DNA of 64,000 bases from a virus: the IMG/VR virus record IMGVR_UViG_3300045988_151219, positions 1 through 64,000 of that record, one strand, 5' to 3'. Positions 1 through 64,000 of this stretch are shown here, piece after piece. Numbering within the stretch: position 1 is the first letter of the stretch; each line of letters begins with the position of its first letter. The notes beneath the pieces were generated by a model that ran no database searches, had not been told where the DNA came from, and worked only from the letters and a program-made list of their open reading frames with translations. A program made the translations under genes and the position numbers.

Positions 1-793
1 CATCTACATAAGACGGTAACTGGCTGGAAGGAACTTTTCCGGCAGCATCTAAAGAAGCAACACCATTAACAGCCCCTACTTTTGATAACGCTACCTTAGT
101 ATTGTCTTCTATGGTAATGTCAGCTGTGCCATCAAAGGGAACTCCGTTAATGTTTCTTGGCGTTTCAAGTTTAACAGCCTTTACAGCTTTCTCAATCGTA
201 CCACCTGTAGCTGTAGCAAAGCCAGCATCGTTTACTAATTCAGAAGTCTTTGTCGGAACTGTTATATTTACTTCTTTATTAGAAATTACCTGCCCTGCAC
301 CATTAACTTTGATTACTTCAATCTTGTTTACCTGTGCAGTAGCTTCAATTCCAGCTAATTTTGCTTTTTCAGCATCCGTATAATCATTCGATGAAAGAAC
401 TTTAGTACCATCTTTTTCTACATAAGTTTCATGAATGACTTTTCCGTTAGCGTCTTTCTCTGCTCTTTCAGTAGGTGTATTTCCTAAAGCTGTTTTTATA
501 TCTACAGCTTCAATAGAAATTTTTCCGTTAGTTACTGAAATATTATCCCCTACAGATACTAAACCTAATTCAGTTGCAGTAGCTGCTTTTGGCGGAGTAA
601 TATCTATAGAAATTTCAGCACTACCGTCATATTCGGAGTCTACACTTCCATTTTTAATTTTAAGTTTATGAGATACTTTATTTGCTACTGTTGCTGTCTC
701 GCTTGTACCTAAATACTTTGCTACGTTTGCCGCATCCTGTTTCTGCTTAAACCGTTTTAAAGATTCAAGGTCTACATATTTTGTTTCTGGCAT
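1..793 (-). CDS. tail fibre protein, N-terminal 264 codons (gene runs off the window at position 1)
   Basis: Absent from the ORF track because no stop lies in the window. My translation from ATG at 791-793 (AGAGGTG just upstream) reads MPETKYVDLESLKRFKQKQDAANV... and stays open to position 1. Fibre motifs LSSNDYTDAEKAKL, ETPRNINGVPFDGTADITI, NGVASLDAAGKVPSSQLPSYVD. Confidence 0.85.
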   Translation of the reverse strand, partial: MPETKYVDLESLKRFKQKQDAANVAKYLGTSETATVANKVSHKLKIKNGSVDSEYDGSAEISIDITPPKAATATELGLVSVGDNISVTNGKISIEAVDIKTALGNTPTERAEKDANGKVIHETYVEKDGTKVLSSNDYTDAEKAKLAGIEATAQVNKIEVIKVNGAGQVISNKEVNITVPTKTSELVNDAGFATATGGTIEKAVKAVKLETPRNINGVPFDGTADITIEDNTKVALSKVGAVNGVASLDAAGKVPSSQLPSYVD

Positions 794-806
794 ATTTCAC
801 CTCTAA

Positions 807-1262
807 TTAAAATAAATCATCTATATCTGTTATGGATGTAGTAGGAAATTCGTTTGAAACTTTTGTATTTAACTCTACATCGTGATAACCGTCAAAAGAA
901 GTCTTAGGTGCTTCTACCACACCCTTAATTGAAATCTTCGCATCTAATAAAGGCTTTGCTATTGTGAATTGTTTATAAGCATGTGCTGCTACAGAATAGA
1001 ATAAAATTTCATTACTATCTTTTATCAGATATAAAACTTGCTCGTCTCCCTCTGCTGGTAATAATGTTTTATTTTCATATTCTTTAACTAAAGCTTTCTT
1101 CACTTGGTCAGGCAGAAATCTCGTCTCTATCTTCCCGTCAGCATCTAATCCTACAAAACCGTTTGGCTCGCCTTTGGTTGATTTCAGTACATAATAGTTG
1201 TCTGCTTTTCTCTTAAATAAAGCTAAATTTTCAAGAGATATTACTGTCTTTGACATAAGCAC
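807..1262 (-). CDS. small tail-fibre-like protein
   Basis: 151-aa ORF. Fibre adaptor motif KGEPNGFVGLDADGKIETRFLP near the N-terminus. C-terminal tag ITDIDDLF. Tight spacing with neighbouring fibre genes. Confidence 0.7.
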   Translation of the reverse strand: MLMSKTVISLENLALFKRKADNYYVLKSTKGEPNGFVGLDADGKIETRFLPDQVKKALVKEYENKTLLPAEGDEQVLYLIKDSNEILFYSVAAHAYKQFTIAKPLLDAKISIKGVVEAPKTSFDGYHDVELNTKVSNEFPTTSITDIDDLF

Positions 1263-1268
1263 CTCTTA

Positions 1269-1751
1269 TCAGCCGAATAAATCATTTATATTTTCATCAG
1301 TAGCAGTAGATGTATCACTTTCACTATCTGTTGATAAATTAATTATCTGTTTCGACGGGTCGATTGAGAATGTAAGCTCCCCTACTGATTCTACCTTATA
1401 GATTTTACCCTCTTTATCTATAATAAAATCCTCTACAGCTAATTTCTTAATAACTAACTTAGCTATCTCACAAGTCACCTGGTCAGCTTTTATTATATCT
1501 TTATAGAAGTTAATCCTGAAATTAGTCTCTTTAACTGTTTCTAATTTTGTCTCTACTTCTTGTACCTTCGTATCTATCAGATTTATTTTTTCTAACAAGG
1601 TCTCCGGAACCTGCTGTACTTTTATCTGCCCTTTACCATCTAAAGAAGCTATTCCGTTTGCTTGCCCCTTTTCTGATTTTCTGATATAAAACTTGTCAAT
1701 ACAGCGTAAGTAGAAAGATTTTAGAATGTCAAGAGTGATAAACTTATCCAA
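1269..1751 (-). CDS. small tail-fibre-like protein
   Basis: 160-aa ORF. Motif KGQANGIASLDGKGQIKVQQVP. C-terminal tag ENINDLFG. Similar architecture to 807..1262. Confidence 0.7.
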   Translation of the reverse strand: MDKFITLDILKSFYLRCIDKFYIRKSEKGQANGIASLDGKGQIKVQQVPETLLEKINLIDTKVQEVETKLETVKETNFRINFYKDIIKADQVTCEIAKLVIKKLAVEDFIIDKEGKIYKVESVGELTFSIDPSKQIINLSTDSESDTSTATDENINDLFG

Positions 1752-1757
1752 TTAACA

Positions 1758-3260
1758 TCACCCCTTCTTGTATATTATAACTCCACCTAAAGTTTCTTCT
1801 ATTTCATATTTTTCTACTGAATCAAATTGTCCAGCATACTTCTTAAATATATTATGATTCTTAAATGCTTTTAGTCGGTTAGGATTTACTAAAATAGTTG
1901 TGTTTTTAGAAAGCCCTACCTCTTGTCTGCAATTTAAGAATGTGTCAGATAAAATAAGATATTTCAGCTTGTCAGTCTTTCCAAAGATGTAATAGTAGTT
2001 AGTAGCTTTTCTCATATTAAATTTTGAAAGGTCTAAATATTCTAAACTACTATCTTCATAAAACATGTAAGAAAAATCTTCCCCTAAAGCGGTATTGAAT
2101 GATGAAACGTCAATAGCCTTTAATGCTTTGTTATTTGCAAAAGCAAAAGAGAAATCTTTACAAGCTTTAGTTACTATATAAGAAGTGTCTATTATCTGTG
2201 CATTTCTGCAATAATTAAACATTCCTTTTATGGATTTACATTCTGTGAAATCCATAAAAAACTTAGGAAATACTTTAACTTTAAGCATTCCTTTAAATAT
2301 ATCAGTAGCATTATTAACTACTAATCCTGAATTTAAGAATTTAATTGTGTCTCTCGGCAAGATAGTTATTTTATCATAGTTTTTAATGTAATTCTTAGCA
2401 TAGTTACTTAAATCCACAGATGAACTCGATGTCTTAAGCACACTATCCATAGTAATAACTACATCAGCATCTCCTTGCGGAATTTTGTGTGGTAACTCAA
2501 CTATCTTATTATTTACATTTACAATAGGTGTAATATAATTGTTAGATAGCTTCTCTACAGATTTTATAGTAACTTCCTGATTAGATTTAAACCTTAAAGT
2601 AAGCTGTTGGTCTGTCTGCGGTTTATATATCTGTTCTTCACCATCAACTAAAAGAGTAAAAGCCTTAATATTAAGACAAGAGATATTATAAAACCTAAAC
2701 AATTTAACTAAGTTATAGTTAAATTTAAAGTAATAATTCCTATCAATCTTAGGTATTATTATCTGCCTATTCTTGTTAATGTCCATTCCTTCTTCATAGT
2801 TACAGAATTTATAAAGTTCTGTATCAAAAGCTTTTAAAGTAACTTTTGTACCCTTAACGAATTTTTCTTTGAACGTTCCTTTATAGAATTTTTTATTGAC
2901 GGTAACTACTCCAACATTTGAAGAAATATTTACATTATAAGTAACTAATTCTTTTAAAACTACTGAAATTGTAGTGTCTTTATAAATATCAAAAGCTACT
3001 GAAAAAGTTTCATATCTCTTACTGTTTATGTAAGTACATGTAAACTCGTAGCCGTAATCAACTTCTACGGTAACTGTTAAAGGCTCACCATAAGCAAAAT
3101 AAAGCTCTTCACCTTCTTTCCCATTGATAGTGACTTTCCCACTATCAAACGGTAAAACGGTTACTTTGCAATCTGGTATTTTATCAATTACAGGTGTTAC
3201 TTCATAATCAGAATCTATCTGTATTATTTTAGTAATTTGTTTTTTAGAATCCATGCCCAC
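1758..3260 (-). CDS. putative receptor-binding protein with C-terminal BspA/DUF285-type leucine-rich repeats
   Basis: 500-aa ORF. The C-terminal third has the repeat pattern F..C..L..ID.S.F......M F... seen in DUF285/BspA LRR proteins (FNYCRNAQIIDTSYI, FANNKALKAIDVSSFNTALGEDFSYMFYEDSSLEYLDLSKFNMRKATNYYYIFGKTDKLKYLIL). Confidence 0.65.
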   Translation of the reverse strand: MGMDSKKQITKIIQIDSDYEVTPVIDKIPDCKVTVLPFDSGKVTINGKEGEELYFAYGEPLTVTVEVDYGYEFTCTYINSKRYETFSVAFDIYKDTTISVVLKELVTYNVNISSNVGVVTVNKKFYKGTFKEKFVKGTKVTLKAFDTELYKFCNYEEGMDINKNRQIIIPKIDRNYYFKFNYNLVKLFRFYNISCLNIKAFTLLVDGEEQIYKPQTDQQLTLRFKSNQEVTIKSVEKLSNNYITPIVNVNNKIVELPHKIPQGDADVVITMDSVLKTSSSSVDLSNYAKNYIKNYDKITILPRDTIKFLNSGLVVNNATDIFKGMLKVKVFPKFFMDFTECKSIKGMFNYCRNAQIIDTSYIVTKACKDFSFAFANNKALKAIDVSSFNTALGEDFSYMFYEDSSLEYLDLSKFNMRKATNYYYIFGKTDKLKYLILSDTFLNCRQEVGLSKNTTILVNPNRLKAFKNHNIFKKYAGQFDSVEKYEIEETLGGVIIYKKG

Positions 3261-4305
3261 TTACTATCCTGGATAAAATTTCTAACTTTCGATTAAGTTC
3301 CGCTATTTCCTGCTTTAGTTTCTGTATTTCTTCATCTTTCTCTTCTAAAGCAGTTACTCTCATGCATAAAGGATGTAACCAGTTCTTAACTTCTGATTTA
3401 GCTAAATAGTCTTTTAAATCAGATTTTATCGTTATCTGATTATAAGTAAAATTCTTTCTTCTATCTTGAGAAATTATACGTTCTCTTATTAAAGCTAACA
3501 ACTTTTCAAGGTCAATAGATAAAGTACCGTCTTCTGAAACAGATAAACCTTCTCCTGTCTTTACTACACCCCTAACTTCCTGATTGGATGTTTTAAGTAG
3601 TTTATCTTTTAGCTTTAAATCATCATCTAAAGTAGCTACTTCTGATTGATTAACAGTAATTTTATGATTATTATTCTGAACTATATAATCATTATCTATC
3701 TCTAACTGTTCATCTTTCCTTAAGTAAGTATCTTCTATATCATTACCAGCTTTGTCTGCTACCGCTCTATCAGCTAAATCTGCTTTAGGTACAGATAAAC
3801 TATTAAGTAAAGTAACTAATTCATCTTTAGCTACAAACTTTTCATCTGCTGAATCTTTAGAAAGGTAATGTAAATGAATAACATTACCCTCTATATCTTT
3901 TTCTGCTTTATCAGCTACTTTATTTATCGGAGTAAATATCTTGACTCCTGGTGTCTTTTCAACACACTGATAAAGTATCCCTTTATCTATATCAAAATAT
4001 AAAGCTCCTACGTCAGCATTATGCGGAAAATCAGCAATAGTAGGGAAGCCTCTTATAAGTATAGTTTTCTTTGGCAAAGACTTTCCTACTAACTTTGATA
4101 TAGTACCGTCAACTTCTAACTGTACTACTTCATCAGAAACTTCCGGAATACCATCTTCTATCTTTACAGTACGTCCTGATTTTACTACCCCAAAAGTATT
4201 TTCTCCGGCTTTCGGGATTTCTGCAATATGCCATTGTACTTGTTTAGTTTTGTCATTAAAGACATACAATATATCGTGATAAAGTTGTAAGTCCATAGAT
4301 ATCAC
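3244..4305 (-). CDS. tail fibre protein with coiled-coil C-terminus
   Basis: 353-aa ORF. Fibre repeat motif A.KD.EGNVIHLHYL / ADKAGNDIEDTYL is shared with 7861..9381 and 1..793. C-terminal heptad-like EEKDEEIQKLKQEIAELNRKLEIL. The track start is GTG at 4305; ATG at 4296 (MDLQLY, GGGTG upstream) is more likely. Confidence 0.7.
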   Translation of the reverse strand: MISMDLQLYHDILYVFNDKTKQVQWHIAEIPKAGENTFGVVKSGRTVKIEDGIPEVSDEVVQLEVDGTISKLVGKSLPKKTILIRGFPTIADFPHNADVGALYFDIDKGILYQCVEKTPGVKIFTPINKVADKAEKDIEGNVIHLHYLSKDSADEKFVAKDELVTLLNSLSVPKADLADRAVADKAGNDIEDTYLRKDEQLEIDNDYIVQNNNHKITVNQSEVATLDDDLKLKDKLLKTSNQEVRGVVKTGEGLSVSEDGTLSIDLEKLLALIRERIISQDRRKNFTYNQITIKSDLKDYLAKSEVKNWLHPLCMRVTALEEKDEEIQKLKQEIAELNRKLEILSRIVSGHGF

Positions 4306-5204
4306 CCATGAAGCTGCTTAGCTAAGGTTTCTATATCTTCTTCTGTAGCTTTCGTTACTTCCGGCTTCGGTAAAATAGATATTATATATTCCTTTAAGTC
4401 TGCCGGTAATGTATTTCCGTGTTCCTGATATATCTCATAGAAAGATTTACCGTTGTTCCCCATCGGACCTCTAAGGTTAATAATAACTTTATTAGCTAAA
4501 TGTACAGTCTTAGCATCCTGGTCGACTGAAACAATAGAGAATACATCACCTTTAGCATCTACTACAAAATCACCAGGTTCTATATCTACTGAATTTTCTA
4601 TCTTAGTAAAGCTAACATCAGAATTGATATAAAGGTCTCTTTCAGAAACATAAATAGAATGACCTCTCTCCCCTTTAAAGCCCTTTTCACCTTTAATCCC
4701 TGTTATTGAATAAAGAGGACCATATACTAAAACTTTATCATTAGATATTGTTTTAACTTTAAAGAATGACCCTGCTTTGTCTATTACATAATCGTCTTCC
4801 CTTAGAGTATTTGTATCACCTTGGAAAAGATTAGCTTCTACTTCTATCATTACCTTTTCTCCTTCATGTAAAGAAGGCGGAACAGGAACAGCAAAAGCTA
4901 ATAAATAAAGAGAATTACCTTTATAACCTTTAATAGAAATAAGAGATTTTTTAACTTTAATAAACAAGTCAAAAACTTCTTCTACTGTGTAAAGGTTTCC
5001 TTCTATGTCAATAATAGAGTCTCCAGGTTTTACTTCTTTCTGTAAATATTTCTTTGTAATCTGCTTTGTCTCATCATCTATTTTAGAGTAATAAGGTGTT
5101 ATAGAGTATATTTGTGACAATTCTTTCTTTGTCGCAAATACTCTATGTAATCTTATATAAAAATATTTGAGCAAAGGTATTGTAACTACTTTTTCAAGAT
5201 TCAT
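4302..5204 (-). CDS. tail-fibre-like protein with a short collagen-like G-X-Y run
   Basis: 300-aa ORF. GIKGEKGFKGERG is four consecutive G-X-Y triplets, and RGPMGNNGKS occurs later. The N-terminal LLKYFYIRL resembles the N-termini of the neighbouring fibre ORFs. Confidence 0.6.
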   Translation of the reverse strand: MNLEKVVTIPLLKYFYIRLHRVFATKKELSQIYSITPYYSKIDDETKQITKKYLQKEVKPGDSIIDIEGNLYTVEEVFDLFIKVKKSLISIKGYKGNSLYLLAFAVPVPPSLHEGEKVMIEVEANLFQGDTNTLREDDYVIDKAGSFFKVKTISNDKVLVYGPLYSITGIKGEKGFKGERGHSIYVSERDLYINSDVSFTKIENSVDIEPGDFVVDAKGDVFSIVSVDQDAKTVHLANKVIINLRGPMGNNGKSFYEIYQEHGNTLPADLKEYIISILPKPEVTKATEEDIETLAKQLHG

Positions 5205-5225
5205 ATTAATACCTCTTCTAAAAGA

Positions 5226-5708
5226 TTAATATTTTAATAAGTCCGCTATCTTGATGTCTTCTCCCCACATCTTCTGTAAGTCTTCTAAAGTTAAAGGTGT
5301 AAAGTCATCTTTCTTTAAATAATCAGACATATCAAGTGTCGGTGAACCTAAAATTTCCCACTTGTTTTCTACATAAATATACTCTGTAAATAAGTTATTT
5401 TCTTCTGTCTTATTCTTTAAAAGATAAATAACATCAGTAAGAATATCTGTAACAGGTAAAGAATCTACTACTTTAAAAGAAAGTTTAGGTACTACTGAAA
5501 GTTTAGAATCTACATATGTTTTAATTCCTTCAGAAGTTACCGGATTTTTACTTGCTTCCATCGGAACAGTATCAAAGGTAAGTCTATCCTGTTTACCCTC
5601 TAAGTCTTCTTTCTTAACAAAAAGATTCATTATTGAGTCTAAAGTAGATTTAATAATTTTAATATGTGCATCAAATAATTTCTTGTCTATTGTATAAGGT
5701 TTATCCAT
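5226..5708 (-). CDS. tail-fibre-like protein
   Basis: 160-aa ORF. Motif LTFDTVPMEASKNPVTSEGIKTYVDSKL is paralogous to LTFDSTPTEDSQNPVTSDGIKSYVDTNV in 7462..7842. Confidence 0.65.
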   Translation of the reverse strand: MDKPYTIDKKLFDAHIKIIKSTLDSIMNLFVKKEDLEGKQDRLTFDTVPMEASKNPVTSEGIKTYVDSKLSVVPKLSFKVVDSLPVTDILTDVIYLLKNKTEENNLFTEYIYVENKWEILGSPTLDMSDYLKKDDFTPLTLEDLQKMWGEDIKIADLLKY

Positions 5709-5730
5709 TATATTATTACTCCTTTAGAAA

Positions 5731-6171
5731 TTAATCAAAATTAAGTTTATAATCAGTTGGTTTAATATCTGCATCTTCAATTACTTTATATTCAAGTTTA
5801 GTAACATTAAATTCAGTAAAATAACGAATATTAGGCATCAATGATTCAAGACCAGCCACGCATTTTCCACACTGTCCAGCACTATTTCCCAATACTGTAT
5901 GAATAGAATAGTTTAGACTGGCAGACCTATCTGCAATCATAAACATACAATCATTATCATAGCTACTACTACTAAGTTGAAGATAAAGATTTGGAAAATC
6001 CTTTTGAATGTCTGAATTGTTGTCAAAGAATTGCCTCAAAACGGACATCTTACCAGTAGTTACAGCAATAATTCCAATATTATTCGGGTCACCTTTAAAT
6101 ACAACCGGAATTTCTAAATTAGTGAATGTGTAATTATTTGATTGATATTTAGATGTTCCTGTAATTCTCAA
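5731..6171 (-). CDS. hypothetical protein, or C-terminal extension of the upstream LRR protein
   Basis: The track start is TTG with no SD. The frame stays open upstream to 6249 and is the same frame as 6250..7440, separated only by one TAA (see findings). Confidence 0.5.
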   Translation of the reverse strand: MRITGTSKYQSNNYTFTNLEIPVVFKGDPNNIGIIAVTTGKMSVLRQFFDNNSDIQKDFPNLYLQLSSSSYDNDCMFMIADRSASLNYSIHTVLGNSAGQCGKCVAGLESLMPNIRYFTEFNVTKLEYKVIEDADIKPTDYKLNFD

Positions 6172-6249
6172 ACGAATATTCTTTAAATCAATATCAGGAA
6201 TATTTGAAAATCCATAGAAAATTTCATCATGTACAGTTAATTTATGCCA

Positions 6250-7440
6250 TTATGATTTGGGTTGTATCTGAATTGTACCATCACCGTTATCTGTTATAGT
6301 GTACTTGTTAGACGAAGCTAAATTTATATTGTAAGAATTATACTGTCCTGTAAGTCCAACAGTTTCTATACCATCTTTAAGTTGCTTTAAATCCAAATTA
6401 CTTATATTATCTATCAGTAATGTACATGAAGTCGTTATTCCAGCCTTTTCTAATTCAGCAACAAAATTACTGTTTACAAGTATACTTTTATCTTCCTCTT
6501 TAATTAAAATATACTTAAGTTTAGAACAACCTAAAACAAAACTAATAAATTTTGTAGTGTTACTTAGTTTAATTCCTCTTAAATCAAGAACTTCTAAATT
6601 AAAACAATTTTCACATAAAGAAGCTATATTAATATTGTCAACTGTTCGCTTAAAAGAACTTTCAGATAGAAGAAGCTGTTTTAAGTTTTCACTACCTTCA
6701 AAAGCATGAAATAAAGTATTTACTCTACTTAAATTCATTCCAGATAAATCTACTTTTTCTAAGTTCCTACAATGTAACGCAAAAGAATCCATACTATTAA
6801 TATCACTTGTTTGAACTTGTATTTTCGGAACTTCTTTGAGTTCTTGACAATCAGCAAAAGTATGGTGCATTTCCTGAGCCTTAGCTTTTATACTTGTATT
6901 TTGCATGATAGCTTTTGTGTCAGCCGTTAATTCAGTCATTGTCTTATAAGAATCATGATACCAAGTATTCATATATGAACTAAAATCAATTTCAGTAGCT
7001 AAAGTCGCCGCTGATGTTTGAGTAATTTTAATGTCCGATAAAACATACTCATGATATTCTGTAACATTTTCATCCGGTTCAGAGGATTCTATTTTCATAG
7101 TACCAATATTATAACCTTCTTTAGGTTTAAGTTTTACGTCTATGCTAAAAAATCCATTTCCTAAATACTTATTAGGAATGTCTACTCCACTTACTTCTCC
7201 ATTAGTACCAGAAGCAACATATATATTATAAACAGGGTACTGATTAGTGAAACTATCTTTATCTATCGTTAAATTATAACCTTTATCAAGTAAATCGTCT
7301 ATTGAAACTCCTGTCTGAATTGATTTTATTTTAGCCGGCATTTCCTTCGGCTTTAATTTTTCTGTAGTTTCTGTTTTTTCTCGAATAGCATCACCAATAT
7401 CAGATAAAGTCTTTTCTTTTATTAAAGCTAATTCACTCAT
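6250..7440 (-). CDS. putative receptor-binding protein with BspA/DUF285-type leucine-rich repeats
   Basis: 396-aa ORF. The N-terminal LSDIGDAIREKTETTEKLKPKEMPAKI motif is typical of this protein class. Repeats FADCQELKEVPKI, FALHCRNLEKVDLSGMNLSRVNTLFHAFEGSENLKQLLL, CENCFNLEVLDLRGIKLSNTTKFISFVLGCSKLKYILI. Confidence 0.65.
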   Translation of the reverse strand: MSELALIKEKTLSDIGDAIREKTETTEKLKPKEMPAKIKSIQTGVSIDDLLDKGYNLTIDKDSFTNQYPVYNIYVASGTNGEVSGVDIPNKYLGNGFFSIDVKLKPKEGYNIGTMKIESSEPDENVTEYHEYVLSDIKITQTSAATLATEIDFSSYMNTWYHDSYKTMTELTADTKAIMQNTSIKAKAQEMHHTFADCQELKEVPKIQVQTSDINSMDSFALHCRNLEKVDLSGMNLSRVNTLFHAFEGSENLKQLLLSESSFKRTVDNINIASLCENCFNLEVLDLRGIKLSNTTKFISFVLGCSKLKYILIKEEDKSILVNSNFVAELEKAGITTSCTLLIDNISNLDLKQLKDGIETVGLTGQYNSYNINLASSNKYTITDNGDGTIQIQPKS

Positions 7441-7461
7441 TGATTTTAGTCTCCTTTTATA

Positions 7462-7842
7462 TTAATAACCATGCTCTTCTGCATTTTTAATGGTAGCTAA
7501 AATGTTTGCTACATTTGTATCTACATATGATTTAATTCCATCTGATGTTACAGGATTCTGACTATCTTCTGTAGGAGTAGAATCAAAAGTAAGTAAGTCC
7601 TGTGTTATCTCCAGCCATTTTGTACCGTTATAGATGTAAGCCTTCTCTCCTACTAAATAAATTCTATTTTCAGAAATATTATCCGTCGGAAGTGCCGTTA
7701 CTTTTCTAATTACTCTTATGCTCTTAAGCTCTTCTTTTGTAACTAACTCTACTAAATCTAATTTAGAAGCATATTTATTAGACAGATAAGTTTTCAGTCC
7801 TTCCCAAAACTTAGTAAGTCCTGGTAAATCTAATACTTTCAT
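7462..7842 (-). CDS. tail-fibre-like protein
   Basis: 126-aa ORF, paralogous to 5226..5708 (NPVTSDGIKSYVDTNV motif). Confidence 0.65.
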   Translation of the reverse strand: MKVLDLPGLTKFWEGLKTYLSNKYASKLDLVELVTKEELKSIRVIRKVTALPTDNISENRIYLVGEKAYIYNGTKWLEITQDLLTFDSTPTEDSQNPVTSDGIKSYVDTNVANILATIKNAEEHGY

Positions 7843-7860
7843 TAAGCTATTCTCCTTTTA

Positions 7861-9381
7861 TTATAAAAACAGATGGTCTATCTCTGCATCAGTTATTCTT
7901 GTTACGTCTAACTGCTGTGTAATGCCATCTAAATCTTGTTTGGGCGCAAAAGTTGTATCTGCATATGTTTTAGAAATATATGTGTTGTCAGCTTCTGCTT
8001 TTGTTAAATGCCCTTTGACTGTTTCTTTATAAGCTTCAAAATCTACTTTTGTTAAGAATTTAGCATCAGCTTCTGCTTGTGAATAAGTTTCTGTCTTTAA
8101 ATAAAATAAAGTCTTATTGAAATTATCCTGGTCATCTTTAAAAGCATTTAGTTTATCTTGCGTTATATATGTACCTAAAGAAGCTTTTGTTACATATAAA
8201 TTTAAAATATCCTGCGTAACATAATTTCCTAATGCAGACAACGGAGCGTAATAAGTATCGATAACATTACCTTTAGAATCCTGTGTCGCTTTGGTAGCAA
8301 ATTCAACTTCGGCACCAGTCACTTTCCCATTCTGAATCATCGTACTTCCTACTTTTACGTAAGTCTGTGCTTCTAATTCAGTAAAGCTATCCGCTGAAAG
8401 AGTTCCGTCCGGTGTAATAACAAGATTCTTTCCTACTTTTACTACACCTAAAGTAGTTGCTGTAGCCGGCTGAACAGACCCGCCTTTAGTCATGTAGATA
8501 GTGTCAGCTACTGCTTTAGTTAAATAAGTTTCGTGAATTACATTACCTAACTCATCTTTTTCAGCATGTTCAGCTTTGTTTGCTTCCCCTGTATAGTAAA
8601 AAGCATCCAAAGAACCTGCTATTTGACTATTCTGTTTCCATAATATTTTATAAGTAGGCACTACAAAACTAATATTATTTAAATGTAAAACTTCTTTCTT
8701 TAATGCATTTAAATAATCAGTAACATAAGATAAATCATTTGAAATTGTTCCGTCTGTAGTAACAGCTATTCCGTTCCCTATCTTAACTGAACCTAAATGG
8801 TCTTGAGCTGCAATAGAAACTTGATTATTAGTTGTGTCGCTGCAAATAATAGAAATCTGTCGGTCAATTATAATGAGTAAGAAAGCATAAGATGTATGAG
8901 CTTTTAATATAAAATTTACTTTGTCCGTTATAATCTTGTACGTAGAATGACAAGTAATTTTTATATTTCTATCAATATTAAATTCACTTCCGTCTACATT
9001 TAATTTAACTACTCGTGAAGTTCCTATAGGATTAGATTCCTGAGGAATATTGACTATTAGCTGTGAATATTTTGAAGTTAGATTGTAAGCGTCATATTCT
9101 GAATTAACTTGAACAGTAGCAGAATCCGTTGTTAAAGCTTTAGGAACTATTATATTGCTTGTCGGAATGTAAGTATTATTTTGTGACGTAATATTTAAAA
9201 CTTTAGGTTTTATTAACTCATCTTTTGTAGCATATCCCGACAAGTCATACTGCGGTATATTGACAGTAACTTCTGCACTACCATCGTAAGAAGCTTCTAC
9301 TCCGCCCGTAAATATTAAAGAATAAGGATTCGGAAACTGTGCTTCAATGCTAACATTTAGTGTATTATTAGGTTTTGGCAT
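7861..9381 (-). CDS. tail fibre protein
   Basis: 506-aa ORF. Fibre motifs AEHAEKDELGNVIHETYLTK, ATKATQDSKGNVIDTYYAP, ATATTLGVVKVGKNLVITPDGTLS. C-terminal tag ITDAEIDHLFL. Confidence 0.75.
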   Translation of the reverse strand: MPKPNNTLNVSIEAQFPNPYSLIFTGGVEASYDGSAEVTVNIPQYDLSGYATKDELIKPKVLNITSQNNTYIPTSNIIVPKALTTDSATVQVNSEYDAYNLTSKYSQLIVNIPQESNPIGTSRVVKLNVDGSEFNIDRNIKITCHSTYKIITDKVNFILKAHTSYAFLLIIIDRQISIICSDTTNNQVSIAAQDHLGSVKIGNGIAVTTDGTISNDLSYVTDYLNALKKEVLHLNNISFVVPTYKILWKQNSQIAGSLDAFYYTGEANKAEHAEKDELGNVIHETYLTKAVADTIYMTKGGSVQPATATTLGVVKVGKNLVITPDGTLSADSFTELEAQTYVKVGSTMIQNGKVTGAEVEFATKATQDSKGNVIDTYYAPLSALGNYVTQDILNLYVTKASLGTYITQDKLNAFKDDQDNFNKTLFYLKTETYSQAEADAKFLTKVDFEAYKETVKGHLTKAEADNTYISKTYADTTFAPKQDLDGITQQLDVTRITDAEIDHLFL

Positions 9382-9403
9382 ATTGTTTTATTCACCCTCT
9401 TTA

Positions 9404-9496
9404 TTATAAAAATAAGTTAAATAAGTCTTTCAAATAAAAATATAAGGCAATAGCTATGCCACCAAAAATCATATAATCCCACGTATTAAATTTCAT
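9404..9496 (-). CDS. possible 30-aa hydrophobic micro-protein
   Basis: My translation gives MKFNTWDYMIFGGIAIALYFYLKDLFNLFL with GGAG 6 nt upstream. It is below the ORF-track length cutoff. One predicted membrane helix. Confidence 0.3.
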   Translation of the reverse strand: MKFNTWDYMIFGGIAIALYFYLKDLFNLFL

Positions 9497-9605
9497 TTTA
9501 TACTCCATGTTTTCAACACCTATCTAATATATTTTCTAAGACACAAAAAGAATGTACAAAATTTCTGCACATAGTTATTTCATAAATAGAATGTTTATAA
9601 AAGAA

Positions 9606-9629
9606 AATTCCCTTATATTATCGGGAATT
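9606..9629 (-). terminator. hairpin plus U-run after the second rSAM gene
   Basis: The minus strand reads AATTCCC-gataatataa-GGGAATT followed by TTCTTTTAT. The hairpin overlaps the stop codon at 9618-9620. Confidence 0.55.
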
Positions 9630-10676
9630 GAAAGTTAATTCTTCTAAAAGATTTTTATTCTTAGTAATTTCATCTAAAATAGAACCAAAATAAGTTTGTC
9701 GTATCTTACAATATAAGTCTTCTCTTCTCTCTTTTGTAACTAACGGACACCCTCCTCTACAGAAAGGAAGTGCTTTACACTCTTTACAAAAGTCTTTAAA
9801 GTCAGATGTAGGGTCAATTTCTTTGTTTAGATTTAAATTATTCTCTAAATCATAAATAGTACCGTTAGAATTAGAAATATTATGACAAGAATATAGATTA
9901 CCTGATAAATCTAAATTTATGACAGTATGTCCATTGCCACATGTACATTTTTCAAAAGTAAATGGATTTTTCAATGAAAACAATAATCTATTTAAAAGAG
10001 ATAATCCATATAAATAATAAATTGTCTCTTTCTTCTCTGTGTAGTCCTTTATGAACTGCATAATAATATATCTTGACTGCTCTTCTAATTTTTTAAAATC
10101 AAATTGATATAGGACTCTGTCCGACAATCCAGTATCTATAAGCAAATCAAGATTAACTCCTATATGCTTATTGTGTAACTGATAATACCAATTATCTATT
10201 GTTTGAAAAGAATCTAAAATATCTTTCGGATACGAATAAGAAGTAACTACTCCTGAAAGACTTAATGAATCTAATCTTATAATAGATTTTATTTTATTTA
10301 TATCTTTAAAAATATTGTATCTTCTTGTCTGTTCCGTATTATTTCCATCCCATGAAACAGCTACTCCTACTTTATTTAAGTTAAAAAATGTAATTACTTC
10401 TCTATTTAATAGAAGCCCATTAGTGATAATATGATAAGAAACGTTATACTGTTTTGTATTATTAACTATCTCTTTTATAGCTGGATAGTAAAGTAAAGGC
10501 TCTCCCCCAAAAAAGACAATAGGAAGCTTTTTATACTTTGAAATTATTCTGATAAAACTGTAAATATCTTCATTTATCTTTGATTTTATATGTCTATGTA
10601 CCAGCTGATGTTGTACACAGTATTTACAGTTAAGATTACAGCTATTACCTAAAATAATAAATATCTTATTTATCAT
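9618..10676 (-). CDS. radical SAM enzyme with C-terminal SPASM-type auxiliary Fe-S domain
   Basis: 352 aa. CxxxCxxC cluster motif GNSCNLNCKYC at the N-terminus. GGEP motif FFGGEPLLY. C-terminal Cys motifs CTCGNG...LYSCHN...FCKECKALPFCRGGCP...YCKI. Confidence 0.85.
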   Translation of the reverse strand: MINKIFIILGNSCNLNCKYCVQHQLVHRHIKSKINEDIYSFIRIISKYKKLPIVFFGGEPLLYYPAIKEIVNNTKQYNVSYHIITNGLLLNREVITFFNLNKVGVAVSWDGNNTEQTRRYNIFKDINKIKSIIRLDSLSLSGVVTSYSYPKDILDSFQTIDNWYYQLHNKHIGVNLDLLIDTGLSDRVLYQFDFKKLEEQSRYIIMQFIKDYTEKKETIYYLYGLSLLNRLLFSLKNPFTFEKCTCGNGHTVINLDLSGNLYSCHNISNSNGTIYDLENNLNLNKEIDPTSDFKDFCKECKALPFCRGGCPLVTKERREDLYCKIRQTYFGSILDEITKNKNLLEELTFNSR

Positions 10677-11328
10677 TGATATACTTCTTTACCGGAATAA
10701 TTCTACCCTTATAAGATGAATAAGGCTCCCCTATATAAATATCATTTCCCTCTAAATATTTAAATTTAAATTTGTTTCTCCCATACTGTAGAGGCTCTGA
10801 TAATCCGGCATAGTTTATATGAACAGGTCTATTCCAAAAACTACTACCCTGTTTAAAGTTAAAGCTGATATTTATATAATCTCCATCTTTAAAAATAGTT
10901 AAATCCTCTAAATAATAACTAAATTGTAAGTCTAATTGGTTTATCTCTTCTAAATTTAAATATGATAATTCACTATAATTATCTGTATCACTTTCTAAAG
11001 TTGTCTGATTATATGGTAAAAAGACTTTAATAAAATAATCACTATTACATTTATCTATCTGCATTACTCCATATGTATGAAATATCTTATTAAATTCTCG
11101 TGCTGTACAATTAAATATTTGACAAAGTTCTCTAAAATTATAAAGCGGTAAAAGAACTTTATCTTCAAATTTGTAAGATATTAAAGTAGACGAACCTTCC
11201 CTAATGTTGTCTAAATCTAATTCAAGAACAGAATCTTCTACAAATAAAGTAAGTAAATTTCCATCTCTATTTAACTTAATATTTTTAGTGAGTTTTACTC
11301 CTGAATTTAAGAATGGAAAAATCTTCAT
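10666..11328 (-). CDS. hypothetical protein, partner ORF of the downstream rSAM
   Basis: 220-aa ORF with no motif recognised. It overlaps the upstream rSAM by 44 nt and the downstream rSAM by 11 nt, which suggests translational coupling. Confidence 0.65.
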   Translation of the reverse strand: MKIFPFLNSGVKLTKNIKLNRDGNLLTLFVEDSVLELDLDNIREGSSTLISYKFEDKVLLPLYNFRELCQIFNCTAREFNKIFHTYGVMQIDKCNSDYFIKVFLPYNQTTLESDTDNYSELSYLNLEEINQLDLQFSYYLEDLTIFKDGDYINISFNFKQGSSFWNRPVHINYAGLSEPLQYGRNKFKFKYLEGNDIYIGEPYSSYKGRIIPVKKYINDK

Positions 11329-12271
11329 AATTTCTATTTATCCCCTCTATAGCTGCTTTGTGTATTTCATAGTAAGATTTAAACCATGTATAAAGTGTTT
11401 TGTAATAAAAACATTCTCTACTGTGTGCTTTGCTTTTAATACAAGCTCCCCCACACATAGAATGTACGGGACATGACAGACACTTAGTGAGTTTAGTATT
11501 ATATATCTGCTCTAAATCTTCCGGCTTTTCATCTCGTATATATAAACAAGTTAAGTAATTTCCTTCTATATCAACCTTGTCTCTTTTACTATTTGCACAA
11601 TAAGTTTCATATTGTGCATAATCAGCTTTTAAAGCTGTATATAACTGTGAAAATAGCCCTAAGTATTTCTGGTTTATAATATTATACTGCTCATAATCAT
11701 CTACTAAAGACTTTATTCTACTAATTATCTGTGTAGTAAGCTCCTTATAATCTTCTAAAGTTAATGAGTATTTTGAATTATAGGAAGAAGTCTCATGCAT
11801 AATATGCGGATAGAAACTAAGACCTCTTTTTATTATCTTCTCTTTTTCTGCAAATTGTTTATATAAAACAGAAAAATCTGTATTGCTGTGAAAGATTGTA
11901 GTAGATACTCCTACATTAGGATAATTTATTTCATAAGTAAACGGGTCGTACCCTCTTAAAGAACAATCCCCATCATAACTAAAAATAATCTGAAAATTAT
12001 TATTTAAGAAAAATTGTTTATATAATTTAAAGTTTATGCCATTAGTAGTGATTGAGTATTTTATTGTCTTAGGAAGCTGCCTTACTATGTATTTTATTTG
12101 CGACATATACATAGTAGGCTCTCCACCCATAAACCGAATGTGAGTGTAATTTCTTAAAACAGCTAAGAAAGAGTTAGATATTTTTTCTAACTCTTTCCCA
12201 ATTTCTCTATGACAATAACTACAGTTAAGATTACATTTACTACCTAAATAAATAGATATAGTTTTACCCAT
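11285..12271 (-). CDS. radical SAM enzyme with C-terminal SPASM/twitch-type domain
   Basis: 328 aa. GSKCNLNCSYC. FMGGEPTMY. C-terminal YCANS...YLTCLY...LTKCLSCPVHSMCGGACIKSKAHSRECFYY. Confidence 0.85.
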   Translation of the reverse strand: MGKTISIYLGSKCNLNCSYCHREIGKELEKISNSFLAVLRNYTHIRFMGGEPTMYMSQIKYIVRQLPKTIKYSITTNGINFKLYKQFFLNNNFQIIFSYDGDCSLRGYDPFTYEINYPNVGVSTTIFHSNTDFSVLYKQFAEKEKIIKRGLSFYPHIMHETSSYNSKYSLTLEDYKELTTQIISRIKSLVDDYEQYNIINQKYLGLFSQLYTALKADYAQYETYCANSKRDKVDIEGNYLTCLYIRDEKPEDLEQIYNTKLTKCLSCPVHSMCGGACIKSKAHSRECFYYKTLYTWFKSYYEIHKAAIEGINRNYEDFSILKFRSKTH

Positions 12272-13089
12272 TACTCACCTAAGATAAGATTGTATTCATT
12301 CCACACTTCATACCATTTACGTCCTAATTTAAGCTTAAAAGCTCCTTTATAACCAAAAGGATATAAACGTACAGAAGCCTTCCCTTTAACCAATTTAATT
12401 CTTCTTGCATTAAGAAGTCCTACAGTTGATTCTAATAGTACATCTTCATTATCTATGTCTCGGTCTAAAGGTGAAGCAAAGTTTCCTTTATATTTCTGAA
12501 TTTCTATGTCTATATATTCTTTATCTTTTACAGAAATAGGTTTAGAAAAATCTCCGGCTTTTATAAATCCCTCTTTATTTGCTTGGTATTCTTTTCCATC
12601 TATTTTAACAGAATATGAATCCCACAAGTCTACTCTGGGGTGGTTTTGTGTAGATAACTTACTTGAATCAAAAGTTCCTAATTCATAAGGTATGTCTGCA
12701 TCAATAGTAAAATTCTCTTTTTTACCCTCAAATACTCTTATAATAATATCTCGTTCAGCTGGAGTTATTATGCCTGTATCTATTTGCAGTATATCAGCTT
12801 CTGAATAAAGCTGAATCATATCTGTATAATCCATCTTAATTGAAGTTCCTAATCTATTCATGTTAAGAAACTTATAATCAGAATGAGATATTGTCCGGAA
12901 ATTTTTTACTTTAGAGTTAGGACATCTTGCAAAAATATAAGAATTATATGATTGCAAAGATTCTATTGTATCAAAGCCCTTTAAATCACCATAACTACAA
13001 CTTGCTTGGATAGAAAGAAATGTTCCTGCTAATTGTATTGTAGCTTTTGTAGTAGAATTACTTATTTCATTAAATAATATTTTCAGCAT
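12271..13089 (-). CDS. hypothetical protein, partner ORF of the downstream rSAM
   Basis: 272-aa ORF with no motif recognised. Its stop overlaps the start of rSAM 11285..12271 by 1 nt. Confidence 0.65.
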   Translation of the reverse strand: MLKILFNEISNSTTKATIQLAGTFLSIQASCSYGDLKGFDTIESLQSYNSYIFARCPNSKVKNFRTISHSDYKFLNMNRLGTSIKMDYTDMIQLYSEADILQIDTGIITPAERDIIIRVFEGKKENFTIDADIPYELGTFDSSKLSTQNHPRVDLWDSYSVKIDGKEYQANKEGFIKAGDFSKPISVKDKEYIDIEIQKYKGNFASPLDRDIDNEDVLLESTVGLLNARRIKLVKGKASVRLYPFGYKGAFKLKLGRKWYEVWNEYNLILGE

Positions 13090-13454
13090 TTCTTTACCTC
13101 AACAGGATATCCGTTTATTATTATATAATTAAAACCATTAACTGTTATATCATAAGCTTGTGTAGCTTTTACTTCTTTAAATAAATCTTCATGTTCTGTA
13201 TTATTAAACTCTTTTATATAAATAGTTTTGTTTTTTTCTACTACTTGTTCTCCATAAAGTGAGTAGATTTTTGATTTATCCGAAATAATAAGATTAGAAT
13301 TAAATGTAGATTGTAAAGCTTTTTTAATATTAACTTTCTTAATTGATTTTACTTCACAAGGAGAACGTTGTAGAGAAATAACAATATCCCCTTCTTTTAA
13401 ATCTTCTATATTAATTAACCCTGTTATAGCCTGTATCTTTCCACTTACTATCAT
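13083..13454 (-). CDS. degenerate Hint (intein-like) domain protein lacking the catalytic Cys1
   Basis: Start refined to ATG at 13454 (MIVSGKIQ...), preceded by AGGAGGT that is encoded in the last codons of the fibre gene. ITGLINIEDLKEGDIVIS resembles the Hint N-terminal block and AYDITVNGFNYIIINGYPVEV resembles the C-terminal block. No nucleophile and no HN terminus. Confidence 0.5.
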   Translation of the reverse strand: MIVSGKIQAITGLINIEDLKEGDIVISLQRSPCEVKSIKKVNIKKALQSTFNSNLIISDKSKIYSLYGEQVVEKNKTIYIKEFNNTEHEDLFKEVKATQAYDITVNGFNYIIINGYPVEVKKC

Positions 13455-13455
13455 A

Positions 13456-14559
13456 TCACGGACCTCCTGTATCATCACCACAATCACATTGACAATTACA
13501 ATCTGTCTCTCGCTTCTCAAAGGTATGTGAGTGAGATTTTTCCATTAAATAATTAATAATGTCTATTAATTTGTGTGAAGCTGCTCCCACGCCTGTGTGT
13601 GTATGCAAGTTTTCAATAACATGTTTCCCCCCATTTGAATAAGCAGACTGAAGATTCAATGACGGTTGTGTACTTCCTGATACAGCTAATATAGTTGCAG
13701 GCGACAACATAATAGAAAAAGGTGTGTCGTTTACTTTAATACTTCCATTCCCACCACGGCAATAAATAGCTCCATCCGGTTGGTTTATCCATATCTGTAA
13801 AGACTCATTTTCTTTGTTTTCCGGAATATTTATTAATTGACCCCACTGATTCGGCTGATGTTGAAACACCTCACTATTATATGACGAAATGAAAATTCCC
13901 TTTTCATTCCAGCTTTTATTTTCTCCTGGGTTTGCTGGAACATAATTTCCACCATACCTATGAAGATTTTCCCATATGTGGTCAACGTCTGAAATTCTTG
14001 TCCAGTTCGTAAATACTTCTCCGTCATTTACTCTATAATGTAAAGACGGATTAATTCCGTAAGACTGTCCTACTGATAATATCTGTAACGTCTGCTCTAC
14101 ACTGTAAATACAGATACCGTTCCAGTCTGATCCTCTTGCAAATTCAGCCGGCTCTGAATTGTTATTAGGTGAATTGCCGTAAAAGAAACAGCTTTCATTT
14201 AGACTATTTAACTGTCCTGTATTTTGTAATCCCTTTTTATTAGAGATTGAATTAGTTATTATATCTTTTAAAGAGTCAGCTAATTTCTCTAAAGTAACTG
14301 CTTTATCAACTATCTTTGATGTTTGGACTGAATTTTCAGAAAGCTTAGCTGCTGTAATTATAAAGTTCTTTAAATGTCTTTCTTCAATAGAAGCATTTGA
14401 TATCTTAGAACTGGTAATAGAACTGTCAGCTAATTTTGGGTTTGTTACAGCTTCATCTTGTAGTTTCGGTGTAGATACTGAATTGTCTTTTATCTTAGTC
14501 TGTTCAGACAGTTTTTTGACTAAGTATTCTAACCCTTCCTCATTTAGTTTTTTTGACAT
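13456..14559 (-). CDS. tail fibre / receptor-binding tip protein with HxH motifs and a Cys-rich C-terminal tail
   Basis: 367 aa. N-terminal repeats of the type S.TPKLQDEAVTNPKLADSSITSSKISNASI...SKIVDKAVTLEKLADS. C-terminal LHTHTGVG, SHSHTF and DCNCQCDCGDDTGGP. Confidence 0.75.
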   Translation of the reverse strand: MSKKLNEEGLEYLVKKLSEQTKIKDNSVSTPKLQDEAVTNPKLADSSITSSKISNASIEERHLKNFIITAAKLSENSVQTSKIVDKAVTLEKLADSLKDIITNSISNKKGLQNTGQLNSLNESCFFYGNSPNNNSEPAEFARGSDWNGICIYSVEQTLQILSVGQSYGINPSLHYRVNDGEVFTNWTRISDVDHIWENLHRYGGNYVPANPGENKSWNEKGIFISSYNSEVFQHQPNQWGQLINIPENKENESLQIWINQPDGAIYCRGGNGSIKVNDTPFSIMLSPATILAVSGSTQPSLNLQSAYSNGGKHVIENLHTHTGVGAASHKLIDIINYLMEKSHSHTFEKRETDCNCQCDCGDDTGGP

Positions 14560-14567
14560 ATCTTATA

Positions 14568-15395
14568 TCACCCATAATACTTATTAATCAACATAGCTAT
14601 AAATGTTTTTGAAATAGCATCGTCTTCCGGTATAGTAGCTGTACTTGAAATAAAAGCATTTGAATTTTCAAACATAGTTATTGAAGTAGCTACTATTTGC
14701 CCTTCAGGTGTTAATAGTGTAGACTTGAAACATTTATACATGATAGGTTTCTGTTCTTTTTCAGAACCTCTATACTGCATATTGAATATTAAATCTTTTT
14801 CTGATTTATTATTCACCGCTATTCCTACCCACGTATCGTTTTTATAAATAAAAGTACACAATTTTAACTCTGTTTTTTCTGCGTCTTGGTAAATATCTAC
14901 CTTATAATATGCTTTCTGTTTTCCAACCTTCTTCTGTAAAGTAAAGTTACAGTATGAAAACTGATTAACACATATTCTTTCAGCTACTGTAAGTCTTCCA
15001 TCACAAAATGAATATGTTGCTCTTCCTTTTATTTTCTTGTCTACTAATGGTATAAGAGGAATGACAAAAGATGAAGACCTTAACTGCTGCGGTGTAGAAG
15101 GTGTTCCATCATAAGCATTAGAAGCTTCTATTGCTGAATTTGAATTTGTTGTTCCTGTATTGTTATCTATGTCTGTTATCTTTAAAGCTTTCTTTAAAGT
15201 CTTTGGTGTAACAAACTTATCATCTACCTCTAAGGCTTCTACTTCTTCTTCGGTAGCTTTATTCTTTGAGAATCTAACAAAATCCGTTCCTATTAATGAA
15301 AAGTTGTATTTCCACTTATACACTAAATCAAACATAGTGTCCGGATTTGTTAATGATTCTGATATTATCTTAAACCCATTTATTTCATCAGGCAT
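14568..15395 (-). CDS. hypothetical virion-associated protein
   Basis: 275-aa ORF between the large structural protein and a fibre gene. No motif recognised. Confidence 0.55.
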   Translation of the reverse strand: MPDEINGFKIISESLTNPDTMFDLVYKWKYNFSLIGTDFVRFSKNKATEEEVEALEVDDKFVTPKTLKKALKITDIDNNTGTTNSNSAIEASNAYDGTPSTPQQLRSSSFVIPLIPLVDKKIKGRATYSFCDGRLTVAERICVNQFSYCNFTLQKKVGKQKAYYKVDIYQDAEKTELKLCTFIYKNDTWVGIAVNNKSEKDLIFNMQYRGSEKEQKPIMYKCFKSTLLTPEGQIVATSITMFENSNAFISSTATIPEDDAISKTFIAMLINKYYG

Positions 15396-15399
15396 AATT

Positions 15400-15597
15400 T
15401 CACCTCTTATACATTCCCTTTAAAACATCAAGAGGAAGATTGACTAAATCTTCCTCCTCAATGCCTAAAAGAGTACATAGAGTAGAGAATTTCTTCATTA
15501 AAGCTTTTAACGCTAATTCATTGTTTAAAGCGTTTTCTTCATCAGCAGTATGTTCTATAATAACAGCCCCTGATGTTCTTTGGTATCTCTGCCTCAT
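15400..15597 (-). CDS. hypothetical small protein
   Basis: 65-aa ORF that fills the gap between two structural genes. Confidence 0.45.
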   Translation of the reverse strand: MRQRYQRTSGAVIIEHTADEENALNNELALKALMKKFSTLCTLLGIEEEDLVNLPLDVLKGMYKR

Positions 15598-15606
15598 TTT
15601 GTCCTC

Positions 15607-18600
15607 TTAAATTGTCTTTGCTATTACTATAAGTTTCTTGCACCTCGGAGGTGTGAGAACTCCTATTGCTGAATTGGTTTGAAGCTCTATCTTTATTCTT
15701 AATTTCTTGCTTGGCGTTAAATGGTCTTTGTGCCAATAATATTCTGTAAATTCAGAATCTACAGTCTTTGTAGTAGCTTCAGCATCTTTTAGTAATACCC
15801 AATTAACCCCATCGTCTACTGAATAATATACCTTGATAGTTGCCCCTGTATTTTTACACTCATTCAGATAAAGCTTAATGTCATTAAAGGTATTATCAAA
15901 TTCAACTTGTCTTGAAATATACTTTCCTTTTAATTTTGAAGAATAAGAAGTAAGAGACATACACTGTGACGAAATCATCGGCGCCCTTGTAGTCTTAGCT
16001 TTATAAGTACATCTTAAATCAATCTTATTAGCTATGTTTTCAAGCTTTGCTAAATTATATATTTCAAGCGGTTGCCATGCTCCCGAAGAATTAATTCTAT
16101 ATTCCCAATTTAATGAAGTTTCCGCTGGAACAGAAGCATCTACTGATAATACTATATAATCTACCTGATTTAAGGTTACTCTCTTAAACTCAATAGACCC
16201 TGTTTCATTAAATTTAGCTGTCCTTAAAGTAAACTTCAAGTCCATGTCCTGATGTGCAGTCCATGTCATAGCATTAGATGAACTGAACAAAACACCAGCC
16301 GTATACGGATTAGAATTAACTACTTTTCCAGTCTTTACTTCTCTTTCCCCTAACTGGGATACCCACATTGCCGGCTTCGCTGAATCAGACATTATTACAA
16401 TACAATACTGCGTATCAGCTAAACACTTGATAGCATTACCAAAAGTTACTTTTGTAGGTACAGAAGCATCCGATGAAGTCTTAATCATGTTATGAGGTAC
16501 TATTACTTCTGAATAACATTCTGCCCCAGGATATCCGTTAATTACATTTCTAATCTGTACTACAATAGGTAAGTTATTGTCTGTGTTTGAAGCAAAGAAT
16601 AAATCTACAGAAGTTAAATATTTTTCCTGTGTAAACATGAAAGTTTCTGCTAAGGGGTCTACAGCATGTACTACTGTCTTATGCTCAAAGATAGTCTCAA
16701 TAGTTGTATGCTTTCTGCCATTAGCTGTGTAAGTAGTTGACCCTGATTTAGCTTTGTTTACAGCATCCCCTAAATATTCAATTTTAACTTCTTTAGTACC
16801 ACAAGGAACATTCTTAGGTATTGTAAATACAGCTTCGACATTACCTTCAGCATCAGCCGTTACAGAAGTATAAGACTGTGTTCCGATTGTGTAGGGGTCT
16901 CCTACTTTAGTAGTTCCTTTCGGTATTAAGCTAACCGGAATGCTGTCAAAATAACATCTAATATTCTTAGCGAAAGCTGGAAATCCCGCGGATTTAATAG
17001 TAACAGGTCTTGAACGTATATAAGTAATCAAAGAATCTTTAACTTGTGTAGTTTTCTTCTGTGTTACTTCTGTCGCATAAATACCTGATTCAGCTTGACC
17101 TCTATACTCGTTAGTAAATTCAGCAGTTACATTAGCCATATTTTCAAAGTATTTAGAAGCTGCTTTGTTCCACCATACCCTGGCATTTCCTGAACCTATA
17201 TCTCTATGTAAATCCGCATTTATCATAGTAGTACCGGTATTTTCAGTAGTAGTTATTTTCTCATTTTCTACCCAATTGTCTACTGAAGGAGATAAAGTAA
17301 TAGGAACTAACGGGTCAAATACCTGGTATGGATTGACTAACATAGTTTGTGTAGCTGTAGGTTGAGTTAAAGCTACTTCTTCAATATAAGGTGTCGTAAT
17401 GATAACACCCATCTCTGATTTTGAAGTGTCACCAGCCTCATTTACAGTTAAATCAACATTGTTAGTTGTAAAAGGTAACTGCAATTCTTGAGAATCTATA
17501 TCTATTAAGCAGTCATATTTATCTGAACCTTTATCGTAGTTTACGTCTGCTTTAGTAAATGAAATAAATCCGTCAGTAAATACACCTCTTAACTGTGTTG
17601 CCGGTTCTCCTTCTATAGCTTTCTTGTCTAAATCCGTTATAGAATCGTTATATTCTAAATCATCTACTCTCCGTATAGTATTCTGGATATCTTCCATGGT
17701 ACTATCTTCAATAGACATATTTATAATAGTAGCAACATCTCCATTTCCTTTAAGGAAAATAGAACCTAAAGAAAGAGTATTGTCATCATTCACTACCGGT
17801 GGAACTACTTTATCTTCTAAGTCCGGTATCCCCACAGTATCTATTATATTTCCGTTTTTATCTATAGAGATTAAATCTTTTCTTGCTAAATAAAAATTGT
17901 ATGAGAAAGAAACAGCTGTGCCTTGTGCCGGAATAATAGTTGGGTCTATTATTTCAACAACCTGTCTGCCTTTATACGTATAAATCTTGTAGTATGCTGG
18001 GTCAGAAGCAACGTTAAAGTTGTAATTATACGTTACTTTGTAACCTGAACCTGGGTTCGGTTGCCTTTCCGGTGAACCATTATTTTCCGAACGCCATACT
18101 ATATTATTACCCGAAACATAATAATCTTTAAATTGATTATATACTACTCCGTTTTGTTCGACTTTAGTTACAGAACCAGCTACTACCGGAGTATGTGGTA
18201 GAACATCTTCACCGTCTTTTACAGCACCACGTGTTACAGTATCAGTTACTGTACGCTGAACTAAAAATTCGTTAATAGAACGAATAGGCGTATGCCTCAT
18301 GATAAACTGGTAATTACCGTTAGACCCTTTACGTACAGACATAATATCACCCTGTATTAATCGGGTCTCTTTTGATTTAGGCACAGAAAAAGTGAAGTCT
18401 GCCGGCTTCTCTACTTCATAACCTAAAACATAGGCTTTGCCTTTTGTACATGTAAAATATAACTTATTAGGGTCAGGATTAGGATAATCGAATCTCTGTG
18501 AAATTAATAAGCCTCTCTTGCGATAATTACCTGATTCATCGTATGTTCTTCTGGCTAATATTTCTGTTATTCTGGCGTACTCATTATTTTCCTGGTTTTC

Positions 18601-19131
18601 AGCAGACTTGCTTGTTTGAAGTTTGCCGTCTTTTATTGTATAGATAACCGGAGCATTTTCTCTATTTATACCAATAGCTACAGTTTCCTTAATAGCATGC
18701 ATGCCTGGCTGTCCATAGTTTTCATTGCCTTCAGCTGGGTCATATAAAGCTGTATCTTCTGATTCGGTAATTAATTCAGAATGAACATAAGGACAAAGTC
18801 TTTCTTCCCCTACTCCTGCTATCTCTATCATAGTAGAGTCAAACTCTCTAATATCTCCGTCTAAGTAAATATCACCCTTAGCTATTCTGGCATAGTTACG
18901 GTGAGTATTAGCATCTTCTACAATAGAAAGCTCCATACCGTTTATTATATTTCCGTTTTTATAAAAAGTATCCCCTAAGCGTTTAATCTTGTCAACAACC
19001 ATATACTGGTTATCATTCCAATCAGACGCTTGAGCCACTCTTCCAGGAATAGCAAGAATTTTATTATACTTTTTATTTTTGTCATAACGGACAAAGTATT
19101 GACCTAAATTTACACCGTTATCGTCTTTCAT
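15607..19131 (-). CDS. large virion structural protein (baseplate/fibre-associated)
   Basis: 1174-aa uninterrupted ORF directly downstream of the baseplate genes. The N-terminal region (ILAIPGRVAQASDWNDNQ...IAKGDIYLDGDIREF) is reminiscent, from memory only, of DUF4815-type phage structural proteins. Confidence 0.65.
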   Translation of the reverse strand: MKDDNGVNLGQYFVRYDKNKKYNKILAIPGRVAQASDWNDNQYMVVDKIKRLGDTFYKNGNIINGMELSIVEDANTHRNYARIAKGDIYLDGDIREFDSTMIEIAGVGEERLCPYVHSELITESEDTALYDPAEGNENYGQPGMHAIKETVAIGINRENAPVIYTIKDGKLQTSKSAENQENNEYARITEILARRTYDESGNYRKRGLLISQRFDYPNPDPNKLYFTCTKGKAYVLGYEVEKPADFTFSVPKSKETRLIQGDIMSVRKGSNGNYQFIMRHTPIRSINEFLVQRTVTDTVTRGAVKDGEDVLPHTPVVAGSVTKVEQNGVVYNQFKDYYVSGNNIVWRSENNGSPERQPNPGSGYKVTYNYNFNVASDPAYYKIYTYKGRQVVEIIDPTIIPAQGTAVSFSYNFYLARKDLISIDKNGNIIDTVGIPDLEDKVVPPVVNDDNTLSLGSIFLKGNGDVATIINMSIEDSTMEDIQNTIRRVDDLEYNDSITDLDKKAIEGEPATQLRGVFTDGFISFTKADVNYDKGSDKYDCLIDIDSQELQLPFTTNNVDLTVNEAGDTSKSEMGVIITTPYIEEVALTQPTATQTMLVNPYQVFDPLVPITLSPSVDNWVENEKITTTENTGTTMINADLHRDIGSGNARVWWNKAASKYFENMANVTAEFTNEYRGQAESGIYATEVTQKKTTQVKDSLITYIRSRPVTIKSAGFPAFAKNIRCYFDSIPVSLIPKGTTKVGDPYTIGTQSYTSVTADAEGNVEAVFTIPKNVPCGTKEVKIEYLGDAVNKAKSGSTTYTANGRKHTTIETIFEHKTVVHAVDPLAETFMFTQEKYLTSVDLFFASNTDNNLPIVVQIRNVINGYPGAECYSEVIVPHNMIKTSSDASVPTKVTFGNAIKCLADTQYCIVIMSDSAKPAMWVSQLGEREVKTGKVVNSNPYTAGVLFSSSNAMTWTAHQDMDLKFTLRTAKFNETGSIEFKRVTLNQVDYIVLSVDASVPAETSLNWEYRINSSGAWQPLEIYNLAKLENIANKIDLRCTYKAKTTRAPMISSQCMSLTSYSSKLKGKYISRQVEFDNTFNDIKLYLNECKNTGATIKVYYSVDDGVNWVLLKDAEATTKTVDSEFTEYYWHKDHLTPSKKLRIKIELQTNSAIGVLTPPRCKKLIVIAKTI

Positions 19132-19142
19132 GCTATCTCCTT

Positions 19143-19709
19143 TTAAAATTCTAATATAACAGCTATCTGAATTTTTAAATCAGCATCTCTACTTGTTATT
19201 GACCTGTTATTTAAAATTTCAGTATATCCTAAATCTTGAACGTCACTTGGCAATAAAGCATCTTTAGTAATGCCTGTTTTTGGTTTCAAGCCTACCTGCA
19301 CAGAAACTTGAGCAAAAGGTTTTAGCGGAAGCTCTCCCGCTAAAACATTAGACATTATATAAACCCAGCGGCAAGATTCATTATGAGCATCACTTCTTCC
19401 AATTATCTTGAACTTTCTATTCTGAAATTCGATAATAGAAGCTCCTGTTGCATCGTCTTTAACCGGAACTACCAGCTGTTTTGTCTGGACTCTTTTATAT
19501 CCCCACGGTTCTTCTAAAACATCAAAGTATTTAGGTATAGGAACTTTAGAAGCTTCCCAGTCTTTGGAATGTCCAAATCCCCAGTACAGATTATTCTTGT
19601 CGAAAAATTCTATTGCTCTATTAACATGATAAGCTTTTACAGTAGATACAATAGATTTTACAAGTAACGGAGATACTGATTCGCCGTTTGGTAAAATGTT
19701 ATCTGGCAT
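19143..19709 (-). CDS. hypothetical baseplate-associated protein
   Basis: 188-aa ORF packed between the gpI-like gene and the large structural gene. Confidence 0.55.
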   Translation of the reverse strand: MPDNILPNGESVSPLLVKSIVSTVKAYHVNRAIEFFDKNNLYWGFGHSKDWEASKVPIPKYFDVLEEPWGYKRVQTKQLVVPVKDDATGASIIEFQNRKFKIIGRSDAHNESCRWVYIMSNVLAGELPLKPFAQVSVQVGLKPKTGITKDALLPSDVQDLGYTEILNNRSITSRDADLKIQIAVILEF

Positions 19710-19711
19710 TG

Positions 19712-20779
19712 TTATACCTCTTTATCATTAATTTTCACTGAACATACCCCCATTACTTGAGTTTTATAAGATAATTCTACTGTATATTTTCCTTTCGGAT
19801 TTCCAGCAGTAGGCTTTCCGCCTGTTATCTTATCATAAAATCCTGTTATAGGAACATGCTGCAAATTATTAATATGTGTAGATTGATTATTTGACAGTAT
19901 TTCTTTTCTAAGCGGTCCATACATCTGATTATCCTTTGAGACTAAATACAATTCTGTAAATACTCTTGAATTGCTTCCCCACATAAACTTATTAGAGAAA
20001 GTCTTAGGCATGTCAGGTACAGATTTTGTAGTAATGTCTGCTCCGGACCATTTAGAATTGTTTCTTGACCTATAAGCGTCTACAAATATATTGAAATACT
20101 CCCTAAAGTCTACAAATACATTTACATCTTTATTGACTTTAAGAACATCGTTACTAAAAGATATAAGAGTCCGGTATAAACATTTTACTCCAGCCGGTTT
20201 TACTTCTTTCTCGATTCTCTCTTTTATCTTGTCACTTATATGTGTAACCCTGATTTCTAATATTCCGTCTTGATTATAATTAGAATCAGGGAATACATCA
20301 GTTCCCGACCATCTCGATTTATCCCATGTAAAGAGATGTTCTCTTGGGAAAACAAGTACAGCTGTTCCCTCATCTTTATAATATCCTGGCAAGTATAAAT
20401 CTCCACCGATATACCCCTCGTTATCTCCGTGGACTGCCATGTCTATTATAGATTGTTCAGTGCCTCTTGCCCTATATTTATTAAAGATTCGCTGTATTAT
20501 TTCTCTTTGAATTTTAGGGTCTACTTCATCTATAAAGTTATATCCTACTAACTGCGACAAGTCTTTAAGAAATTTTTCAGGCGTTCTATCTATGTCTGTA
20601 AGACGATTGAATAACTCAATATAATCAGTTACTAATCCCATCTTATCAGCTAATAGATTTATGTATATAACAAAATCTTTATTGTTAGCTAAAAATTCAG
20701 GAAAGTAATGTTGCATCACTTTCCGTCTGTCTAATACAGCTACATCTGAAAGATTGTTATTAGAATCTTTTTGTATCAT
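19712..20779 (-). CDS. baseplate protein, P2 gpI / Mu gp48-like position
   Basis: 355 aa, immediately after the baseplate-J gene. Segment FLKDLSQLVGYNFIDEVDPKIQREIIQRIFNKYRARGTEQSI resembles tail-protein-I family N-termini. Confidence 0.55.
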   Translation of the reverse strand: MIQKDSNNNLSDVAVLDRRKVMQHYFPEFLANNKDFVIYINLLADKMGLVTDYIELFNRLTDIDRTPEKFLKDLSQLVGYNFIDEVDPKIQREIIQRIFNKYRARGTEQSIIDMAVHGDNEGYIGGDLYLPGYYKDEGTAVLVFPREHLFTWDKSRWSGTDVFPDSNYNQDGILEIRVTHISDKIKERIEKEVKPAGVKCLYRTLISFSNDVLKVNKDVNVFVDFREYFNIFVDAYRSRNNSKWSGADITTKSVPDMPKTFSNKFMWGSNSRVFTELYLVSKDNQMYGPLRKEILSNNQSTHINNLQHVPITGFYDKITGGKPTAGNPKGKYTVELSYKTQVMGVCSVKINDKEV

Positions 20780-20788
20780 GTAAATACC

Positions 20789-22672
20789 TTATTCTATCAA
20801 GTTAATAGAAACTTTATTTAATTTAGGATAAACTATCTGCGGAATTATATAATCCTCTGTCGGGGATTGTAAAACTACTTTTATAATTGACGGAGAAACT
20901 GATTTAATCTGGTACCAAATCTCATCAACATATATAGTCTGTCCGAATTTAGAATTTTTATAAGAAAAATATTCTTTAATATGATTAATAACTGCTACAC
21001 GTATTCTATTTCTTTCTTCATCATTAGTAGAAGCTACATCTATATTAGCTATAATATTATAATCATAAAAATCAGCTTGTTTAGGAACAAACTCATTAAT
21101 GCAAACAGAATTTTTATAAATCTGATGTTTCATTGTAGCTAAATATTCAGGTGAAAAAGGCGTACCATCTTTTGAAACAATATAAGATATAACTTGATAC
21201 GGTTTCTTAACTGATGTGTTGTTTACAGACCAATCTTCCGTAACTGATTTATATACCCCTGGATACCCTTGTACAGCCTCTGCATAGTCAGTTAAGGTTA
21301 CAAGTCTTCCCATATGCCTTGCATTAGCTTTAGCATCTACTATCATTTTGTAAGAATCCGGTGTATTCTGTCCACCAGTTACAGACGTATGATTTCTAAC
21401 AATTAATTTACTTGTAACATCAATTCCGTCTGCATCTAATATGATAGATTGTATAGAATTAATTTCAAGCGGATTAGCGTTTCCTTCTTCTCCTACTGTT
21501 TCTAAATAAGAAATCGTAACAGTAGAAGATTCATCATCCGGAAACTGTTCTTCATAATCCCAGGTAAATAAAATATAAGCTGAACCGTCACTATCTCGAT
21601 GTACTGAAAAATATCTTCCGCCTTTATATTTTAAATAAGCATCATCGACTTCTTCCCAATATCCATCACTGTCTTTTACTGTTACAGAATAGTCAGCTAC
21701 ATGTTCATTATTTAAATAGTATTTCCAATCGGATTTCATGTAAGCGACTGTTTCTCTCTCTTTAATGACTTTCCCCTGCATAATAGGAATCGTTAAAGAA
21801 ACATCCCCAGCTACTAATATATTATCATTTTTTGAAACGTAAATTAAATTAGTCTTTAAAGATTTAAATTGTGTATACTTTGGAATTATAATGTCTTTAG
21901 TATGTGGTGTTTTTAATATAACTAAAAGTTCCCCTGTTGTAGAAACTTCAAAGGGAATCTTATAATTCATAGTCCTTAAGATAGACCTAATATTTTTATC
22001 TTCTGTAGCTCTATCTAAAAAACATTCATTGGCTTGCTGGTCTAAATAGTACATAGACAAATCAACACAGCCTGTAATGACATCTATTAAAGTCATTCCT
22101 ATATCAGAATCATTAAAATCTGTCCATCTCGGATTATGTGCTTTGATAAACTCTATACATGAATTTCTTAAAGCGTTTATATCTCTATTTGTATAAGACA
22201 AATTTTTAACTATCGGATTAGATTCTAAAACATAATTATATGTCTTCTTTAAAGCCCCTGTAGCAGAAATAACTAAATGATCTTTAAGAACACCCGATAC
22301 ATGATTTAAAGTACCAGACTCATACCCTTTATCAGCTTCAATAGTTACTTCATATCCTGTATTGATTGGAAGCTGTACTGTAGATGTATAGAGTTTAGAG
22401 TTTGCTCTTAATGTAATCAGCTGGTGAGACGTCTGTTTAATTTCTACTGTATATCTTTTAAGTTTAGGTGCTGTAGCTCTTATAGTTATGTCACTGTCAA
22501 GCTCGCCCTCTGTTATATTAAGAACCCCAGCATCATAAAAAGTATCAGCGGTAAGCTCTACTTTAAATTTTGTCTTAGCAGGTAAAGATACATTAGATGT
22601 ATAAACTTTTCCGCCTGCTATTACTTGTATTCTCTGATTCTGTGTTTGAATAATAGTAATTAAGTAATTCAT
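20789..22672 (-). CDS. baseplate J-like wedge protein
   Basis: 627 aa, following the gpW/gp25-like gene. Two N-terminal repeat modules of about 70 aa (KVYTSNVSLPAKTKFKVELTAD... / KLYTSTVQLPINTGYEVTIEAD...) precede a large gpJ-sized body. Confidence 0.7.
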   Translation of the reverse strand: MNYLITIIQTQNQRIQVIAGGKVYTSNVSLPAKTKFKVELTADTFYDAGVLNITEGELDSDITIRATAPKLKRYTVEIKQTSHQLITLRANSKLYTSTVQLPINTGYEVTIEADKGYESGTLNHVSGVLKDHLVISATGALKKTYNYVLESNPIVKNLSYTNRDINALRNSCIEFIKAHNPRWTDFNDSDIGMTLIDVITGCVDLSMYYLDQQANECFLDRATEDKNIRSILRTMNYKIPFEVSTTGELLVILKTPHTKDIIIPKYTQFKSLKTNLIYVSKNDNILVAGDVSLTIPIMQGKVIKERETVAYMKSDWKYYLNNEHVADYSVTVKDSDGYWEEVDDAYLKYKGGRYFSVHRDSDGSAYILFTWDYEEQFPDDESSTVTISYLETVGEEGNANPLEINSIQSIILDADGIDVTSKLIVRNHTSVTGGQNTPDSYKMIVDAKANARHMGRLVTLTDYAEAVQGYPGVYKSVTEDWSVNNTSVKKPYQVISYIVSKDGTPFSPEYLATMKHQIYKNSVCINEFVPKQADFYDYNIIANIDVASTNDEERNRIRVAVINHIKEYFSYKNSKFGQTIYVDEIWYQIKSVSPSIIKVVLQSPTEDYIIPQIVYPKLNKVSINLIE

Positions 22673-22675
22673 CTA

Positions 22676-23149
22676 CTAATCTTTAACTCCTAATGAATAA
22701 TCGTCACCTAACTCATGTATCTTTCTATGTACCGGATAAACAAAAGTATACTTATGTTCTGTTCCTTTTATAGAAAAAGATACCTCAATATTTAAAATGT
22801 TTGACCCATTTTCTTGAATAACTTTTACATCAAAGTCTATTCTTTTCTCCCAAATCTTTATATCTTCGGTTACATAATATTTCACTGTATCTCTAAGAAC
22901 AAAATCATTAGGCTCTGCCAAACATTCATAAAGCCTCGTTCCAAAGTTTGGATTAAATAGTCTTGCTCCCCGCGGAGTTGATAAAATACAATAAAGAGAC
23001 TGCGTTATCCGGTCTACTCCTGTATTTACTATAGACGACCCTCTAAAATACATCGGAGTCAACTGTAATCCAAACCCAATAAGAGAATCATTTAGTGTAG
23101 TGCTTATCGTCTTTTTTGTTTTCTTTTTATATCCTATTATGATAATCAC
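22676..23149 (-). CDS. baseplate wedge protein, gpW/gp25 family
   Basis: 157 aa. Motif ILSTPRGARLFNPNFGTRLYECLAEPND is characteristic of GPW_gp25 proteins. Synteny spike-W-J. Confidence 0.8.
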   Translation of the reverse strand: MIIIIGYKKKTKKTISTTLNDSLIGFGLQLTPMYFRGSSIVNTGVDRITQSLYCILSTPRGARLFNPNFGTRLYECLAEPNDFVLRDTVKYYVTEDIKIWEKRIDFDVKVIQENGSNILNIEVSFSIKGTEHKYTFVYPVHRKIHELGDDYSLGVKD

Positions 23150-23172
23150 CGCCCTACTTATATTCTAATATA

Positions 23173-24900
23173 TTATTCTTTCTTCTTAGGTAATTCCCAT
23201 TTCTGTATAGAGTTAGACGGAGCAGAAGCTGTTCCGCCCGACCCATCATGAGTAGCAAAATGTTCTTTAGGTAAGTTTGAATCCGATGAAATATTACCTT
23301 TGAAGTTAATTGATTTTGCATTGAATTTTAAAGATGAAGCATTTAAAGCTATTGTCGGTGCTTTCATCTCTATAGAACTTCCTAAAACTGTAATTACTCC
23401 ACCTTTTATTTTTAAAATAGCTTTCTGCGTCTGAATAGCTATGTCGTCATCAGTAATAATAAGTTCTAACGGCTCTTTAGTCTGTGTAAATAGTCTGGTG
23501 AATTTCTTCTCCGTATCTATTTCAAGACCTCTTTTTGTCTCTCCGGATACTATATTAATATGAGATTTCTTTCCATCACTTAATATCTGGATTTCATCTT
23601 TAAAAGGATTCTTGATACTTACTCTTGCCGGAGCTTTTAAATTATACGCTTTATCGTCTCCTAATTTAAAAGTTTCTGATTTTATAAGCTCCTGCCGGAT
23701 AGGTGAAGTTAATTCTATCTGTTGCCCATTAGCGTCTTCTATCAGTAAAGATTCTTGTCCGTCAGTCTCGTCCATCAAGACCTTGCTACCTTTAGGCGAT
23801 TTATAGACTACTCGTTTTGAAATGTTATCTTGAGAATCTTTCGGTGTATCTGTTGTACGTGGGTCAATAATTCTCCCCCACTCATTCTGCATGTCTTTAC
23901 GAATAGATTCTAATATGCTTTTTCGTAAATCTTTTGATTTATAAAAGCCTACAAATCTATTTACTGTATTATAAATAGAAACAGTTATATTATATATTGA
24001 TGTAATTTCTGTGGTGGCTGATATCAGTTTGTCTCTTACTTTATCAACATTAGCAATCAGGTTATTTTCTAAACGTCTTACTACATCAATTTTTCCTCTA
24101 ACTATTTCAACTTTCCTGGACATTTCAGAAAGTTTTCTTTGTACTTCCTGCTGTACCGGATAAGATAACTTGTCTACCTGTGTAGAAATAATATTGTTTA
24201 GTTCATTGTCATATGAGTAATTAACGTAAGGTGTTCCTAAAATAGTAGTGTATGACTTCCCTACCTGTGACTGTATTGATTTTAAAGAAGCGTCTACTTC
24301 CATTAAATTCATTGAAAAGTCTTTTATCTGTTCCTGTGTTTCAGGCGGAAAATTCGCTATATTATATAAAGGTATTTTAAATGTGTTTGTAATGTTGTCT
24401 ACATCTCTTCTTGCATCATTTAAACAACCTTGTACTTTATCTAAAGAATCCATCACTTTTTTATATTCAGGAAGTTGATAAAGCTTGTCAAACTTTTCCT
24501 GGATTTTCTTTATTATATTTCCACGGTCAAGAAGTTTCTGTACATTTAATAAACCCTGCGGAGATAAATGAGCATTAGTATTTATAGCCTGTCTAACAGG
24601 TAAAGTACGGTCTGTTGTATATACAGAACCTAAAACAATAGGAAGGTCATGGTCGTTATTTTCAAATCGTACATATACAGTAGAACCTATTTCAGGAACT
24701 ATAAAAGTACCTGAATCTGCTCCCGCATTAGGTGAAAGAACACTTGCCCACGGCAGACAAGCAGTAGGTATCTGATCAGGATTCCCCCATATAGAAGGTA
24801 TCCTAACTTTTACTCTTCCTAATTTCTTAGGGTCAGCATTATCTTCTACTAAACCTTTATATATATTTTTATCTTTGTCTACCGACATGTCTAATAACAT
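23173..24900 (-). CDS. baseplate central spike, gpV/gp5 OB-fold family, with a long C-terminal extension
   Basis: 575 aa. N-terminal YKGLVEDNADPKKLGRVKVRIPSIWG...LPWASVLSP...GSTVYVRFENNDHDLPIVLGSVY matches the Phage_base_V pattern. Confidence 0.8.
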   Translation of the reverse strand: MLLDMSVDKDKNIYKGLVEDNADPKKLGRVKVRIPSIWGNPDQIPTACLPWASVLSPNAGADSGTFIVPEIGSTVYVRFENNDHDLPIVLGSVYTTDRTLPVRQAINTNAHLSPQGLLNVQKLLDRGNIIKKIQEKFDKLYQLPEYKKVMDSLDKVQGCLNDARRDVDNITNTFKIPLYNIANFPPETQEQIKDFSMNLMEVDASLKSIQSQVGKSYTTILGTPYVNYSYDNELNNIISTQVDKLSYPVQQEVQRKLSEMSRKVEIVRGKIDVVRRLENNLIANVDKVRDKLISATTEITSIYNITVSIYNTVNRFVGFYKSKDLRKSILESIRKDMQNEWGRIIDPRTTDTPKDSQDNISKRVVYKSPKGSKVLMDETDGQESLLIEDANGQQIELTSPIRQELIKSETFKLGDDKAYNLKAPARVSIKNPFKDEIQILSDGKKSHINIVSGETKRGLEIDTEKKFTRLFTQTKEPLELIITDDDIAIQTQKAILKIKGGVITVLGSSIEMKAPTIALNASSLKFNAKSINFKGNISSDSNLPKEHFATHDGSGGTASAPSNSIQKWELPKKKE

Positions 24901-24917
24901 AAGATTATTTCCTATCT

Positions 24918-26606
24918 TTAATTTGTTTTTGCATAATTTTCTAAGGCATTCTCATTTATATAAGAGTGATTAGGATTCTTTGCATTATCCCATTGAATAC
25001 CTCTAACATCCACGTCTATATGGAAATTATTTCCTCGTGTACCGTTATTATGTAAATCTTCAATATTCATACCGTAACCCCGGCTCTGCCCATATTCAAC
25101 AAACTCTCTTAGAATATCATCATTGGTTTCTAAAGTTCCATCAGACCCATTGTAAGAATTAATATCTAACTTCCATCCGTCATCATGACCACCTGGAGCA
25201 TGTTGTCCATTAGTACCTGCTATTACTACTAATTTCTCCCCAGTCCTATTGTAATACCATGCTGCTAAATCTTCTAAAGCCTCTTTTGCTTCCGGCTTGC
25301 AGTCAGATACTTTACAATCTTTACCCTGTTTTACCCATGTATCACCCTGTCCTGCTGGGTCTTCTCCATCACTTTCTGTGTTAGAACCTGATTGTGATTT
25401 ATCTTTTAATTCAAGAGATTTTGCATTCTTTATAAGCTCTAACCTTGTTGAGTAAGCTCCAGCTTCTACAGTGTCTTCTACTGATTGTACAAAATACATT
25501 CCGGAAGTGTGATGAATTTTTGACTGTGGTGTTAAAACTAAGAGATGTATATATTTACCCACACTAAATGAGGGGTCTCCTACTATTTCTAAAGTAGCCT
25601 GAAATGCTGCATTTTTCATCTTATCAAATACCGTCTTTGCCATTGCTTTTAAGTCTTCATTAGAATACGTACTCCCTCCTAAATAAAGTGCCGGCGTATC
25701 CATATCTGTATTCACAGAAGCTACTTCTTTTTCATATGTTATTCTCTCCCCTGAATAAGGTTTAGATATCTGCGCTCTAACAGAATCTCTTCCTATCAAT
25801 CCAAAAAAGAATTTTCCATATTCAGCAGAAAAAGAGATAACACGTTCATTATCTCGACCTATATTATATGTTATTTTTGAAGTGTTTTTAGACGCTATAT
25901 CCGATGAAACTTTTTGCTCTTCTCTCTCTATCTTGTCTATCCTATTCTTCGGACCGTAATAAACTTCCGCCGGTTCTTTAGACGAATCTAAAATAAATTG
26001 ATAATCCCCTTCTCCATCATCAGCACCAGTTACTGAACTGCTTGTTTTATATTTTTTATCACATAATTTTTTCTCTATAAACTCTAAATCAGACATGCCT
26101 ACTTCTTGCTTTATAGCATTAGCTTCTGTGTCTTCTGTTGAAACAGTCCATTCTACTGGTACATTTTCTACTACTACCCAGTGATTTTTCTCACTTAATA
26201 TCTCAATAATTTCATTAGGCGACTTCCCAATATAAGCAGTAGCATCCCCTTGTTTCGCTTGAGACGCACTTAACGTTGATGAAGGTACTCCCTCTATTGT
26301 TATAGTAAGAGAACCATTCTGGTTAAACTGCGGAGTATATCCTGAAACAGTAAAATGATATACAGGAGAAGTTTTGCCATTAACATACCCATACTGCATT
26401 TCCAATAAAGCAGTTTTATTCTTAGTCTTTAAAAGTGCATCTTCTATTAATAAAGCTGTCTGGTCATACAGTGTAATAGAACATCTGGCTAATTTATTAT
26501 TATTAGTTTGCTTTACCACTGAACAAGACATGATATGGTCATGGTCAGTAAATAATTCAACGTCTCCAATTTTCAAGCGTATAAAAGTATTATATAACCC
26601 TGCCAT
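24918..26606 (-). CDS. baseplate hub protein (gpD / Mu gp44 position) with a possible C-terminal cell-wall peptidase-like domain
   Basis: 562 aa between the gpX-like gene and the spike. The C-terminal GGHDDGWKLDI ... NFHIDVDV loosely resembles the H..G...D / H metal ligands of M15-type peptidases; that part is weak. Confidence 0.55.
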   Translation of the reverse strand: MAGLYNTFIRLKIGDVELFTDHDHIMSCSVVKQTNNNKLARCSITLYDQTALLIEDALLKTKNKTALLEMQYGYVNGKTSPVYHFTVSGYTPQFNQNGSLTITIEGVPSSTLSASQAKQGDATAYIGKSPNEIIEILSEKNHWVVVENVPVEWTVSTEDTEANAIKQEVGMSDLEFIEKKLCDKKYKTSSSVTGADDGEGDYQFILDSSKEPAEVYYGPKNRIDKIEREEQKVSSDIASKNTSKITYNIGRDNERVISFSAEYGKFFFGLIGRDSVRAQISKPYSGERITYEKEVASVNTDMDTPALYLGGSTYSNEDLKAMAKTVFDKMKNAAFQATLEIVGDPSFSVGKYIHLLVLTPQSKIHHTSGMYFVQSVEDTVEAGAYSTRLELIKNAKSLELKDKSQSGSNTESDGEDPAGQGDTWVKQGKDCKVSDCKPEAKEALEDLAAWYYNRTGEKLVVIAGTNGQHAPGGHDDGWKLDINSYNGSDGTLETNDDILREFVEYGQSRGYGMNIEDLHNNGTRGNNFHIDVDVRGIQWDNAKNPNHSYINENALENYAKTN

Positions 26607-26934
26607 TTAAATTATCCTCTATTGTGTAAAGTGTAATCGGATTAGGTATCCTTAAAACTGTTCCTGATGGAACATTAAACGGGTCTTTAATATTAGAAGC
26701 ATAAGCAATAACCCACCAATAAAGCGGATTATTATAGAATTTAAAAGCTATTAAATCAAGTCTGTTTTCATACTGATATGTGACTTTAAAGAATGTGTCT
26801 CCTTCTTTTTCCGGTATATTAACCGGATTAGCAGTTTCTATTCTCTTTGTACCATCTTCATATTCTATTCTTTTTAAAGAACGATACCTGGAATATGCTT
26901 GAGACCTGTCTTCATAATATCTTTTTATTTTCAT
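26590..26934 (-). CDS. tail protein X-like (LysM-like fold)
   Basis: 114 aa. RLDLIAFKFYNNPLYWWVIAYASNIKDPFNVPSGTVLRIP has the LysM/gpX pattern. Confidence 0.65.
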   Translation of the reverse strand: MKIKRYYEDRSQAYSRYRSLKRIEYEDGTKRIETANPVNIPEKEGDTFFKVTYQYENRLDLIAFKFYNNPLYWWVIAYASNIKDPFNVPSGTVLRIPNPITLYTIEDNLNGRVI

Positions 26935-27782
26935 TTTATACTACTCTCCCATTGGTCAGCATATCTTGAAGTATCTTCTACTTCTGTGAATGAAAAAGAA
27001 ACATTAGCCTGATTAAATACATTGTTATCATGATAAGGAGGCATCCAGTCCGTACTAACTGATGTACATACCCCTACCACGTCTATAAAATCACCTGCTA
27101 CTATATGTGATTTTGGCGGTATTATATATCCGCCTTTATCTATAGGAAGTACATTCCCTTGAAGTTTTCTAACTAATATACGCATGTCTTCCGGAGAATA
27201 ATCCTGATGTAATATTACAGAAAAAGATATTTCTCTCGGACCTGAATTTGCATAAGACTGAATAGGTGAGGTTCTTGATTTAGGAATCTGTGAGTCAAAA
27301 GAAGCTGTCATATTGTCAGATATAGAATCAGGACGTGAATAGAAAACAACCCTTGACCCTGTATTTAAGTTCTCTAAATAACATAAGAATTGGTCGACCC
27401 CGCTATTAGCCGGCGGTACAAAATTCCGATTTCTTTCAGCTGTAACTTCTACTTTCGGTAAGTCATAAGTTTCAGCAGCTTTTATATTAGAATCAGATGT
27501 AGATTTATTTTCATTAAAATCTTCATTTAAAGGGGATGGGTCTTTCTGCCTTAAACTTCTAATCCCTCTTCTACGCCCTTTTCTTTTTATAAGATATAAC
27601 TTATCGTAATCTTGTTCCCACACTCCGGTAACTCTATATCCTAAATCCGCTTGAATAGCCATGACAGCCTTTTTAGTTTTTATACCATATAAAGGCTCTC
27701 GGTCTTCTTCTGTTAAGAAACCTAATCTTATTAAAGCATCTTGTACTTTAGTTACTCGATTTCCTATATCTCCTAATCTCAT
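26931..27782 (-). CDS. tail protein with N-terminal peptidoglycan-binding domain
   Basis: 283 aa. LGDIGNRVTKVQDALIRLGFL...YGIKTKKAVMAIQADLGYRVTGVW fits the PG_binding_1 pattern. ATGA overlap with the tape-measure gene. Confidence 0.65.
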   Translation of the reverse strand: MRLGDIGNRVTKVQDALIRLGFLTEEDREPLYGIKTKKAVMAIQADLGYRVTGVWEQDYDKLYLIKRKGRRRGIRSLRQKDPSPLNEDFNENKSTSDSNIKAAETYDLPKVEVTAERNRNFVPPANSGVDQFLCYLENLNTGSRVVFYSRPDSISDNMTASFDSQIPKSRTSPIQSYANSGPREISFSVILHQDYSPEDMRILVRKLQGNVLPIDKGGYIIPPKSHIVAGDFIDVVGVCTSVSTDWMPPYHDNNVFNQANVSFSFTEVEDTSRYADQWESSIK

Positions 27783-30700
27783 AAGTACGTTTCCATCCCT
27801 GTTAATCTGAATAACTTCTCTTCTGATGTTTCAGTAGGAACTCTTGCTGGTTGAGTAGATTCAGTATCAGCTACCTGATTTACTCTAATATCTAAATCTT
27901 CTATCTTCTTTGCTAAATATTCAAATCCCCAGGTAAGAACTTGTGTAATCGGTGAATAATCAGCAATATCAAAAGACGATAAATTATTAGCCGGATTATA
28001 TTCCTTAGGAATTACTGCTTCCCCTTTGTGTAAGAAAGCCCACTGGTTATTAGGAACAAACGGTGTACCTTGTTTATAAGAGTTAAAAGCATCTTCTGAA
28101 TAAGCAATTCTGGCTCCCCAGTCTGCGTACTCTTCTGAAGGAACTTCAAACGTTCTTCCCCACATTACAGTTTTCTCTTCTAATGTAGTTGCATTCTTTA
28201 ACGCTTGCAGTGCATGTCCATAATTTTCAGTTATTTCTTTCTGTAAGAATAATAACTGTGTATTAAAATCTGTAACATCTTGACCCATAGAAGCTGCAAA
28301 GTCTTCTAAAGCAGAACGGCGGTCAAAAGCCCATTGAGCTAACCCTATTGAACCATTTCCGTCAAACGATATAGCAGATGTACTAAAGTTGGATTCTTGC
28401 TGTATATTACCTGTAATAGCAGCTGCATCTAATTTAGACAACCCCATAGAAGACATGAGGAAGTCCATAACAGCCCCTTTTCTTCCAGTAGTATCTTTTG
28501 CATCAATATCACTACCGCCGAAATAGTCACCCATTCCACCATATGATGAAACGTTTAAAGAACCGCCCTTGCCAAAAATATTCTTAAATAATGTAGACAG
28601 GAATCCACCTGAATAATTATTCTTGAACATCCTGCGGACTAAATCAGCCTGTTGTCTCGGAACAACCATTTCTCCGGCGTGTAGTGTATATACCATACCG
28701 TCACGCGGAACCATCCATTCACCAGTTAAAGCCTGCTTGTCTGTAGACGGTTTATCAAGGCTACGTCCTGTAGCCCCCATATACCATCTACCTAACCCTG
28801 TACGGTGGTCATCTGCTGGCTGATTTCCACTTCCTGAGGTGTCTGTTTTAAATAAGTCAGCTATAATATGGAAAAATTTAGAGTCTGTTAATTCATTAAA
28901 CCAATCTCCTAATAATGAACACAAGTCTTTTACTATATCAATAGCATCGCCAGCGGCTTCGCCTAACCATTTAAGAGCATCTCCTAAAAATGGTAATTTT
29001 TCTGCTGCATAGTGTAAAGCTTCATCACCTAAAATAGCCCCAATGAATCCGCCGATTATAGTACCTACTACCGGAATTACAGAACCTATCGCCGCCCCCG
29101 CTGTAGCTCCCCCTAAGCTCCCTAAGATAGAAGTCATGATGTCTCCTCTTTCTTCTTTCTTAGCAGTACCTAATTCATATGCTCCAAATAAAGCAGAAAG
29201 CACTCCACTACCTTTAAATAGTTTTTTTATTGCTCCTATTTTAGTTATAGCTTTAAATCCCTTAGTTCCTGCCAATGCTGTATTAAAAGTTTTAGGGAAC
29301 ATCCCTTCTAAAATGTTTAATATTGGCTTTCTTACTAAAGTATTCCCTATTCCTGCTACACCTTTTCCTACTAACTTAGTAAACGGATTGATTAAAAGTA
29401 ATTTTCCTAACGCAAATAAACCATCCTTAATTTTTAAAACAGCTTTTATTACCATACCCCAGCCTGTTTTAAATTCAGTAATCATTCCCCTCTGAATTGT
29501 TTTTTGGAGTTCTATATTACTTTGAAAACTTTTTGAAGTAACTTTAGTCCACAACCACCCCTTTGCAGTTTTAGCTCCCCCTAAAACTTTGCCGGCAGCT
29601 CCTTTGCCTAATAAAGAAGCTCCACCAGCTAACTTTGTAAAAGCCTCAATAGCAAGCATTTTCTTAAAAATATTCTTTAACCACTCGTTTGAGGTTACTA
29701 ATAACGCTGCTTGGGTTACTAATTGACCTGTTAAAACAGCATCAGAATAATTTATCTCTAAATCCCCAATGAATTTTCCCAAATATTTATAGAAAGCACT
29801 TGAACCCCACCAGTTCCTTATTCTTTCAAACATAGAAGCAGATGTCTTAGACCCATCATTTAAGGTCTTGTTAATATCATTCTTCGCTTTAGTAATCCCA
29901 AATTTAGTTGTCTTTACTATATCTCTTAAGTCTTTATGTGTTAAATTCTTGTTAGACAAAATAGTATTAGCCATAGAGTCAGATATCCCCATCTGCTCCT
30001 TCATGATACGGCTAACCCCATCACCCTGTGCTAAAGTATCACGCATCCCGCCAATGAGTAAAGGCAATAATTCATCATACTGTCCGGTGTCTCTCAAGTA
30101 TTGCAGCTTCTCTACATCAATACCTGCTATACCATAACGTTCAGCTAAATTAGCAAAGGTAGAGAATTTTTCTTGTGTGAGTATTCCCGCTAATTCGTCC
30201 GGATTATATCCTACTTGTTTCAATCCGCCTATAGCTGCTAAAACATTTTTAGATATTAATTCCGCATCTTTTTCATTCTTAGCTTGTGCTAAAATCCCAT
30301 TCTGAACTAACGTACTAAAGGAATTAGAAAGCTCTTCCATACCTATTCCTGTAGTTTGTGTTGTATTAAGCATTAATTCAGACGTCTTGTCTAAGTATCT
30401 TTGTAAGTTTTCCCCTTGCATGACAGCATACTTATCTAATGTAGTAGCTATGCCTAACATCTTAGACGGGTCACTTAAACCTAAATACCTTGTATCCTTA
30501 ATTACAGATTCAGTGACACCTTTCATGCGGTCTCCCCACTTCATCCCTGAATCAAGCAAGGCATCCATGACTTGTCCTACTTTGTCCGCATTTGTCAAAG
30601 AACGTCCAATGTCTTTATTTATCTTATTAGTAACAGCGTAAACATCTTCATAAAAAGTAGTTATATTATATTTCTTGTGAGCATCCCTACTTTTCTTAAC

Positions 30701-31240
30701 GATAGATTCCATATCATCTTCTGCTTTTGACCTTAAGGCGGACAAGTTAAAAGCATTGATAATATCAATCAAAGATGACCCGAAATTATGAGATTTCTGA
30801 ATCATCTTATCCTGCTCTTCATTCATCTGTTTAAAATGCTTATTCTGTTCTTCATTAGCTTTCTGTAATTCTCTGAAACTTCTTTCAAGATTAGCATCAA
30901 GTCTTGCTATCATTCTATTCAGATTAGCATATAAAGTGTCTTGAGACTTGCCTAATCTCTTCATGTGAGCCTGTCTCTTTTTATATTCCGCTTCCTGCCA
31001 CTTTAAACTATCCTGGACTACCTGTTCCATATTCATATGGTACTTCTTCTTTAAAGCTTCAGAAAGTTTGTTATTCTCTTTTTGCAGTGTATTAAAAGAC
31101 TTGGAAAATTGAGCTTTCGCTGAATCCGCCACGTCTCCAAAAATATTTGAGAATGTAGATTTCACATCACTTTTCTGTTCGGGAGTTTGTCTCTTAGAAG
31201 GTTTATATATTTGTCTTTTTGAATTTGGTTGTTTATCCAT
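27779..31240 (-). CDS. tail tape measure protein with C-terminal tail-lysozyme-like domain
   Basis: 1153 aa. Coiled-coil N-terminus, Gly-rich hydrophobic segments (GGATAGAAIGSVIPVVGTIIGGFIGAILG), then LDAAAITGNIQQESNFSTSAISFDGNGSIGLAQW, typical of the phage tail lysozyme module. It follows the chaperone genes. Confidence 0.85.
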   Translation of the reverse strand: MDKQPNSKRQIYKPSKRQTPEQKSDVKSTFSNIFGDVADSAKAQFSKSFNTLQKENNKLSEALKKKYHMNMEQVVQDSLKWQEAEYKKRQAHMKRLGKSQDTLYANLNRMIARLDANLERSFRELQKANEEQNKHFKQMNEEQDKMIQKSHNFGSSLIDIINAFNLSALRSKAEDDMESIVKKSRDAHKKYNITTFYEDVYAVTNKINKDIGRSLTNADKVGQVMDALLDSGMKWGDRMKGVTESVIKDTRYLGLSDPSKMLGIATTLDKYAVMQGENLQRYLDKTSELMLNTTQTTGIGMEELSNSFSTLVQNGILAQAKNEKDAELISKNVLAAIGGLKQVGYNPDELAGILTQEKFSTFANLAERYGIAGIDVEKLQYLRDTGQYDELLPLLIGGMRDTLAQGDGVSRIMKEQMGISDSMANTILSNKNLTHKDLRDIVKTTKFGITKAKNDINKTLNDGSKTSASMFERIRNWWGSSAFYKYLGKFIGDLEINYSDAVLTGQLVTQAALLVTSNEWLKNIFKKMLAIEAFTKLAGGASLLGKGAAGKVLGGAKTAKGWLWTKVTSKSFQSNIELQKTIQRGMITEFKTGWGMVIKAVLKIKDGLFALGKLLLINPFTKLVGKGVAGIGNTLVRKPILNILEGMFPKTFNTALAGTKGFKAITKIGAIKKLFKGSGVLSALFGAYELGTAKKEERGDIMTSILGSLGGATAGAAIGSVIPVVGTIIGGFIGAILGDEALHYAAEKLPFLGDALKWLGEAAGDAIDIVKDLCSLLGDWFNELTDSKFFHIIADLFKTDTSGSGNQPADDHRTGLGRWYMGATGRSLDKPSTDKQALTGEWMVPRDGMVYTLHAGEMVVPRQQADLVRRMFKNNYSGGFLSTLFKNIFGKGGSLNVSSYGGMGDYFGGSDIDAKDTTGRKGAVMDFLMSSMGLSKLDAAAITGNIQQESNFSTSAISFDGNGSIGLAQWAFDRRSALEDFAASMGQDVTDFNTQLLFLQKEITENYGHALQALKNATTLEEKTVMWGRTFEVPSEEYADWGARIAYSEDAFNSYKQGTPFVPNNQWAFLHKGEAVIPKEYNPANNLSSFDIADYSPITQVLTWGFEYLAKKIEDLDIRVNQVADTESTQPARVPTETSEEKLFRLTGMETYL

Positions 31241-31291
31241 ATTTCCACCATACTATAAAGTCTAAAATTACTAAAATAATATATCATATGA

Positions 31292-31319
31292 AAATAGACC
31301 TAAAGCTTTAGGTCTATTT
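31292..31319 (-). terminator. perfect palindromic hairpin between the chaperone genes and the tape measure
   Basis: The minus strand reads AAATAGACCTAAAG/CTTTAGGTCTATTT followed by TCATATGATATATTATTTT. It contains the TAG stop of 31314..31556. Confidence 0.5.
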
Positions 31320-31556
31320 CTGCTTTATAGCGTCTTTCTTTGCTTGATTTTCTATTTCTATGTATTTCTTAATATAATCTAAAATCTGTTTACGCTCTGA
31401 TGGAGACAATTCGTCAACATACTCCGGCGTGTAACCTCTTCCGTAAAAGACTATTCTAAAACATTCTTCACACACATTATCATACATGGCAAATTTATAG
31501 TCCATGTATTTATTAAATTCTTCCCACCTATCGTAAAGTCTCGCTTTTTCAATCAA
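31314..31556 (-). CDS. putative tail assembly chaperone, distal (T-like) ORF
   Basis: 80 aa. The track start is TTG. The frame is open upstream across a T6 run and overlaps the end of 31549..32289. It lies directly upstream of the tape measure. Confidence 0.5.
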   Translation of the reverse strand: MIEKARLYDRWEEFNKYMDYKFAMYDNVCEECFRIVFYGRGYTPEYVDELSPSERKQILDYIKKYIEIENQAKKDAIKQK

Positions 31557-32289
31557 GGTCAGGATGAAAAAACTCGTATCCTAATACTACAGGCGCTTCG
31601 TATTCCTCCCCACATGATTCGCATTTTACAGGAAGCTTTCCTTGGTATCCATACCCTGAATATCTGCGTATCATCTTCTTTAATACAAGCAAGTCTCTTG
31701 CAGTTAAATTCTGAATATAAAATTCCCTTTCAGTAATAGATTTTTCTTCCCCATTTATGCTAACTAAAGCTTGAGCTAAAGTAGTAATAAATTCCTGCTC
31801 CGCCGGCTTTGTCTTTGTATTCTTCGCTACTCTTTTAACTCTGGACTGTATTATATTCTGGTCTTCTACCCGCAAAGCTCTAACAGTAATTGTATCTCCC
31901 GACACAGGAAGTTTTTCTTCGATAGGCTCTTTCCACTCTTCCATATATTCTTTTACTTCCATTTCATCAAGAGATGAAACATATTCTTTTGTATATCCAC
32001 ATTCAGGACATGTTCCTTCCACATGATAATCCGGACCGTATGAATGAATCCTTATCTTCATCAATAAAAACTGCTTATCATCAGGTGTAAGCTTGGTAGG
32101 GTCTATTTTTGGCGAAATTACACATTCTTTTATAATGTCATCTAAAATAGTAGGGGATGTAGAACCATAAATCTTTTTCTCAAGCAACCCTGTAATCATA
32201 GTTATCTTGATATCGCCCGCTAATTTCTTGTCTTCATAAGGTTTACCCTGTGACGGCAGTTTTACTACCATTTCTATCTTACTTGCCAT
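31549..32289 (-). CDS. putative tail assembly chaperone (G-like) with two zinc-ribbon motifs
   Basis: 246 aa. CPECGYTKEY and CESCGEEYEAP. Canonical position between tube and tape measure. Confidence 0.55.
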   Translation of the reverse strand: MASKIEMVVKLPSQGKPYEDKKLAGDIKITMITGLLEKKIYGSTSPTILDDIIKECVISPKIDPTKLTPDDKQFLLMKIRIHSYGPDYHVEGTCPECGYTKEYVSSLDEMEVKEYMEEWKEPIEEKLPVSGDTITVRALRVEDQNIIQSRVKRVAKNTKTKPAEQEFITTLAQALVSINGEEKSITEREFYIQNLTARDLLVLKKMIRRYSGYGYQGKLPVKCESCGEEYEAPVVLGYEFFHPDLD

Positions 32290-32357
32290 AGTAGATATTT
32301 TCTCCTTTACTAAATAAAATAAAATCTCCTACTTTAGTATATATCAGAAAATAAAAA

Positions 32358-32407
32358 TCCCTTGAGTTCGGCTCGCTCGGATAAATGAGTTGCTTAATGT
32401 CAAGGGA
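32358..32407 (-). terminator. hairpin with large loop followed by a U-run
   Basis: The minus strand reads TCCCTTGA-(34 nt)-TCAAGGGA followed by TTTTTATTTTCTG, about 45 nt after the stop of 32453..33013. Confidence 0.4.
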
Positions 32408-32452
32408 ATTATATATCAAATTAAAGCTTGAGATGTTCGATTATTGTTTATC

Positions 32453-33013
32453 TTACGGAGAAGTCTTTTTGTAGATAGCGTACAAAGCAATATCTTTCGT
32501 GAGTTTTACTTTTTCCTGTTCCAGTGTATATTTTTCTCCGCTGTCATCACAAGCAGTGTTCCAGTGGTCAAGTTTGAAACCGGTCTGCGGAATAAGTTCA
32601 TCACCTTTAGCCAGTTTAGCAATCACGCCAAACTTAGTTTCCTGCGGAGCAGGAACGATACCTTCCCCACCGTTAGCATAATATGTAACAGTGTATGAAA
32701 GTTCATAAGTATCCAGTTCTGCAAACGTATCTAAAAATTCTTCAGGAGTACCTTCCAGCATTTCCATATATCCGGAAGCTCCCATTTCTACTGAAACAAT
32801 CTTGTCTTTATTCAGCAGTGTGATTTTGAGACCCAAACCTTTAGAAATTACAGTGTCAACTTCATATCCATATTTGAACTGGGAACCTTTCTTGATTCCT
32901 ACGTGAGAAATGTCTTCTGCTTTTCCTAAAGCTGCTTGACGATTAGAAATATTTAAAAGCTTTAAAGCTGCTACGCGGATTTTTGCTTTTAACGGTTCTG
33001 AAATAGCCGGCAT
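32453..33013 (-). CDS. tail-associated protein with C-terminal Listeria-Bacteroides repeat (Flg_new) domain
   Basis: 186 aa. YTVTYYANGGEGIVPAPQETKFG...IPQTGFKLDHWNT...VKLTKDIALYAIYKK matches the Flg_new repeat pattern. It is adjacent to the tail tube gene. Confidence 0.65.
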   Translation of the reverse strand: MPAISEPLKAKIRVAALKLLNISNRQAALGKAEDISHVGIKKGSQFKYGYEVDTVISKGLGLKITLLNKDKIVSVEMGASGYMEMLEGTPEEFLDTFAELDTYELSYTVTYYANGGEGIVPAPQETKFGVIAKLAKGDELIPQTGFKLDHWNTACDDSGEKYTLEQEKVKLTKDIALYAIYKKTSP

Positions 33014-33047
33014 ATTATTTACCTACTTTCTTTAAAAATAAATATAA

Positions 33048-33575
33048 TTAAGTAACATTCTGAACATCTAAACGATATGCTCTGTCGTAAGACAAAGTCA
33101 TTGAAATTCTCTTGCGGTCTGATGAATCGTTAGACATTTCACCATAGTTTACAGCGGAGGGCCAAACACCTTCATACTTCCACTGGCGGATATATGTTCC
33201 GTCAGGACCACGCTGTGATAAAATCATGTCTCGTTTATATTGGTTTACCCAACCCATTTTACCCGTATTAGGGTCGTATACCTGGTTCTGCCACGCTTCA
33301 ATCTCTTTTTCAGTATCAACCAAAATAGCATCGTTTACTTCTAAAGTTCCGTCTGCGTATTCTGCTTGCCCTGCTACTTTAGCGTGGGAGTTTCCGAACG
33401 GTATGTCAACTACAGGAGTCGAACGGTCAGGCAAAGTCATTGAGTTCTGCAACATTGTGATGGATTCTGAAATGCCGTCAATCTGTATCTCAAACCAGTT
33501 CGTCATTTGTAACTGGTAATCTTTTCTTGAGCTTAGATGTCTGGCGTCATAATTCCTAACAGCTGAATCTGCCAC
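33048..33575 (-). CDS. tail tube protein (T4 gp19-like family)
   Basis: 175 aa, GTG start with GAGAGG SD. FEIQIDGISESITMLQNSMTLPDRS...FGNSHAKVAGQAEYADGTLEVND...WPSAVNYGEMSNDSS...ISMTLSYDRAY fits the contractile-tail tube family pattern. Confidence 0.8.
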   Translation of the reverse strand: MADSAVRNYDARHLSSRKDYQLQMTNWFEIQIDGISESITMLQNSMTLPDRSTPVVDIPFGNSHAKVAGQAEYADGTLEVNDAILVDTEKEIEAWQNQVYDPNTGKMGWVNQYKRDMILSQRGPDGTYIRQWKYEGVWPSAVNYGEMSNDSSDRKRISMTLSYDRAYRLDVQNVT

Positions 33576-33614
33576 TATATAAACCTCTCTTTCTCTTATT
33601 ATAGAAACTCTATA

Positions 33615-34806
33615 TTATAAGTGCCACTTAAAATTTCCACACCTATATACTTTAATATATTTAAGGCTCTCCATAATGAAATCTTCTTTATTTGCATGAG
33701 TTAAAGATTCTTCATAGAGTTTTGGATATTTCTTTTTCAGATATTTTAATTGTGCTTTTTCCCTCGGTACAAATAAATACCCTTTATAATCTGTCCAGTA
33801 GTAACTAAGTGAATTAGACACTAACTTGAATCCCGCTTTAGAATATATTCCTCCGGTGAAAAAGTCATTATCTGAAAATGTGACAATATTTTTTTGAGTT
33901 ACTTAAATATATATGATATTTTAAAAGTTTTTGAAATCCGCCAATTACTATATACCCTTGTTTTACTACGTACCTTATTATCTCAAATTCTTCTTTGTCT
34001 TTAGAATATCTGGATTTAGAAAATGAAATTAAAGACATTAATTCTCCCTGGAAATAAAGTCCGTAATTTATACTTTGATAATGTGAACTTCCCTGCAAGT
34101 GATATAAGTCTGTAAACTCTTTAACTTCTTTATAAGATAATTTAACTATTGTACATTTTCTGGCATATATTTTAGTTTTTGGAATAAAAATATTTTCTAT
34201 AAGCTGCTTTATCTTCTTCCGTCTATTTCTCCAATCTACGTCAAAAATAGAAAGCAATCTTATTCCTTTTTCTCGACACTGTAAATATTTCTTATAATGA
34301 TAGTCTTTAGGCTTTGCTGGATACCTGTGAAAATAACTGCCGTTACACTCAATAGCTATTTTGTATTTTGGTATATAGAAATCAAGCCCTCTTTGATTTC
34401 TGATAAAATCTTTAGTATCTAAATATTTTAATAGTGTATTATATATTTCATTTTCAAATTTAGAGTTTGAAAAATTTAAATTATTAATATTTTCCTCTTT
34501 TAACGGAATGATTATATGTTCTTCTCTCCTATTTTCTCTTTTCTTTCTAACAGACGACTCCCTGCCACATTTCTGGCATCCCCCTAATTGTTCTTGTGTA
34601 GACATCTTAATGACATGTCCTACCATCTTATAGTAAATCCCATGTTTACAGCAGAAAAACGGTAACTTCTCTGTTACCGTAATCTCCGCTTTTCTTGCTC
34701 TTTCTTTATCTTCTTCTCTTGCTAACAGGTCTATAAACCACTCCGGAAACCTTTTATTTCTATTCCTTGTCTTCCAGCTTAGTTTAACTCTTTCTTCATT
34801 TGTCAT
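33615..34806 (-). pseudogene. free-standing homing-endonuclease-like gene, split by a frameshift in an A7 run
   Basis: ORFs 33868..34806 and 33615..33821 are one gene. It has a Zn-finger-like N-terminus (CCKHG...CQKCG) and a PD-(D/E)xK-like core (DFYIPKYKIAIECNGSYFH). The next segment YHLQG...YGLYFQGELMSLISF...VIGGFQKLLKY then continues in another frame as NIVTFSDNDFFTGGIYSKAGFKLVSNSLSYYW. The frames switch at the T7 run on the plus strand, 33889..33895. Confidence 0.7.
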
Positions 34807-34985
34807 AGCTTATAACTATTGCAAAACCTTCATGAATATGTTAAAATAAATTAACTTAATTAATTAGTCTGGTCAGTTACGGTCAGATTCAAAGTGTGTA
34901 AGCGGCAACTTAAACACTTTATCTACAGCCTTTATGGCTGTTTTTTATTGTATACATAAATTAATCCAATAATATAACTTCGACT

Positions 34986-35228
34986 TCAAATAAGATGAAT
35001 ATATTCCGCCTTATCAATGTAATCATCAATAAGTGCATTATCTTCTTCTGATGAATACCCAGGTATCCTACTTCTGAAAGGTGTTTGTTCAATTTCAGTT
35101 ACATCAGTTAATGTATTATCAAAATACGCAACAGCTGCTTTTTTTGCTACATCTTCATTAGCGACACGATATACATATACTACCGGTTTCTTAAGAAGTT
35201 TTACCACATAAGATTTATAAACTTTCAT
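34986..35228 (-). CDS. hypothetical protein
   Basis: 80-aa ORF with no motif recognised. Confidence 0.5.
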   Translation of the reverse strand: MKVYKSYVVKLLKKPVVYVYRVANEDVAKKAAVAYFDNTLTDVTEIEQTPFRSRIPGYSSEEDNALIDDYIDKAEYIHLI

Positions 35229-35258
35229 TCTTTGTCACCCTAACCTAAATACATATTT

Positions 35259-35891
35259 TTATAGCTGTTGTAAAACAAAATATTTAGAAGCATTATTAAC
35301 TCTTTCAAAGGCATTATCTACATAACCTTGATAAGAACATTTGCCATTATAACGTTCATCCACTTCTTTAAAAGAATCGACTACTTTTGTTTCTAACTTA
35401 TATACATCTGGATTAGCTATTCCATAATTCAAAGGTGCGTAAACTTCATGTGCTACAATTAAAGAAATTGTTACTGAATGAAATTCTTTAAGATATTTAC
35501 TAAACTCTTTCATAGACATTTTACCGTTTTCATATTTTTTAGCCGCTGTCTCAAAAGCTTTTGCAAATTCAGGAGTATATAAAGTTATATTTTCCCCAGG
35601 TTCCATCTTACTTAACACTTCTTTTTTCTTTGCTTTATCAGATACTATTCCAGCCTGCTTTATAAGCCTGAAATTATCTAAATGTACTTTTTCAACTTTT
35701 GCAATATTAAAATAAATTTTGTCAGCATACTTCTTAAATTCAGTCAGGTCTTTACTCTCATTAGATACTGATGAAGTAACTTGATTAGATTTAGTATGTT
35801 TTACATCCGCTACTGTTTCATCTCCACCACAAGCTTTAACTAAACAAAGAATTAAAATTACTCCAATAAGATACTTCATCATTTTACTCAT
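35259..35891 (-). CDS. putative lipoprotein, paralogous to 37486..38112
   Basis: Start refined to MSKMMKYLIGVILILCLVKACGGDE, a signal peptide with a lipobox-like LVKAC. C-terminal VAHEVYAPLNYGIANPDVYK aligns with VVIYEVYDKINYSVTNATDYK of 37486..38112. Confidence 0.6.
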   Translation of the reverse strand: MSKMMKYLIGVILILCLVKACGGDETVADVKHTKSNQVTSSVSNESKDLTEFKKYADKIYFNIAKVEKVHLDNFRLIKQAGIVSDKAKKKEVLSKMEPGENITLYTPEFAKAFETAAKKYENGKMSMKEFSKYLKEFHSVTISLIVAHEVYAPLNYGIANPDVYKLETKVVDSFKEVDERYNGKCSYQGYVDNAFERVNNASKYFVLQQL

Positions 35892-35964
35892 TTTAAGCTT
35901 CCCTTTCTTTGACAGATTAACTGGTATAAACAATAGAATCTAAATTATATTTGTCAGCATACTC

Positions 35965-36552
35965 CTAAATAACATCTTTATATTCATTAGTGAACAATTT
36001 ATAGTCTTTAGAATATTCTTCAAAATCTTCAAAAATATCATAATCTTCATTACAAGGTCTTTCTTTAAGAGATTTAAACCTCTCTTTTAGAGTGATGTCG
36101 TCTAACTTAAAAAGTACGGGACAAACCTTGAAAGGCAAATAATCACTCAAGGAATAGTCAATCTTTTCCTTGATTTCTTTTTCTCTCTTACTGTTATTAT
36201 AAATCCGGTCATAAACTAAAGATGAAAATAACCACCTGTCAATAATACCAAAATTATCCAAACTATTTAAAACCTTGTACGGATAGTCAATACATTTCAA
36301 AACTTTCAAGACCATAGAAACATATTTATATCTTTCATTAAAATCAGGTTCCAGTTTATTCCACCCATAACTAATAATATCTACTTTAGTTAAAGCTTTA
36401 CCTACAAGCTTCTCTTTAACGATTTCTGCGGTCTTAGTCTTTCCTACTCCATCAAAGCCTTCAAATATAAATACAGTTGAATTTCTTTTGTTTGTACTTT
36501 TCATTAAATCAGCTAATTCATTAATTTCTTTTACATAACTTGTTGTCCTCAC
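35965..36552 (-). CDS. thymidylate-kinase-like P-loop nucleotide kinase
   Basis: 195 aa, GTG start with AAAGGAG SD. P-loop IFEGFDGVGKTKTAE is the classic dTMP kinase signature (E-G-x-D-G-x-G-K-T). Confidence 0.6.
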   Translation of the reverse strand: MRTTSYVKEINELADLMKSTNKRNSTVFIFEGFDGVGKTKTAEIVKEKLVGKALTKVDIISYGWNKLEPDFNERYKYVSMVLKVLKCIDYPYKVLNSLDNFGIIDRWLFSSLVYDRIYNNSKREKEIKEKIDYSLSDYLPFKVCPVLFKLDDITLKERFKSLKERPCNEDYDIFEDFEEYSKDYKLFTNEYKDVI

Positions 36553-36572
36553 TTTTATATTCTCCTTTAACT

Positions 36573-36950
36573 TTACAAATTTAACGTTTCTTTTAAATAA
36601 GGTTGTACATAATTATCTCCATAATTATCCTCATATTCATCTATTCGATAATACAAAGAGTAAATTTCTTTATCAAACGGACATTCTGAAATGTCAAATC
36701 CTTTTTCTTTAATAAATACTTCCCAATTTTTAGTTTTATCCTCTTGATAAATGTTTATCCATTCTTTCTCAAGCATTCCCCATAAGTCACAATCTTGATA
36801 GTGTTTATATTGTCGAACTTCCTCTATGTCAATAAGACGGTTTTTCATAGCCTCTATTTCTTTCAAATCTCGGCTTATCATGACTATTGTAGTTTCTTCT
36901 ATTTCTTCACTAAAACCATTTTCATAACTCTCTGTAAGTACATAATACAT
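36573..36950 (-). CDS. hypothetical acidic protein
   Basis: 125-aa ORF with no motif recognised. Confidence 0.55.
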   Translation of the reverse strand: MYYVLTESYENGFSEEIEETTIVMISRDLKEIEAMKNRLIDIEEVRQYKHYQDCDLWGMLEKEWINIYQEDKTKNWEVFIKEKGFDISECPFDKEIYSLYYRIDEYEDNYGDNYVQPYLKETLNL

Positions 36951-36972
36951 AACATTTCCTCCTTTACAATAA

Positions 36973-37161
36973 TTAAAGATGTTTCTTAATAATCGTAAAA
37001 ATACTAAATATCAACAAAATAAACCAAATAAATAAAATCCAAAAGTAAAGCGTGTTGTCTGTTAAAAGACTGGCAAAAACATAAGCAGGAGCTACAACGA
37101 AAATTAAATTCACAGCTACTGTAAGAACCAAAACAGTAATTAAATACCAAATTAATTTCAT
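36973..37161 (-). CDS. small two-helix membrane protein
   Basis: Start refined to MKLIWYLITVLVLTVAVNLIFVVAPAYVFASLL...WILFIWFILLIFSIFTII, preceded by TAAGGAGGAAATC. Confidence 0.6.
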   Translation of the reverse strand: MKLIWYLITVLVLTVAVNLIFVVAPAYVFASLLTDNTLYFWILFIWFILLIFSIFTIIKKHL

Positions 37162-37171
37162 GATTTCCTCC

Positions 37172-37300
37172 TTAGTTATTAAAAATTGCCAACACAATAA
37201 ACGTACCGATAAGCGTGAAAATTAAATGAATTAGAGGATGTGGCGAAATCGGCTTTACCAAAATTGCTACAATAAATGCAATGACTGCAAACAGAAACAT
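37172..37300 (-). CDS. possible 42-aa membrane micro-protein
   Basis: My translation gives MFLFAVIAFIVAILVKPISPHPLIHLIFTLIGTFIVLAIFNN, with AGAGAGGAGC upstream. It lies downstream of the consensus promoter at 37349..37377. Confidence 0.45.
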   Translation of the reverse strand: MFLFAVIAFIVAILVKPISPHPLIHLIFTLIGTFIVLAIFNN

Positions 37301-37348
37301 GATTGTTGCTCCTCTCTTTTAAAAATATAATTTGTTTTCTATGTCTAT

Positions 37349-37377
37349 ATTATAAAAGAGATTGTAAAATATGTCAA
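37349..37377 (-). promoter_or_regulatory. sigma-70 consensus promoter
   Basis: The minus strand reads TTGACA (37377..37372), a 17-nt spacer, then TATAAT (37354..37349). Both hexamers are perfect. It sits about 50 nt upstream of the ATG at 37300. Confidence 0.55.
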
Positions 37378-37390
37378 GTGCTTTTATAAA

Positions 37391-37420
37391 AAATTCTACA
37401 TAAAATTATATGTAGAATTT
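37391..37420 (-). terminator. intrinsic terminator after 37486..38112
   Basis: A 12-bp perfect inverted repeat, AAATTCTACATA-taattt-TATGTAGAATTT on the minus strand, followed by TTTATAAAAG. Confidence 0.55.
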
Positions 37421-37485
37421 AAATACTTTATACTATTAACTTACCATGACAGATTTTCTCCTTTAGATAGTATGTAAATACAAGA

Positions 37486-38112
37486 TTAATTTTTGATAGA
37501 TTGTGTGATTTCATCAGTAGCTTCTTTTACAGCAGTTTCATAATCTAAATCATAACCTAACTCTTCTGCTCTTTCTTTCATAACTCTTACTATAATACCA
37601 TTTTCTTTATAATCAGTAGCGTTAGTAACAGAATAGTTTATTTTATCATAAACTTCATATATTACTACAACGTTTATCATATATTCCTGGAACGCCTGAA
37701 TAGCTAAATCATAATCTTCCTGGTCAAGTCTTCCAGCATCAAAAGCCTGTTGCACATTACTTATAAAAGCAAAAGGATATGTAGAATAAATCTGTTTAGA
37801 TGAATAAGGCTTTAAGTCTTCCAGTATCTTCCTTTTCTCTTTCTTATGTATATTAGGCTTTCCTGCTCTGTCAATTACTCTATAATTTTTTAAAGCTCTT
37901 TCTTTAGCTATCTTTTTCTCTTGTTCAGAAGCTTTCGCATATTCCATAAGCAATGCCGTTGTGTGGTCACGCTCCTGTATTAAAATGCTCTGCGGAGGTT
38001 CCGGTTTATGTTGTACTCTTAAGAACTCTCCTACATAAAGTAAGGTAGCAGTAATAGCTAAGGCTACTATAATTAATGAAATGATATACTTTCTTTTTTC
38101 TAACTGCTGCAT
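37486..38112 (-). CDS. membrane-anchored protein, paralogous to lipoprotein 35259..35891
   Basis: 208 aa. N-terminal anchor YIISLIIVALAITATLLYV, AGGAAGGAG SD and a shared C-terminal domain. Confidence 0.7.
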   Translation of the reverse strand: MQQLEKRKYIISLIIVALAITATLLYVGEFLRVQHKPEPPQSILIQERDHTTALLMEYAKASEQEKKIAKERALKNYRVIDRAGKPNIHKKEKRKILEDLKPYSSKQIYSTYPFAFISNVQQAFDAGRLDQEDYDLAIQAFQEYMINVVVIYEVYDKINYSVTNATDYKENGIIVRVMKERAEELGYDLDYETAVKEATDEITQSIKN

Positions 38113-38129
38113 TAAGGCTCCTTCCTAAG

Positions 38130-38267
38130 TCAAAATAAAAAATATAAAAATATGATTAACATTATTATACTATATTTTAAAATTTTCCTCTCTTCTATAA
38201 AACAAGAAAGGAAAAAGATAATAATTATTGCAGTTGATATATAAACAGAAATAACCGCATTTACCAT
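38130..38267 (-). CDS. possible 45-aa hydrophobic micro-protein
   Basis: My translation gives MVNAVISVYISTAIIIIFFLSCFIEERKILKYSIIMLIIFLYFLF. Its ATG overlaps the stop of the preceding micro-ORF (AAATGGTAA), and its stop lies 17 nt before the start of 37486..38112. Confidence 0.4.
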   Translation of the reverse strand: MVNAVISVYISTAIIIIFFLSCFIEERKILKYSIIMLIIFLYFLF

Positions 38268-38332
38268 TTCTTATGATTCCTAATTTCATCTTCTATAATA
38301 AATAAAAGTATTAAACTAATTATTATACCCAT
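38261..38332 (-). CDS. possible 23-aa micro-protein
   Basis: MGIIISLILLFIIEDEIRNHKKW with AGAGGT 6 nt upstream. Confidence 0.3.
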   Translation of the reverse strand: MGIIISLILLFIIEDEIRNHKKW

Positions 38333-38342
38333 TTATATACCT

Positions 38343-38441
38343 CTAACTTTTAAAGTAGTTAGCTAAACTAAAAATAATACTACATAAAGTAAATGCAAAG
38401 ATTGTCCAAAATATAGACTCAATAAGCCACTCTTTATACAT
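38343..38441 (-). CDS. possible 32-aa hydrophobic micro-protein
   Basis: MYKEWLIESIFWTIFAFTLCSIIFSLANYFKS with GAGAGGT upstream. Confidence 0.4.
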   Translation of the reverse strand: MYKEWLIESIFWTIFAFTLCSIIFSLANYFKS

Positions 38442-38728
38442 TATATTTCTACCTCTCTTTATTAACTCTTAGAGAAACAACGATAAAAATATATAATAGC
38501 TTAATTAAGTCCAGGAATTGGCTATTTTTAAAACTTATATATAACTAAGTCTAAGAAACTATAAATTTTTAGACTTAATATAGAAACAACCCTTACTAAA
38601 GACCACCATTAGCTTAATCTCAAAGACGATTTCTTATATTGCCATACAAGACCCTTAGCAGAAGTCTTTAAGGTAAGTTTCCCCTACAGTATTTTTAAAA
38701 GCCTTAAAAACGACTATACGAAATAAAG

Positions 38729-38965
38729 CTACCTAAAGCTACTTGATATGTCATTGTCATAGCTTAAATATTTTAAAAGCACACAACACTCATCTTTAAT
38801 ATAAGCTTCTTCTATATCATGAAAAACTTGGTCACTACGTTCTTTTGTTTTAAAGGTTAAAGTGTATGTTCTTCTACAGCTTGAAACATAAATAGCATTA
38901 TTACTATCATCATAAAAAACATAATCTACAGTAGGAATAATTAGATTTTTAAAAATAATAGACAT
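38729..38965 (-). CDS. hypothetical protein
   Basis: 78-aa ORF, 4 nt after the beta-helix gene. Confidence 0.5.
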   Translation of the reverse strand: MSIIFKNLIIPTVDYVFYDDSNNAIYVSSCRRTYTLTFKTKERSDQVFHDIEEAYIKDECCVLLKYLSYDNDISSSFR

Positions 38966-38969
38966 AAAT

Positions 38970-39780
38970 TTACCTCTCTTCCAAAAAACTACTTATTATA
39001 TTATATGAACTTCTTTTTAAATCTTCTTCACTATTTATTTCTTTATCTCCAAAAAGCTCATATCTACCCTCAAGGTCTATATCACCACCTATACTCACCC
39101 TATCAAAAACTTTAATGTTCCCTTGCAGTTTAGCCCTATCATAAACTTTGGAACTTCCGTATAAATTAACTCCGTGAAGTAATTGAGATTCTCCAAAAAC
39201 TTGAGCATCATCATACAGTTTTACAGAATTAAATATAAAAGCATCACCATATACTCTACATCTGTTTTTGATTTCAGATAAATCTTTCACTTTAGCATTT
39301 CCACAAACTCTGGCAAATCCTGATATAAACGACTCTGAAACTAATGCATTTCCGTAAACTTTTGCACTCTCTCTTATGTTACTTTTATATTCAACTCTTG
39401 CATTTTCAAATATTTTTGAATAATCTCTAATAGTAGAATTAGTTACTACAGCGTTATCATAAACTTTTGCATTACTATAAATTTCAGAATTTCCTCTTAT
39501 TTCAGCATTACCATAGACACGAACCTTTCCTTTAAGAACACCCATATACTTTTGCAAAATCACAAATTCTGGAATCATCTTTCACCTTAGCATTTTGATA
39601 TACCATTGCATGGTCATAAACCCAACATGTTCCTTCTTGTGATAAATTCTCCTCACTTTCTACAAATCCTCCTAAGGCTCCCCTCTGAACATAAGGTAAT
39701 GATTTTAAGGCTCTTATTCTATATAAAATATGACCATCTATAACTTTTGTCTCGTCAGTTAATTCGTATTTTCTCCCCAT
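38970..39780 (-). CDS. beta-helix repeat protein read in two overlapping frames (possible frameshift or two genes)
   Basis: ORF 39532..39780 (YELTDETKVIDGHILYRIRAL...GGFVESEENLSQEGTCWVYDHAMVYQNAKVKDDSRI.DFAKVYG) continues seamlessly as repeat units in ORF 38970..39578 (KGKVRVYGNAEIRGNSEIYSNAKVYDNAVV...). The repeats have the form [VI]-[YF]-[GDS]-N-A-x-[VI]. Confidence 0.6.
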
Positions 39781-39818
39781 ATCTATTCTCCAATCTTACT
39801 ATATTATACTACAAGTTA

Positions 39819-39848
39819 AAAAGAGTTACTGCTTAAAGTAACTCTTTT
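39819..39848 (-). terminator. 12-bp hairpin after 39863..41071
   Basis: The minus strand reads AAAAGAGTTACT-ttaagc-AGTAACTCTTTT then TAAC. TATAAT lies 9 nt further downstream. Confidence 0.55.
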
Positions 39849-39862
39849 CTTTAAATCTCTTA

Positions 39863-41071
39863 TTAGCCTAACAGTTTCTTATGTATTTTTACAGACTTGT
39901 TACGTTTCTTGTTAGCTTGAGAAGTGTGGGCTTTCTTGCGTGCTTTTACTAAAGCCATCTTCTGTGCTGAACTTAAACGTTTCTTTCTGGTAGGAATAGT
40001 CTTCTTAACGACTGCCTTATCTCTTACTACTTTTACAGTCTTTTCTTCAATCTTCTCGTCATGGTCATCATCTTCTTCTAAATCTTCTCCGTCTTCTAAT
40101 TCAGTCTCTAAGTCTTCCGGTTCTCCCTCATCTTTAGGTTCTTCCGACATCTTAGCAAAATCATCAGGTTCTTCTCCATCGTCATTTTCCGGCTCTTCGT
40201 CAGAATCAAAATAGTTTGACACCAACGCATCAAAATCAGCCTGATCAGCAAATTCATTAAGTGCTTCTGTTAAAGCGTTAGCAAAAGATGAGCCGTCATA
40301 AAGTGAAGATTGTACATCTAAGTCTTTTGTTACGTCACCTAACATACTGTTTGAGATATTGATTGTTCCTGTAAAGGAATCTGTATTTGCCTGGATATCT
40401 GCTTTTACTTTTACTTCATCAGCATATTCAGTGGTTTTTTCATCAGGGTCTACAACACCCAGCAGTAATGAAAATTCAGTTGAAGCTGTTCCTACTTTAG
40501 TATCATCCAAAGTATTTTCAAATACAATAGGAAGCGGAGAAATACCTAAGAAAATTACATTACCCTCTGTCTCGTGTGAAAGCTTTCCTAAGAAAGTTGA
40601 ACCAATTACAGCGTTAGGAATAGAATCAGAAAGAACTTCTGTATCCCCTTCCGCTTCAAATACTTTCAAAAGCTTTTTGGAAGCATAAGAAGTAAGAGAC
40701 TTAACAAGACCGTCTTTTACCTGCTGTTTGAGCCATGCTAAAGCTTTGCCTGCTCCCTGCTGTTTCATGATATAAAGCATTTTTTCTAAGATAGAATCAA
40801 TATCATCTGATTCATAGAAATAGTCTTTACCATTAATAGTTACTACTATCTGTTTAGGGTCTTTAGCTTTCTTAATATTGAGGTCAAGAGATTCCGTGAT
40901 TTCCGGATTTAATTCTTCCCCTTCTTCTACAGTGTCATCATCTTCTAATACTTCCGGCGGGTCTTTAGGCTCTTCTGCCTGGAAATCCACATCTTCATTA
41001 ATCTTCTTGAGCTTTTTCTTCATCGGTTCTGTGGATTCATTGAGTCTCTGAAAAATTGATTTTACAGACAT
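39863..41071 (-). CDS. candidate packaged internal protein: shared N-terminal tag, acidic body, basic C-terminal tail
   Basis: 402 aa. N-terminus MSVKSIFQRLNES. Long D/E-rich tracts. C-terminal KKRLSSAQKMALVKARKKAHTSQANKKRNKSVKIHKK. Confidence 0.65.
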   Translation of the reverse strand: MSVKSIFQRLNESTEPMKKKLKKINEDVDFQAEEPKDPPEVLEDDDTVEEGEELNPEITESLDLNIKKAKDPKQIVVTINGKDYFYESDDIDSILEKMLYIMKQQGAGKALAWLKQQVKDGLVKSLTSYASKKLLKVFEAEGDTEVLSDSIPNAVIGSTFLGKLSHETEGNVIFLGISPLPIVFENTLDDTKVGTASTEFSLLLGVVDPDEKTTEYADEVKVKADIQANTDSFTGTINISNSMLGDVTKDLDVQSSLYDGSSFANALTEALNEFADQADFDALVSNYFDSDEEPENDDGEEPDDFAKMSEEPKDEGEPEDLETELEDGEDLEEDDDHDEKIEEKTVKVVRDKAVVKKTIPTRKKRLSSAQKMALVKARKKAHTSQANKKRNKSVKIHKKLLG

Positions 41072-41080
41072 AATTAACTC

Positions 41081-41650
41081 CTATTCTTCATCTTTAATAA
41101 TTTTGTTTGGATTTAAATAAGCTACTCCCTCTTTGTCGACTTCAACAAAGAAAGGCTTTCCATCATTTAAAGCTTTCATCAATTTATTTGAATCAGCTTT
41201 GTCACCAATTATATAATCGAAAATTGAACTTCTGTCTAATGATAAGTTCTGCTCACCATTAAAGGCTATCTGTATAGTCTTGTTATCTACATCAACCAAA
41301 AATCCTAAGTCTTTGTAAATCTGCATATCGTAATCTATTAGAGATTCTTTTATGCCACTGCCTATAACTTCCTCTGAATCATTTTTTAAATCTAAAGATA
41401 AGTCATATGCTAAATCTTTAACTAATCTCGGATTAGCTTCACTAAGATAGCTATATAAGTCTTCTGGTGAATTATATTCATGCAGAAAACGATAAAATAG
41501 AGAATTGGCTAATTCATCAGTCAGATGTATTCCTTTTTCGTTTATATATAAATATTCTTTATTAGAGTCTAATTCATCAAAGGCAGACTCTTTTAAAAAT
41601 CTGATTTTCCTTGACTCGTTTAACCCTTGAATGATTGACTTTAAAGACAT
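41081..41650 (-). CDS. candidate packaged internal protein with shared N-terminal tag
   Basis: 189 aa. N-terminus MSLKSIIQGLNES. Confidence 0.65.
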   Translation of the reverse strand: MSLKSIIQGLNESRKIRFLKESAFDELDSNKEYLYINEKGIHLTDELANSLFYRFLHEYNSPEDLYSYLSEANPRLVKDLAYDLSLDLKNDSEEVIGSGIKESLIDYDMQIYKDLGFLVDVDNKTIQIAFNGEQNLSLDRSSIFDYIIGDKADSNKLMKALNDGKPFFVEVDKEGVAYLNPNKIIKDEE

Positions 41651-41659
41651 ATTTACCTC

Positions 41660-42046
41660 TTATAAGTATTCTTTAATAAGGTCTTCGGTTATTTCTCCGT
41701 CATCACCTAAACCATGTACAAACATAACATAGTCTTCATCGTCATAGATTTCAAAATATCCGTTTTCATCTAAGACCCAGGTAGTTCCTTCCGGAATGGT
41801 AATAAAATTCTTCTGATCTCCATCAGCCCATTTCATAATAGCATAAATTTTATTAAGTTCATCAGGCTTAACAAAATTCATTATGCAGTCTTCCGCTGTA
41901 AGCTTAGTTTCATATTTCTTTTTTAATTTGTATTCTTTTCCTACTTCTAATGAACCCATGTTAATTGTTACTTCAACCTGTTCATCGTTTTCGCTTTCAT
42001 TCATTCTTGCTTCGTTCAAGTTACGAATAATTGAATTTACAGCCAT
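41660..42046 (-). CDS. candidate packaged internal protein with shared N-terminal tag
   Basis: 128 aa. N-terminus MAVNSIIRNLNEA. Confidence 0.65.
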   Translation of the reverse strand: MAVNSIIRNLNEARMNESENDEQVEVTINMGSLEVGKEYKLKKKYETKLTAEDCIMNFVKPDELNKIYAIMKWADGDQKNFITIPEGTTWVLDENGYFEIYDDEDYVMFVHGLGDDGEITEDLIKEYL

Positions 42047-42073
42047 CTTTCACTACTCCTTGTAATTAATATT

Positions 42074-42107
42074 TTAGTAAGAGGGAGATTATGTTCCCTC
42101 TTACTAA
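42074..42107 (-). terminator. 13-bp hairpin after the sheath gene
   Basis: TTAGTAAGAGGGA-gattatgt-TCCCTCTTACTAA. There is no clean U-run on either side, so terminator function is uncertain. Confidence 0.4.
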
Positions 42108-42119
42108 GTATATATAATC

Positions 42120-43949
42120 TTATTTTTCTCCGTCTAATTTGATATTCTTTGTAGCGTCTTCTTCTGAATAAGAAGTGATTCCATCTTTAGAAAGTACATA
42201 AGAAATATCAATATATTCAGCCGGTTTTATAATAGCAACTTTGATAAGTCCAGGCATCCGCCCATTATCAATATCTTCCTGTGATACTGTAGTTTCATCC
42301 ATCTTAAGGATATAATCATATATACCCCTGGATTCTTTTACCGCTCTGAAATAGGGGTCAAGTCTTAATTTCCATCTATTCCACGTATTCAATTCGTTCT
42401 GGTCAAACAAGAAATCAAGGGATTCTCTTAAAATGACTTTACGGAAATAGTTAGAAAGACGTCTTGCGTTGATATAACGTAAAGATTTATTAGTAGCGTA
42501 TTCGTCATAAACTTTAGAAGTACGAACACCCATTAAGCATAAGCCTTTTCCTCTAACATCTACAACGGAGTTTATATTTGTATCCGTGGAGTAAAGCATA
42601 TCCCGCTGTTCTTTTGTAGTAGAGTATTCAAGTCCATCAAGACCTACTACTTTACCACGGTTTACACCTGCCGGAGAAATCCATTCATGAGATACATTGT
42701 CAGAAGCTGTAAAGGTTGCTGCAATATATGGTGTAATATCTACTAAATCAATCTGTCCGGTAATAGCATTTCTAATATATCCGTTCGGATAAGTTAAGAA
42801 AATGTGTGAGTTATCAAATTTGTATCCTGTATCAACAAATTCTCCGTAAGCTCGTACATAATCTCTTGCCTGTTCAGGAGTAAGTCCGAAAGGAAGTGAC
42901 GGCAAATAAACTAAATCTTTACGATAGTTTATAATCTTTTCCGCTTCTTCATATACTTTCCTGTCAAACCATCCAGGAACTACTAAAGTAGCATAGTCAA
43001 CACGGTCCGGGTCATATAAGGATTTCATCCCTGAATTACCCTCGCCTATAACATCATCTACTGTAACGTCTAATCCTGAATTGCCGTCAGCTAATACAGT
43101 GTCAAGGTCAGCAGCATCAGCTTTAGTATATCCATCTTTTACTATACAAGTTACATAAGAAGAGAATCTGTTAATGATATTTCCAATAAAAGATATCTCT
43201 TTCGGGTCTATACTGCAACGATAGGTTTCTACCATATCCCCATCTTTATTAGCCAAAGTATACACTATTTTAGTTGAGTCATCAGTAGAAAGCTTAAGTG
43301 AAATCTTGTAGTCATTATAGTATGACGTCAAGTCTTTCGTATTAAATTTAATCCACGGCTCAACTCCTGCCGGCTTCTTATATTTATAATCAGCTTTTGC
43401 AGTTACAGTTCCTGTTGGAGCCGTGTCAAAGTTGATTTCTACTTTACCATTTACATAATTTACAGTGCCTTCGTAACCTATCTTATCACAAAGAAGTTTA
43501 CCTGCCTGGTTATCTTTCAGAACAATTTCTTTTGTGTCAAAAGTTACAAAAACAGTAGTAGAACCTTTAAGAAGAGGTTTATTGCTAAGTGTTGCACTAA
43601 ATTTTTTACCTTCAGTATCTTTTGTAAGCGTAAGTGCTTCGTCAGCTACAAACTTATACGGTGAAAAAGTAGAAGCTACACTTGCATTTTTACTAATTAC
43701 ACGCTGAAACCATACTTCTTTGTTAGTAGTTAGACCTACAAGCATAGCTCGTACAGCACTGTTATTAGCTATAGGATTACCAAATAAATTAATTGCCTGT
43801 TTGACTGAACTTACTAAAGTTAATTCCAGTGGACCCTTAATAGCTACACCCACAATTGCAGTAGCGTTAGAGATTTTGACTACGGAATCGCCCTGTTCTT
43901 CAATCTCTGATACAGACACTCTGGGAGCTACGCCATTATATTCTGCCAT
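42120..43949 (-). CDS. tail sheath protein
   Basis: 609 aa. N-terminal GVAPRVSVSEIEE...ATAIVGVAIKGP and C-terminal WISPAGVNRGKVVGLDGLEY...RDMLYSTDTNINSVVDVRGKGLCLMGVRTS match the sheath family pattern. Confidence 0.85.
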   Translation of the reverse strand: MAEYNGVAPRVSVSEIEEQGDSVVKISNATAIVGVAIKGPLELTLVSSVKQAINLFGNPIANNSAVRAMLVGLTTNKEVWFQRVISKNASVASTFSPYKFVADEALTLTKDTEGKKFSATLSNKPLLKGSTTVFVTFDTKEIVLKDNQAGKLLCDKIGYEGTVNYVNGKVEINFDTAPTGTVTAKADYKYKKPAGVEPWIKFNTKDLTSYYNDYKISLKLSTDDSTKIVYTLANKDGDMVETYRCSIDPKEISFIGNIINRFSSYVTCIVKDGYTKADAADLDTVLADGNSGLDVTVDDVIGEGNSGMKSLYDPDRVDYATLVVPGWFDRKVYEEAEKIINYRKDLVYLPSLPFGLTPEQARDYVRAYGEFVDTGYKFDNSHIFLTYPNGYIRNAITGQIDLVDITPYIAATFTASDNVSHEWISPAGVNRGKVVGLDGLEYSTTKEQRDMLYSTDTNINSVVDVRGKGLCLMGVRTSKVYDEYATNKSLRYINARRLSNYFRKVILRESLDFLFDQNELNTWNRWKLRLDPYFRAVKESRGIYDYILKMDETTVSQEDIDNGRMPGLIKVAIIKPAEYIDISYVLSKDGITSYSEEDATKNIKLDGEK

Positions 43950-43964
43950 AAGATTTTTACTCCT

Positions 43965-44312
43965 TTACTTTAACTTAATTCTTAACTCTTTCAGATTGAA
44001 TTTGTTATAGAAATCTGATTTAATAACAGATTTAACTACTACAGTGTCTTCTATATTAAATTCAAACTGGTCGCCTTCAATACCGTTTACTGTAGTAGTT
44101 ACTTCCGGAATGTTGTTTACAAATAAAATGTATTTTCCATCCCTTACTATTCTTAACTTCTTAATAGACGGGTCAGCTAATTGTTTAATTTGAGTTGTCA
44201 GACTCTTAACTAATATATAATCGTGTGGTTGAAGATTATATTGTATATTGCTACCCTCATAGTTAGGTAAAATTATTCCAATATCTTCCCTTGAGATGTT
44301 ATATACTTTCAA
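43965..44312 (-). CDS. hypothetical neck/tail-completion protein
   Basis: 115-aa ORF with a 4-nt overlap with its neighbour, in the block between capsid and sheath. Confidence 0.5.
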   Translation of the reverse strand: MKVYNISREDIGIILPNYEGSNIQYNLQPHDYILVKSLTTQIKQLADPSIKKLRIVRDGKYILFVNNIPEVTTTVNGIEGDQFEFNIEDTVVVKSVIKSDFYNKFNLKELRIKLK

Positions 44313-44905
44313 TCTTCAACCTCCTCTCCTTTCTCGATAACGTACTGATGAATAGGAATATGAGAAACTACAGGAGAATCTTTTAAGAAAGGTAAATCAG
44401 CATTCTGTATCTCAAGATTGACAGTCTCTCTATATAGTCTTCCTTTATCATCAAAAGATGAAAAATCTGTCTGTGACTGGTTATCTATTAGCTTAAGCGT
44501 ATAATCTTCTTCTAAAGCTACAGTGTCTGACAGATTAAAGACCACATGCAAAGAGTCATTGATATATAAGAACATACAAAGTTCTTTGAAAATATCATCA
44601 ACTTCTCGTCTTCGGTCAGAATAAATATCTATCTGGTAAGTTATTAAAACCGGTAATGATTGTATGGCTGTAACAGTCTTATTGTCTTTAGAGTATGCTT
44701 TATATCCTGAACGTATCCTGGCATCAGTTGATTTATCAAAAGCTAATACATTGGAAATACGCCATATAGTAATGATTGGTAAATTTAATACTGCATCATT
44801 TTCTATGGCGTCTGAATACATTTTTTCTTCGTGAGCTATCTCTGTATTCTCAAAGACATTCTGTATTTTCTTTTCTAAAGCTTCGTCAAAACACTGTAAA
44901 CTCAT
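44309..44905 (-). CDS. hypothetical neck/tail-completion protein
   Basis: 198-aa ORF with ATGA-type overlaps on both sides. Confidence 0.55.
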   Translation of the reverse strand: MSLQCFDEALEKKIQNVFENTEIAHEEKMYSDAIENDAVLNLPIITIWRISNVLAFDKSTDARIRSGYKAYSKDNKTVTAIQSLPVLITYQIDIYSDRRREVDDIFKELCMFLYINDSLHVVFNLSDTVALEEDYTLKLIDNQSQTDFSSFDDKGRLYRETVNLEIQNADLPFLKDSPVVSHIPIHQYVIEKGEEVED

Positions 44906-45321
44906 TTTCCTACCACCGAATCAATATAAAGTGCATATAAATTAAAGAGATTATCTTTATATTTCCAGTAAGTCTGCCTAATAAAAGGATGTGGCGGAAG
45001 TGCTAATAATCTGCTTCCATACTCATAAAGCCTTACTATTTCCGAATAATATAATCCTGTTTCTTCGTCTTCCCCATCTTTTACTGTCAGAAAGATATTA
45101 GGATGTGAAGAATCTAATACCAGTTTATCTAATACAAATTTAGTCTTCATTCTTAAAGATTCTGATTTTGTAGTCTGTATGACATTCTCATACTCTTTAA
45201 CTAAATCAGCATAAAATCTTTCCATTATAAAAAGGTCAAATTTATGTCTTTCTTTAGGGTCATTTATATTATTCTCTTCGGATGGGTGCCATGATGTTCC
45301 TATTGGTATAAACCATATCAT
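44902..45321 (-). CDS. hypothetical head-tail joining protein
   Basis: 139-aa ORF, overlap-coupled to its neighbours. Confidence 0.55.
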   Translation of the reverse strand: MIWFIPIGTSWHPSEENNINDPKERHKFDLFIMERFYADLVKEYENVIQTTKSESLRMKTKFVLDKLVLDSSHPNIFLTVKDGEDEETGLYYSEIVRLYEYGSRLLALPPHPFIRQTYWKYKDNLFNLYALYIDSVVGK

Positions 45322-45836
45322 TTCTTCTGTGTCCTTAAATAAGTATAACCAGCTTCATTAACTCCATTTACAGTTGAATGATAACCCTCTAAATCAGGTC
45401 TCATTGAGACTTTAGGTCTGTACGGAGTGAGTGAACAAATAAACATCAGCGGGTCAATAGAAGACCCTCTCACTTTCTGTACTATAAAGAATCTTTCAGA
45501 CGATATAACTCTCTTTGAGTTAATCTGTATCTTCATCTGGTCTCGTACTTCAAACCCATCTTCATTATTATCTAATGGAGCTATATAAGCTAAGAACGGA
45601 AGTTCTTCGTCTTCGGTCAGCCAGTTATATCTTTTTAAAATAGGTCTCGGATTAGATTCAAAGATTAACCCTATGTGCCTTGCGTCCGAATAAGATACTG
45701 ATTTATCAAAGTACATATCTTCTTCTACTGAATCTGCGGGATATAAATAGGCATCTTGACCAATTAATTTTAATGCTTCCGCATAGTATCTTTGGTATTG
45801 GTCAAACTCCCTATCTACCATCATTAATTCTGCCAT
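45318..45836 (-). CDS. hypothetical head-tail joining protein
   Basis: 172-aa ORF, overlap-coupled to its neighbour. Confidence 0.55.
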   Translation of the reverse strand: MAELMMVDREFDQYQRYYAEALKLIGQDAYLYPADSVEEDMYFDKSVSYSDARHIGLIFESNPRPILKRYNWLTEDEELPFLAYIAPLDNNEDGFEVRDQMKIQINSKRVISSERFFIVQKVRGSSIDPLMFICSLTPYRPKVSMRPDLEGYHSTVNGVNEAGYTYLRTQKK

Positions 45837-45841
45837 AGTTA

Positions 45842-46498
45842 TTATGTCCTACTATCAGAATAAATAATAAACGGACCAAACGGCTTCTCCGTCAAGTCAT
45901 TTTCAAGAACTTGTCTTTCCTGCTGTGCCTCGCTTAACAGTGTGTCTCCGTCTAACTCGATAGGAATGTTAGGAGATTTAAACTTAGACCTGATTCTTCC
46001 TACAGTCTCCTTGCATAAAGATAAAGCGTATGACTGAATCCAGTCTATAGCCTGCTCATCTTGAAGTTCGTCTAATGTAGGTGTAGTTAAACATTGTGCC
46101 GTTACTCTGCCCTGGAAAGCTACGTTATTATCTAAATATAAAAATCCATCTATAAACCGATAGCTGATAGAATCATCTACTATCGGATATGACCCTAAGA
46201 TATACTTTTTAATATCTTTCCGCCTTAAATCAATCGTTTCAAAATCAAATAGACGGTTACCTGTTAGTATAGATTGTGTAGTCCTAAAACACCTAATGAC
46301 TTCATGAACGTTTTCTTTTCGTAAGTCAATAGATGTCATATAAGGTTTAGTTATATATTTCTCTTCCGCTATATAAGGTTTTACTTTTCTATAGGCTTTT
46401 CGTATTAGTCTGGCTATATCTTCATCGGATATTTCCAGTCTTAATACAGACCCACCTAATTGCAGTTTTATATCCTCAACGGTGTCCTGTACGTTCAT
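45842..46498 (-). CDS. hypothetical head-completion/adaptor protein
   Basis: 218-aa ORF, the second gene downstream of the major capsid gene. Function is assigned by position only. Confidence 0.5.
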   Translation of the reverse strand: MNVQDTVEDIKLQLGGSVLRLEISDEDIARLIRKAYRKVKPYIAEEKYITKPYMTSIDLRKENVHEVIRCFRTTQSILTGNRLFDFETIDLRRKDIKKYILGSYPIVDDSISYRFIDGFLYLDNNVAFQGRVTAQCLTTPTLDELQDEQAIDWIQSYALSLCKETVGRIRSKFKSPNIPIELDGDTLLSEAQQERQVLENDLTEKPFGPFIIYSDSRT

Positions 46499-46958
46499 TC
46501 TGCTGATACTCCAGTATTTGATTAGCTATGTACGTTTTCGGAGAAGAATCTGATACTACTAAGTCAAAAGATTTAGCAATAGAGATAAGCTCAATTAAAG
46601 TCTTCTTCATCAATTTAGATTTTGTAAAGACTTCTTTTTTATTCTCTTCTTTAACTGCTTCCTCTAAACTTTCCGGATTTGCTTCTTCTACCTTATTCTC
46701 TTCTTTTTCAGCTATAACTTCTTCTACTTTATCAGGAACTTCTTTAAATCTCAACTCAACAAAGATTCTGCGATAACGTTTATAGTACAGTTCTTCATCA
46801 CGTGAGATTTCTCCTAAAAAGTAAGAGTGTGCCGGATAGATGTTAATAGAATCTTTATATTCTACAATCTTTCCGTTTATTTCTTTCTTCTTGAAACCGT
46901 ACAAAAATACATTTACTAATGAATAAGAATTGTTGTACAAATAAGCTTGTCTTGACAT
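46476..46958 (-). CDS. hypothetical protein with acidic linker and C-terminal HeH/Rho_N-like motif
   Basis: 160 aa. KLMKKTLIELISIAKSFDLVV resembles the helix-extended-helix motif often found in small proteins next to capsid genes. Confidence 0.5.
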   Translation of the reverse strand: MSRQAYLYNNSYSLVNVFLYGFKKKEINGKIVEYKDSINIYPAHSYFLGEISRDEELYYKRYRRIFVELRFKEVPDKVEEVIAEKEENKVEEANPESLEEAVKEENKKEVFTKSKLMKKTLIELISIAKSFDLVVSDSSPKTYIANQILEYQQNERTGHR

Positions 46959-47005
46959 TATTTTCTCCTTCCTAACACATAAATATATGTTATGTCTTAA
47001 GATAT

Positions 47006-47042
47006 AAGAAAGCCGCCTCCGTTAATCAGAAGCGGCTTTCTT
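47006..47042 (-). terminator. GC-rich hairpin after the major capsid gene
   Basis: AAGAAAGCCGC-(15 nt)-GCGGCTTTCTT, flanked by A/T runs on both sides and therefore possibly bidirectional. It lies about 40 nt after the capsid stop. Confidence 0.6.
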
Positions 47043-47082
47043 TTTATTATTTTATAACTGTGTGAGCAGTCATAAACTAAGA

Positions 47083-48558
47083 TTAATGTCCGTCAGACGC
47101 CTGTTTTTCATAGAAAATTGTACCCCGAACATAAAGATTCGGTTCAATCATTCTCTTAGCGTAAGACGTTGCATATCCACGGCGACCCATAAAGTCGTCC
47201 AACATTACCAGTTCAGTGTTGTAGAACATCATGTAGGGACTATATACAAACCCTGTATCAATCAGCGTATCGCCTTTGTAACCTACCAGGTAATCGTTTT
47301 CACCTAAGAACGGGTCAAAGTATACGTCTACCTGTCCATCAAGTTTACCTGCAAAATACGGACCAGCTGCCGGAGCTGCTGAACCCTGAAAGCGGGGAGC
47401 CCCTACCATGTTTAAGAGGTCCTGTGCTTTCTTTCCGCAAACTACCCAATTACCGCGGACACGTTTTGTACGGTTGTAAATTGCGTTACACTGTACATGA
47501 ATTTCATTTACGAAAGTCTGAGCCCATTCAGACTGCGAAATGTTAGCTGCAAAAGCGTTGTAGTAGTTATTGAATGAAGAAACAGCTTTAGTACCGTTCC
47601 AAATAGAATTAATGATATCACCGTCAGTTTCATGTTTCAGTTCATTAGCAGCTGCAACAAGCAGTGATTCAGCAATATCAATACCCTGTGCCATCTGGAT
47701 ATCATAAGCTGCATCCAGTGAGAACAGTGAACGGAGCTTTCTCGGCTTAGCAGTTACAAACGTATCAGAAATCTGGATATTGATTTCCGGTACTGCTGCC
47801 GGAGCATATTCTAAATCCTGTTCATAAGAAATAGATACATCGTGAGGACCAGCAACAATGCCCGCAAGTTCTACTACGCCGGTAGCATAGTCAACAGTAC
47901 CTGTAATAGTTCCGCCAGTTGCTTCTGCTAATACTCCATCAGAAGAGTCTTCAACAACTGCATCACCTACGTGGATTAATACAGTTCCAGGAACTACCGG
48001 TACATTTTCAATAGACGTTTTATAAGTAGCAGTAGCTGTCGGTTCATGTGCTTCATCTTCAACTACTTCGCCAGTATAGTTACGTCCATTGTAACCGGCA
48101 GTTTCAAACTGCCCAAATAAAGTATCGCCTTTTTTATTGCGACCTCTGTTTGTACCACGGACATATTTCAGGAAGAAAATCTGCCCCTGTTTCTGCTGCA
48201 AAGGCTGTACAGATACAAGCTGTTCAGCAATGATGTTCGGAAAGACTCCCGTGATCACATCGAAAGCCTGGCGTTTCAGATTCAGTGTATTAACGTTACC
48301 TGAATTATTATATTTGTAAGACTGTGTACCGCTGATTCCGAAAGTCGGGTCAGCAGCTTCGTAAATGGGATGACCCATAGTCTTGCAGTTATACGCCTGG
48401 TCTACTGATTCAAGAAGCATTCCCAAACGAATCTTTTCTTCGTCAGAAAATGAACGACCTTTTGAACGACGGTCTGCTTCTACACAGTCCATACGTCCTT
48501 TGTACTTTTTAAGCAGATATTCACTCTGCTGATATAATTTACTCTGCCATGATTCCAT
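47083..48558 (-). CDS. major capsid protein
   Basis: 491 aa, immediately after the protease-scaffold gene and followed by a strong hairpin. Visibly GC-richer codon usage than the neighbours. A gp23-like N-terminal propeptide has a candidate cleavage site at IYE/AADP. Confidence 0.8.
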   Translation of the reverse strand: MESWQSKLYQQSEYLLKKYKGRMDCVEADRRSKGRSFSDEEKIRLGMLLESVDQAYNCKTMGHPIYEAADPTFGISGTQSYKYNNSGNVNTLNLKRQAFDVITGVFPNIIAEQLVSVQPLQQKQGQIFFLKYVRGTNRGRNKKGDTLFGQFETAGYNGRNYTGEVVEDEAHEPTATATYKTSIENVPVVPGTVLIHVGDAVVEDSSDGVLAEATGGTITGTVDYATGVVELAGIVAGPHDVSISYEQDLEYAPAAVPEINIQISDTFVTAKPRKLRSLFSLDAAYDIQMAQGIDIAESLLVAAANELKHETDGDIINSIWNGTKAVSSFNNYYNAFAANISQSEWAQTFVNEIHVQCNAIYNRTKRVRGNWVVCGKKAQDLLNMVGAPRFQGSAAPAAGPYFAGKLDGQVDVYFDPFLGENDYLVGYKGDTLIDTGFVYSPYMMFYNTELVMLDDFMGRRGYATSYAKRMIEPNLYVRGTIFYEKQASDGH

Positions 48559-48572
48559 ACACTATTACCCCT

Positions 48573-49961
48573 TTAGTTTATCTGGGTAAGAAAGCTATTT
48601 AACCTTGTATGATTTTCGTTAATTGAATTGATTGTTTCTACCTTTTGAGGCTTATTAACTATTGACTCATTAACTACTGTCGTTTGGTAATATGCTTTCG
48701 CCCCATAGTCAAAATTTGATTTCTTTTTGACGCTCTTCTTTATTTTAGGCTTTGAGATAACAGGCTTTACAGACTCTACTATCTTTTCCTCTTTTTTAGA
48801 AAGCTGCGTCTTTAAATTCTTTATTTGCTTATTTAAAAGCTTTTTGGTTTCGGTAGATTCTTCTATCTTAGAAAAATAAGTGGCTTTTAACATAGAATTT
48901 GATTCCTGTAAAAAGTCTATCTCTTTACTAAGACTATCAATAGATTCTTCTAACTTCATGTTAGAAGCTATAGCAACATCAACTTCTTTAGATTTCTCGA
49001 CAAGTGCCAGCTTACTTTTAGAGATTTCTTTATTAAAGTGACTTGCCTGGCTGTCTATAGATTCTTTTAAATCTTTTATATCTTTACGATATGAAGAAAC
49101 TTGGTTATTTAGAGTCTGGATGTTGTCTGTAAGTGTAGAGATTTTCGCTCTAAGTGTAGAAATTTCTTCTTCACTTTCAAGTAATTTAGACTCTGTTATA
49201 ATATTTTCTTCAAAAAGATTCTCGTAAGACTCGTCTAAAATCTCTTTGTCAGAAGTGCTGTTTTTGATTTTAGCGTCTATCTTACTTTTAATAGAATCAT
49301 ATATATTAGAATCCATAGATTCAAATATCGGTTTTAATGATTTAATATCCGATGAAGTCGCTTCATCAAGATATTTATTCAATGTGTCAATAAATGTAGC
49401 ATTAGACGATTCATTGACCGGAGAAAGTCTTGAAGTAGAAAAGCCAGGATTAGGTACAAAGTCAAATCCTTTAAAAACATAGTTATCTTCATCAGGATAA
49501 CTTATACCATCTCTAACGGTCATTGACCCTCTGGCTCTTGCAGAAATACCCATTTTACTACCATACTTTATCATGGTATATACCATTCTTCCTGCTGGTG
49601 TATTGAGTATGTCGGCTCTTCCCCACAAGACTTTTTTAGCTTCATCCCACCATAATTTAATTACATTATGGGATACTTTATTTAAATCAATATCAAACCG
49701 TTCTTCCGGATGTGATAATTCTCCGAATAATGTACGGTTTTCCATTAATTCAATAGTGGTTGGATAGTTACGTATCTTATTCTCTACTAAAGAAAAAGTG
49801 TAACCCCGCATATTGTTATTTATTTCATCAACTGAAATAAACGGACCCTCAACGGAACAAAGCACAGCATCGTTAGGTACGTTACTTTCAGTAGATTCAC
49901 ATATTTTTAATTGATGTACTTGTATATTGCTTAAGTATTGTAATTCTTTATCTGTAGGCAA
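48573..49961 (-). CDS. prohead core protease (T4 gp21 / S77-like) fused to a coiled-coil scaffold region
   Basis: 462 aa. FGELSHPEE...IKLWWDEAKKVLWGRADIL...GSKMGISARARGS parallels T4 gp21 ALGELNHP...DMWWKGNDVYGRARVI...GVSSRGLGS. The C-terminal half is heptad-rich (LRAKISTLTDNIQTLNNQVSSYRKDIKDLKESI). Confidence 0.8.
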   Translation of the reverse strand: MPTDKELQYLSNIQVHQLKICESTESNVPNDAVLCSVEGPFISVDEINNNMRGYTFSLVENKIRNYPTTIELMENRTLFGELSHPEERFDIDLNKVSHNVIKLWWDEAKKVLWGRADILNTPAGRMVYTMIKYGSKMGISARARGSMTVRDGISYPDEDNYVFKGFDFVPNPGFSTSRLSPVNESSNATFIDTLNKYLDEATSSDIKSLKPIFESMDSNIYDSIKSKIDAKIKNSTSDKEILDESYENLFEENIITESKLLESEEEISTLRAKISTLTDNIQTLNNQVSSYRKDIKDLKESIDSQASHFNKEISKSKLALVEKSKEVDVAIASNMKLEESIDSLSKEIDFLQESNSMLKATYFSKIEESTETKKLLNKQIKNLKTQLSKKEEKIVESVKPVISKPKIKKSVKKKSNFDYGAKAYYQTTVVNESIVNKPQKVETINSINENHTRLNSFLTQIN

Positions 49962-49998
49962 GGTTTCACCCCCAATAAACTAAGATAATATATAAGAG

Positions 49999-52230
49999 TT
50001 AGGTTCTAATTAATCTTTGTTTATATCCCGAATCGTACTTGCGAATTTCGTTGACTGAAAAATGTTTTGTCACTACCCAAATTAATTTATTCTTATTCCG
50101 CCTAATATATGATAAAGAAGTTGATGAATCGTTTCCGAAAAATTCACCGTCAGTAAATACAATTATGCAGTCTGTCTTCTGATTTACTCTTTTCTTTACC
50201 ATCTCTACCGCTGTAGAAAAGTCCGTTCCACCCTGCGGATATTTCGCATAAGCTGCAGCAACTCTACCATACAGACCCCTTAAGGTTGTGTAGTGTTCCC
50301 AATAATAATCTTTGTCAGACGCCCAATATAAAGCTTCGACCTTCAAATTATGTTTGATTATTTTACTTATATTATCTATTTCCGAAATAACTAAACGATA
50401 TTTATTTGCAGACATAGAACCCGAATTATCAAACATTAAAACTATACGTCCTATATAAGATTCATCAGCTGATGAACCAAACGCTCCTTCAAGTCTTCTG
50501 GACGGGTCATTAGGTCTATACTCTTCTTTTACGTTTAAATAATTGGTAAGTAAAGCTCTTAATTTAACTTTCCAATTAGATAAATTCTGATTAACTTTCA
50601 GCGGCTTTTCCATAATAGGTGAAGAAGCCTTCAACGTTTTCTTAGCCTTTGCTAAAGAACTATTTGAGTCTTCATCATCTTTTACAATTCCAGCTTCTTT
50701 TAATTCTCTTAATTCATCTTGGTCTTCTTTACCTTGTTCATTATTTGTATTGTTCAAAATCTTTTCTACTACATCTTTTAAATCTTTTTGTGACATAGCC
50801 GGCATAGATGAATTAGATTTAGACTGTCTAACTAAAATGTTACGCATAGATTTAGGTATAGATGAATTTCCGCCACTTGAAGAGTCACTGCCAGAAGAAC
50901 CACTTTGAGAATCTCCAGCTTGAGAAGTTGTACCCGAACTACCGCTATCTTGCGAATCTCCTTTGTTACCTTTCATATCATTCTGGCTTAAATCTCTTCC
51001 TGTACTTGAAGAGTTTCCACCATTACTACCTTGAGATGAATTATTTCCGTTTTGACTTTGTTGCGAACTTGATGAACCGCCACTCTGTTGATTTTGCTGG
51101 GAATTTCCGCTCTGTTGACGTTGCTGTGAGTTACCACCCTGCTGATTATCTTCCGTATCTACATTGTTACCGTTAGATACTATTTGTTTTTCATTTCCAT
51201 CTTCATCAACCATGGAAATATTATCAGAAAATCTCTTGATAAAATCTAATATTTTATGAGTTACTATTACAGAATTATCTTTATAGTATTCAAGTAATGA
51301 GTTTGAAATAGAAAAATTAACTCCTAAATAGCCGTCAAAGTCAGTCACTTTAGATAAAACATTAGAAGGTAAAGATACTTTTCCATCTAACAGCTGTTTA
51401 AAAGCTTCTCTTAAAATCTTATAGAATTTGTCTTTTGTAAAATCTACTTTACCTAAAGAGAAAAACATGTCATTAGAAACGCCTGTTATCATCGGAGACT
51501 TTAACAAAACTTTTTCTAACGGCAAGTTTATACAAGCATCTTCTACTATATTACATAAAGTATGAGGATATTTTTTAAAAGATTTTTGAAATAAATGTCC
51601 TCTGTAGATGTGGCTCATCTCATGAGCCAGCAAAAGAACTATTGAATTTTTGGCTTCATTTACTATTAAATCAATAGCTCTTTTGTCAGTTAATTTTAAA
51701 TATCTTATATATTCATTGGTAGACTGATAAAGTGCCTGATAAATAATAAATTCCGGATTGTACCAAAGCTCAACGTCTCCTGATAAAGTCCTGGTAACAC
51801 ATAAAGTCGGTATCTTCCTATTTACTTTCTGCGGAATGTGATTAAAGATAATAGCATATTGAGGAAATAAAATATTTAATCTCTTTACAGCAGCATTAAA
51901 CAATTCAACGCCTAACTGCGGATTAACTTTTTTCATTTCCTCTTTTACTATATCAGCAAGCTTTTGTCTTATTTTTAATGTGTCTACATCAGCACTATAA
52001 TTATTAGATAAAGTAGCTTCTTCTTTTGAGCCTTCCGGAGAATAAGCTACTCCTATTGAAAAAGTATTGTCCGGATTTTCTGTGTTAGTATCTTTAGCAA
52101 ATATAAAGTCTATATCTAAAAAGTTCTTCTGTTTTTCAGAAACCAGTTTATTAAGCTCTTGTCCGTCTTTACTAACAAACTTTTCTTTTATATTTTGTAT
52201 ATGTCCTACTATTTCTTTAAAGTTATACAT
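49999..52230 (-). CDS. HExxH metallopeptidase-like / von Willebrand A domain protein with central Q/S/G/N low-complexity linker
   Basis: 743 aa. LLLAHEMSHIYRGH contains the HExxH motif. The C-terminal domain has RIVLMFDNSGSMS (MIDAS DxSxS) and IIVFTDGEF. The architecture resembles DUF2201_N plus VWA-like proteins that pair with MoxR ATPases. Confidence 0.75.
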   Translation of the reverse strand: MYNFKEIVGHIQNIKEKFVSKDGQELNKLVSEKQKNFLDIDFIFAKDTNTENPDNTFSIGVAYSPEGSKEEATLSNNYSADVDTLKIRQKLADIVKEEMKKVNPQLGVELFNAAVKRLNILFPQYAIIFNHIPQKVNRKIPTLCVTRTLSGDVELWYNPEFIIYQALYQSTNEYIRYLKLTDKRAIDLIVNEAKNSIVLLLAHEMSHIYRGHLFQKSFKKYPHTLCNIVEDACINLPLEKVLLKSPMITGVSNDMFFSLGKVDFTKDKFYKILREAFKQLLDGKVSLPSNVLSKVTDFDGYLGVNFSISNSLLEYYKDNSVIVTHKILDFIKRFSDNISMVDEDGNEKQIVSNGNNVDTEDNQQGGNSQQRQQSGNSQQNQQSGGSSSSQQSQNGNNSSQGSNGGNSSSTGRDLSQNDMKGNKGDSQDSGSSGTTSQAGDSQSGSSGSDSSSGGNSSIPKSMRNILVRQSKSNSSMPAMSQKDLKDVVEKILNNTNNEQGKEDQDELRELKEAGIVKDDEDSNSSLAKAKKTLKASSPIMEKPLKVNQNLSNWKVKLRALLTNYLNVKEEYRPNDPSRRLEGAFGSSADESYIGRIVLMFDNSGSMSANKYRLVISEIDNISKIIKHNLKVEALYWASDKDYYWEHYTTLRGLYGRVAAAYAKYPQGGTDFSTAVEMVKKRVNQKTDCIIVFTDGEFFGNDSSTSLSYIRRNKNKLIWVVTKHFSVNEIRKYDSGYKQRLIRT
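50860..51177 (-). repeat. low-complexity coding tract (Q/S/G/N-rich, about 105 codons) inside the vWA protein
   Basis: QQGGNSQQRQQSGNSQQNQQSGGSSSSQQSQNGNNSSQGSNGGNSSS...GDSQSGSSGSDSSSGGNSS. These are imperfect short repeats at nucleotide level. Confidence 0.8.
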
Positions 52231-52235
52231 AAACT

Positions 52236-52568
52236 TTATTCCTCATAAGAAAATCCGATTCCGTTATATCTCGGTCGGCCTAAAGCTTCTATTGTGAGCT
52301 TATATAAATCTTTACTTCTAATCACTACTATATCAAAATCATATATTGTGTGATTAACATTCTGGCGATATTTAATTTTAAATCCGCCTGTAAATTTAGT
52401 GCTGTTATTTACATACCGCCCATCAGTCGCAATAGCAGGAACGAAATATTTCTCATAATCATTCCTGCTCACGTCTATAGAAATGATTTTATTACTGTCT
52501 TCTACTTCTTCTAAGTCAGTACGATAATCGATTGAATTAAGAAAAGATATAAGTACCTCTTTTAACAT
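52236..52568 (-). CDS. hypothetical protein
   Basis: 110-aa ORF between the AAA and vWA genes, with 1-5 nt spacers. Confidence 0.55.
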   Translation of the reverse strand: MLKEVLISFLNSIDYRTDLEEVEDSNKIISIDVSRNDYEKYFVPAIATDGRYVNNSTKFTGGFKIKYRQNVNHTIYDFDIVVIRSKDLYKLTIEALGRPRYNGIGFSYEE

Positions 52569-52569
52569 C

Positions 52570-55500
52570 TTATTTTGCTCCTTTATTAATATTAGCAGCT
52601 ACTTTAGCTTTGATTTCATCAGAAACTACTACCCCTACACTGTCCATAAGCTCTACCAGTAAGTCTGCTGTATCAAAAGCTTTATTAATAAATTTTCTAA
52701 AATATGTACTGTCTTTTCCTGTATAAAGCATATTAACTTTATATTCATTTGATGGAAGACTATTTAAGAAAGCATAAACAACTTCTCTATCATATTCTGG
52801 GTCTTTATTATCAAAATGGTCAATATACTGTTTAAACAAGCTATTAACAACTGAATATCTCTTTTCAATTACAGGTATAATAGAAATTTCCTGTTCTAAG
52901 AATTTGTTTAATATGTCTATTGATACGCAATCTTCTAAATCATAATGCTCTATTTCTCGGTCAGACACATTATTATAAAACTGTCCGAATTTAGAAGAAG
53001 CATCACTTCCTACAATATAAGTAAAAGCTTCTTTACGGTCACGCATAACTTCAATATCTATCTGTCTTGCAATAACCGCTAATCTCTGGAAAGTCCTATA
53101 AAGAGAATCATCTTCTTTTATACTATCAGAAGTATGAGAAGCTACTAATTCCTGGAGCGTTTCTGCTACTGATTGAGAATCTACCTGCTCCCCACCTAAG
53201 GTAACAGAATAATCCCCTCTGGCACCAGCCCATTTATGAATGTACTTCTTGACTGTATTGTAGACATCTACAAAATCAGTATCTTTTCCCTCTCCTGAAA
53301 TTAAATCAGCTACCTGTCTTTGTGTCTTTTCATCAGGGAACAATACAACTCCTCTAAACATAGAAGTTGATTTAGAGTTCTTTATAAATGTACTTAAGTC
53401 TTCCCACGCTCTGGTAGATGAAGAAGAACATTCTAATGACCGCTTTTCAACTGTATTCATAAAAGCAATAGCATCTTCCGGAGCTAAGTCATTAAAATAT
53501 TTTTGTACTTCCGGAGCAAATTCTGAATCTTTCATATACTTCTGGAAAGATTTTAAATCAAGCTCATCAAATTCAGGTTTCTTTAATACTGAAAATCTTG
53601 CTGAAAATGCAGGGTCAAGAGGTTTAACGTCAGAATAAGCTTCCCCTACGTTACAAGAACCTACAACTTTTACTCTGTCTTTATTGAATTTTATACCTCT
53701 AAATCTGTGGTCTGAAATAACTTCTAAGATAGCACTCATAAGAGTCGTATCAGAAAGTCTATTCATTTCATCAAAATGAATAATAACTTCCTGTCCTACG
53801 TCCGCTGCTTTTCTTAGCTTATAATATAATTCTCCGTCACAAGCTTTTATAGTAGTCTTTTCAGGCAAGTTAAATTCAGACAGCTTAGGCAACTCATTTA
53901 GTTCAGACTCATTTAAATTAAGTCCGCCTAAAATATAACGGGCTACAGATACAGTAGTAGGAATACCCATCAAGTCCAGTCTATCTTGTTCAGCTAAGTT
54001 TACATCTATCAGTAAAGCCTTTCTTTTATTTGCTATTGCTTTTAACCTTGAAGATTTACCCATAGATGAAGCTGTTTCAAGCAGAATAGGTGTATTAGAA
54101 TCAATACCCTGTTCTATAAAATCAGACATAACATCATCAGAAAGTTCAGCTTCTTTATATCCTAATTTAGTCAGATAGTCATAGAAGTTTTCTCCACCTT
54201 CTCCTAAAAGACCCATAAAGATATCTTTCTTAATTACTTTATCGGGATGTTGATAAAGATAGTTTGAAGCCATTTCCCACGTGCGGAAGTTAGGATAAGA
54301 AGTTTCCCCAGCTTTGTCAGTATCCCCTGTATCATTATAAACTTTCTCTACTAAAGAAAAATCATAATACTGTGTTGGGAATTTTTCTAAGTATTCTCTT
54401 ACTACCGGATGAATGTTAGTCCTGTCTCCTTCAGACTTTTCATCTGCCCAGGCTTTCCACGGTTTAATAACATCTTCCGGCAAAATAGGAATAGGTTCAA
54501 AACGGTCATTAAAAGCAGCATCGTCTGAAATTCCTACTTGATATATTGACTGTAAATCTTCTTCTTTTCCTACGGCATAGTTAGAAGCTGCTACAATCTT
54601 AGCATACTTCATAGGGTGACCCATAAATTCCTTGTCCGACAGTATCTTTGTAAAAGCTTGTCTGATAGGTGGATAACATCTCATAAGTTCGTCCAGGAAC
54701 AGAACAGGCGGTTTTGCTCCTTCTTTAAACTTATTCAATATTTTTGTGAGTCTTTCTTTGTCATAGTCTTCTGCGGTTTCTATTTTCTCTTCTATAATAG
54801 GAATAGATTTACGGCAGAAATCTACGTATGAATCTAAGCATTCTATCATAAAAGAAGCAGGAGCTGAATTTGCCACTATCTCTGAAAGGTCCTCTAAATC
54901 TTCTGTATTATTTACTTTAGATAAACCTTGTAAGTCAAGACGTGATAAGAAAGCTAACCGAATATCTACTAAACGATAGCCATACTGGTCAGCTAATTTC
55001 TTAACCATAGCAGATTTAGCTACCCCTGACTGCCCTAAAAGCAAAGGTATTCTATTCTGCGGTTTATCATTTTGAAAATAAACATCAAGTCTACTTACAT
55101 ATGTAGGGGTACCTGATTCTACATTCCCTACACTGTTTTTAAATTCATCATCATCTACTTTGTTAAATAGGTCTTTGAGATTTGCTTCATCAATAGTCAT
55201 AAGTTTCATAGGTTTCCTTTGGATAGATTCATTAATATAATTATTAAAAGGGTGGTCATCAGTTAAAGAGTCTTTGTGATTTAAGCAGAAGTCTAAATAG
55301 TAAGAGTCCGAAACTCCCCCTATTTCCTGTCCGTCTATATCAGAATAGACTACAGTCGTTCCGCTTTCTGCCGTATCTACATATGAGTTTCTTAAAACAT
55401 CGTTATAGTCTACTTCGACTATCATTGCTTTAATTTTCTCCATATGCTTTTTAATCGAATATACGACAAAATCAGGTTCTGTCATTACATAAAAATTAAA

Positions 55501-55683
55501 TGGACGAACCTGATATATAGTTGGTGATTTTATTGAGCTTACTACTGATGAAGTAAACTCATCTGATAGATTGTTAAATTGTGAGGCTTTAGCTGTCAGT
55601 AAAAGATTATTTGTATCAAAGTCTACTACTTTGTTTGATATAACGGGACATTTTTCTAAGAAAGGTAAATAATCTTGTACCAC
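52570..55683 (-). CDS. MoxR/dynein-type (AAA_5-like) ATPase with two AAA modules
   Basis: 1037 aa. Module 1 has Walker A LLLGQSGVAKSAMV, then LVDIRLAFLSRLDLQG and Walker B VLFLDELMRC. Module 2 has ETASSMGKSS, LIDVNLAEQDRLDLMG and Walker B IIHFDEMNRL. Confidence 0.8.
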   Translation of the reverse strand: MVQDYLPFLEKCPVISNKVVDFDTNNLLLTAKASQFNNLSDEFTSSVVSSIKSPTIYQVRPFNFYVMTEPDFVVYSIKKHMEKIKAMIVEVDYNDVLRNSYVDTAESGTTVVYSDIDGQEIGGVSDSYYLDFCLNHKDSLTDDHPFNNYINESIQRKPMKLMTIDEANLKDLFNKVDDDEFKNSVGNVESGTPTYVSRLDVYFQNDKPQNRIPLLLGQSGVAKSAMVKKLADQYGYRLVDIRLAFLSRLDLQGLSKVNNTEDLEDLSEIVANSAPASFMIECLDSYVDFCRKSIPIIEEKIETAEDYDKERLTKILNKFKEGAKPPVLFLDELMRCYPPIRQAFTKILSDKEFMGHPMKYAKIVAASNYAVGKEEDLQSIYQVGISDDAAFNDRFEPIPILPEDVIKPWKAWADEKSEGDRTNIHPVVREYLEKFPTQYYDFSLVEKVYNDTGDTDKAGETSYPNFRTWEMASNYLYQHPDKVIKKDIFMGLLGEGGENFYDYLTKLGYKEAELSDDVMSDFIEQGIDSNTPILLETASSMGKSSRLKAIANKRKALLIDVNLAEQDRLDLMGIPTTVSVARYILGGLNLNESELNELPKLSEFNLPEKTTIKACDGELYYKLRKAADVGQEVIIHFDEMNRLSDTTLMSAILEVISDHRFRGIKFNKDRVKVVGSCNVGEAYSDVKPLDPAFSARFSVLKKPEFDELDLKSFQKYMKDSEFAPEVQKYFNDLAPEDAIAFMNTVEKRSLECSSSSTRAWEDLSTFIKNSKSTSMFRGVVLFPDEKTQRQVADLISGEGKDTDFVDVYNTVKKYIHKWAGARGDYSVTLGGEQVDSQSVAETLQELVASHTSDSIKEDDSLYRTFQRLAVIARQIDIEVMRDRKEAFTYIVGSDASSKFGQFYNNVSDREIEHYDLEDCVSIDILNKFLEQEISIIPVIEKRYSVVNSLFKQYIDHFDNKDPEYDREVVYAFLNSLPSNEYKVNMLYTGKDSTYFRKFINKAFDTADLLVELMDSVGVVVSDEIKAKVAANINKGAK

Positions 55684-55695
55684 GATAATTTCTCC

Positions 55696-56250
55696 TTATT
55701 GCTGTAATAAGTATTTGAATAAATATTTAAAAGCTATTGAAACTTCTGTATCAAACTGCTTACTTAATGATATATTTCTGTTGCTTTCCCAGTCTATATC
55801 CATAAGTTCAAAGATAGGTTTCAGCCGCATATATACTGAAGGTGAATATGAAATCTGATACTGTCCTGAATCTGTTTTATATATACATTTCAACGCAAAT
55901 ACCAGTACTAAAACCTGAAACATTGTTACGACTGTCCGAATAAAAACATAGTCTTTATTCTGGTCATCTAAATAGTCCTGGTCTCCCACTTGCTGGAGTT
56001 CTTTAACCAGTTGCATAAACCTTTGATTCATGAAAATACGGCTCATAGCAGACCCGCCGGCATCTTGATACAGCTTTCTGATGTCTTCGATATCATCGAT
56101 ATCAGGATTATCCATAAGCTCTTTTATTTCATCATTATATTTCCTCAAAAGCGGAAGTACAATAACATCACTCTTCGGTCCAAAAGGTTTTTTAGACAAA
56201 AGCTTTCTAAAATATTTCTGGTAGTAAGTAGAAATCAGCTGTAACTTCAT
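55696..56250 (-). CDS. hypothetical protein with one central hydrophobic helix
   Basis: 184-aa ORF containing VVTMFQVLVLVFALKCIY. Confidence 0.55.
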   Translation of the reverse strand: MKLQLISTYYQKYFRKLLSKKPFGPKSDVIVLPLLRKYNDEIKELMDNPDIDDIEDIRKLYQDAGGSAMSRIFMNQRFMQLVKELQQVGDQDYLDDQNKDYVFIRTVVTMFQVLVLVFALKCIYKTDSGQYQISYSPSVYMRLKPIFELMDIDWESNRNISLSKQFDTEVSIAFKYLFKYLLQQ

Positions 56251-56278
56251 TGTTTAACCTCTCTTTGAATTAATTTTG

Positions 56279-57283
56279 TCAAATAATTGAAAGTGTAAAA
56301 TATCTCCTTAACAGAATCTGCTTTATAAGTGTTACTAAATTTATAATACGATATTTTTCACTTAGTAAATATTTCTTTCTCCCAAAAGGTTTTACTTCTA
56401 AATAAAAATCCTTTGGCAATAACTTACGTAAACTATCAGGAAGTATTGTTGTTAAATCTAAAAATCCCCTTGTTATTGAGTAAAAAGCTGATTTAGTGGC
56501 AATTCTTCCACCATCTAAAAACGCTATTGCTACTTCTTCTAAATTACTCTCCTTTAAAATTTTGTATGATTTAATATTATCTTTAGCACTATTATTTACT
56601 AAAATATAAAGCTGGTCTTGTTTTGTCGCCTTATATGTTAAGTAAGAAAATTTTCGTACGGGTATTATAGATTTTATAACATAATATATGTCTACCTTCT
56701 CTCCCTTTTTAGGCTTCACATATCTATATAGAATAGTAAGCACAGATTTATATAAATTTACATTCTTAACTAACAAAATTAACTTATCTACAACATTTAA
56801 AATATTGTAATCAACTCCGCTATTTAAAAGCTTCACCATCAACTGAAAAGCGTCTAAGTTTTCTTCTTTTAAGTTAAATAAGTTAAAATCCAAACTAAGT
56901 TTAAAAGCTATCAGTATATCCCTTATATTATTTTTATCGTCTTTAAAGTTTAAATAGTCTTTTAGCTGTTGGTCAGTTCCTACATAAACAGCTACCCCTA
57001 AACTTGGGTCAGTTAAATAAAAATTTCCTGATTTAATTCCATAAAATAACCCAAATAAAACTACATAAGGTTCGTCAACTTTTAACAGTTTAATATTTAA
57101 TTTAACATATTTACTAAAATTGTCAAAAGATACTATATGTAATCCAGTAAATTCTGGAAATATCTTCTGTATTTTAAGTAGATAGTCAGTTTTTTTACTT
57201 ATATCCTTATAAAATTTAATTACAGCCTCTTGACCGTTAATGCAAGAAATATTTAATTTGAAAGTTTTTTCTTGTACATTCAT
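56279..57283 (-). CDS. paralog 6 (most divergent member of the array)
   Basis: 334 aa. LFGLFYGIKSGNFYLTDPSLGVAVYVGTDQQLKDYL and DAFQLMVKLLNSG align to the family core. The C-terminal tail is not conserved. Confidence 0.7.
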   Translation of the reverse strand: MNVQEKTFKLNISCINGQEAVIKFYKDISKKTDYLLKIQKIFPEFTGLHIVSFDNFSKYVKLNIKLLKVDEPYVVLFGLFYGIKSGNFYLTDPSLGVAVYVGTDQQLKDYLNFKDDKNNIRDILIAFKLSLDFNLFNLKEENLDAFQLMVKLLNSGVDYNILNVVDKLILLVKNVNLYKSVLTILYRYVKPKKGEKVDIYYVIKSIIPVRKFSYLTYKATKQDQLYILVNNSAKDNIKSYKILKESNLEEVAIAFLDGGRIATKSAFYSITRGFLDLTTILPDSLRKLLPKDFYLEVKPFGRKKYLLSEKYRIINLVTLIKQILLRRYFTLSII

Positions 57284-57319
57284 TGGCAGTACCCTTCTAC
57301 AAACAGTTTATATTTTATA

Positions 57320-58404
57320 TTATACTAATTCTTTCATTAGTCTTTTTGAGATTTTGTTAAATATTACAGAAAATCGTCTACTATTGTGAGTATTATGAAT
57401 AAACTTATTTGCTTGAAACTCATGACCAAAATTAATTTTATTAGGGTCTGTAGGAGATTTTATAGAAGTCGCTTTATTAAAAGTTTCTTCCCCCATTAAA
57501 TCTTTTGCCGGACTTATTAAATCTTGAAAAGTAACTTCTGTCGTTTTTTTCTAAAGAAGGACTTTGTTTAATGAAATATTCTGTTAATTCCACCTTATTT
57601 ACATAATTAAGAATTTTATTATAGTGTTCTGAATCAGAATCATATTGGCTTAACGGAACATCAGAAGAAGCTCGGTATAAATAATATTTACAAGCTGATG
57701 AAGATTCTATAGGAACTATAGTAGAATTTTTATAAAATACTCTTTCTATATCTGAATAAAGGTTTGTTTTTTCCGCATTCAATTTTAAAATCCGTTGAAA
57801 GAAAAACTGAACTTCTATAACTTCTTTAGCTAAATTAAACAGCTTATATACAAAACCATCAACACTACTTGGGTCTGATACACTCTCTACAGAATGACTA
57901 CATAACAAGTCTATTAATAACTCAAAATTATCTACTTCTTTTTCTATTTCTTCATCTTTATTTAAAAAATATTCTATATTTCCTGTTAGCTTATAAGCCA
58001 TAACTTTATTAATAAAATCTTGACTTAAATCTACTCCTAAATAAAGAGATAAATCAGCTAAAGTATTAAACGGAACTGCAATACCAGTCTCCGGTTCAGT
58101 TAAATAAAATATTTCTGTTTCCGGAACATAATACATATTAAACAAATAAATATAATTTACCGTTTTGTTTTTTCATCCCAGTAAAGACAAAATAACTTTT
58201 CATTTTCATCTACTTCAAAGGGAAAGTCGGTAACATTTTCCGCTTTTCTTGTAGTAGATTTAAACAATAATATAAAAAGCATATATATTTACAGTCATTA
58301 TCTCTATTTGAGTTCAGTAATTTATCTATGAAAGTTAATTGTCTTACAAAACTAATTATTCTACGGGATACTTCACCAGTATCCAAAAAATAAAGTTTCT
58401 TCAT
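57320..58404 (-). pseudogene. paralog 5, disrupted by at least three frame changes
   Basis: The fragments are in family order but in different frames:
- MKKLYFLDTGEV... (track ORF 58210..58419).
- ...KAENVTDFPFEVDENEKLFCLYWDE.
- KNKTVNYIYLFNMYYVPETEIFY... (track ORF 57477..58145).
- ...TTEVTFQDLISPAKDLMGEETFNKATS...RRFSVIFNKISKRLMKELV, with its stop at 57320-57322.
Two of the switches sit in plus-strand T runs, 57544..57550 and 58168..58173. Confidence 0.7.
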
Positions 58405-58405
58405 G

Positions 58406-59440
58406 TTAGGACACCTCATTTAAAACAGATTTAGATATTTTATTAAAAATTACAGAAAATCTTCTATCCAGTAATCCTCTTTTATATAAAAAATTAGTAT
58501 TCATATCAGCATAATCCCCAGCATATTTTTCTTGCCCTGGTTCTATTTCAACCTTATTAAATGAATTTAAAGCTCTTTTACTTATATGAAGCTTTAACGG
58601 CTCTAATAAATCTGCCGCTGATTTTTCCGCCGATTCTATTGACGATGAAGTTTTTATGAAATACTCTTTTAGCTCTTCTTTATTTAATGCTCTATATAAT
58701 GAATTAGACACGTCATTTGTAGTAATATTAATATCCACTACATTATCTAAAGACAATTTCTTTAAATCATCTAACTTATTTGCAAAAATAAACAAATAAG
58801 GAACAAAAGAAGCAGATATACCGTATAATTTTATATTAGTTTGCCAGTCTTCCAGTAAAGAAAAAAATCTTCTTGAATTATTAACTAATAAAGTACAAAC
58901 AAAAACAACATCCAATAAAGTTTTCTTGACTTGATTGATGTCTACCTGGCTCTCTTGTAATGAATTTTGCAAACATGAAATTAAAAGCTGGAAATTATCT
59001 ACGTCTTCATCATCTCCGGTTTCAAAAAAATTTGCTATGTTTCCGGATATTTTATAAGCTAAAGCTTTTTTAAAGAAGTCATTTCTTATCTTAAACTGCA
59101 ACTTTTTTTCAAGAGTCGTTAGAGACAATATAGGAATAGCTCCAACATCTGATTTATTAGCATAAAAAATTTCTGTGTCCGGTGAATAGTACATACCCCA
59201 AAGACATATAAAGTTACGTGGATTTACACAAGTAACAGCTTCTCCTCGTGTTAGGACCCTTATACTATTTTTAGTTAAGTTATGTACTATAAAAAATAAA
59301 GATTTAGTTTTAAAGAAAGCTTCATATCTTTTTATAACCGAATTAACAGCCTTTATAGAATGAAACACATTATCTAAATTCTGTTCATCTGATAGAAAAG
59401 TATCTAAATGAAATTCAAAAAGAGTTTTTTCTACTCCCAT
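58406..59440 (-). CDS. paralog 4
   Basis: 344 aa. LWGMYYSPDTEIFYANKSDVGAIPILSLTTLEKKL; DNFQLLISCLQNS; RRFSVIFNKISKSVLNEVS. Confidence 0.8.
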   Translation of the reverse strand: MGVEKTLFEFHLDTFLSDEQNLDNVFHSIKAVNSVIKRYEAFFKTKSLFFIVHNLTKNSIRVLTRGEAVTCVNPRNFICLWGMYYSPDTEIFYANKSDVGAIPILSLTTLEKKLQFKIRNDFFKKALAYKISGNIANFFETGDDEDVDNFQLLISCLQNSLQESQVDINQVKKTLLDVVFVCTLLVNNSRRFFSLLEDWQTNIKLYGISASFVPYLFIFANKLDDLKKLSLDNVVDINITTNDVSNSLYRALNKEELKEYFIKTSSSIESAEKSAADLLEPLKLHISKRALNSFNKVEIEPGQEKYAGDYADMNTNFLYKRGLLDRRFSVIFNKISKSVLNEVS

Positions 59441-60442
59441 TTAACTTACCTCTTTAAGTAGTATCTTAGATATTTTATTGAAAATTACTGAAAACTTCTT
59501 ACAATATAATATACTCATTTCTCCATAATACGTTGTATAAAGCTCTTTACTTTGTTTAGCATCCGCTTCTATTTTACTATCGGCTGTATCAAATAAAGAA
59601 AGAGTTCTCTTAGAAACTTTATCTTGGATAGGCTTTAAAAAATCCTTTATTGATTTATCAGCTACATCAAGAGACGGTGAAGTTTTTATAAAATACTCTG
59701 AAAGCTCTTCTTTATTTAAAGCTTTATATAAAGGATTAGTTAAATTAAATTCACTTGTAGTAAATTCATGTTCTACAAAATATGACGGATAATCAAGAGA
59801 AGCTTTTCTAAAATCATCTATATTATCAATACCTAATAGAGTATTTTTCTGAAACGTACATTCTATAGTTTTAAATTCTTCCTCTTCAACATGTTGTGCA
59901 AAATCTTCCATAAAAGCACCAAACGTAAAAAGAAATCTTGTCATTGCATCTGTAAATTTAAGTAACCTATCTTTTATTTCTTTTTTGTCTGTGATAACCT
60001 CAACGTTCATATTCTGTAAAAGATTAACCATTAAAGAGAATGTATCCGATGTTGTATCTTGAATATCAAAAGATAATAAATCATCTATATTACCTGTTAC
60101 TTTATAAAGTAAAACTCTCTCGGTAAAATTTTGATTAATAGGATATTGCAAATATTTACTTAAAGCTTTTAAAGAAACAACAGGTATCGCTATCTTCTCT
60201 GATTTATTAGCATAAAAAATTTCTGTGTCTGGTGAATAATAAGCTCCAAATATCTTTAAAAAATTTTGAGGTCTAATTTCTTCTTCCCAGCTTAAAATTA
60301 CATAATCATCATGGAAATTTTCATATTTAAAAAGATATTCCATATTTAAATCTTTTTTTAGTCTTCTTAGTGGAGAATTTACTATTCTTACTCCACCCTT
60401 TATATCAGAAGTAGGATAATTTACTCGATAAGACCGTTTCAT
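59441..60442 (-). CDS. paralog 3
   Basis: 333 aa. IFGAYYSPDTEIFYANKSEKIAIPVVSLKALSKYL; DTFSLMVNLLQNM; KKFSVIFNKISKILLKEVS. Confidence 0.8.
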   Translation of the reverse strand: MKRSYRVNYPTSDIKGGVRIVNSPLRRLKKDLNMEYLFKYENFHDDYVILSWEEEIRPQNFLKIFGAYYSPDTEIFYANKSEKIAIPVVSLKALSKYLQYPINQNFTERVLLYKVTGNIDDLLSFDIQDTTSDTFSLMVNLLQNMNVEVITDKKEIKDRLLKFTDAMTRFLFTFGAFMEDFAQHVEEEEFKTIECTFQKNTLLGIDNIDDFRKASLDYPSYFVEHEFTTSEFNLTNPLYKALNKEELSEYFIKTSPSLDVADKSIKDFLKPIQDKVSKRTLSLFDTADSKIEADAKQSKELYTTYYGEMSILYCKKFSVIFNKISKILLKEVS

Positions 60443-60443
60443 T

Positions 60444-61460
60444 TTAACTTACCTCTTTAAGCAGTATCTTAGATATTTTGTTGAAAATGACTGAAAACTT
60501 TCGGTCAGTTAATCCTCTGCTATATTTTGCTCGTACTGCATTATAACCTATGTCTCTCTTTTCAACTGCTTTATCGAAAGCCGAAATTGTTCTTCCGCCT
60601 GTCACATCTTTTACAAACTCTAAATGTTCTTTCATTGATTTTTCAGCCACATCAAGTGAAGAAGAAGATAATAAGAAAAAGTCAAATAGTTCTTCTCTAT
60701 TAAAAACTTTATTTTCTACTATGTCTTCTTTATCATAAGTAGAATCTGTACATGAAGAATAAAGATAAGATTTACTATTAAATCTTTTAACAGGCTCCGT
60801 GCAAGATGGACCTAACCAATACTCATAATTAAATAAAAAAGTAAACCTACGTTTTATATTATCTACAAGGACTACAAATTTTTTTAAAATTCTGGTCGCT
60901 TCATTAATATCTACATTAAATATTTCAGAATGATTCTGAAGGAGATTAATTAAAAGCTCGAAATTATCTGTATCCTTAACATCTTTATTTTCATATAAAA
61001 AATAATCCAATTTCCCTGATATTTTAAAGGAAACGGCTCTTTTTACAAAATCATCTGAAATTTTAAAATTTAAAATCCTTTCAAAAGTTTTTAAATTAAT
61101 AAAGGGAATAGCTCCCCCACCTTTAGGGTGATTGAAATAAAATATTTCTGTTTCAGGTGAGTAATATAAGCTAAAAAGTTTTATTGCATTAGTCGGCTTA
61201 ACTATTTCATCCCATTCAAATTTAACAGCTCTAACATTCATATCTTTTCTTTGTATACCTGGTTGAGTTGCCAACGCACTTTCCGGAACATCTTCTAAAT
61301 TAACGATTCTATAAGTAAATAAACAATCACTCTCTGCTATTTGATTTTTTAACTCGTTCCCCCATTTATAAAAAAAGTCACTTAAAAAAGAACTTAAAGT
61401 ATGCCACCAGTTTTCTACATTCACATAATCTGGAAAAAATCCGTATATTTCTCTATGCAT
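60444..61460 (-). CDS. paralog 2
   Basis: 338 aa. LFSLYYSPETEIFYFNHPKGGGAIPFINLKTFERIL; DNFELLINLLQNH; RKFSVIFNKISKILLKEVS. Confidence 0.8.
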   Translation of the reverse strand: MHREIYGFFPDYVNVENWWHTLSSFLSDFFYKWGNELKNQIAESDCLFTYRIVNLEDVPESALATQPGIQRKDMNVRAVKFEWDEIVKPTNAIKLFSLYYSPETEIFYFNHPKGGGAIPFINLKTFERILNFKISDDFVKRAVSFKISGKLDYFLYENKDVKDTDNFELLINLLQNHSEIFNVDINEATRILKKFVVLVDNIKRRFTFLFNYEYWLGPSCTEPVKRFNSKSYLYSSCTDSTYDKEDIVENKVFNREELFDFFLLSSSSLDVAEKSMKEHLEFVKDVTGGRTISAFDKAVEKRDIGYNAVRAKYSRGLTDRKFSVIFNKISKILLKEVS

Positions 61461-61464
61461 TTAT

Positions 61465-62571
61465 CTAAGCCCCTCCATTCAAACTTACCTCTTTTAATAG
61501 AGATTTACTTATTTTATTGAAAATTACTGAAAATTTACGATTAAGTAATTCATTCCGTCTATCAAGCTGTCCTAAAGGTTTATCTATAAAAGCATCTATT
61601 TTATCTAAATTAGATTGGTCAGCTGCCTTATTAAAGAAAGAAGCAGCCCTGCTACTTACTCTACTTTTTAACGGTGTAACTAAATCTTTAAAAGCTTTTT
61701 CCGCACTTTCAACAGAATCAGATTTATCTAAATAGTAGTTAGATATTTCTTCCCTATTTACAGCTTTTTGCAAATTTAACAGTTCTTTTTTATCTTTAAA
61801 AGCATATTCCAGTCTATAAATTAAAGTGGAATACGAATAAAGAGTTTTACTTACAGCAGAAAAATTATTACTGTCTACCATCCCTTCTTGTGAAGCTGCA
61901 AAAGAAGGAGCAATTTCTTTATATAAAGAAGTGTTAAATTCATACATATCCAAAGTAGACATGTAAATATGATAGAAATAAACCTGTAAAGCTGATACTA
62001 AATTTACCATCTTATAAAGAAGTTTACTTCTACTTTTTGTATCTAAAGCACTGTTATAACTATCAACACCTTTAGTCAACATTTGCACTAAAAGCGAAAA
62101 AGAATCCGCATCTTGAATTTCAGACTCTTTAAATAAAGTCTCTAAATCTCCGGTAATTTTATATGATAAAGCTCTGTTTTCAAAATCAGTTTCTAAAGGA
62201 AGCTCTAAATACTCCGCTAAAGTTTTTAACTTCATAATCGGCACAGCATAATCATATTTAGGGTCGTTTAAATAAAAAATATTTGTGTCCGGAGAATAGT
62301 ACATACTAAAAATGTAGATACTGTCTTTCGGCTTGACAGTCTCTTCCCATTCCAGTTTTAAAAAACTTAATTCTTCATCAATAGTATCATATGGAAAATC
62401 AGGGTCTTGTTCCGCTTGTTTAAAAGTTAAGAATTTTATGTTAAATAAGAACTCTCCTAAATAAAGGTTCATAGTATTTAAAATGCTTTTAAACAAGTCT
62501 TCAAATTTAGACTTCTTATAAAAAATATTCGATTCTCCAGTACCTAACGATAAATATAAAGTTCTTTTCAT
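61465..62571 (-). CDS. paralog 1
   Basis: 368 aa. IFSMYYSPDTNIFYLNDPKYDYAVPIMKLKTLAEYL; DSFSLLVQMLTKG; RKFSVIFNKISKSLLKEVSLNGGA. Confidence 0.8.
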   Translation of the reverse strand: MKRTLYLSLGTGESNIFYKKSKFEDLFKSILNTMNLYLGEFLFNIKFLTFKQAEQDPDFPYDTIDEELSFLKLEWEETVKPKDSIYIFSMYYSPDTNIFYLNDPKYDYAVPIMKLKTLAEYLELPLETDFENRALSYKITGDLETLFKESEIQDADSFSLLVQMLTKGVDSYNSALDTKSRSKLLYKMVNLVSALQVYFYHIYMSTLDMYEFNTSLYKEIAPSFAASQEGMVDSNNFSAVSKTLYSYSTLIYRLEYAFKDKKELLNLQKAVNREEISNYYLDKSDSVESAEKAFKDLVTPLKSRVSSRAASFFNKAADQSNLDKIDAFIDKPLGQLDRRNELLNRKFSVIFNKISKSLLKEVSLNGGA

Positions 62572-62588
62572 CTTAAGTTCCTTTCATC

Positions 62589-63011
62589 TTAAGTTCCTTT
62601 TACAAATACTGAAACGTCTTTCTTTGAGATTAAAAATGATTGGTCTTCTTCTACTTCAAGACTGTAAATAAAATCATCATAAAAATAATTTGACTTCTTT
62701 ATCAAAACTTTCTGATATATTATACTTTTCTTTCCGTGAGGACTTAATCCAAAAAATTGTTTGGGAAGCTCTTTTAAAGCTTCTATACTATTATTATACG
62801 ATGAAATAAAAAATAGCTGGTTTTCAGTAGCGTAAATTACTTCTTTCCCTATTATCAATTTACCCACTTTATCGTATGAGATAGTCTTCCCGATAACCTC
62901 TCTAACTCTATTTCTATGCGTGTAAACATAGTCTCCTATATTTACTAAATAGATAGGCAGTCTCCCTCTTGATGTTTTAACTAAAGTAGAAGCTGAAAAA
63001 CAGTCTCTCAT
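62589..63011 (-). CDS. free-standing degenerate Hint (mini-intein-like) domain protein
   Basis: 140 aa. MRD-CFSASTLVKTSRGRLPIYLVNIGDYVYT is intein block A with Cys1. ATENQLFF has Gln in place of the block-B His. C-terminal FIYSLEVEEDQSFLISKKDVSVFVKGT matches the blocks F/G pattern but lacks the His-Asn terminus. Confidence 0.65.
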   Translation of the reverse strand: MRDCFSASTLVKTSRGRLPIYLVNIGDYVYTHRNRVREVIGKTISYDKVGKLIIGKEVIYATENQLFFISSYNNSIEALKELPKQFFGLSPHGKKSIIYQKVLIKKSNYFYDDFIYSLEVEEDQSFLISKKDVSVFVKGT

Positions 63012-63301
63012 TTAAAATATTCCCCGAATAATTTTTTATGTATATTAAGAACTTCTTCCTGTGAAATCTTTCCCTGTATAAAATCATTTAATGTATTAGC
63101 CTGTATCTTTACATCTAAAATTTCATACATAGATACTGATTGATAAGAAAGCTCTATTAAAGAATGTGTTAAGAATGATGAAAGATACTTGGCTAAAGTT
63201 AAGTCGTTAGGCTGCTCTTTGCCATTAAGAACTTTTCTAAGTCCTATATAGAAAGCTTTAGTCCTCATTGATTTAAAAAATTCCTGCTTAACGTTTACCA
63301 T
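63008..63301 (-). CDS. hypothetical protein
   Basis: 97-aa ORF, overlap-coupled on both sides. Confidence 0.5.
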   Translation of the reverse strand: MVNVKQEFFKSMRTKAFYIGLRKVLNGKEQPNDLTLAKYLSSFLTHSLIELSYQSVSMYEILDVKIQANTLNDFIQGKISQEEVLNIHKKLFGEYFK

Positions 63302-64000
63302 TACATTTCATCTCCCATCTCTTCTTCAGGAACTCCCTCTTCAAAATCGTCTGATAAATCCTTCTGAATAATAGAAGGTGTTTTTTCTTCTTTAGGCATT
63401 ATATTATCCCATAACTCTTTGAGGTTAAGCATCTTAGCTAAAATATATTCATACAAAGCGTCTTTGTCTATCTTCTTAAAGAACTCTTCATCTTCGGAGA
63501 TAATAGATTTTAAAGTTTGTGCCATAGTCAACGTGTCATTTAATGTAGTTGACCTGTCATTTTCCTCTGCTGAATAAAGTCTCGGAAGTACAATTGTAAA
63601 CTTATTGCAGTCAGCTTCTCGCCCTTGTGTATATAAATAATAATCACACAAAGCTTTAATGCCTACAGCTAAACATGCCTGGCAATGTCTAACCATTCTA
63701 CTATATCTAACGTCTATCTTCAAAAGGCTCTGATTGCCTATTCCGCCTGAAACATCTTCTGCATCTCCTAAATAAGCTTTCGGTATCTTTAAAGCTCCGA
63801 AAAGTTTTGTTCTATAATAATCTAAATCAAGAAGTGCTTTAATATCCATGTCTCCGCCAACAGTGTCTACAGTAACATCACCTTTACCGTTTCGTGTAGG
63901 AACATATATAGACCCACCTAACGGTAACGGCTGGTTGCGACTGGAATACTTCTTTCCTGGAATATCAACAGTTTCTGTTTTAGTAATCGCTTTCTGAAAT
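63301..64000 (-). CDS. putative portal protein, C-terminal part (gene starts beyond the window)
   Basis: The track ORF starts at an internal Met (63849), but the frame stays open to 64000 (...QKAITKTETVDIPGKKYSSRNQPLPLGGSIYVPTRNGKGDVTVDTVGGDMDIKALLDLDYYRTKLF...). It has an acidic C-terminal tail, DDFEEGVPEEEMGDEM. The call rests on position upstream of the protease and capsid genes and on general resemblance, not on a search. Confidence 0.5.
   Translation of the reverse strand, partial: FQKAITKTETVDIPGKKYSSRNQPLPLGGSIYVPTRNGKGDVTVDTVGGDMDIKALLDLDYYRTKLFGALKIPKAYLGDAEDVSGGIGNQSLLKIDVRYSRMVRHCQACLAVGIKALCDYYLYTQGREADCNKFTIVLPRLYSAEENDRSTTLNDTLTMAQTLKSIISEDEEFFKKIDKDALYEYILAKMLNLKELWDNIMPKEEKTPSIIQKDLSDDFEEGVPEEEMGDEM

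Follow-up and report, generated by a model that had tools for sequence, protein, structure and literature searches.

QhpD, a SPASM radical SAM (rSAM) enzyme of quinohemoprotein amine dehydrogenase maturation, forms Cys-to-Asp/Glu thioethers within a protein subunit (QhpC) and not in a secreted peptide. The anSME enzyme (4k37), an RRE-less SPASM rSAM of 370 aa, also acts on a full-length protein. Ranthipeptide/SCIFF maturases such as CteB (5wgg) act on short peptides that are Cys-rich and have Asp, Asn or Gln beside Cys. The thioethers formed by PapB connect Cys and Asp within Cxxx(D/E) motifs; the enzyme accepts other spacings and can work on C-terminal motifs when no leader is present (PMC12715619). 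Phages are represented by phrog_1802 (“radical SAM domain-containing protein”), a family for which PHROG gives no function, substrate or context.

The 64-kb window, which is the whole stretch of DNA analysed (64,000 nucleotides), houses two such enzymes among the tail-fibre genes of a large uncultured phage. Comparative genomics groups them into a cassette of six parts: a tagged fibre, a Hint-like protein (H), partner A, enzyme R2, partner B and enzyme R1. We consider it moderately likely that this cassette carries out a RiPP-like post-translational maturation whose target is a virion structural protein, namely the C-terminal tip of a tail fibre. No paper describing the cassette was found in the literature searched. 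The features of the region are as follows.

15607..19131, minus strand: DUF4815-type baseplate protein, upstream, at the start of the fibre block
13456..14559, minus strand: fibre protein, 367 aa, predicted substrate, with a tail-fibre-like N-terminus and the tag module at its C-terminus
13459..13608, minus strand: portable module at the fibre C-terminus, in which the Cys tag comes after a predicted recognition helix (HTGVGAASHKLIDIINYLMEKSHSHTF)
13459..13503, minus strand: Cys tag DCNCQCDCGDDTGGP at the C-terminal end of the fibre, predicted modification site
13463..13468, minus strand: AGGAGG ribosome-binding site of H, in the last codons of the fibre
13083..13454, minus strand: H, free-standing protein of 123 aa with a Hint/bacterial-intein-like fold
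12271..13089, minus strand: partner A, 272 aa, predicted tandem Ig-like beta-sandwich
11285..12271, minus strand: R2 (rSAM-A), 328 aa, radical SAM/full SPASM, with GSKCNLNCSYC and GGEP
10666..11328, minus strand: partner B, 220 aa, second predicted tandem beta-sandwich protein
9618..10676, minus strand: R1 (rSAM-B), 352 aa, radical SAM/full SPASM, with GNSCNLNCKYC and GGEP
7861..9381, minus strand: next fibre-like protein, 506 aa, downstream of R1, with weak PHROG fibre matches

Two SPASM enzymes and their closest relatives

The initial annotation recognized both rSAM ORFs by their CxxxCxxC and GGEP motifs, and both exceed the Pfam Radical_SAM cut-off of 29.5 bits (R1, 49 bits, E = 9e-13; R2, 29.6 bits, E = 9e-7). 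Their C-termini, left as SPASM or twitch type, keep the seven-cysteine SPASM signature C-x9-15-G-x4-C ... C-x2-C-x5-C-x3-C ... C in full, and they are therefore SPASM and not twitch domains; the Pfam SPASM model was not reported at E ≤ 0.1 for either enzyme. The signature residues are invariant in 26 relatives of R1 (C246, G259, C264, C297, C300, C306, C310, C323) and at least 95% conserved among 44 orthologs of R2 (C225, G237, C242, C264, C267, C273, C277, C287).

Profile searches place both enzymes among the rSAM/SPASM peptide and protein maturases, as had been expected, and neither falls into a nucleotide or cofactor rSAM clade. The best NCBIfam match of R1 is PapB, which is full length but below cut-off (E = 1.5e-28; score 100 vs 340), and further matches of the enzymes are QhpD (second best at 1.4e-23; confined to the N-terminal core, 83 vs 453) and the SCIFF maturase (2e-19; 70 vs 425). 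The R1 profile aligns with CteB at 8.7e-35 over CteB residues 98-422, i.e., past the CteB RRE, and anSME, an enzyme of similar length, is matched over the whole length at 5e-25; the TIGR03942 score is 55 against a cut-off of 349. R1 and R2 resemble PapB and CteB, their best full-length profile matches, in combining a radical SAM core with a full 7-Cys SPASM domain, but both miss all curated equivalog cut-offs by a wide margin.

Other differences concern architecture and context. In contrast to ranthipeptide/SCIFF systems, the window enzymes have no RRE domain and form a paralogous pair that is accompanied by Ig-like partners and a protein of Hint fold. Their predicted target is not a short peptide but the end of a 367-aa fibre, and the cassette lies inside a phage structural operon without a transporter or peptidase. 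No dehydrogenase context like that of QhpD occurs in the window, and the tag has neither the C/S-x-P/A-x-R motif of anSME substrates nor a sulfatase nearby. Both enzymes match phrog_1802 (R1, 2e-34; R2, 1e-25), so that rSAMs of this broad kind are already on record for phages.

R1 and R2 share 27% identity and are old paralogs, with separate orthologous lineages that are co-present across many phages. B aligns with A at E = 0.002 (hhalign, ~115 N-terminal residues), a marginal similarity over a region that includes a common motif, [LM]QID[TK]...[IF]I[RK]VF, and B is possibly a distant paralog of A. The duplication behind the paired units, first described as a twin cassette, is on these values ancient, and a simple recent event is not supported.

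A recurring cassette in the receptor-binding block

In the window, the cassette is bracketed by the DUF4815-type baseplate protein (phrog_877, E = 2e-274), which is 34-35% identical over 99% of its length to equivalents in SPO1-like and other Firmicute myoviruses, and by further fibre genes; the 506-aa protein is followed by more fibre-like ORFs with DUF285 repeats. The ORFs of the cassette were confirmed where they had been placed, all on the minus strand. The overlaps of 1 nt (A stop and R2 start), 44 nt (R2 and B) and 11 nt (B and R1) had been counted correctly, and the ORFs of H and A overlap by 7 nt. No convincing internal terminator was found in the window operon, where the genes overlap on one strand.

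Homologs of R1 form ~50 clusters and occur in 80 IMG/VR loci, while A was found in 52 IMG/VR loci, B in 51 loci by jackhmmer (12 clusters in a word-indexed search) and H in 50. All parts are co-present in ~52 IMG/VR viral contigs and in 12/12 complete prophage loci from GTDB genomes, most of them of Negativicutes, and the cassette recurs in ~100 other phages and prophages, although many loci are closely related and raw locus counts overstate their independence. The shared parts travel as a group across many unrelated phages, and a gene-neighbourhood survey finds them within receptor-binding modules in many phages, in line with the position first noted for the window. The gene order T..R1-CysRich-H-A-R2-B is kept in ~48 IMG/VR loci and in 12/12 complete loci of an independent A-seeded GTDB sample; a rotated order, T-(H)-A-R2-B-R1, is seen in the window, L069 and L070. 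Usually, the parts are accompanied by extra small (CQx)n proteins with the same terminal tag. On this comparative evidence, the window region is one conserved cassette.

Fibre tag, partners and the Hint-like protein

Residues 13-106 of the fibre match PHROG tail-fibre families (E 1e-13 to 1e-15), and its last ~50 residues form a module consisting of an amphipathic helix and an N-C-x-C-x-C-[GS]-D-D tag (NCQCDCGDDTGGP in the window fibre). This C-terminus aligns with tagged modules that end fibre-like proteins at other loci, and the module consensus, H[RT]G.PAGTY.LR.ILQ.L.N.SHT.E[FY]-x(4-8)-NC.C.C[GST]DD, is shared by 24 distinct fibre-like proteins, which range from 207 to 670 aa. Among 16 distinct fibre-type tags N(-6), C(-5), C(-1) and DD are invariant, and the invariant N, C, C and DD are common to the fibre-like proteins and the small (CQx)n proteins. 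Among minus-strand (coding-strand) ORFs of at least 60 aa in the window, the tag is the sole C-x-C-x-C run. Another match to this pattern, in a 60-aa plus-strand ORF (48137..48319) opposite a capsid gene, is probably spurious. L094 carries two tagged fibre proteins and, as in the window, no small Cys-rich protein.

An ORF with a Cys run occurs within 2 kb of an rSAM gene in 70 of 86 loci, and the density of such ORFs is 0.254 per kb near rSAM genes vs 0.017 per kb elsewhere, a 15-fold enrichment. Members of the R1 lineage almost always adjoin a Cys-rich ORF, and with 33 R1 clusters at 70% identity the pattern does not come from one lineage only; the Cys-rich neighbour is missing for a few R1 relatives (L058, L072, L078/79, L081/82 and L104). 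The [GS]DD tag co-occurs with H-A-R2-B. A strict regex places it together with A in 46 loci, and variant tags add another 6, whereas among loci without A it is present in just 3, all truncated. This co-occurrence of a portable tag with the cassette is the strongest available evidence on the substrate and suggests that it is the fibre.

The partners had been regarded as motif-less, but each is a conserved family. A comprises 104 clusters at 45-67% identity, all unannotated, and is rare (72 representatives among 1.84 billion proteins). It always adjoins an rSAM gene, as do its divergent homologs, and was present in 16/16 A-seeded GTDB loci, truncated ones included. Structure prediction gave tandem Ig-like beta-sandwiches, with the best Foldseek matches to intimin D0-D1 Ig-like domains for A (AF2 pLDDT 92) and to DUF3823 and FN3 pairs for B (pLDDT 88). 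A, B and the tag are covered by none of the Pfam, NCBIfam and PHROG families, solved structures and papers searched; the C-terminal module has no Pfam or PDB match, and neither H, the module nor the Cys-rich proteins match a PHROG.

The Hint-like assignment of H is upheld at the family level, as the ortholog profile matches a bacterial intein-like (BIL) domain (PDB 2lwy, E = 3.8e-5, full length) and 5/7 orthologs match Pfam Hint_2 (best 2e-6, above the gathering score), although the window copy alone reaches only E = 0.03. The TTG at 13520 originally given as its start is replaced by the ATG at 13454, which lies 8 nt beyond the ribosome-binding site and next to the fibre stop (TGA, 13458..13456); the conserved H start reads MI..G.v.T..GP.

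BIL and Hedgehog-type domains self-cleave from the position directly after the preceding segment. The Hint fold extends over all of H, and in related loci a catalytic-Cys Hint domain is fused directly after a Cys-rich segment, as in L001 and L003, where such fusions, with an intact “C[LF]xxGT” start, come immediately after R1. Free-standing H begins, with Met, exactly at the position of this “C[LF]xxGT” start. Unlike these domains, window H is a separate polypeptide with Met in place of the catalytic Cys1 and no terminal His-Asn, and for this reason cannot perform the acyl shift.

Proposed maturation of the fibre tip and other explanations

The cassette might instead be a cargo (moron) RiPP cluster in which the small Cys-rich proteins are thioether-peptide precursors serving the lysogen, as a secreted or intracellular bacteriocin, signal or anti-defence factor, and the fibre link is positional only. 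Most prophage versions lie between tail-fibre and lysis (holin/endolysin) genes, a classic site for cargo genes; the small proteins (98-134 aa) resemble a leader plus a Cys-rich core, and RiPP maturases are the nearest relatives of the enzymes. We nevertheless find this unlikely, as a small precursor is absent from the window, L069/L070 and L094, where the tag is carried by fibre-sized proteins only, the module also terminates proteins with tail-fibre-like N-termini, and no inspected cassette has a transporter or leader peptidase. In the window, moreover, the genes belong to the structural operon of a lytic-type myovirus of 145 kb, with which their translation is coupled.

The fibre or the partners had originally been proposed as substrates, and the tag that tracks the cassette favours the fibre. 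If A and B were substrates, each of the enzyme next downstream, the Cys tag would be unrelated, e.g., a metal-binding or disulfide knot. Such an arrangement would fit the strict pairwise order and translational coupling (A to R2, B to R1), the unusual conservation of A, which is never without an rSAM neighbour, locus L104, where an R1-like enzyme and A occur with no Cys-rich ORF nearby, and the ability of SPASM enzymes such as anSME and QhpD to act on whole proteins. It is quite improbable given that A and B have no conserved cysteine and are confidently predicted to be compact, folded tandem Ig-like proteins with no disordered tail, and it leaves unexplained both the R1 relatives that lack A or B yet adjoin Cys-rich ORFs and the tracking of H-A-R2-B by the [GS]DD tag. 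Similarly, tags and (CQx)n repeats could be metal or iron-sulfur sites of trimeric fibres, with the rSAMs in another role, e.g., another residue modification or a sugar/cofactor reaction. Tail proteins offer precedents: tail-tip proteins of the lambda gpL type carry an Fe-S cluster, and the T4 gp37 tip binds iron through HxH repeats. Fibres are trimers, and CxxCxxC spacing resembles that of ferredoxin-type ligands. Related loci also have PP-loop ATPase-like proteins and further rSAMs beside Cys-rich proteins, which implies more than one step of chemistry there. Metal binding alone, however, needs no dedicated rSAM/SPASM enzymes, yet these are enriched beside Cys-rich ORFs; the conserved Asn and Asp of the tag fit the acceptors of known Cys-to-Asp/Asn thioether enzymes, and the full-length similarity is to peptide maturases, not sugar or cofactor rSAMs, making a metal site highly doubtful.

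Under the preferred reading, maturation of the fibre tip, and by analogy with the known maturases, the products are probably thioether cross-links on fibre C-termini. With the radical-SAM cluster and two auxiliary clusters, R1 and R2 would remove a hydrogen atom from an Asp, Asn or Gln of the tag, at a carbon of either the side chain or the backbone, and the activated carbon would then be joined to a neighbouring cysteine sulfur, giving thioethers of the ranthipeptide/QhpC type. As an RRE is missing from both enzymes, recognition may depend on the helix that precedes the tag. A and B would act as docking adaptors, not as substrates, with one partner per enzyme, and H perhaps likewise; gene order alone would pair A with R2 and B with R1. 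H may be what remains of a Hint “follower” domain capable of self-cleavage, which related loci retain as a fusion to Cys-rich proteins with the catalytic Cys still in place. If this is true, the fibre tip of these phages would be a compact knot resistant to reduction and proteases.

Genomic setting of the cassette

The whole cassette region is encoded on the minus strand, and its genes are arranged as follows.

Features of the cassette region, in transcription order
19131..15607, minus strand, DUF4815-type baseplate protein, 1174 aa (phrog_877, E = 2e-274)
between the baseplate and fibre proteins, minus strand, two small ORFs
14559..13456, minus strand, fibre protein, 367 aa, with PHROG tail-fibre matches
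between the fibre protein and A, minus strand, Hint-like ORF (H)
13089..12271, minus strand, partner protein A, 272-aa ORF
12271..11285, minus strand, radical-SAM enzyme R2, 328 aa
11328..10666, minus strand, partner protein B, 220-aa ORF
10676..9618, minus strand, radical-SAM enzyme R1, 352 aa
downstream of R1, minus strand, several more fibre-like ORFs

The initial annotation had placed these genes in a receptor-binding block. This is correct, as the DUF4815 baseplate gene lies upstream, the 367-aa protein matches tail-fibre PHROGs, and the remainder of the window is a large-myovirus structural module with a gp23-type capsid, prohead protease, sheath, tape measure with lysozyme and baseplate spike. 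The baseplate protein is 34-35% identical over its full length to equivalents in SPO1-like and other Firmicute myoviruses, and the capsid shares only ~34% identity with its counterparts in Bacillus phage SP-15 and Listeria phage LIS04. Neither a nucleotide match of the region to cultured phages (blastn) nor a match of A in 50,697 phage records (tblastn) was found, which leaves the region without an annotated relative as a guide. The closest homologs of R1 all come from metagenomes, and a 145-kb metagenomic contig holds a copy of A that is 97% identical to that of the window.

Several other features of the window were recorded. Two distal fibre-like proteins (1758..3260, E = 3.5e-8, and 6250..7440, a weak match; both minus) carry DUF285 (BspA-type leucine-rich) repeats, which points to several receptor-binding proteins that serve as alternatives. 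A 1037-aa AAA+ ATPase (AAA_5/AAA, MoxR/dynein-like), followed by a 743-aa protein with a C-terminal VWA domain, occupies 49999..55683 (minus), immediately upstream of the genes for the prohead protease and the capsid; such an ATPase-VWA pair is unusual in a head module. Upstream of the head genes, a tandem family of five ORFs (334-368 aa; 56279..62571, minus) consists of mutual paralogs (24-38% identity), with no Pfam match except one sub-threshold UxaC; the idea that the 330-370-aa ORFs at 56-62.5 kb are extra radical-SAM copies was rejected on these grounds. A scan for promoters and terminators gave counts no higher than in shuffled sequence, and its sole long hairpin (12163..12201, minus; 16 bp with a T-rich tail), which lies within the R2 coding sequence, is therefore probably due to chance.

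Radical-SAM enzymes and accessory proteins

R1 and R2 have all three features by which Radical SAM membership was judged, namely an N-terminal CxxxCxxC (C13/C17/C20 in each), a GGE motif (GGEP in each) and a PF04055 score above the gathering score of 29.5 bits (49.1 bits for R1 and a borderline 29.6 bits for R2). The SPASM signature C-x9-15-G-x4-C / C-x2-C-x5-C-x3-C / C ligates two auxiliary [4Fe-4S] clusters. Its positions in R1 (C246, G259, C264, C297, C300, C306, C310 and C323) are invariant in 26 relatives; among 44 orthologs of R2, the corresponding positions (C225, G237, C242, C264, C267, C273, C277 and C287) are conserved at 95% or above. The original reading of two radical-SAM enzymes with CxxxCxxC, GGEP and SPASM motifs is thus confirmed by the Radical_SAM profile and the conserved cysteine signature. 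Of the profile searches it had proposed, that for Radical_SAM was positive, whereas Pfam SPASM (PF13186) gave no match at E ≤ 0.1 in either enzyme, nor among the precomputed domains of close homologs, and the anSME-type resemblance fell below the family cut-off. R1 and R2 are assigned to the SPASM group by the motif and by their alignment over the full length with SPASM structures, the profile alignments to CteB and anSME extending across the SPASM region.

Among curated families, R1 best matches peptide or protein maturases, namely PapB (E = 1.5e-28, full length), QhpD (1.4e-23), the SCIFF maturase (2e-19) and anSME (6e-15), yet all scores lie below the family cut-offs. The PapB family (NF047865) requires 340 bits, compared with 100 bits for R1 and 44.8 bits for R2, and the cut-offs for SCIFF (TIGR03974), anSME (TIGR03942) and QhpD (TIGR03906) are 425, 349 and 453 bits, compared with 69.8, 55.2 and 83.3 bits for R1. 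Since every equivalog cut-off is missed widely, the two enzymes resemble these families and are not members of them. The solved structures matched by the enzyme family profile are CteB (8.7e-35), anSME (5e-25), SuiB and SkfB. Nucleotide and cofactor clades (MoaA, QueE, NrdG, viperin) match only the N-terminal ~90 residues of R2 and were rejected because the full-length alignments go to SPASM peptide maturases. R1 and R2 share 27% identity and form two separate orthologous lineages across other phages.

Both enzymes start ~10 residues ahead of the CxxxCxxC motif, and the alignment to CteB begins past the RRE of that protein, which implies that neither has a built-in peptide-recognition domain. 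An RRE was found neither in the enzymes nor as a separate winged-helix protein, and A and B are both beta-sandwich proteins. Structure prediction of the partners, another of the checks proposed at the outset, gave confident folds (AlphaFold pLDDT 92 for A and 88 for B) and no RRE-like one. Both are predicted to be tandem beta-sandwich (Ig-like) proteins; among solved folds, intimin D0-D1 comes closest to A, and DUF3823 and FN3 pairs come closest to B.

Judged by sequence identity, A is remarkably conserved for a fibre-module gene (45-67% across 104 clusters, all unannotated). The family is small, 1.84 billion proteins having yielded 72 representatives, and the two divergent members that were looked up both lie beside a radical-SAM gene. 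Neither A nor B matches a Pfam, NCBIfam or PHROG family or a solved structure. No similarity between A and B was detected by direct BLAST, the profile-profile match is marginal (E = 0.002, probability 14%), and B-family proteins were not listed in an exhaustive profile search with A. Their N-terminal halves have a common motif, [LM]QID[TK]...[IF]I[RK]VF, and the same predicted strand/helix order, which weakly suggests paralogy.

Uncharacterised phage proteins with the fold of A also occur in BFVD (TM 0.55-0.62). Two of these, A0A8S5U5K0 and A0A8S5U5L6 from uncultured Podoviridae sp. cthJQ11, are paralogous and have the predicted fold of A at TM ~0.6 and ~10% identity; such models hint that A-like adaptors may exist past the reach of sequence searches.

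H belongs to a family with the Hint fold. Its ortholog profile matches the bacterial intein-like domain 2lwy over its full length (3.8e-5), and Pfam Hint_2, the only family found for H in Pfam, NCBIfam and PHROGs, is matched by five of seven orthologs, one of them above the gathering score, the window copy alone reaching E = 0.03. The fold is shared with Hint and bacterial intein-like domains, but their catalytic Cys/Ser and C-terminal His-Asn are absent from H: position 1, exactly at the site of the Hint catalytic Cys, is the initiator Met, and there is no conserved terminal His-Asn. H is encoded as a polypeptide in its own right, beginning one base past the fibre stop codon and provided with a dedicated AGGAGG and ATG. 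A fibre-Hint fusion by frameshift or read-through was rejected because this strong Shine-Dalgarno sequence and ATG provide an independent start.

The cassette and the fibre tag across phages

The decisive evidence for the cassette is comparative. A scan of IMG/VR yielded 80 loci, in which cassette parts were located by mechanical ORF calling and jackhmmer seeded with the window proteins; 52 contained A, 51 contained B and 50 contained the Hint-like protein. About 48 loci have a fixed order, comprising a tail-fibre gene, R1, one or two Cys-rich proteins, H, A, R2 and B, followed by lysis genes, with a 207-220-aa fibre-like protein ~2 kb upstream. In one locus, L016, a bona fide tail-fibre gene (phrog_2631, 4e-33) stands immediately ahead of R1. 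The window has the same parts in rotated order (tagged fibre, H, A, R2, B, R1), and L069 and L070 share this rotated order but lack H. Locus counts are inflated by relatedness among the loci; at 70% identity R1 forms 33 clusters, and the full cassette is found in ~10 of them. In an independent sample of GTDB genomes seeded with A, the full cassette was present in 12 of 12 untruncated loci, with Acidaminococcus, Phascolarctobacterium, Succiniclasticum, Megasphaera, Dialister, Selenomonadaceae and Ruminococcus as hosts. Prophages with the cassette occur in the cultured species Acidaminococcus fermentans, A. massiliensis and Megasphaera sueciensis (L088, L089, L092 and L100). The gene-neighbourhood survey called for earlier thus shows the same parts travelling together in both IMG/VR and GTDB loci.

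In the first three R1 contexts examined, the product of the gene adjoining the enzyme has a (CQx)n repeat containing 15-19 cysteines, and in two of them it is fused to a Hint domain with the canonical start C[LF]xxGT. Each A-bearing cassette has one to three proteins with the same short C-terminal sequence. In fibre-type proteins of 207-670 aa this tag reads N-C-x-C-x-C-[GST]-D-D, after which there may be up to six small residues, and N(-6), C(-5), C(-1) and DD are invariant in 16 distinct sequences. It is preceded by ~20 residues of conserved helix-like sequence (H.G.PAGTY.LR.ILQ.L.N.SHT). The window fibre matches the pattern (HTGVGAASHKLIDIINYLMEKSHSHTFEKRETDCNCQCDCGDDTGGP), and its tag is the sole C-x-C-x-C run among coding-strand ORFs of the 64-kb window; the only other match, in a 60-aa antisense ORF opposite the capsid gene, is probably spurious. 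Neither the tag module nor the (CQx)n proteins correspond to a Pfam, NCBIfam or PHROG family or to a solved structure.

Cys-run ORFs are concentrated around the enzymes, with 0.254 per kb less than 2 kb from a radical-SAM gene and 0.017 per kb elsewhere in the same loci (15-fold), and one lies near a radical-SAM gene in 70 of 86 loci. The [GS]DD ending tracks the H-A-R2-B genes, being present by strict pattern in 46 of the 52 A-bearing loci and as slight variants in the other six. Only three loci without A have it, and those are truncated just after R1. Where R1 occurs on its own, the Cys-rich proteins close with runs of the CNCDC type that lack DD, or else ORFs upstream have looser Cys/Asp/Glu-rich tails. 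Where a canonical RiPP pathway would have a short leader-core precursor encoded beside the maturase, the candidate substrate in the window is the tail of the 367-aa protein; related loci encode Cys-rich proteins of 98-134 aa with a helix ahead of the core. L094 is especially informative: its tagged proteins are two fibre proteins of 212 and 463 aa, the full enzyme set is present and, like the window, it lacks a small Cys-rich protein.

Conservation past the DD calls for a separate reading. The Gly-Gly that often follows (TGGP, SGGG, GG) is encoded by the GGAGG-type Shine-Dalgarno sequence of the next gene (13463..13468 in the window, and in other loci), and therefore this part of the apparent tag conservation may partly reflect a translation signal and not a protein feature.

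Some loci depart from the common arrangement. In L001 (9121..9954) and L003 (9119..9970), a Cys-rich (CQx)n segment is fused to a Hint domain that is presumably self-cleaving, since the C[LF]xxGT start is retained. The split tag and free-standing H seem to descend from such a fusion, most simply by the splitting-off of a self-cleaving follower domain whose chemistry was then lost. On some contigs of jumbo-phage size, a much larger radical-SAM array occupies the fibre region (L003/L004, 11115..15059; L063; L074), where R1 and a Cys-rich(-Hint) protein are followed by three divergent radical-SAM genes in a row; these arrays also hold a Cys-rich 325-aa protein. PP-loop ATPase-like neighbours (SGGxDS/TGGxDST) occur in L005 (9785..12009 and 15832..16839, paired with a second, different radical-SAM enzyme), L010 (11721..12653) and L053 (6795..7688), which carry R1 and Cys-rich proteins without A, B and H; they may tailor the same Cys-rich substrates by another route. 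Exceptions to the cysteine rule are seen in L081/L082, where R1 follows a 567-aa protein ending in SSSYDDYGGDGG with no cysteine, and in L104 (5800..7804), an Elusimicrobiota contig on which an A homolog comes after an R1-like enzyme and no Cys-rich ORF lies near.

Proposed maturation of virion fibres

The inference made at the outset, that the phage modifies a virion fibre, is supported by the comparative evidence, and we regard radical-SAM-dependent maturation of the fibre's Cys-tag as the probable function of the cassette. That the chemistry is specifically thioether formation is a more tentative proposal. R1 and R2 would cross-link tag cysteines to nearby Asp, Asn or Gln carbons, and the helix ahead of the tag would be the element that is recognised, with A and B as docking adaptors specific to each enzyme and H as a relic that binds the tag. 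QhpD makes the same linkage type in a protein subunit. PapB performs the same cross-linking in Cxxx(D/E) motifs and tolerates other spacings, even on leaderless substrates (PMC12715619).

Other explanations were considered. The enzymes could belong to a cargo RiPP cluster without relation to the virion, and their closest curated relatives are indeed peptide maturases; the tag sits on fibre-type proteins, and we consider the cargo reading unlikely. The initial annotation had also allowed for the two partner proteins as substrates. A and B are encoded alongside the enzymes, but neither has a conserved cysteine, which makes them poor candidates for thioether formation; this proposal was not borne out, the substrate being read as the fibre tag, and we give it very little weight. 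Just as improbable, in our judgement, is that the tags bind a metal or cluster while the enzymes do something else, a reading that leaves aside the clustering of Cys-run ORFs around the radical-SAM genes. With fibre-tag maturation as the preferred reading, a fuller scheme is conceivable, if somewhat short of an even chance: in phages whose hosts are strictly anaerobic Firmicutes, dedicated radical-SAM/SPASM enzymes would put C-S cross-links in virion fibres, acting on the portable NCxCxC[GS]DD tag at the C-terminus and on the long (CQx)n "cysteine ladder" proteins that many prophages encode, aided by a new Ig-like adaptor class that replaces the RRE and by a domesticated dead Hint.

Radical-SAM/SPASM maturases are already known, and so are phage-encoded radical-SAM genes (phrog_1802). 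A full-text literature search found no description of a radical-SAM/Hint/Cys-rich cassette in phage fibre modules, and what would be new here is the turning of RiPP-like SPASM chemistry onto fibre proteins of the virion, together with a new set of accessory proteins. If true, a virus particle would for the first time be seen to undergo RiPP-like modification by radical-SAM enzymes, SPASM maturases would gain a new mode of substrate recognition, and three families, namely A, B and the free-standing dead Hint, would receive a first testable role. A portable ~10-residue tag with two compact leader-independent maturases would be of direct interest for enzymatic peptide and protein macrocyclisation, and radical-SAM "RiPP" annotations from genome mining inside prophage tail modules would need a different reading.

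Tail fibres decide the host range of a phage, and to our knowledge very little is known of covalent chemistry on them past proteolysis and glycosylation. If their tips are modified in this way, fibres made without the cassette or aerobically may be non-functional, which would matter for receptor-binding-protein engineering. If fibre tips are stapled by radical-SAM enzymes, this would constitute a new, anaerobiosis-dependent layer of virion maturation, relevant to gut phages of Negativicutes and other Firmicutes.

Follow-up and report, generated by a model that had tools for sequence, protein, structure and literature searches.

Bacteriophage T4 labels several otherwise unrelated proteins for its prohead with a short N-terminal peptide that they have in common. 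This capsid-targeting sequence (CTS; MKTYQEFIAE) is found on IPI, IPII, IPIII and Alt and is processed by the protease gp21. T4 targeting sequences span 10-19 residues and cleavage follows an L/I-x-E rule (PMC9026906, sections 2.5-2.6; PMC3012670), and the internal proteins themselves are highly basic (PMC8442874). The giant phages SPN3US, phiKZ and 201phi2-1 cut many head proteins after Glu with a gp21-related protease, and the SPN3US paralogues gp53 and gp54 have an identical 15-residue N-terminus that contains AXE-12 (PMC5694885). Giant-phage propeptides are mostly longer than 100 residues with the motif A/S/G-x-E, unlike the 12-residue tag described below, and their shared N-termini sit on paralogues rather than on unrelated proteins. 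In phage P1, an N-terminal DarB signal of at most 30 residues is enough for a heterologous protein to be taken into the capsid, and this signal is not described as protease-cleaved or shared (PMC9024508). The P1 prohead protease is HK97-like by HHpred, whereas the phage studied here has an S77 enzyme, and cleavage of the P1 capsid protein has been determined experimentally at E120/S121 (Edman sequence SVAAEM; PMC9024508), which lies in the sequence context AMLE/S (here and below, a slash marks a known or candidate cut).

We analysed a 64,000-nucleotide stretch of an uncultured phage (IMG/VR record IMGVR_UViG_3300045988_151219), which we call the window. Three adjacent minus-strand ORFs directly downstream of its tail sheath gene, g128, g189 and g402, begin with closely similar 12-residue peptides that end in L-N-E (Table 1). 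An earlier note on this DNA had pointed to these starts, and both the ORF listing and a six-frame search bear it out. All three fit M-x-Φ-x-S-I-Φ-x-x-L-N-E, in which positions 3, 6, 7 and 10 are hydrophobic. The note had also proposed a scan for M[AS][VL].SI[IF]..LNE, which yields exactly three sites in the window, all at the starts of the tagged ORFs; the looser pattern SI[IFLVM]..LNE returns the same three and no others. Scanning for further tags covered ~84 kb of the roughly 138-kb genome. Past the tag the proteins diverge as completely as the note had claimed, with no similarity detectable between the mature forms of g128, g189 and g402 by permissive BLASTP (best E 0.13).

Table 1. Features of the tagged cassette and of the head genes in the window
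Feature	Position	Strand	Description
Tail sheath gene	42120..43949	-	Phage_sheath_1C, phrog_23; directly upstream of the tagged cassette
13-bp hairpin, sheath-g128 gap	42074..42107	-	-19.8 kcal/mol, z = -6.5; followed by RBS AAGGAG
g128	41660-42046	-	128 aa; starts MAVNSIIRNLNE, then A (ORF listing of the window)
g128 tag	42011-42046	-	residues 1-12; MAVNSIIRNLNE/A
g189	41081-41650	-	189 aa; starts MSLKSIIQGLNE, then S (ORF listing of the window)
g189 tag	41615-41650	-	residues 1-12; MSLKSIIQGLNE/S
g402	39863-41071	-	402 aa; starts MSVKSIFQRLNE, then S (ORF listing of the window)
g402 tag	41036-41071	-	residues 1-12; MSVKSIFQRLNE/S
g402 basic module	39866..40042	-	residues 344-402, KTVKVVRDK...KIHKKLLG; preceded by I341-E342-E343/K344
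13-bp hairpin and T-run	39818..39849	-	directly after the g402 stop; -14.5 kcal/mol, z = -3.7
Major capsid protein, gp23-type	47083..48558	-	PF07068, E 2.4e-52
Prohead protease	48573..49961	-	Peptidase_S77 PF03420, E 6.9e-13; phrog_207, E 6e-40
T4-type portal gene, 3' part	63301..64000	-	5' end beyond the window

Like the T4 CTS, the tag closes with [L/I]-x-E, and the residue behind it is small. L-N-E followed by A or S at residues 10-13 fits the T4 [LI]-x-E rule (PMC9026906), as the earlier note had observed. Natural variants (14-15 of g128 and g189, seven of g402) keep L10, N11, E12 and the small residue at position 13 without exception. The tag has no sequence similarity to the CTS, however, and its hydrophobic register is h.h..hh..h compared with h..h..hh in T4. 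A signal peptide or lipobox was rejected as an identity for the tag, which has too little hydrophobicity and is followed by no Cys. Back-translated tag patterns gave one DNA match in IMG/VR and five in JGI metagenomes, and we treated these as chance because all lie inside unrelated ORFs or in ORFs of 12-59 aa.

The three genes are adjacent and have a common RBS-to-start architecture, as would be expected if their shared start were a remnant of tandem duplication or 5'-end gene conversion, or an mRNA element for translation initiation, and the peptide itself had no function. We consider this highly improbable. Five of the 12 tag codons differ synonymously while the amino acids are kept (Leu is TTG/TTA/CTC, Asn is AAC/AAC/AAT and Glu is GAA/GAG/GAA), which argues for conservation at the peptide level and not for a recent DNA copy. 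The rest of the three proteins has diverged completely, and the peptide pattern is kept both in members of the g402 family that are less than 50% identical and in the 54%-identical related locus L005.

The tags occur, as in T4, in a phage that has its own S77 protease and a capsid protein of gp23 type, whose predicted propeptide is ~65 residues long. The gp21-type protease that the note had recognized is confirmed by Pfam and PHROG profiles and by BLASTP against T4 gp21 (E 8e-11), in which GELSHP and GISAR align with GELNHP and GVSSR. Its His and Ser align with H85 and S140 of T4 gp21 (T4 numbers by our own count), which we take to be the catalytic residues. The S77 domain spans approximately residues 36-181, and the VNE/S directly after it (residues 182-185) aligns with an ITE/S stretch close to the T4 gp21 C-terminus. 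Beyond it, the protein continues as a coiled-coil C-terminal extension of ~280 aa that looks scaffold-like and contains 11 further Φ-x-E-[GSA] sites. In the capsid protein, maturation is predicted at I65-Y66-E67/A68. This IYE/A lies ~38 residues before FPNIIA, a spacing identical to that from LTE/A to IPNLIA in T4 gp23, and an earlier CVE/A is also present at residues 25-28. Relatives of the capsid protein have LNE/A, LLE/T, MTE/S or MFE/T at the matching place, as judged by eye because the MAFFT columns are ragged there.

The portal protein may bear the tag as well. In locus L020, which derives from the same phage, the portal gene has a GTG start preceded by the RBS AAAGGAG, and its product begins MDIIKSINE/SLKT, which reads as a shortened tag. 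This portal is apparently tagged, in contrast to T4 gp20, which is unprocessed, and in keeping with the portals of giant phages, which are processed (PMC5694885). A point against a cleaved propeptide is that the SP-15 and LIS04 portals have only non-canonical N-terminal sites (LLE/V and LFE/K). Division of the portal gene by an intein was considered and rejected, since L020 contains a single 542-aa ORF.

The proteins encoded in the window contain 13 instances of Φ-N-E-[GSA], compared with 4.2±2.1 in shuffles, and within the first 35 residues it is confined to the three tagged genes (3/107 ORFs) and the portal just outside the window. In the whole genome of Bacillus phage HSE3, an early Φ-N-E-[GSA] is limited to two of 197 ORFs, those for the capsid protein and for the g402 homologue.

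The g402 protein matches the phrog_1053 profile (E 3.7e-20) and, by BLASTP, P1 gp21, the product of P1 gene 21 (E 7e-13); P1 gp21 itself matches the full length of the profile (E 6.3e-99). These matches place g402 in a family that is conserved and widespread, with P1 gp21 as its prototype. This placement is new beyond the earlier note, and the 402-aa protein is not a lineage-specific effector; the tag appears to be ancestral in the family. Neither Pfam nor NCBIfam gave a match for g402, and phrog_1053, the only PHROG that did, has its function entered there as unknown. The PHROG profile search returned no phrog_1053 match for g128 or g189, so g402 is the sole member of the P1 gp21 family among the three. 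To our knowledge, the family has no T4 counterpart.

The g402 family comprises 424 representatives at 50% clustering, from phages that infect Gram-negative or Gram-positive bacteria. Φ-N-E-[GSA] is present in the first 40 residues of 35 of 93 representatives (38%), compared with 0.8% in shuffles. The more permissive Φ-x-E-[GSA] is found there in 72 of the 93, although so short a motif has a high background and occurs in 26% of 40-residue shuffled windows. Homologues of g402 from distant phages retain a hydrophobic N-terminal helix that is followed by Φ-N-E/[GSA]. The system differs from that of T4 in that the tag comes from a conserved family and the genes are located between those for sheath and tube.

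All genomes compared have the family gene in a late structural operon beside sheath or neck genes. The sheath-then-g402-family order of the window is also that of P1 gene 22 and gene 21. In P1 and D6, gene 21 directly follows sheath gene 22, and in these two phages and the window the family gene lies between sheath and tube genes. The family gene region comes after the sheath gene in the window and the loci L005, L006 and L015, and after a gp13-like neck gene in SP-15, LIS04, HSE3 and L013. Proximity to sheath or neck genes, the location between sheath and tube genes, and the P1 RefSeq note for gene 21 ('baseplate or tail tube') all hint that the family might act in tail or neck assembly, in which case the N-terminus would be a docking peptide and L-N-E would not be a protease site. 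This seems quite unlikely to us. The published virion proteome of P1 does not list gp21 as detected (PMC9024508, Table 1), nor is it among the ten baseplate proteins of a cryo-EM study (bioRxiv 10.1101/2025.07.21.665459), and the old tail phenotype could, we infer, reflect polarity on the downstream tube genes pmgG and bplB. The N-terminal motif also tracks the capsid cleavage site of its lineage (AMLE/S in P1-like phages, x-N-E/[AGS] in L013 and HSE3), and both the HSE3 capsid protein and the portal described above have it.

From its N-terminus, g402 has the tag followed by acidic linkers and a central domain; an acidic tract then leads to the basic module at the C-terminus. The family alignment shows that the central domain is an extra ~230 aa confined to the clade of this phage. 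The very acidic tracts and basic tail that the note had described are evident in the net charge, which is -12 to -14 per 30 residues in the tracts and +16 over the last 42 residues. Among natural variants, the length of these acidic tracts is hypervariable, as in spacers. P1 gp21 is built alike: a hydrophobic motif at the N-terminus, then an acidic body, with Φ-x-E directly ahead of a C-terminal basic module and ...K[KR]LG as its ending; it lacks the central domain. Its N-terminus (MSKNFFQSGAFLG...) is without an early x-N-E; the first candidate is LME/S at residues 28-31, and an LTE/A lies directly ahead of the basic module. P1 likewise carries this family gene, yet, unlike the phage studied here, it has no neighbouring genes that share a tag.

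The basic module is predicted to be excised from g402 as a DNA-binding peptide of ~59 aa. Family alignments give the consensus ..VVR.G..V......K[KR]L[ST]..QK.AL.KAR[KR]KAH...A...R.KS, which g402 matches. A Φ-x-E occurs 14-32 residues ahead of the RLS..Q core in 85 of 97 family instances and at a distance of exactly 21-22 residues in 74. On the downstream side, 48 proteins run on beyond the module; in 35 of them [Φ/G]-x-E-[GSA] lies 39-53 residues behind the start of the core, and several family proteins terminate at this boundary. One point against cleavage is that the corresponding upstream site in g402, IEE/K, has Lys at the P1' position, where T4 sites most commonly have another residue. 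Other internal candidates in g402, picked out by eye, are LNE/S, ITE/S, FYE/S, VFE/A and LTE/A. An AlphaFold2 model of the module (pLDDT 89) consists of a β-hairpin and two helices. A profile of the module found nothing below E 0.27 in the PDB, and Foldseek with the model gave no PDB match and only the family's own members in BFVD. Searches with tblastn of P0014, P0041 and the consensus module against the phage collection returned no match, probably due to low-complexity masking.

We lean toward an explanation in which the tag is a cleavable prohead-targeting propeptide that stems from the P1 gp21 family and was copied to neighbouring genes, and in which g402 is a precursor that releases its basic module. 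The amphipathic tag would dock newly made proteins onto the assembling prohead core, where its likely partner is the scaffold-like coiled coil of the protease or the inside of the portal or capsid. After the shell has assembled, the Peptidase_S77 prohead protease would cut behind L-N-E and remove the tag. The acidic tracts of the g402 precursor would neutralise the conserved basic module, and a second cut at I-E-E/K344 would free the module, and expulsion of the acidic fragments would leave it behind with the packaged DNA. As an ancestral trait of the phrog_1053 family, the tag would have been copied in this clade onto one or two adjacent unrelated ORFans, g189 and then g128. These proteins would thereby become head cargo, much as in the T4 internal-protein genes that share one CTS, and their mature forms may be retained and ejected, or degraded.

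This explanation retains only part of the earlier note's comparison with T4. A tag of the T4 CTS type is consistent with the S77 protease, the capsid IYE/A, the Φ-N-E/[GSA] of the g402 family and the portal start MDIIKSINE/S. The note's inference that the proteins are injected with the DNA, in a class that includes anti-restriction effectors, gains no support from these results. The likeness to T4 internal proteins does not extend to charge, since the tagged proteins are all acidic (pI 4.2-4.5; mature pI 4.2, 4.5 and 4.5) whereas the T4 cargo is basic, and only the last 59 residues of g402 have this character. The three proteins have no similarity to T4 internal proteins, and none matches an internal-protein family in Pfam, PHROG or NCBIfam.

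The same acidity raises a different possibility. The core proteins of T4 are acidic, and g128, g189 and g402 might be scaffold or core components like T4 gp22, gp67 and gp68, with tags that are genuinely cleaved and fragments that are expelled before packaging. Such proteins would help to build or size the prohead and would have no injection or effector function. The several internal Φ-x-E-[GSA] sites in g189 and g402 and the spacer-like acidic tracts of g402 are compatible with this role, as is P1, in which gp21 is undetected in virions and a separate scaffold protein has not been identified (PMC9024508). We nonetheless judge it rather unlikely. The conserved basic module with its cleavage-like bounds looks designed to survive processing, the protease already bears a long scaffold-like extension, and the clade-level dispensability of g128 and g189 described below would be unusual for core scaffold parts. 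The failure to detect P1 gp21 in virions also implies that most of the precursor may leave the head. This fits expulsion of the acidic part together with shredding of the basic peptide by trypsin, and it fits a non-virion assembly factor equally well.

A broader interpretation of the phrog_1053 family can be offered only tentatively. Its members may be a hitherto unrecognised class of prohead-protease substrates, namely tag-targeted acidic precursors from which a ~60-aa protamine-like DNA-binding peptide is excised, with the tag serving as a portable label that neighbouring ORFans acquire and by which they enter the capsid. The excised peptide would stay with the genome, possibly to be ejected alongside it.

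Both g128 and g189 are clade-restricted ORFans that have the tag in common. The g128 protein (pI 4.3) has a second site, MNE/S, at residues 15-18. Its only homologues among 5.8 billion proteins are ~99% identical, and it has no sequence match in Pfam, PHROG, NCBIfam or the PDB. The gene is missing from the related loci L005 and L015, which implies that g128 and g189 are dispensable at the clade level. The g189 protein (pI 4.5) has a further Φ-x-E-[SA] site, LKE/S, at residues 19-22, and LSE/A and IKE/S can be picked out by eye farther downstream. A single homologue (98% identical) was found, Pfam, PHROGs and NCBIfam gave no family match, and a single-sequence AlphaFold2 model was unusable (pLDDT 38). 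At the position of g189, L005 and L015 have a 180-aa gene with the tag MSVGSIIRNINE/S, and by eye this gene looks like the g189 orthologue. PDB sequence searches with all three tagged proteins found nothing below E 0.38. The number of tagged genes is one in SP-15, LIS04, HSE3 and L013, two in L005 and L015 and three in the window, and it varies among T4 relatives as well (PMC9026906, PMC3012670, PMC8442874). The locus has no megablast match among 50,697 phage records, and an IMG/VR search with the capsid protein found no related loci.

If these assignments are correct, then head-targeting tags of the cleavable kind extend beyond T4-like phages, and distant myovirus lineages use the same strategy. 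New cargo genes could obtain their tag from a conserved core gene, and P1 gene 21, which has so far been assigned only genetically, would gain a concrete and testable function. The two ORFan proteins are nominated as candidate capsid-delivered factors. For phages of low-GC hosts, a 12-residue tag with the predicted rule Φ-N-E/[GSA] might also serve as an engineering tool to deliver proteins. Because P1, D6, HSE3, SP-15 and LIS04 are cultured relatives, standard proteomics and genetics suffice to check the main predictions; the SP-15 paper contains no virion proteomics.

Hairpins flank the tagged cassette on both sides. The one in the gap between the sheath gene and g128 is terminator- or attenuator-like. 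The other precedes a TATAAT-like element and closes the three-gene cassette.

Every gene in the window lies on the minus strand. Directly 3' of the tail sheath gene, three adjacent genes, named g128, g189 and g402 for the lengths of their products in residues, share a 12-residue N-terminal tag ending in L-N-E, an arrangement reported in the earlier note and confirmed here from the ORF list. A six-frame regular-expression search found the motif only at these three ORF starts. Past residue 13 the proteins are unrelated, as had been claimed (best permissive BLASTP E 0.13). Flanked by a strong hairpin after the sheath gene and a second one after g402, the genes form a discrete cassette. When the starts are aligned as DNA, the tag codons differ synonymously (Leu TTG/TTA/CTC, Asn AAC/AAC/AAT, Glu GAA/GAG/GAA and Ile ATT/ATC/ATT), which excludes a recent copy at the DNA level. 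L10, N11, E12 and residue 13 are invariant in all natural variants compared (14-15 for g128 and g189, 7 for g402), and the tag is conserved at the peptide level. An origin of the shared start as a duplication remnant or mRNA element is contradicted by the synonymous divergence and by family-wide conservation of the peptide.

Features of the window and their coordinates
Feature	Coordinates	Strand	Details
Two radical-SAM genes	9618-12271	-	352 and 328 aa
Tail tube gene	33048-33575	-	
Insert of small genes	33600-39800	-	~6 kb
Thymidylate-kinase-like gene	35965-36552	-	within the insert
Two overlapping ORFs	38970-39780	-	82 and 202 aa
Hairpin and T-run 3' of g402	39818-39849	-	-14.5 kcal/mol, z = -3.7; then TATAAT-like element
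g402	39863-41071	-	402 aa; N terminus MSVKSIFQRLNE-S
g189	41081-41650	-	189 aa; N terminus MSLKSIIQGLNE-S
g128	41660-42046	-	128 aa; N terminus MAVNSIIRNLNE-A; downstream of sheath gene
Hairpin 3' of sheath gene	42074-42107	-	-19.8 kcal/mol, z = -6.5
Tail sheath gene	42120-43949	-	Phage_sheath_1C, phrog_23
Capsid protein, gp23-type	47083-48558	-	PF07068 E 2.4e-52
Prohead protease	48573-49961	-	Peptidase_S77, PF03420 E 6.9e-13; phrog_207 E 6e-40
ATPase and vWA genes	49999-55683	-	1037 and 743 aa
Five tandem genes	56279-62571	-	334, 344, 333, 338 and 368 aa
Free-standing ORF	62589-63011	-	140 aa; N terminus MRDCFSASTLVKTSRG...

The gp21-type protease proposed earlier is borne out by both profile matches and by pairwise alignment with T4 gp21 (E 8e-11). 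Its GELSHP and GISAR segments align with GELNHP (H85) and GVSSR (S140) of T4 gp21, which we take to be the catalytic pair. Just past the protease domain, V-N-E↓S (arrow, candidate cut) aligns with an I-T-E↓S stretch near the T4 gp21 C terminus, and a scaffold-like coiled-coil extension of ~280 aa carries 11 further Φ-x-E-[GSA] sites (Φ, hydrophobic residue). The cleavage rule of T4 gp21 is a cut after L/I-x-E (PMC9026906, section 2.5). In the window capsid protein, the site I65-Y66-E67↓A68 stands ~38 residues ahead of the FPNIIA motif, the same spacing as from L-T-E↓A to IPNLIA in T4 gp23. Because the MAFFT columns are ragged at this site, its counterparts in relatives were matched by eye against the conserved motif: LNE↓A in the distantly related locus L013, LLE↓T in Listeria phage LIS04, MTE↓S in Bacillus phage HSE3 and MFE↓T in Thornevirus SP-15. 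The last three are the nearest cultured phages, with capsid identity of only ~34%. ENA and Logan assemblies include contigs of ~138-147 kb that are identical or nearly so; the genome has no match in INPHARED, and neither of two IMG/VR scans recovered it.

Directly upstream of the protease lie a MoxR-like AAA+ ATPase (AAA_5) and a vWA-domain protein with a long low-complexity linker rich in S/G/Q/N. A vWA-like C terminus likewise precedes the protease in L013, which may reflect a conserved pairing with the head module. The five tandem genes between the portal and ATPase genes are paralogues: four share 34-39% identity (E 1e-38 to 1e-54), with weak similarity to the fifth; one, searched against PHROG, had no match. 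They could encode further head-internal proteins.

The window proteome contains 13 instances of the motif Φ-N-E-[GSA] compared with 4.2±2.1 in shuffles, and a hydrophobic residue precedes NE[GSA] in 13 of 17 occurrences. Among the 107 window ORFs of at least 60 aa, only the three tagged genes have it within their first 35 residues. In the 10 kb upstream of the window (L020, the same phage), the only N-terminal instance is in the T4-type portal, MDIIKSINE↓SLKT, which has a GTG start and a strong RBS. Among the 197 ORFs of the complete HSE3 genome, the same scan picked out two, which encode the capsid protein (VNE↓A) and the g402 homologue (INE↓S). In two lineages the N-terminal motif thus specifically marks head-module proteins.

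Homologues and a match to phrog_1053 (E 3.7e-20; annotated 'unknown function') rule out g402 as an orphan. Through its C-terminal basic segment it matches SP15_037, LIS04_64 and HSE3_gp066, all encoded immediately 3' of a gp13-like neck gene; these proteins begin with MRNEMTIVDKLIKKSAPSLNE↓G, MSKELSIVDKLISKKKNEGGLNE↓S and MKERLILERILNKRKSGESNINE↓S, respectively. An exhaustive profile search recovered 424 representatives at 50% clustering, 152 of them at E ≤ 1e-10, and every tested member matched phrog_1053. The product of phage P1 gene 21 (P1 gp21, distinct from the T4 protease) does so over the full profile length (E 6.3e-99), and g402 aligns with it over the basic module (BLASTP E 7e-13). 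By these matches g402 belongs to the P1 gp21/phrog_1053 family, whose prototype is P1 gp21. Φ-N-E-[GSA] lies within the first 40 residues of 35 of 93 representatives with a Met start and the core motif (38%, versus 0.8% in shuffles), and Φ-x-E-[GSA] in 72 (77% versus 26%). Many members have near-tag starts, such as MSVGAIISRLNE↓SSS (P0066), MSLFSKLRKLNE↓SSE (P0027) and ..ILNNLNE↓SVE (P0098).

Gene 21 is directly 3' of sheath gene 22 in P1 and D6, the position of the window cassette, and the annotation given to P1 gp21 reads 'baseplate or tail tube'. Position and annotation would favor a role for the family in tail or neck assembly, a reading weakened by the head-specific distribution of the motif and by two protein inventories: the P1 virion LC-MS/MS table does not list ORF 56 (gp21) (PMC9024508, Table 1), and the ten baseplate proteins of a cryo-EM study exclude it (bioRxiv 10.1101/2025.07.21.665459). 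The old P1 phenotype could reflect polarity on pmgG and bplB.

Among 5.8 billion proteins, the only homologues of g128 and g189 are ≥98% identical, and neither has a family or PDB match; both are clade-restricted. Two 54%-identical relatives, L005 and L015, have the sheath gene, a 180-aa gene tagged MSVGSIIRNINE↓S that resembles g189 by eye, a g402 orthologue beginning MSVKSIFKRLNE↓S and then directly the tail tube gene; g128 is missing from this locus. Comparison of gene orders therefore gives one tagged gene in the SP-15 group and L013, two in L005 and L015, and three in the window and its 89%-identical relative L006. All four tags show the hydrophobic spacing h.h..hh..h and then N-E, as would be compatible with an amphipathic helix. 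The insert that separates the cassette from the tube gene in the window, absent from L005 and L015, includes membrane-like proteins. The two overlapping ORFs beside the cassette, which have YdcK β-solenoid and bactofilin-like repeats, correspond to one intact 331-aa gene in L006; the window version is disrupted, with residues 83-140 lost and the frame changed.

The g402 family has a conserved basic module (..VVRDGKVVKK.V.TKKKRLS.AQKAALAKARKKAHT..ANK.R.KS...) that AlphaFold2 models as a β-hairpin and two helices (pLDDT 89), with no structural or sequence match beyond its own family. Candidate cleavage sites bracket the module. Φ-x-E lies 14-32 residues ahead of the RLS..Q core in 85 of 97 instances, at exactly 21-22 residues in 74, and the Glu is followed by A (34), K (24), S (10) or R (7). 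The candidate upstream site in g402 is I341-E342-E343↓K344. Among 48 proteins that continue beyond the module, 35 have [Φ/G]-x-E-[GSA] 39-53 residues past the core start (39-40 in 27). Several other members, g402, P1 gp21 and D6 gp47 included, terminate at this boundary. There are 90 acidic and 53 basic residues in g402, whose last 42 residues have a net charge of +16. Its acidic tracts (residues ~44-52 and ~291-335) are hypervariable in length among variants ≥89% identical (364-420 aa) and behave like expandable low-complexity spacers. Many family members, which include L013 4333-5160, P0010 and P0012-P0015, flank the module with two CxxC...CxxC zinc ribbons; a C-terminal motif, LLES.NAP.FV..AL..GK, is likewise conserved in them and missing from g402 and P1 gp21.

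Edman degradation placed the N terminus of the mature P1 capsid protein at SVAAEM, after E120 (PMC9024508). The sequence context is KAMLE↓SVAAEM, and the capsid site is AMFE↓S in D6 and AMLE↓S in JK004. Candidate sites in P1 gp21 are QLME↓S (28-31), ILE↓G, ILE↓A, LIE↓A and EMLTE↓A, the last immediately preceding AFKKVVRNG..., and those in D6 gp47 are AMLE↓S, AMME↓A and AMLE↓A-VRKKVVRDG. Site flavor in the family thus follows the capsid maturation site of each of the few lineages compared.

Sequence comparison establishes the shared tag, peptide-level selection on it, the S77 protease and gp23-type capsid homologies, gp21-family membership and the conserved Φ-x-E placement. In the mechanism we propose, the tag would dock the proteins onto the prohead core and be cut off after L-N-E. 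It may be ancestral to the gp21 family and have been captured by neighboring ORFans, which would thereby become capsid cargo. The g402 protein would be a self-neutralized precursor from which the protease frees a basic peptide of ~59 aa, and this peptide would remain with the DNA. This model predicts that P1 gp21 is missing from tryptic LC-MS/MS, since its acidic parts would have been expelled and trypsin would shred the K/R-dense peptide; its absence equally fits a non-virion assembly factor. If the tagged proteins were instead core or scaffold components that are degraded, so that nothing is injected, their acidity and internal sites would be matched, but the conserved, bracketed basic module would be poorly explained. 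The earlier note had read them as processed internal proteins injected with the DNA, a reading that is supported in part. A cleaved targeting propeptide remains the likely function of the tag. Any role as injected anti-restriction effectors is hypothetical and, for g402, that emphasis is probably wrong.

The closest functional analogue is the T4 system of internal proteins with a capsid targeting sequence (PMC9026906, PMC3012670, PMC8442874). The window tag and proteins have no sequence relation to it and the window cargo is acidic, so membership by homology fails. Further analogues are SPN3US gp53 and gp54, which have identical 15-residue N termini in a giant phage with a processed portal and propeptides (PMC5694885), and the N-terminal capsid signal of P1 DarB (PMC9024508). 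What this analysis adds is the connection between g402 and gene 21 of P1, together with the bracketed basic module; cultured phages allow a direct test of each.

Three other loci drew attention. The two radical-SAM genes, with a CxxxCxxC motif, lie within the tail-fiber/baseplate region; their Pfam Radical_SAM assignment is taken from the identical contig L026. About 6 kb past the window end at 64000, a 1405-aa ORF immediately upstream of the portal (L020 4152-8369) has an Intein_splicing match and a faint LAGLIDADG match and is probably a large terminase with an intein. The free-standing 140-aa ORF has a start that looks similar to the splicing block at the N terminus of Hint/intein domains.

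Follow-up and report, generated by a model that had tools for sequence, protein, structure and literature searches.

The 64,000-nucleotide stretch of viral DNA analysed here (the window) carries, directly upstream of the genes for an S77 prohead protease-scaffold and a gp23-type capsid protein, three co-directional and closely spaced minus-strand genes, the largest of which encode a tandem MoxR/AAA_5-class ATPase and a metallopeptidase-vWA partner. The catalytic motifs of both proteins are conserved, the tandem ATPase is phage-specific and the gene order is kept over deep divergence within a clade of T4-like phages. With some reserve, we propose that the trio may well form a remodelling machine of AAA+/MIDAS type, specific to phages and equipped with its own protease, acting as an accessory chaperone-protease in head morphogenesis.

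The trio and its neighbours

The initial annotation had described a three-gene unit at this place, and all three ORFs are present on the minus strand. They are not chance ORFs, as they are long, in DNA of 32% GC, and have homologues at 24-99% identity. The genes of the block, together with one neighbour, are as follows.

52570..55683, minus strand: tandem MoxR/AAA_5-class ATPase (1037 aa, GTG start)
52236..52568, minus strand: small ORF between the ATPase and its partner (110 aa)
49999..52230, minus strand: HExxH-tether-vWA partner (743 aa)
48573..49961, minus strand: S77 (T4 gp21-type) prohead protease with a fused coiled-coil scaffold-like tail (Peptidase_S77, phrog_207)
47083..48558, minus strand: gp23-type major capsid protein (Pfam Gp23, E = 2.4e-52)
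55696..56250, minus strand: 184-aa ORF 12 nt upstream of the ATPase gene, a possible fourth member by position alone

The coordinates leave 1 nt between the ATPase gene and the small ORF, 5 nt between the latter and the vWA gene, 37 nt between the vWA gene and the protease, and 14 nt between the protease and the capsid gene. None of these intergenic gaps (1-37 nt) holds a terminator-like site on the coding strand, and the trio is probably co-transcribed with the protease-scaffold and capsid genes that follow it. Such close spacing to late head genes implies late expression. The protease assignment comes from matches to Peptidase_S77 (E = 6.9e-13) and phrog_207 (E = 6.3e-40), with additional matches to coiled-coil families, and the closest cultured relatives of the capsid protein are those of SP-15, LIS04 and HSE3, at 33-35% identity.

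The position of the 110-aa ORF is conserved, as an ORF of 100-140 aa is found there in seven other loci (L004, L005, L006, L008, L009, L011 and L012), but its sequence evolves fast: similarity is detectable to the nearest relative only, and family searches gave no match. Similarly, an ORF of 177-200 aa precedes the ATPase gene in L004, L005, L006 and L008, and the 184-aa ORF of the window has significant similarity solely to its counterpart in L004. An array of six paralogous unknown proteins precedes the trio genes. The trio had been placed between the portal and the protease; it does abut the protease, but the portal gene, which runs off the end of the window, is 7.6 kb and nine ORFs away.

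Domain composition of the two large proteins

Alignments and AF2 models divide the ATPase and its partner into the following domains.

55279..55683, minus strand: N-terminal beta-rich domain of the ATPase, residues 1-135 (AF2 secondary structure and pLDDT)
54154..55071, minus strand: AAA module 1 with its lid, residues 205-510 (G217/K223/S224, RLDLQG, D331/E332, N368, R394, lid FRTWE)
53344..54138, minus strand: AAA module 2 with its lid, residues 516-780 (G542/K543, RLDLMG, E639, N678, R696, lid TRAWE)
52573..53343, minus strand: ATPase C-terminal domain, residues 781-1037, all helical (AF2 model)
51196..51978, minus strand: zincin-like metallopeptidase domain of the partner, about residues 85-345 (HEMSH 203-207, H212, D231 and N235 as invariant columns)
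50578..51192, minus strand: disordered S/G/N/Q/D-rich tether, residues 347-551 (pLDDT <50 throughout)
50002..50574, minus strand: vWA domain with a complete MIDAS, residues 553-743 (D601, S603, S605, T669, D694)

The two MoxR/AAA_5-type modules of the annotation are borne out, as each has a Walker A motif (GQSGVAKS 217-224 and TASSMGKS 537-544, where the family consensus is GPSSxGKT), a DL.G motif (RLDLQG 248-253 and RLDLMG 568-573) and a Walker B motif (VLFLDE 327-332 and IIHFDE 634-639), followed by sensor 1 (N368 and N678) and the arginine finger (R394 and R696). The AAA+ core residues (K223, D331/E332, N368 and R394 in module 1; K543, E639, N678 and R696 in module 2) are invariant in an alignment of 19 sequences, and both ATP sites look competent. 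The Pfam AAA_5 model, whose cut-off is 22 bits, matches with 30.9 bits (E = 3.2e-7) and covers residues 214-354, that is, module 1. Module 2 is not called by Pfam alone, but is matched by phrog_16335 (521-698), by midasin (best stretch 521-572) and by module 1, with which it aligns collinearly at 22% identity (E = 8e-6); the tandem is therefore an internal duplication. The whole protein matches phrog_1297 in two stretches (E = 3.4e-48).

The search for homologues gave 28 sequences. Homologues are known to carry inteins in module 2, with insertion points behind residue 543 (GK|S) and behind ISD658; as inteins target the P-loop and the conserved ISD motif of this module, these sites are functionally constrained. 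In the same 19 sequences, P7, P61 and Y93 of the N-terminal domain are invariant, as are W818 and R883 of the C-terminal domain, where G892 and F899 are nearly so (at least 90%). The N-terminal domain, which is followed by a disordered stretch in the model (residues 136-190), is missing from the homologue P0021 (911 aa), whose match to the profile begins only at position 187 of the latter.

Searching PDB sequences with the ATPase profile gave midasin as the top match (E = 3.6e-19). The AF2 monomer model (pLDDT 79.7, pTM 0.60) retrieved with Foldseek, as top folds, dynein AAA2-AAA4 and Rea1 over about 1000 columns, with low scores (TMq of about 0.3), whereas stacked type-II AAA proteins (p97/Cdc48) reached just about 0.13. 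From the low TM-scores of this monomer model and by analogy with dynein and midasin, the two modules may be neighbours in the plane of one ring and not stacked. Between strand beta-2 and the strand of Walker B, where the helix-2 insert of the MoxR/AAA_5 clade would lie, the model has additional elements in both modules, at residues 255-322 in module 1 and as a hairpin (574-579/609-614) in module 2.

The HExxH and MIDAS motifs that had been recognised in the partner hold up across the family: HEMSH 203-207, DNSGS 601-605, T669 and D694 are invariant in seven homologues, and H203, E204, H207, D601, S603, S605, T669 and D694 still are when 29 distant DUF2201 proteins are added. Of the profile searches recommended by the annotation, those with AAA_5 (on module 1 only) and VWA exceeded their cut-offs (VWA_2, 29.9 bits against 27), but DUF2201_N remained below its own for the window protein (14.8 bits against 23.2). 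Taken alone, the window partner falls under the Pfam cut-offs of both DUF2201 models; among its family, DUF2201_N matches 3/7 members (best E = 1.4e-4). The family profile, in turn, retrieves almost exclusively proteins with DUF2201_N and DUF2201 (PF13203 and PF09967), which make up essentially all of its distant matches (E of about 1e-10 in 5.8 billion sequences), and the partner has both of their hallmarks, an N-terminal HExxH zincin and a C-terminal MIDAS vWA domain. There is also a weak PDB match of the zincin to the minigluzincin MJ1213, and Foldseek relates the vWA domain to integrin I-domains and the vWA domain of ANTXR2 (TMt 0.5-0.63), as well as to the MIDAS domain of MDN1.

A linker of about 105 residues had been noted between these domains. 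This is right for the extreme low-complexity run, but the whole disordered tether is about 200 aa long (347-551). All seven partner homologues have a linker of low complexity and net negative charge, 177-277 aa in length.

Distribution and genomic placement

The tandem ATPase is specific to phages, with 153 representatives among 1.84 billion proteins, and in cellular genomes (185,579 species) it was found on three MAG contigs only; its closest relatives are all on phage contigs. This distribution bears on the idea that the pair consists of auxiliary metabolic genes for metal insertion, of the CobS/CobT, CbbQ/CbbO or NorQ/NorD type. The broad AAA(MoxR)-vWA logic is the same and T4-like cyanophages carry cobS, but the zincin peptidase of the partner is missing from the chelatase partners and the family is virtually absent from cellular genomes, which makes the idea hardly credible. 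Metabolic CobS/CobT-type genes as closest homologues, which the annotation had named as the finding that would speak against a head role, did not turn up. A chelatase or activase identity was rejected on direct comparison, as no match to CobS, CobT, CbbQ, NorQ, RavA or ViaA was obtained with Pfam and NCBIfam models at E values up to 0.1. Membership of an anti-phage defence MoxR-vWA ternary system was likewise rejected: PADLOC gave only a P-loop-level match to BrxF (E = 5e-5, 43 residues), and the family lies on phage contigs, not in a cellular context.

The order ATPase, HExxH-vWA partner, S77 protease and gp23 is kept in 29/29 IMG/VR loci with enough flank and, when the ATPases are clustered at 40% identity, in 10/13 lineages (it is also seen in the window, L004-L006, L008 and L011-L013). 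The vWA partner lies downstream of the ATPase in every locus with sufficient downstream sequence. The initial annotation had asked whether the trio always neighbours these genes, and the answer is that it usually adjoins the protease, but not always. In the Rhizobium phages (Cuauhnahuacvirus), the tandem module is outside the structural genes, near gyrase, DprA-like and ParB-like genes and tRNAs, and in a jumbo phage contig of about 449 kb it is also outside them and adjoins DNA polymerase A. In L010, the pair is still among structural genes, flanked by a gp13-like neck gene and the sheath gene. The trio of a Deferribacterales MAG contig is not followed by a protease within the 2.6 kb of flank at hand. 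If independent placements are counted instead of loci, structural modules are only weakly favoured.

The nearest cultured relatives, the Thornevirus phages, have no detectable pair, and their portal-to-protease slot is occupied by a ribonucleotide reductase. As their capsid protein (33-34% identical to that of the window) and their protease are as close to those of the window as in several pair-bearing lineages, gp23/gp21 heads can assemble without the pair, which is therefore not a universal requirement of gp23-type heads. The conserved synteny agrees with the head role that had been suggested from position, but position is a weak argument when the equivalent slot may hold a reductase.

Alternatively, the pair might be a non-structural remodeller-protease whose targets are host proteins or belong to phage replication, takeover or anti-defence, and it would lie in the head block through an inherited insertion in a permissive cargo slot; the conserved order could simply be the vertical inheritance of such an insertion. 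Apart from the reductase in the slot of LIS04 and HSE3, this is favoured by the DNA polymerase A and the gyrase, DprA-like, ParB-like and tRNA neighbours described above, by homologous single-module pairs that adjoin the Dda helicase and DNA polymerase of an N4-like Vibrio phage, by the AAA-vWA pairs that haloarchaeal siphoviruses house in their replication/accessory modules, and by the fact that cellular MoxR-vWA pairs mostly serve complex maturation or conflict systems. We nevertheless consider it somewhat unlikely. The protease-adjacent order has survived a heavy turnover of the genes between portal and ATPase, as well as the invasion of the capsid gene by mobile elements; the different placement in L010 is again inside structural genes; no defence or anti-defence family was matched; and late expression fits takeover functions poorly.

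Possible mechanism and known systems

If the trio is a head-morphogenesis machine, we infer that it would work as follows. Two AAA modules would sit side by side in one ring, so that three chains would supply six modules, by analogy with dynein and midasin. The MIDAS-competent vWA domain of the partner would dock on this ring and grip an acidic residue of the client through its metal ion, while the net-acidic tether of about 200 residues would let the HExxH zincin reach and cut the client during ATP-driven pulling. Given the packing of the trio against the protease-scaffold and capsid genes, in an order kept over deep divergence, the likeliest clients would be co-produced virion proteins, such as those of the prohead core and scaffold or other head proteins that need assembly, extraction or trimming.

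The model for this mechanism is midasin/Rea1, which pulls assembly factors off a large particle during eukaryotic ribosome assembly. Like the phage ATPase, for which it is the best PDB sequence match, it concatenates AAA_5 modules in one chain, and its MIDAS domain is preceded by a long acidic unstructured region. However, it has six modules instead of two and a linker domain that the phage protein lacks, and the phage MIDAS domain is on a separate polypeptide, fused to a zincin. As it has two modules, not six, the phage ATPase is not a member of the midasin/dynein-type ring family, and what it has in common with midasin is a working principle. A more specific version, a “mini-midasin” in which three tandem ATPases form a six-module ring that extracts prohead-core or scaffold proteins via the separate MIDAS while the tethered zincin cuts them, seems to us unlikely. 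If true, it would be a second, ATP-driven maturation system beside the gp21-type protease in a clade of T4-like heads, and the first dedicated AAA+ unfoldase/extractor in tailed-phage capsid maturation.

Cellular systems offer more general parallels. The “predicted metal-dependent peptidase” proteins with DUF2201_N and DUF2201 have the same order of domains, an HExxH zincin and then a vWA-like domain, and their HExxH and DxSGS...T...D residues align with those of the window partner, although they are only 400-520 aa long and lack the long tether. CobS/CobT, CbbQ/CbbO, NorQ/NorD and RavA/ViaA share the generic chaperone/co-chaperone logic of AAA(MoxR)-vWA pairs, but their partners have no peptidase and they are cellular metabolic maturation systems.

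Another explanation is that the two proteins are packaged cargo, that is, head-internal or ejected proteins that work within the particle or in the host cell infected next, and not assembly factors. In T4, the gene order is 20-67-68-21-22-23, and the six-paralogue array before the trio sits where T4 has its prohead-core and internal proteins. Additionally, the record of the distant ATPase homologue of phage PA5oct has an ESI-MS/MS note, which means that it was detected in the virion-preparation proteome, and the MoxR protein p618 of the Acidianus two-tailed virus (ATV), a major component of the virion, is believed to function within the particle after its release. By contrast, a packaged ATPase would have no ATP supply inside the capsid, and neither a capsid-targeting sequence nor a conserved gp21-type cleavage site was identified. 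The record of the PA5oct peptidase-vWA partner has no MS note, and carry-over can make an abundant late protein visible to MS in a particle preparation; the PA5oct paper itself counted seven MS-detected proteins as virion-unrelated enzymes. We regard packaging as quite improbable.

As for assembly, the annotation held that such a role is not established for a pair of this kind, a statement that must be qualified in view of two viral systems. In ATV, there is experimental support for a virus MoxR-vWA pair as a virion-morphogenesis chaperone, as p618 is part of the virion, hydrolyses ATP and interacts with tail proteins as well as with p892, its vWA partner (PMC4124505). This virus is, however, archaeal and spindle-shaped, its ATPase has a single module, p892 lacks a peptidase domain and the pair acts in extracellular tail growth, not in head assembly; no sequence relationship was detected between p618/p892 and the window proteins. 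For the window pair itself, the conserved synteny with head genes and the MS note on the distant PA5oct ATPase homologue are indirect evidence of such a role. Closer to our case, Iyer, Anantharaman, Krishnan, Burroughs and Aravind (2021) described a MoxR and metallopeptidase-vWA pair in “group 2.2” T4-like jumbo phages (for instance, ASV44729.1 and ASV44728.2) and proposed that it acts in virion assembly and proteolytic processing (PMC7824862). As in the window, phages of the T4 superfamily here combine the gene of a MoxR-class ATPase with that of a vWA partner bearing an N-terminal metallopeptidase. The pairs of PA5oct/121Q-type phages are presumed to be equivalent to the published one. Each AAA module of the window aligns to the single-module ATPases of Asteriusvirus/PA5oct-type phages, and the partner is distantly homologous to genes of Asteriusvirus and PA5oct labelled “Zn-dependent hydrolase” or, mistakenly, “HNH endonuclease” (phrog_1314). 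The differences are in size and setting, since the window ATPase is a tandem of 1037 aa instead of 361-442 aa, the partner has 743 aa and a disordered tether instead of 374-469 aa, a small ORF is intercalated, and the set is locked beside the prohead protease. Thus, the single-module form and the assembly proposal were already known, and what is new here is the tandem, midasin-like form of the pair.

Gene layout of the head region

The window, whose genes all lie on the minus strand, covers the structural arm of a myovirus with a low GC content (about 32%). When ORFs and motifs were re-read, the coordinates and motifs that the initial annotation had given for the ATPase, the small ORF and the metallopeptidase/vWA protein proved correct.

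Features of the head region, from the portal downstream
From 63301, minus: T4-type portal; frame open to base 64000, cut by the window end
Between portal and ATPase, minus: nine ORFs, function unassigned
55683-52570, minus: 1037-aa ATPase (Pfam and PHROGs)
52568-52236, minus: 110-aa ORF
52230-49999, minus: 743-aa HExxH/vWA protein
49961-48573, minus: S77 prohead protease fused to a coiled-coil tail
48558-47083, minus: gp23-type capsid protein
Downstream of the gp23-type capsid gene, minus: neck, sheath, tape-measure and baseplate genes

The portal frame is uninterrupted up to base 64000, though the ORF list gives only a 182-aa C-terminal piece (63301-64000, minus). The gaps that separate the ATPase, the 110-aa ORF, the vWA gene, the protease and the capsid gene are, in that order, 1, 5, 37 and 14 nt, and the pair formed by the ATPase and its vWA partner is probably co-transcribed with the prohead protease and capsid genes. 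A promoter and terminator scan from 46.5 to 59 kb was uninformative, because it gave no enrichment over shuffled sequences.

Several further ORFs deserve mention. Between portal and ATPase there are six tandem paralogues (56279-62571, minus; 334, 222, 344, 333, 338 and 368 aa; pairwise E 1e-9 to 1e-50) that matched no Pfam or PHROG family; four of them terminate in FSVIFNKISK(S/I)(L/V)L(K/N)EVS, and the sole further homologue found is a 325-aa ORF directly after the portal in L004, the comparison locus nearest to the window. Their position would suit prohead-core or internal proteins. For the paralogues, the 110-aa ORF and a 184-aa upstream ORF, phmmer and jackhmmer gave links to L004 only, and conservation is consequently one of position. 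Beside the portal gene, a free-standing 140-aa ORF (62589-63011, minus) that starts with MRDCFSASTLV looks like an orphan intein or Hint N-terminal fragment, its match to Hint_2 being sub-threshold (E 1.9e-4, 22.2 against 28.4 bits). A 104-aa ORF (50862-51176, plus) that runs antisense across the vWA gene's low-complexity linker is without support and probably spurious. Finally, a 1174-aa protein of the tail/baseplate region (15607-19131, minus) matches DUF4815 strongly (E 1.5e-134).

The tandem ATPase and its zincin-vWA partner

The identity of the parts is secure. In the 1037-aa protein, Pfam calls AAA_5 on residues 214-354, while the PHROGs "ATPase" family is matched twice and a second family falls on 521-698. 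Across an alignment of 19 homologues (25-52% identity), both modules retain the Walker A lysine, the Walker B glutamate and the sensor-1 asparagine, as well as the arginine in a D/A-R-F motif, R-x-D-L-x-G and the lid motif R-(T/A)-W-E. Since the modules can be aligned to each other (E 8e-6), and each of them also to single-module ATPases (371-442 aa) from PA5oct and 121Q-like phages, the protein is a tandem duplicate of a phage MoxR-like unit. Two homologues carry inteins, P0004 after window residue 543 (module-2 P-loop, GK|S) and P0013 after residue 658 (ISD motif), which is the kind of site that inteins occupy in functionally constrained proteins. An intein is also present in the gene upstream of the portal in L004 (121-4302), likely a terminase.

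Midasin is the top solved-structure match of the ATPase family profile (E 3.6e-19). For the AF2 model (pLDDT 79.7, pTM 0.60), alignments of about 1000 columns to dynein AAA2-AAA4 and Rea1 were obtained (TMq about 0.3), against a TMq of only about 0.13 for stacked type-II AAA proteins. This model suggests, but does not prove, that the two modules are arranged side by side, in which case three chains would form a six-module ring. The modules are preceded by a beta-rich N-domain (1-135) and followed by a helical C-domain (781-1037).

With the full-length vWA protein as query, one match only was obtained, and none by tblastn, because the low-complexity linker swamped the searches. Removal of the linker solved the problem, and the resulting family profile matched 161 proteins (E about 1e-10; 5.8 billion sequences). 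As nearly all of the listed matches combine PF13203 (DUF2201_N) with PF09967 (DUF2201), the 743-aa protein is a divergent, linker-expanded member of this uncharacterised zincin-vWA family. HEMSH (203-207), D231/N235 and the five MIDAS residues (D601, S603, S605, T669 and D694) are all invariant across seven partner homologues; when 29 distant DUF2201 proteins are added they remain so, and H212 joins them. All seven homologues bear a low-complexity, net-negative tether of 177-277 aa, and in lineages further removed, two adjoining genes encode the zincin and vWA halves separately. Disorder across residues 347-551 keeps the overall confidence of the partner's AF2 model low (pLDDT 55). Even so, Foldseek relates the C-terminal domain of the model to integrin I-domains, ANTXR2 and the MIDAS domain of MDN1. 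All of the listed PDB matches are vWA domains and none is a zincin, the model being weak in that region; a weak sequence match to the MJ1213 minigluzincin is the sole support for the zincin fold. In phage records and in the PHROG label phrog_1314, the partner is widely mis-annotated as "HNH endonuclease"; its Pfam matches include no HNH family, and what is present instead is an HExxH zincin motif and a MIDAS vWA domain.

Distribution and gene order

A word-index search gave 28 homologues of the tandem ATPase. While a search for viral-contig loci with the single ATPase protein found nothing, an alignment-based scan yielded 38 IMG/VR loci, and 153 representatives were found among 1.84 billion (E up to 1e-30). 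In a set of 50,697 phage records, the protein occurs only in ten Rhizobium Cuauhnahuacvirus records, and a seven-sequence alignment scan of 185,579 species genomes gave three matches, all on short MAG contigs. The tandem ATPase is phage-specific. It occurs in ~200-kb phages, many of which would come from human-associated metagenomes, as judged solely by IMG sample numbering.

HMMs for portal, ATPase, zincin, vWA, protease and MCP were built from the first loci and run on all. Wherever downstream sequence was sufficient (29/29 IMG/VR loci), the order was ATPase, zincin, vWA, S77 protease and gp23, sometimes with one inserted ORF, and the portal lay 5-7 kb upstream. Clustering at 40% ATPase identity reduced the set to 13 clusters, 10 of which show this order. 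Among the exceptions, the pair follows gp23 and a gp13-like gene in locus L010, yet stays within the structural block; it adjoins DNA polymerase A in a ~449-kb jumbo contig, and gyrase, other DNA-metabolism genes and tRNAs in the Rhizobium phages. In a Deferribacterales MAG contig, no protease follows the pair in the available 2.6 kb.

In many related ~200-kb phage contigs (L008, L017, L022, L023, L029, L031, L032, L035 and others), inserted DNA, presumably introns or homing-endonuclease cassettes, splits gp23 into two or three pieces. Additionally, an IS605 OrfB/TnpB-like gene (Cas12f1-like_TNB) lies in the portal-ATPase interval of a 164-kb phage contig (L008, 5600-6697).

Possible roles and known systems

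Head maturation in tailed phages is usually credited to one prohead protease, and head assembly is presented as free of ATP-driven steps, except for chaperonin folding of capsid protein and the packaging motor. A conserved AAA+/MIDAS/zincin set in the head operon would bring in an energy-dependent step of remodelling or quality control. Because its co-location with the protease and capsid genes is conserved and co-transcription is probable, an accessory factor of head morphogenesis is the best single reading of the pair, albeit a tentative one. The vWA partner would dock on the ATPase ring and grip a client through its MIDAS motif, and the tethered zincin would cut the client during ATP-driven pulling.

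Position has to be weighed with care, however. The nearest cultured relatives by MCP are SP-15, Listeria phage LIS04 and Bacillus phage HSE3 (33-35%), which stand about as near to the window as do several pair-bearing lineages (28-32%). The pair is not detectable in these three phages and, in LIS04 (L002, 9933-13068) and HSE3 (L003, 9977-13096), the large and small subunits of ribonucleotide reductase fill the portal-to-protease slot that the ATPase/vWA set occupies in the window. This slot takes unrelated cargo, and the pair is not needed for gp23/gp21 heads to assemble. The interval is a swap site for large cargo in this phage group, which is a caution against inferring function from position alone. 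A non-structural remodeller housed in the cargo slot ranks second and is rather unlikely, given the conserved order; even in that case, the machine is specific to phages and uncharacterised, its catalytic sites are clear, and mutational tests of it are easy.

Distant single-module pairs follow five structural genes in 121Q-like phages and sit among hypothetical genes in PA5oct, where the ATPase bears an ESI-MS/MS note; in an N4-like Vibrio phage, the genes just downstream of the pair are those for Dda helicase and DNA polymerase. Haloarchaeal siphoviruses have AAA-vWA pairs in replication/accessory modules. A count of independent placements shows no more than a modest bias towards structural modules. 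That the pair is itself packaged as cargo ranks third and seems improbable. The initial annotation, which took placement in the head block to suggest capsid assembly, cargo loading or ejection, is therefore confirmed in its observation and partly supported in its interpretation: the order is conserved and a head role reads best, but the slot is swappable and contexts vary.

Searches with family models and defence families led us to reject a chelatase/activase and a defence system, respectively, as the identity of the pair. Our literature search found no experiment on a bacteriophage member of the family, and the main text of the PA5oct paper does not discuss the ATPase ("gp149" there is the portal, numbered differently). 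Kaur et al. 2020 assigned dynein-midasin, MoxR, YifB and the chelatases to a single helix-2-insert clade whose members work with vWA co-chaperones. In group 2.2 jumbo phages, Iyer et al. 2021 (PMC7824862) described a "previously unrecognized" MoxR + vWA pair with an N-terminal metallopeptidase on the vWA protein, and proposed virion assembly with peptidolytic processing, citing p618/p892 of ATV. ATV virions contain the MoxR ATPase p618, which binds both the vWA protein and tail proteins (PMC4124505). The window's pair is a variant of the kind that Iyer et al. had described computationally. New in it are the tandem ("mini-midasin") form of the ATPase, the length of the tether, the small ORF intercalated between the genes and the lock to the prohead protease. 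In a head operon, such a set would offer a relative of the midasin principle that is both compact and tractable.
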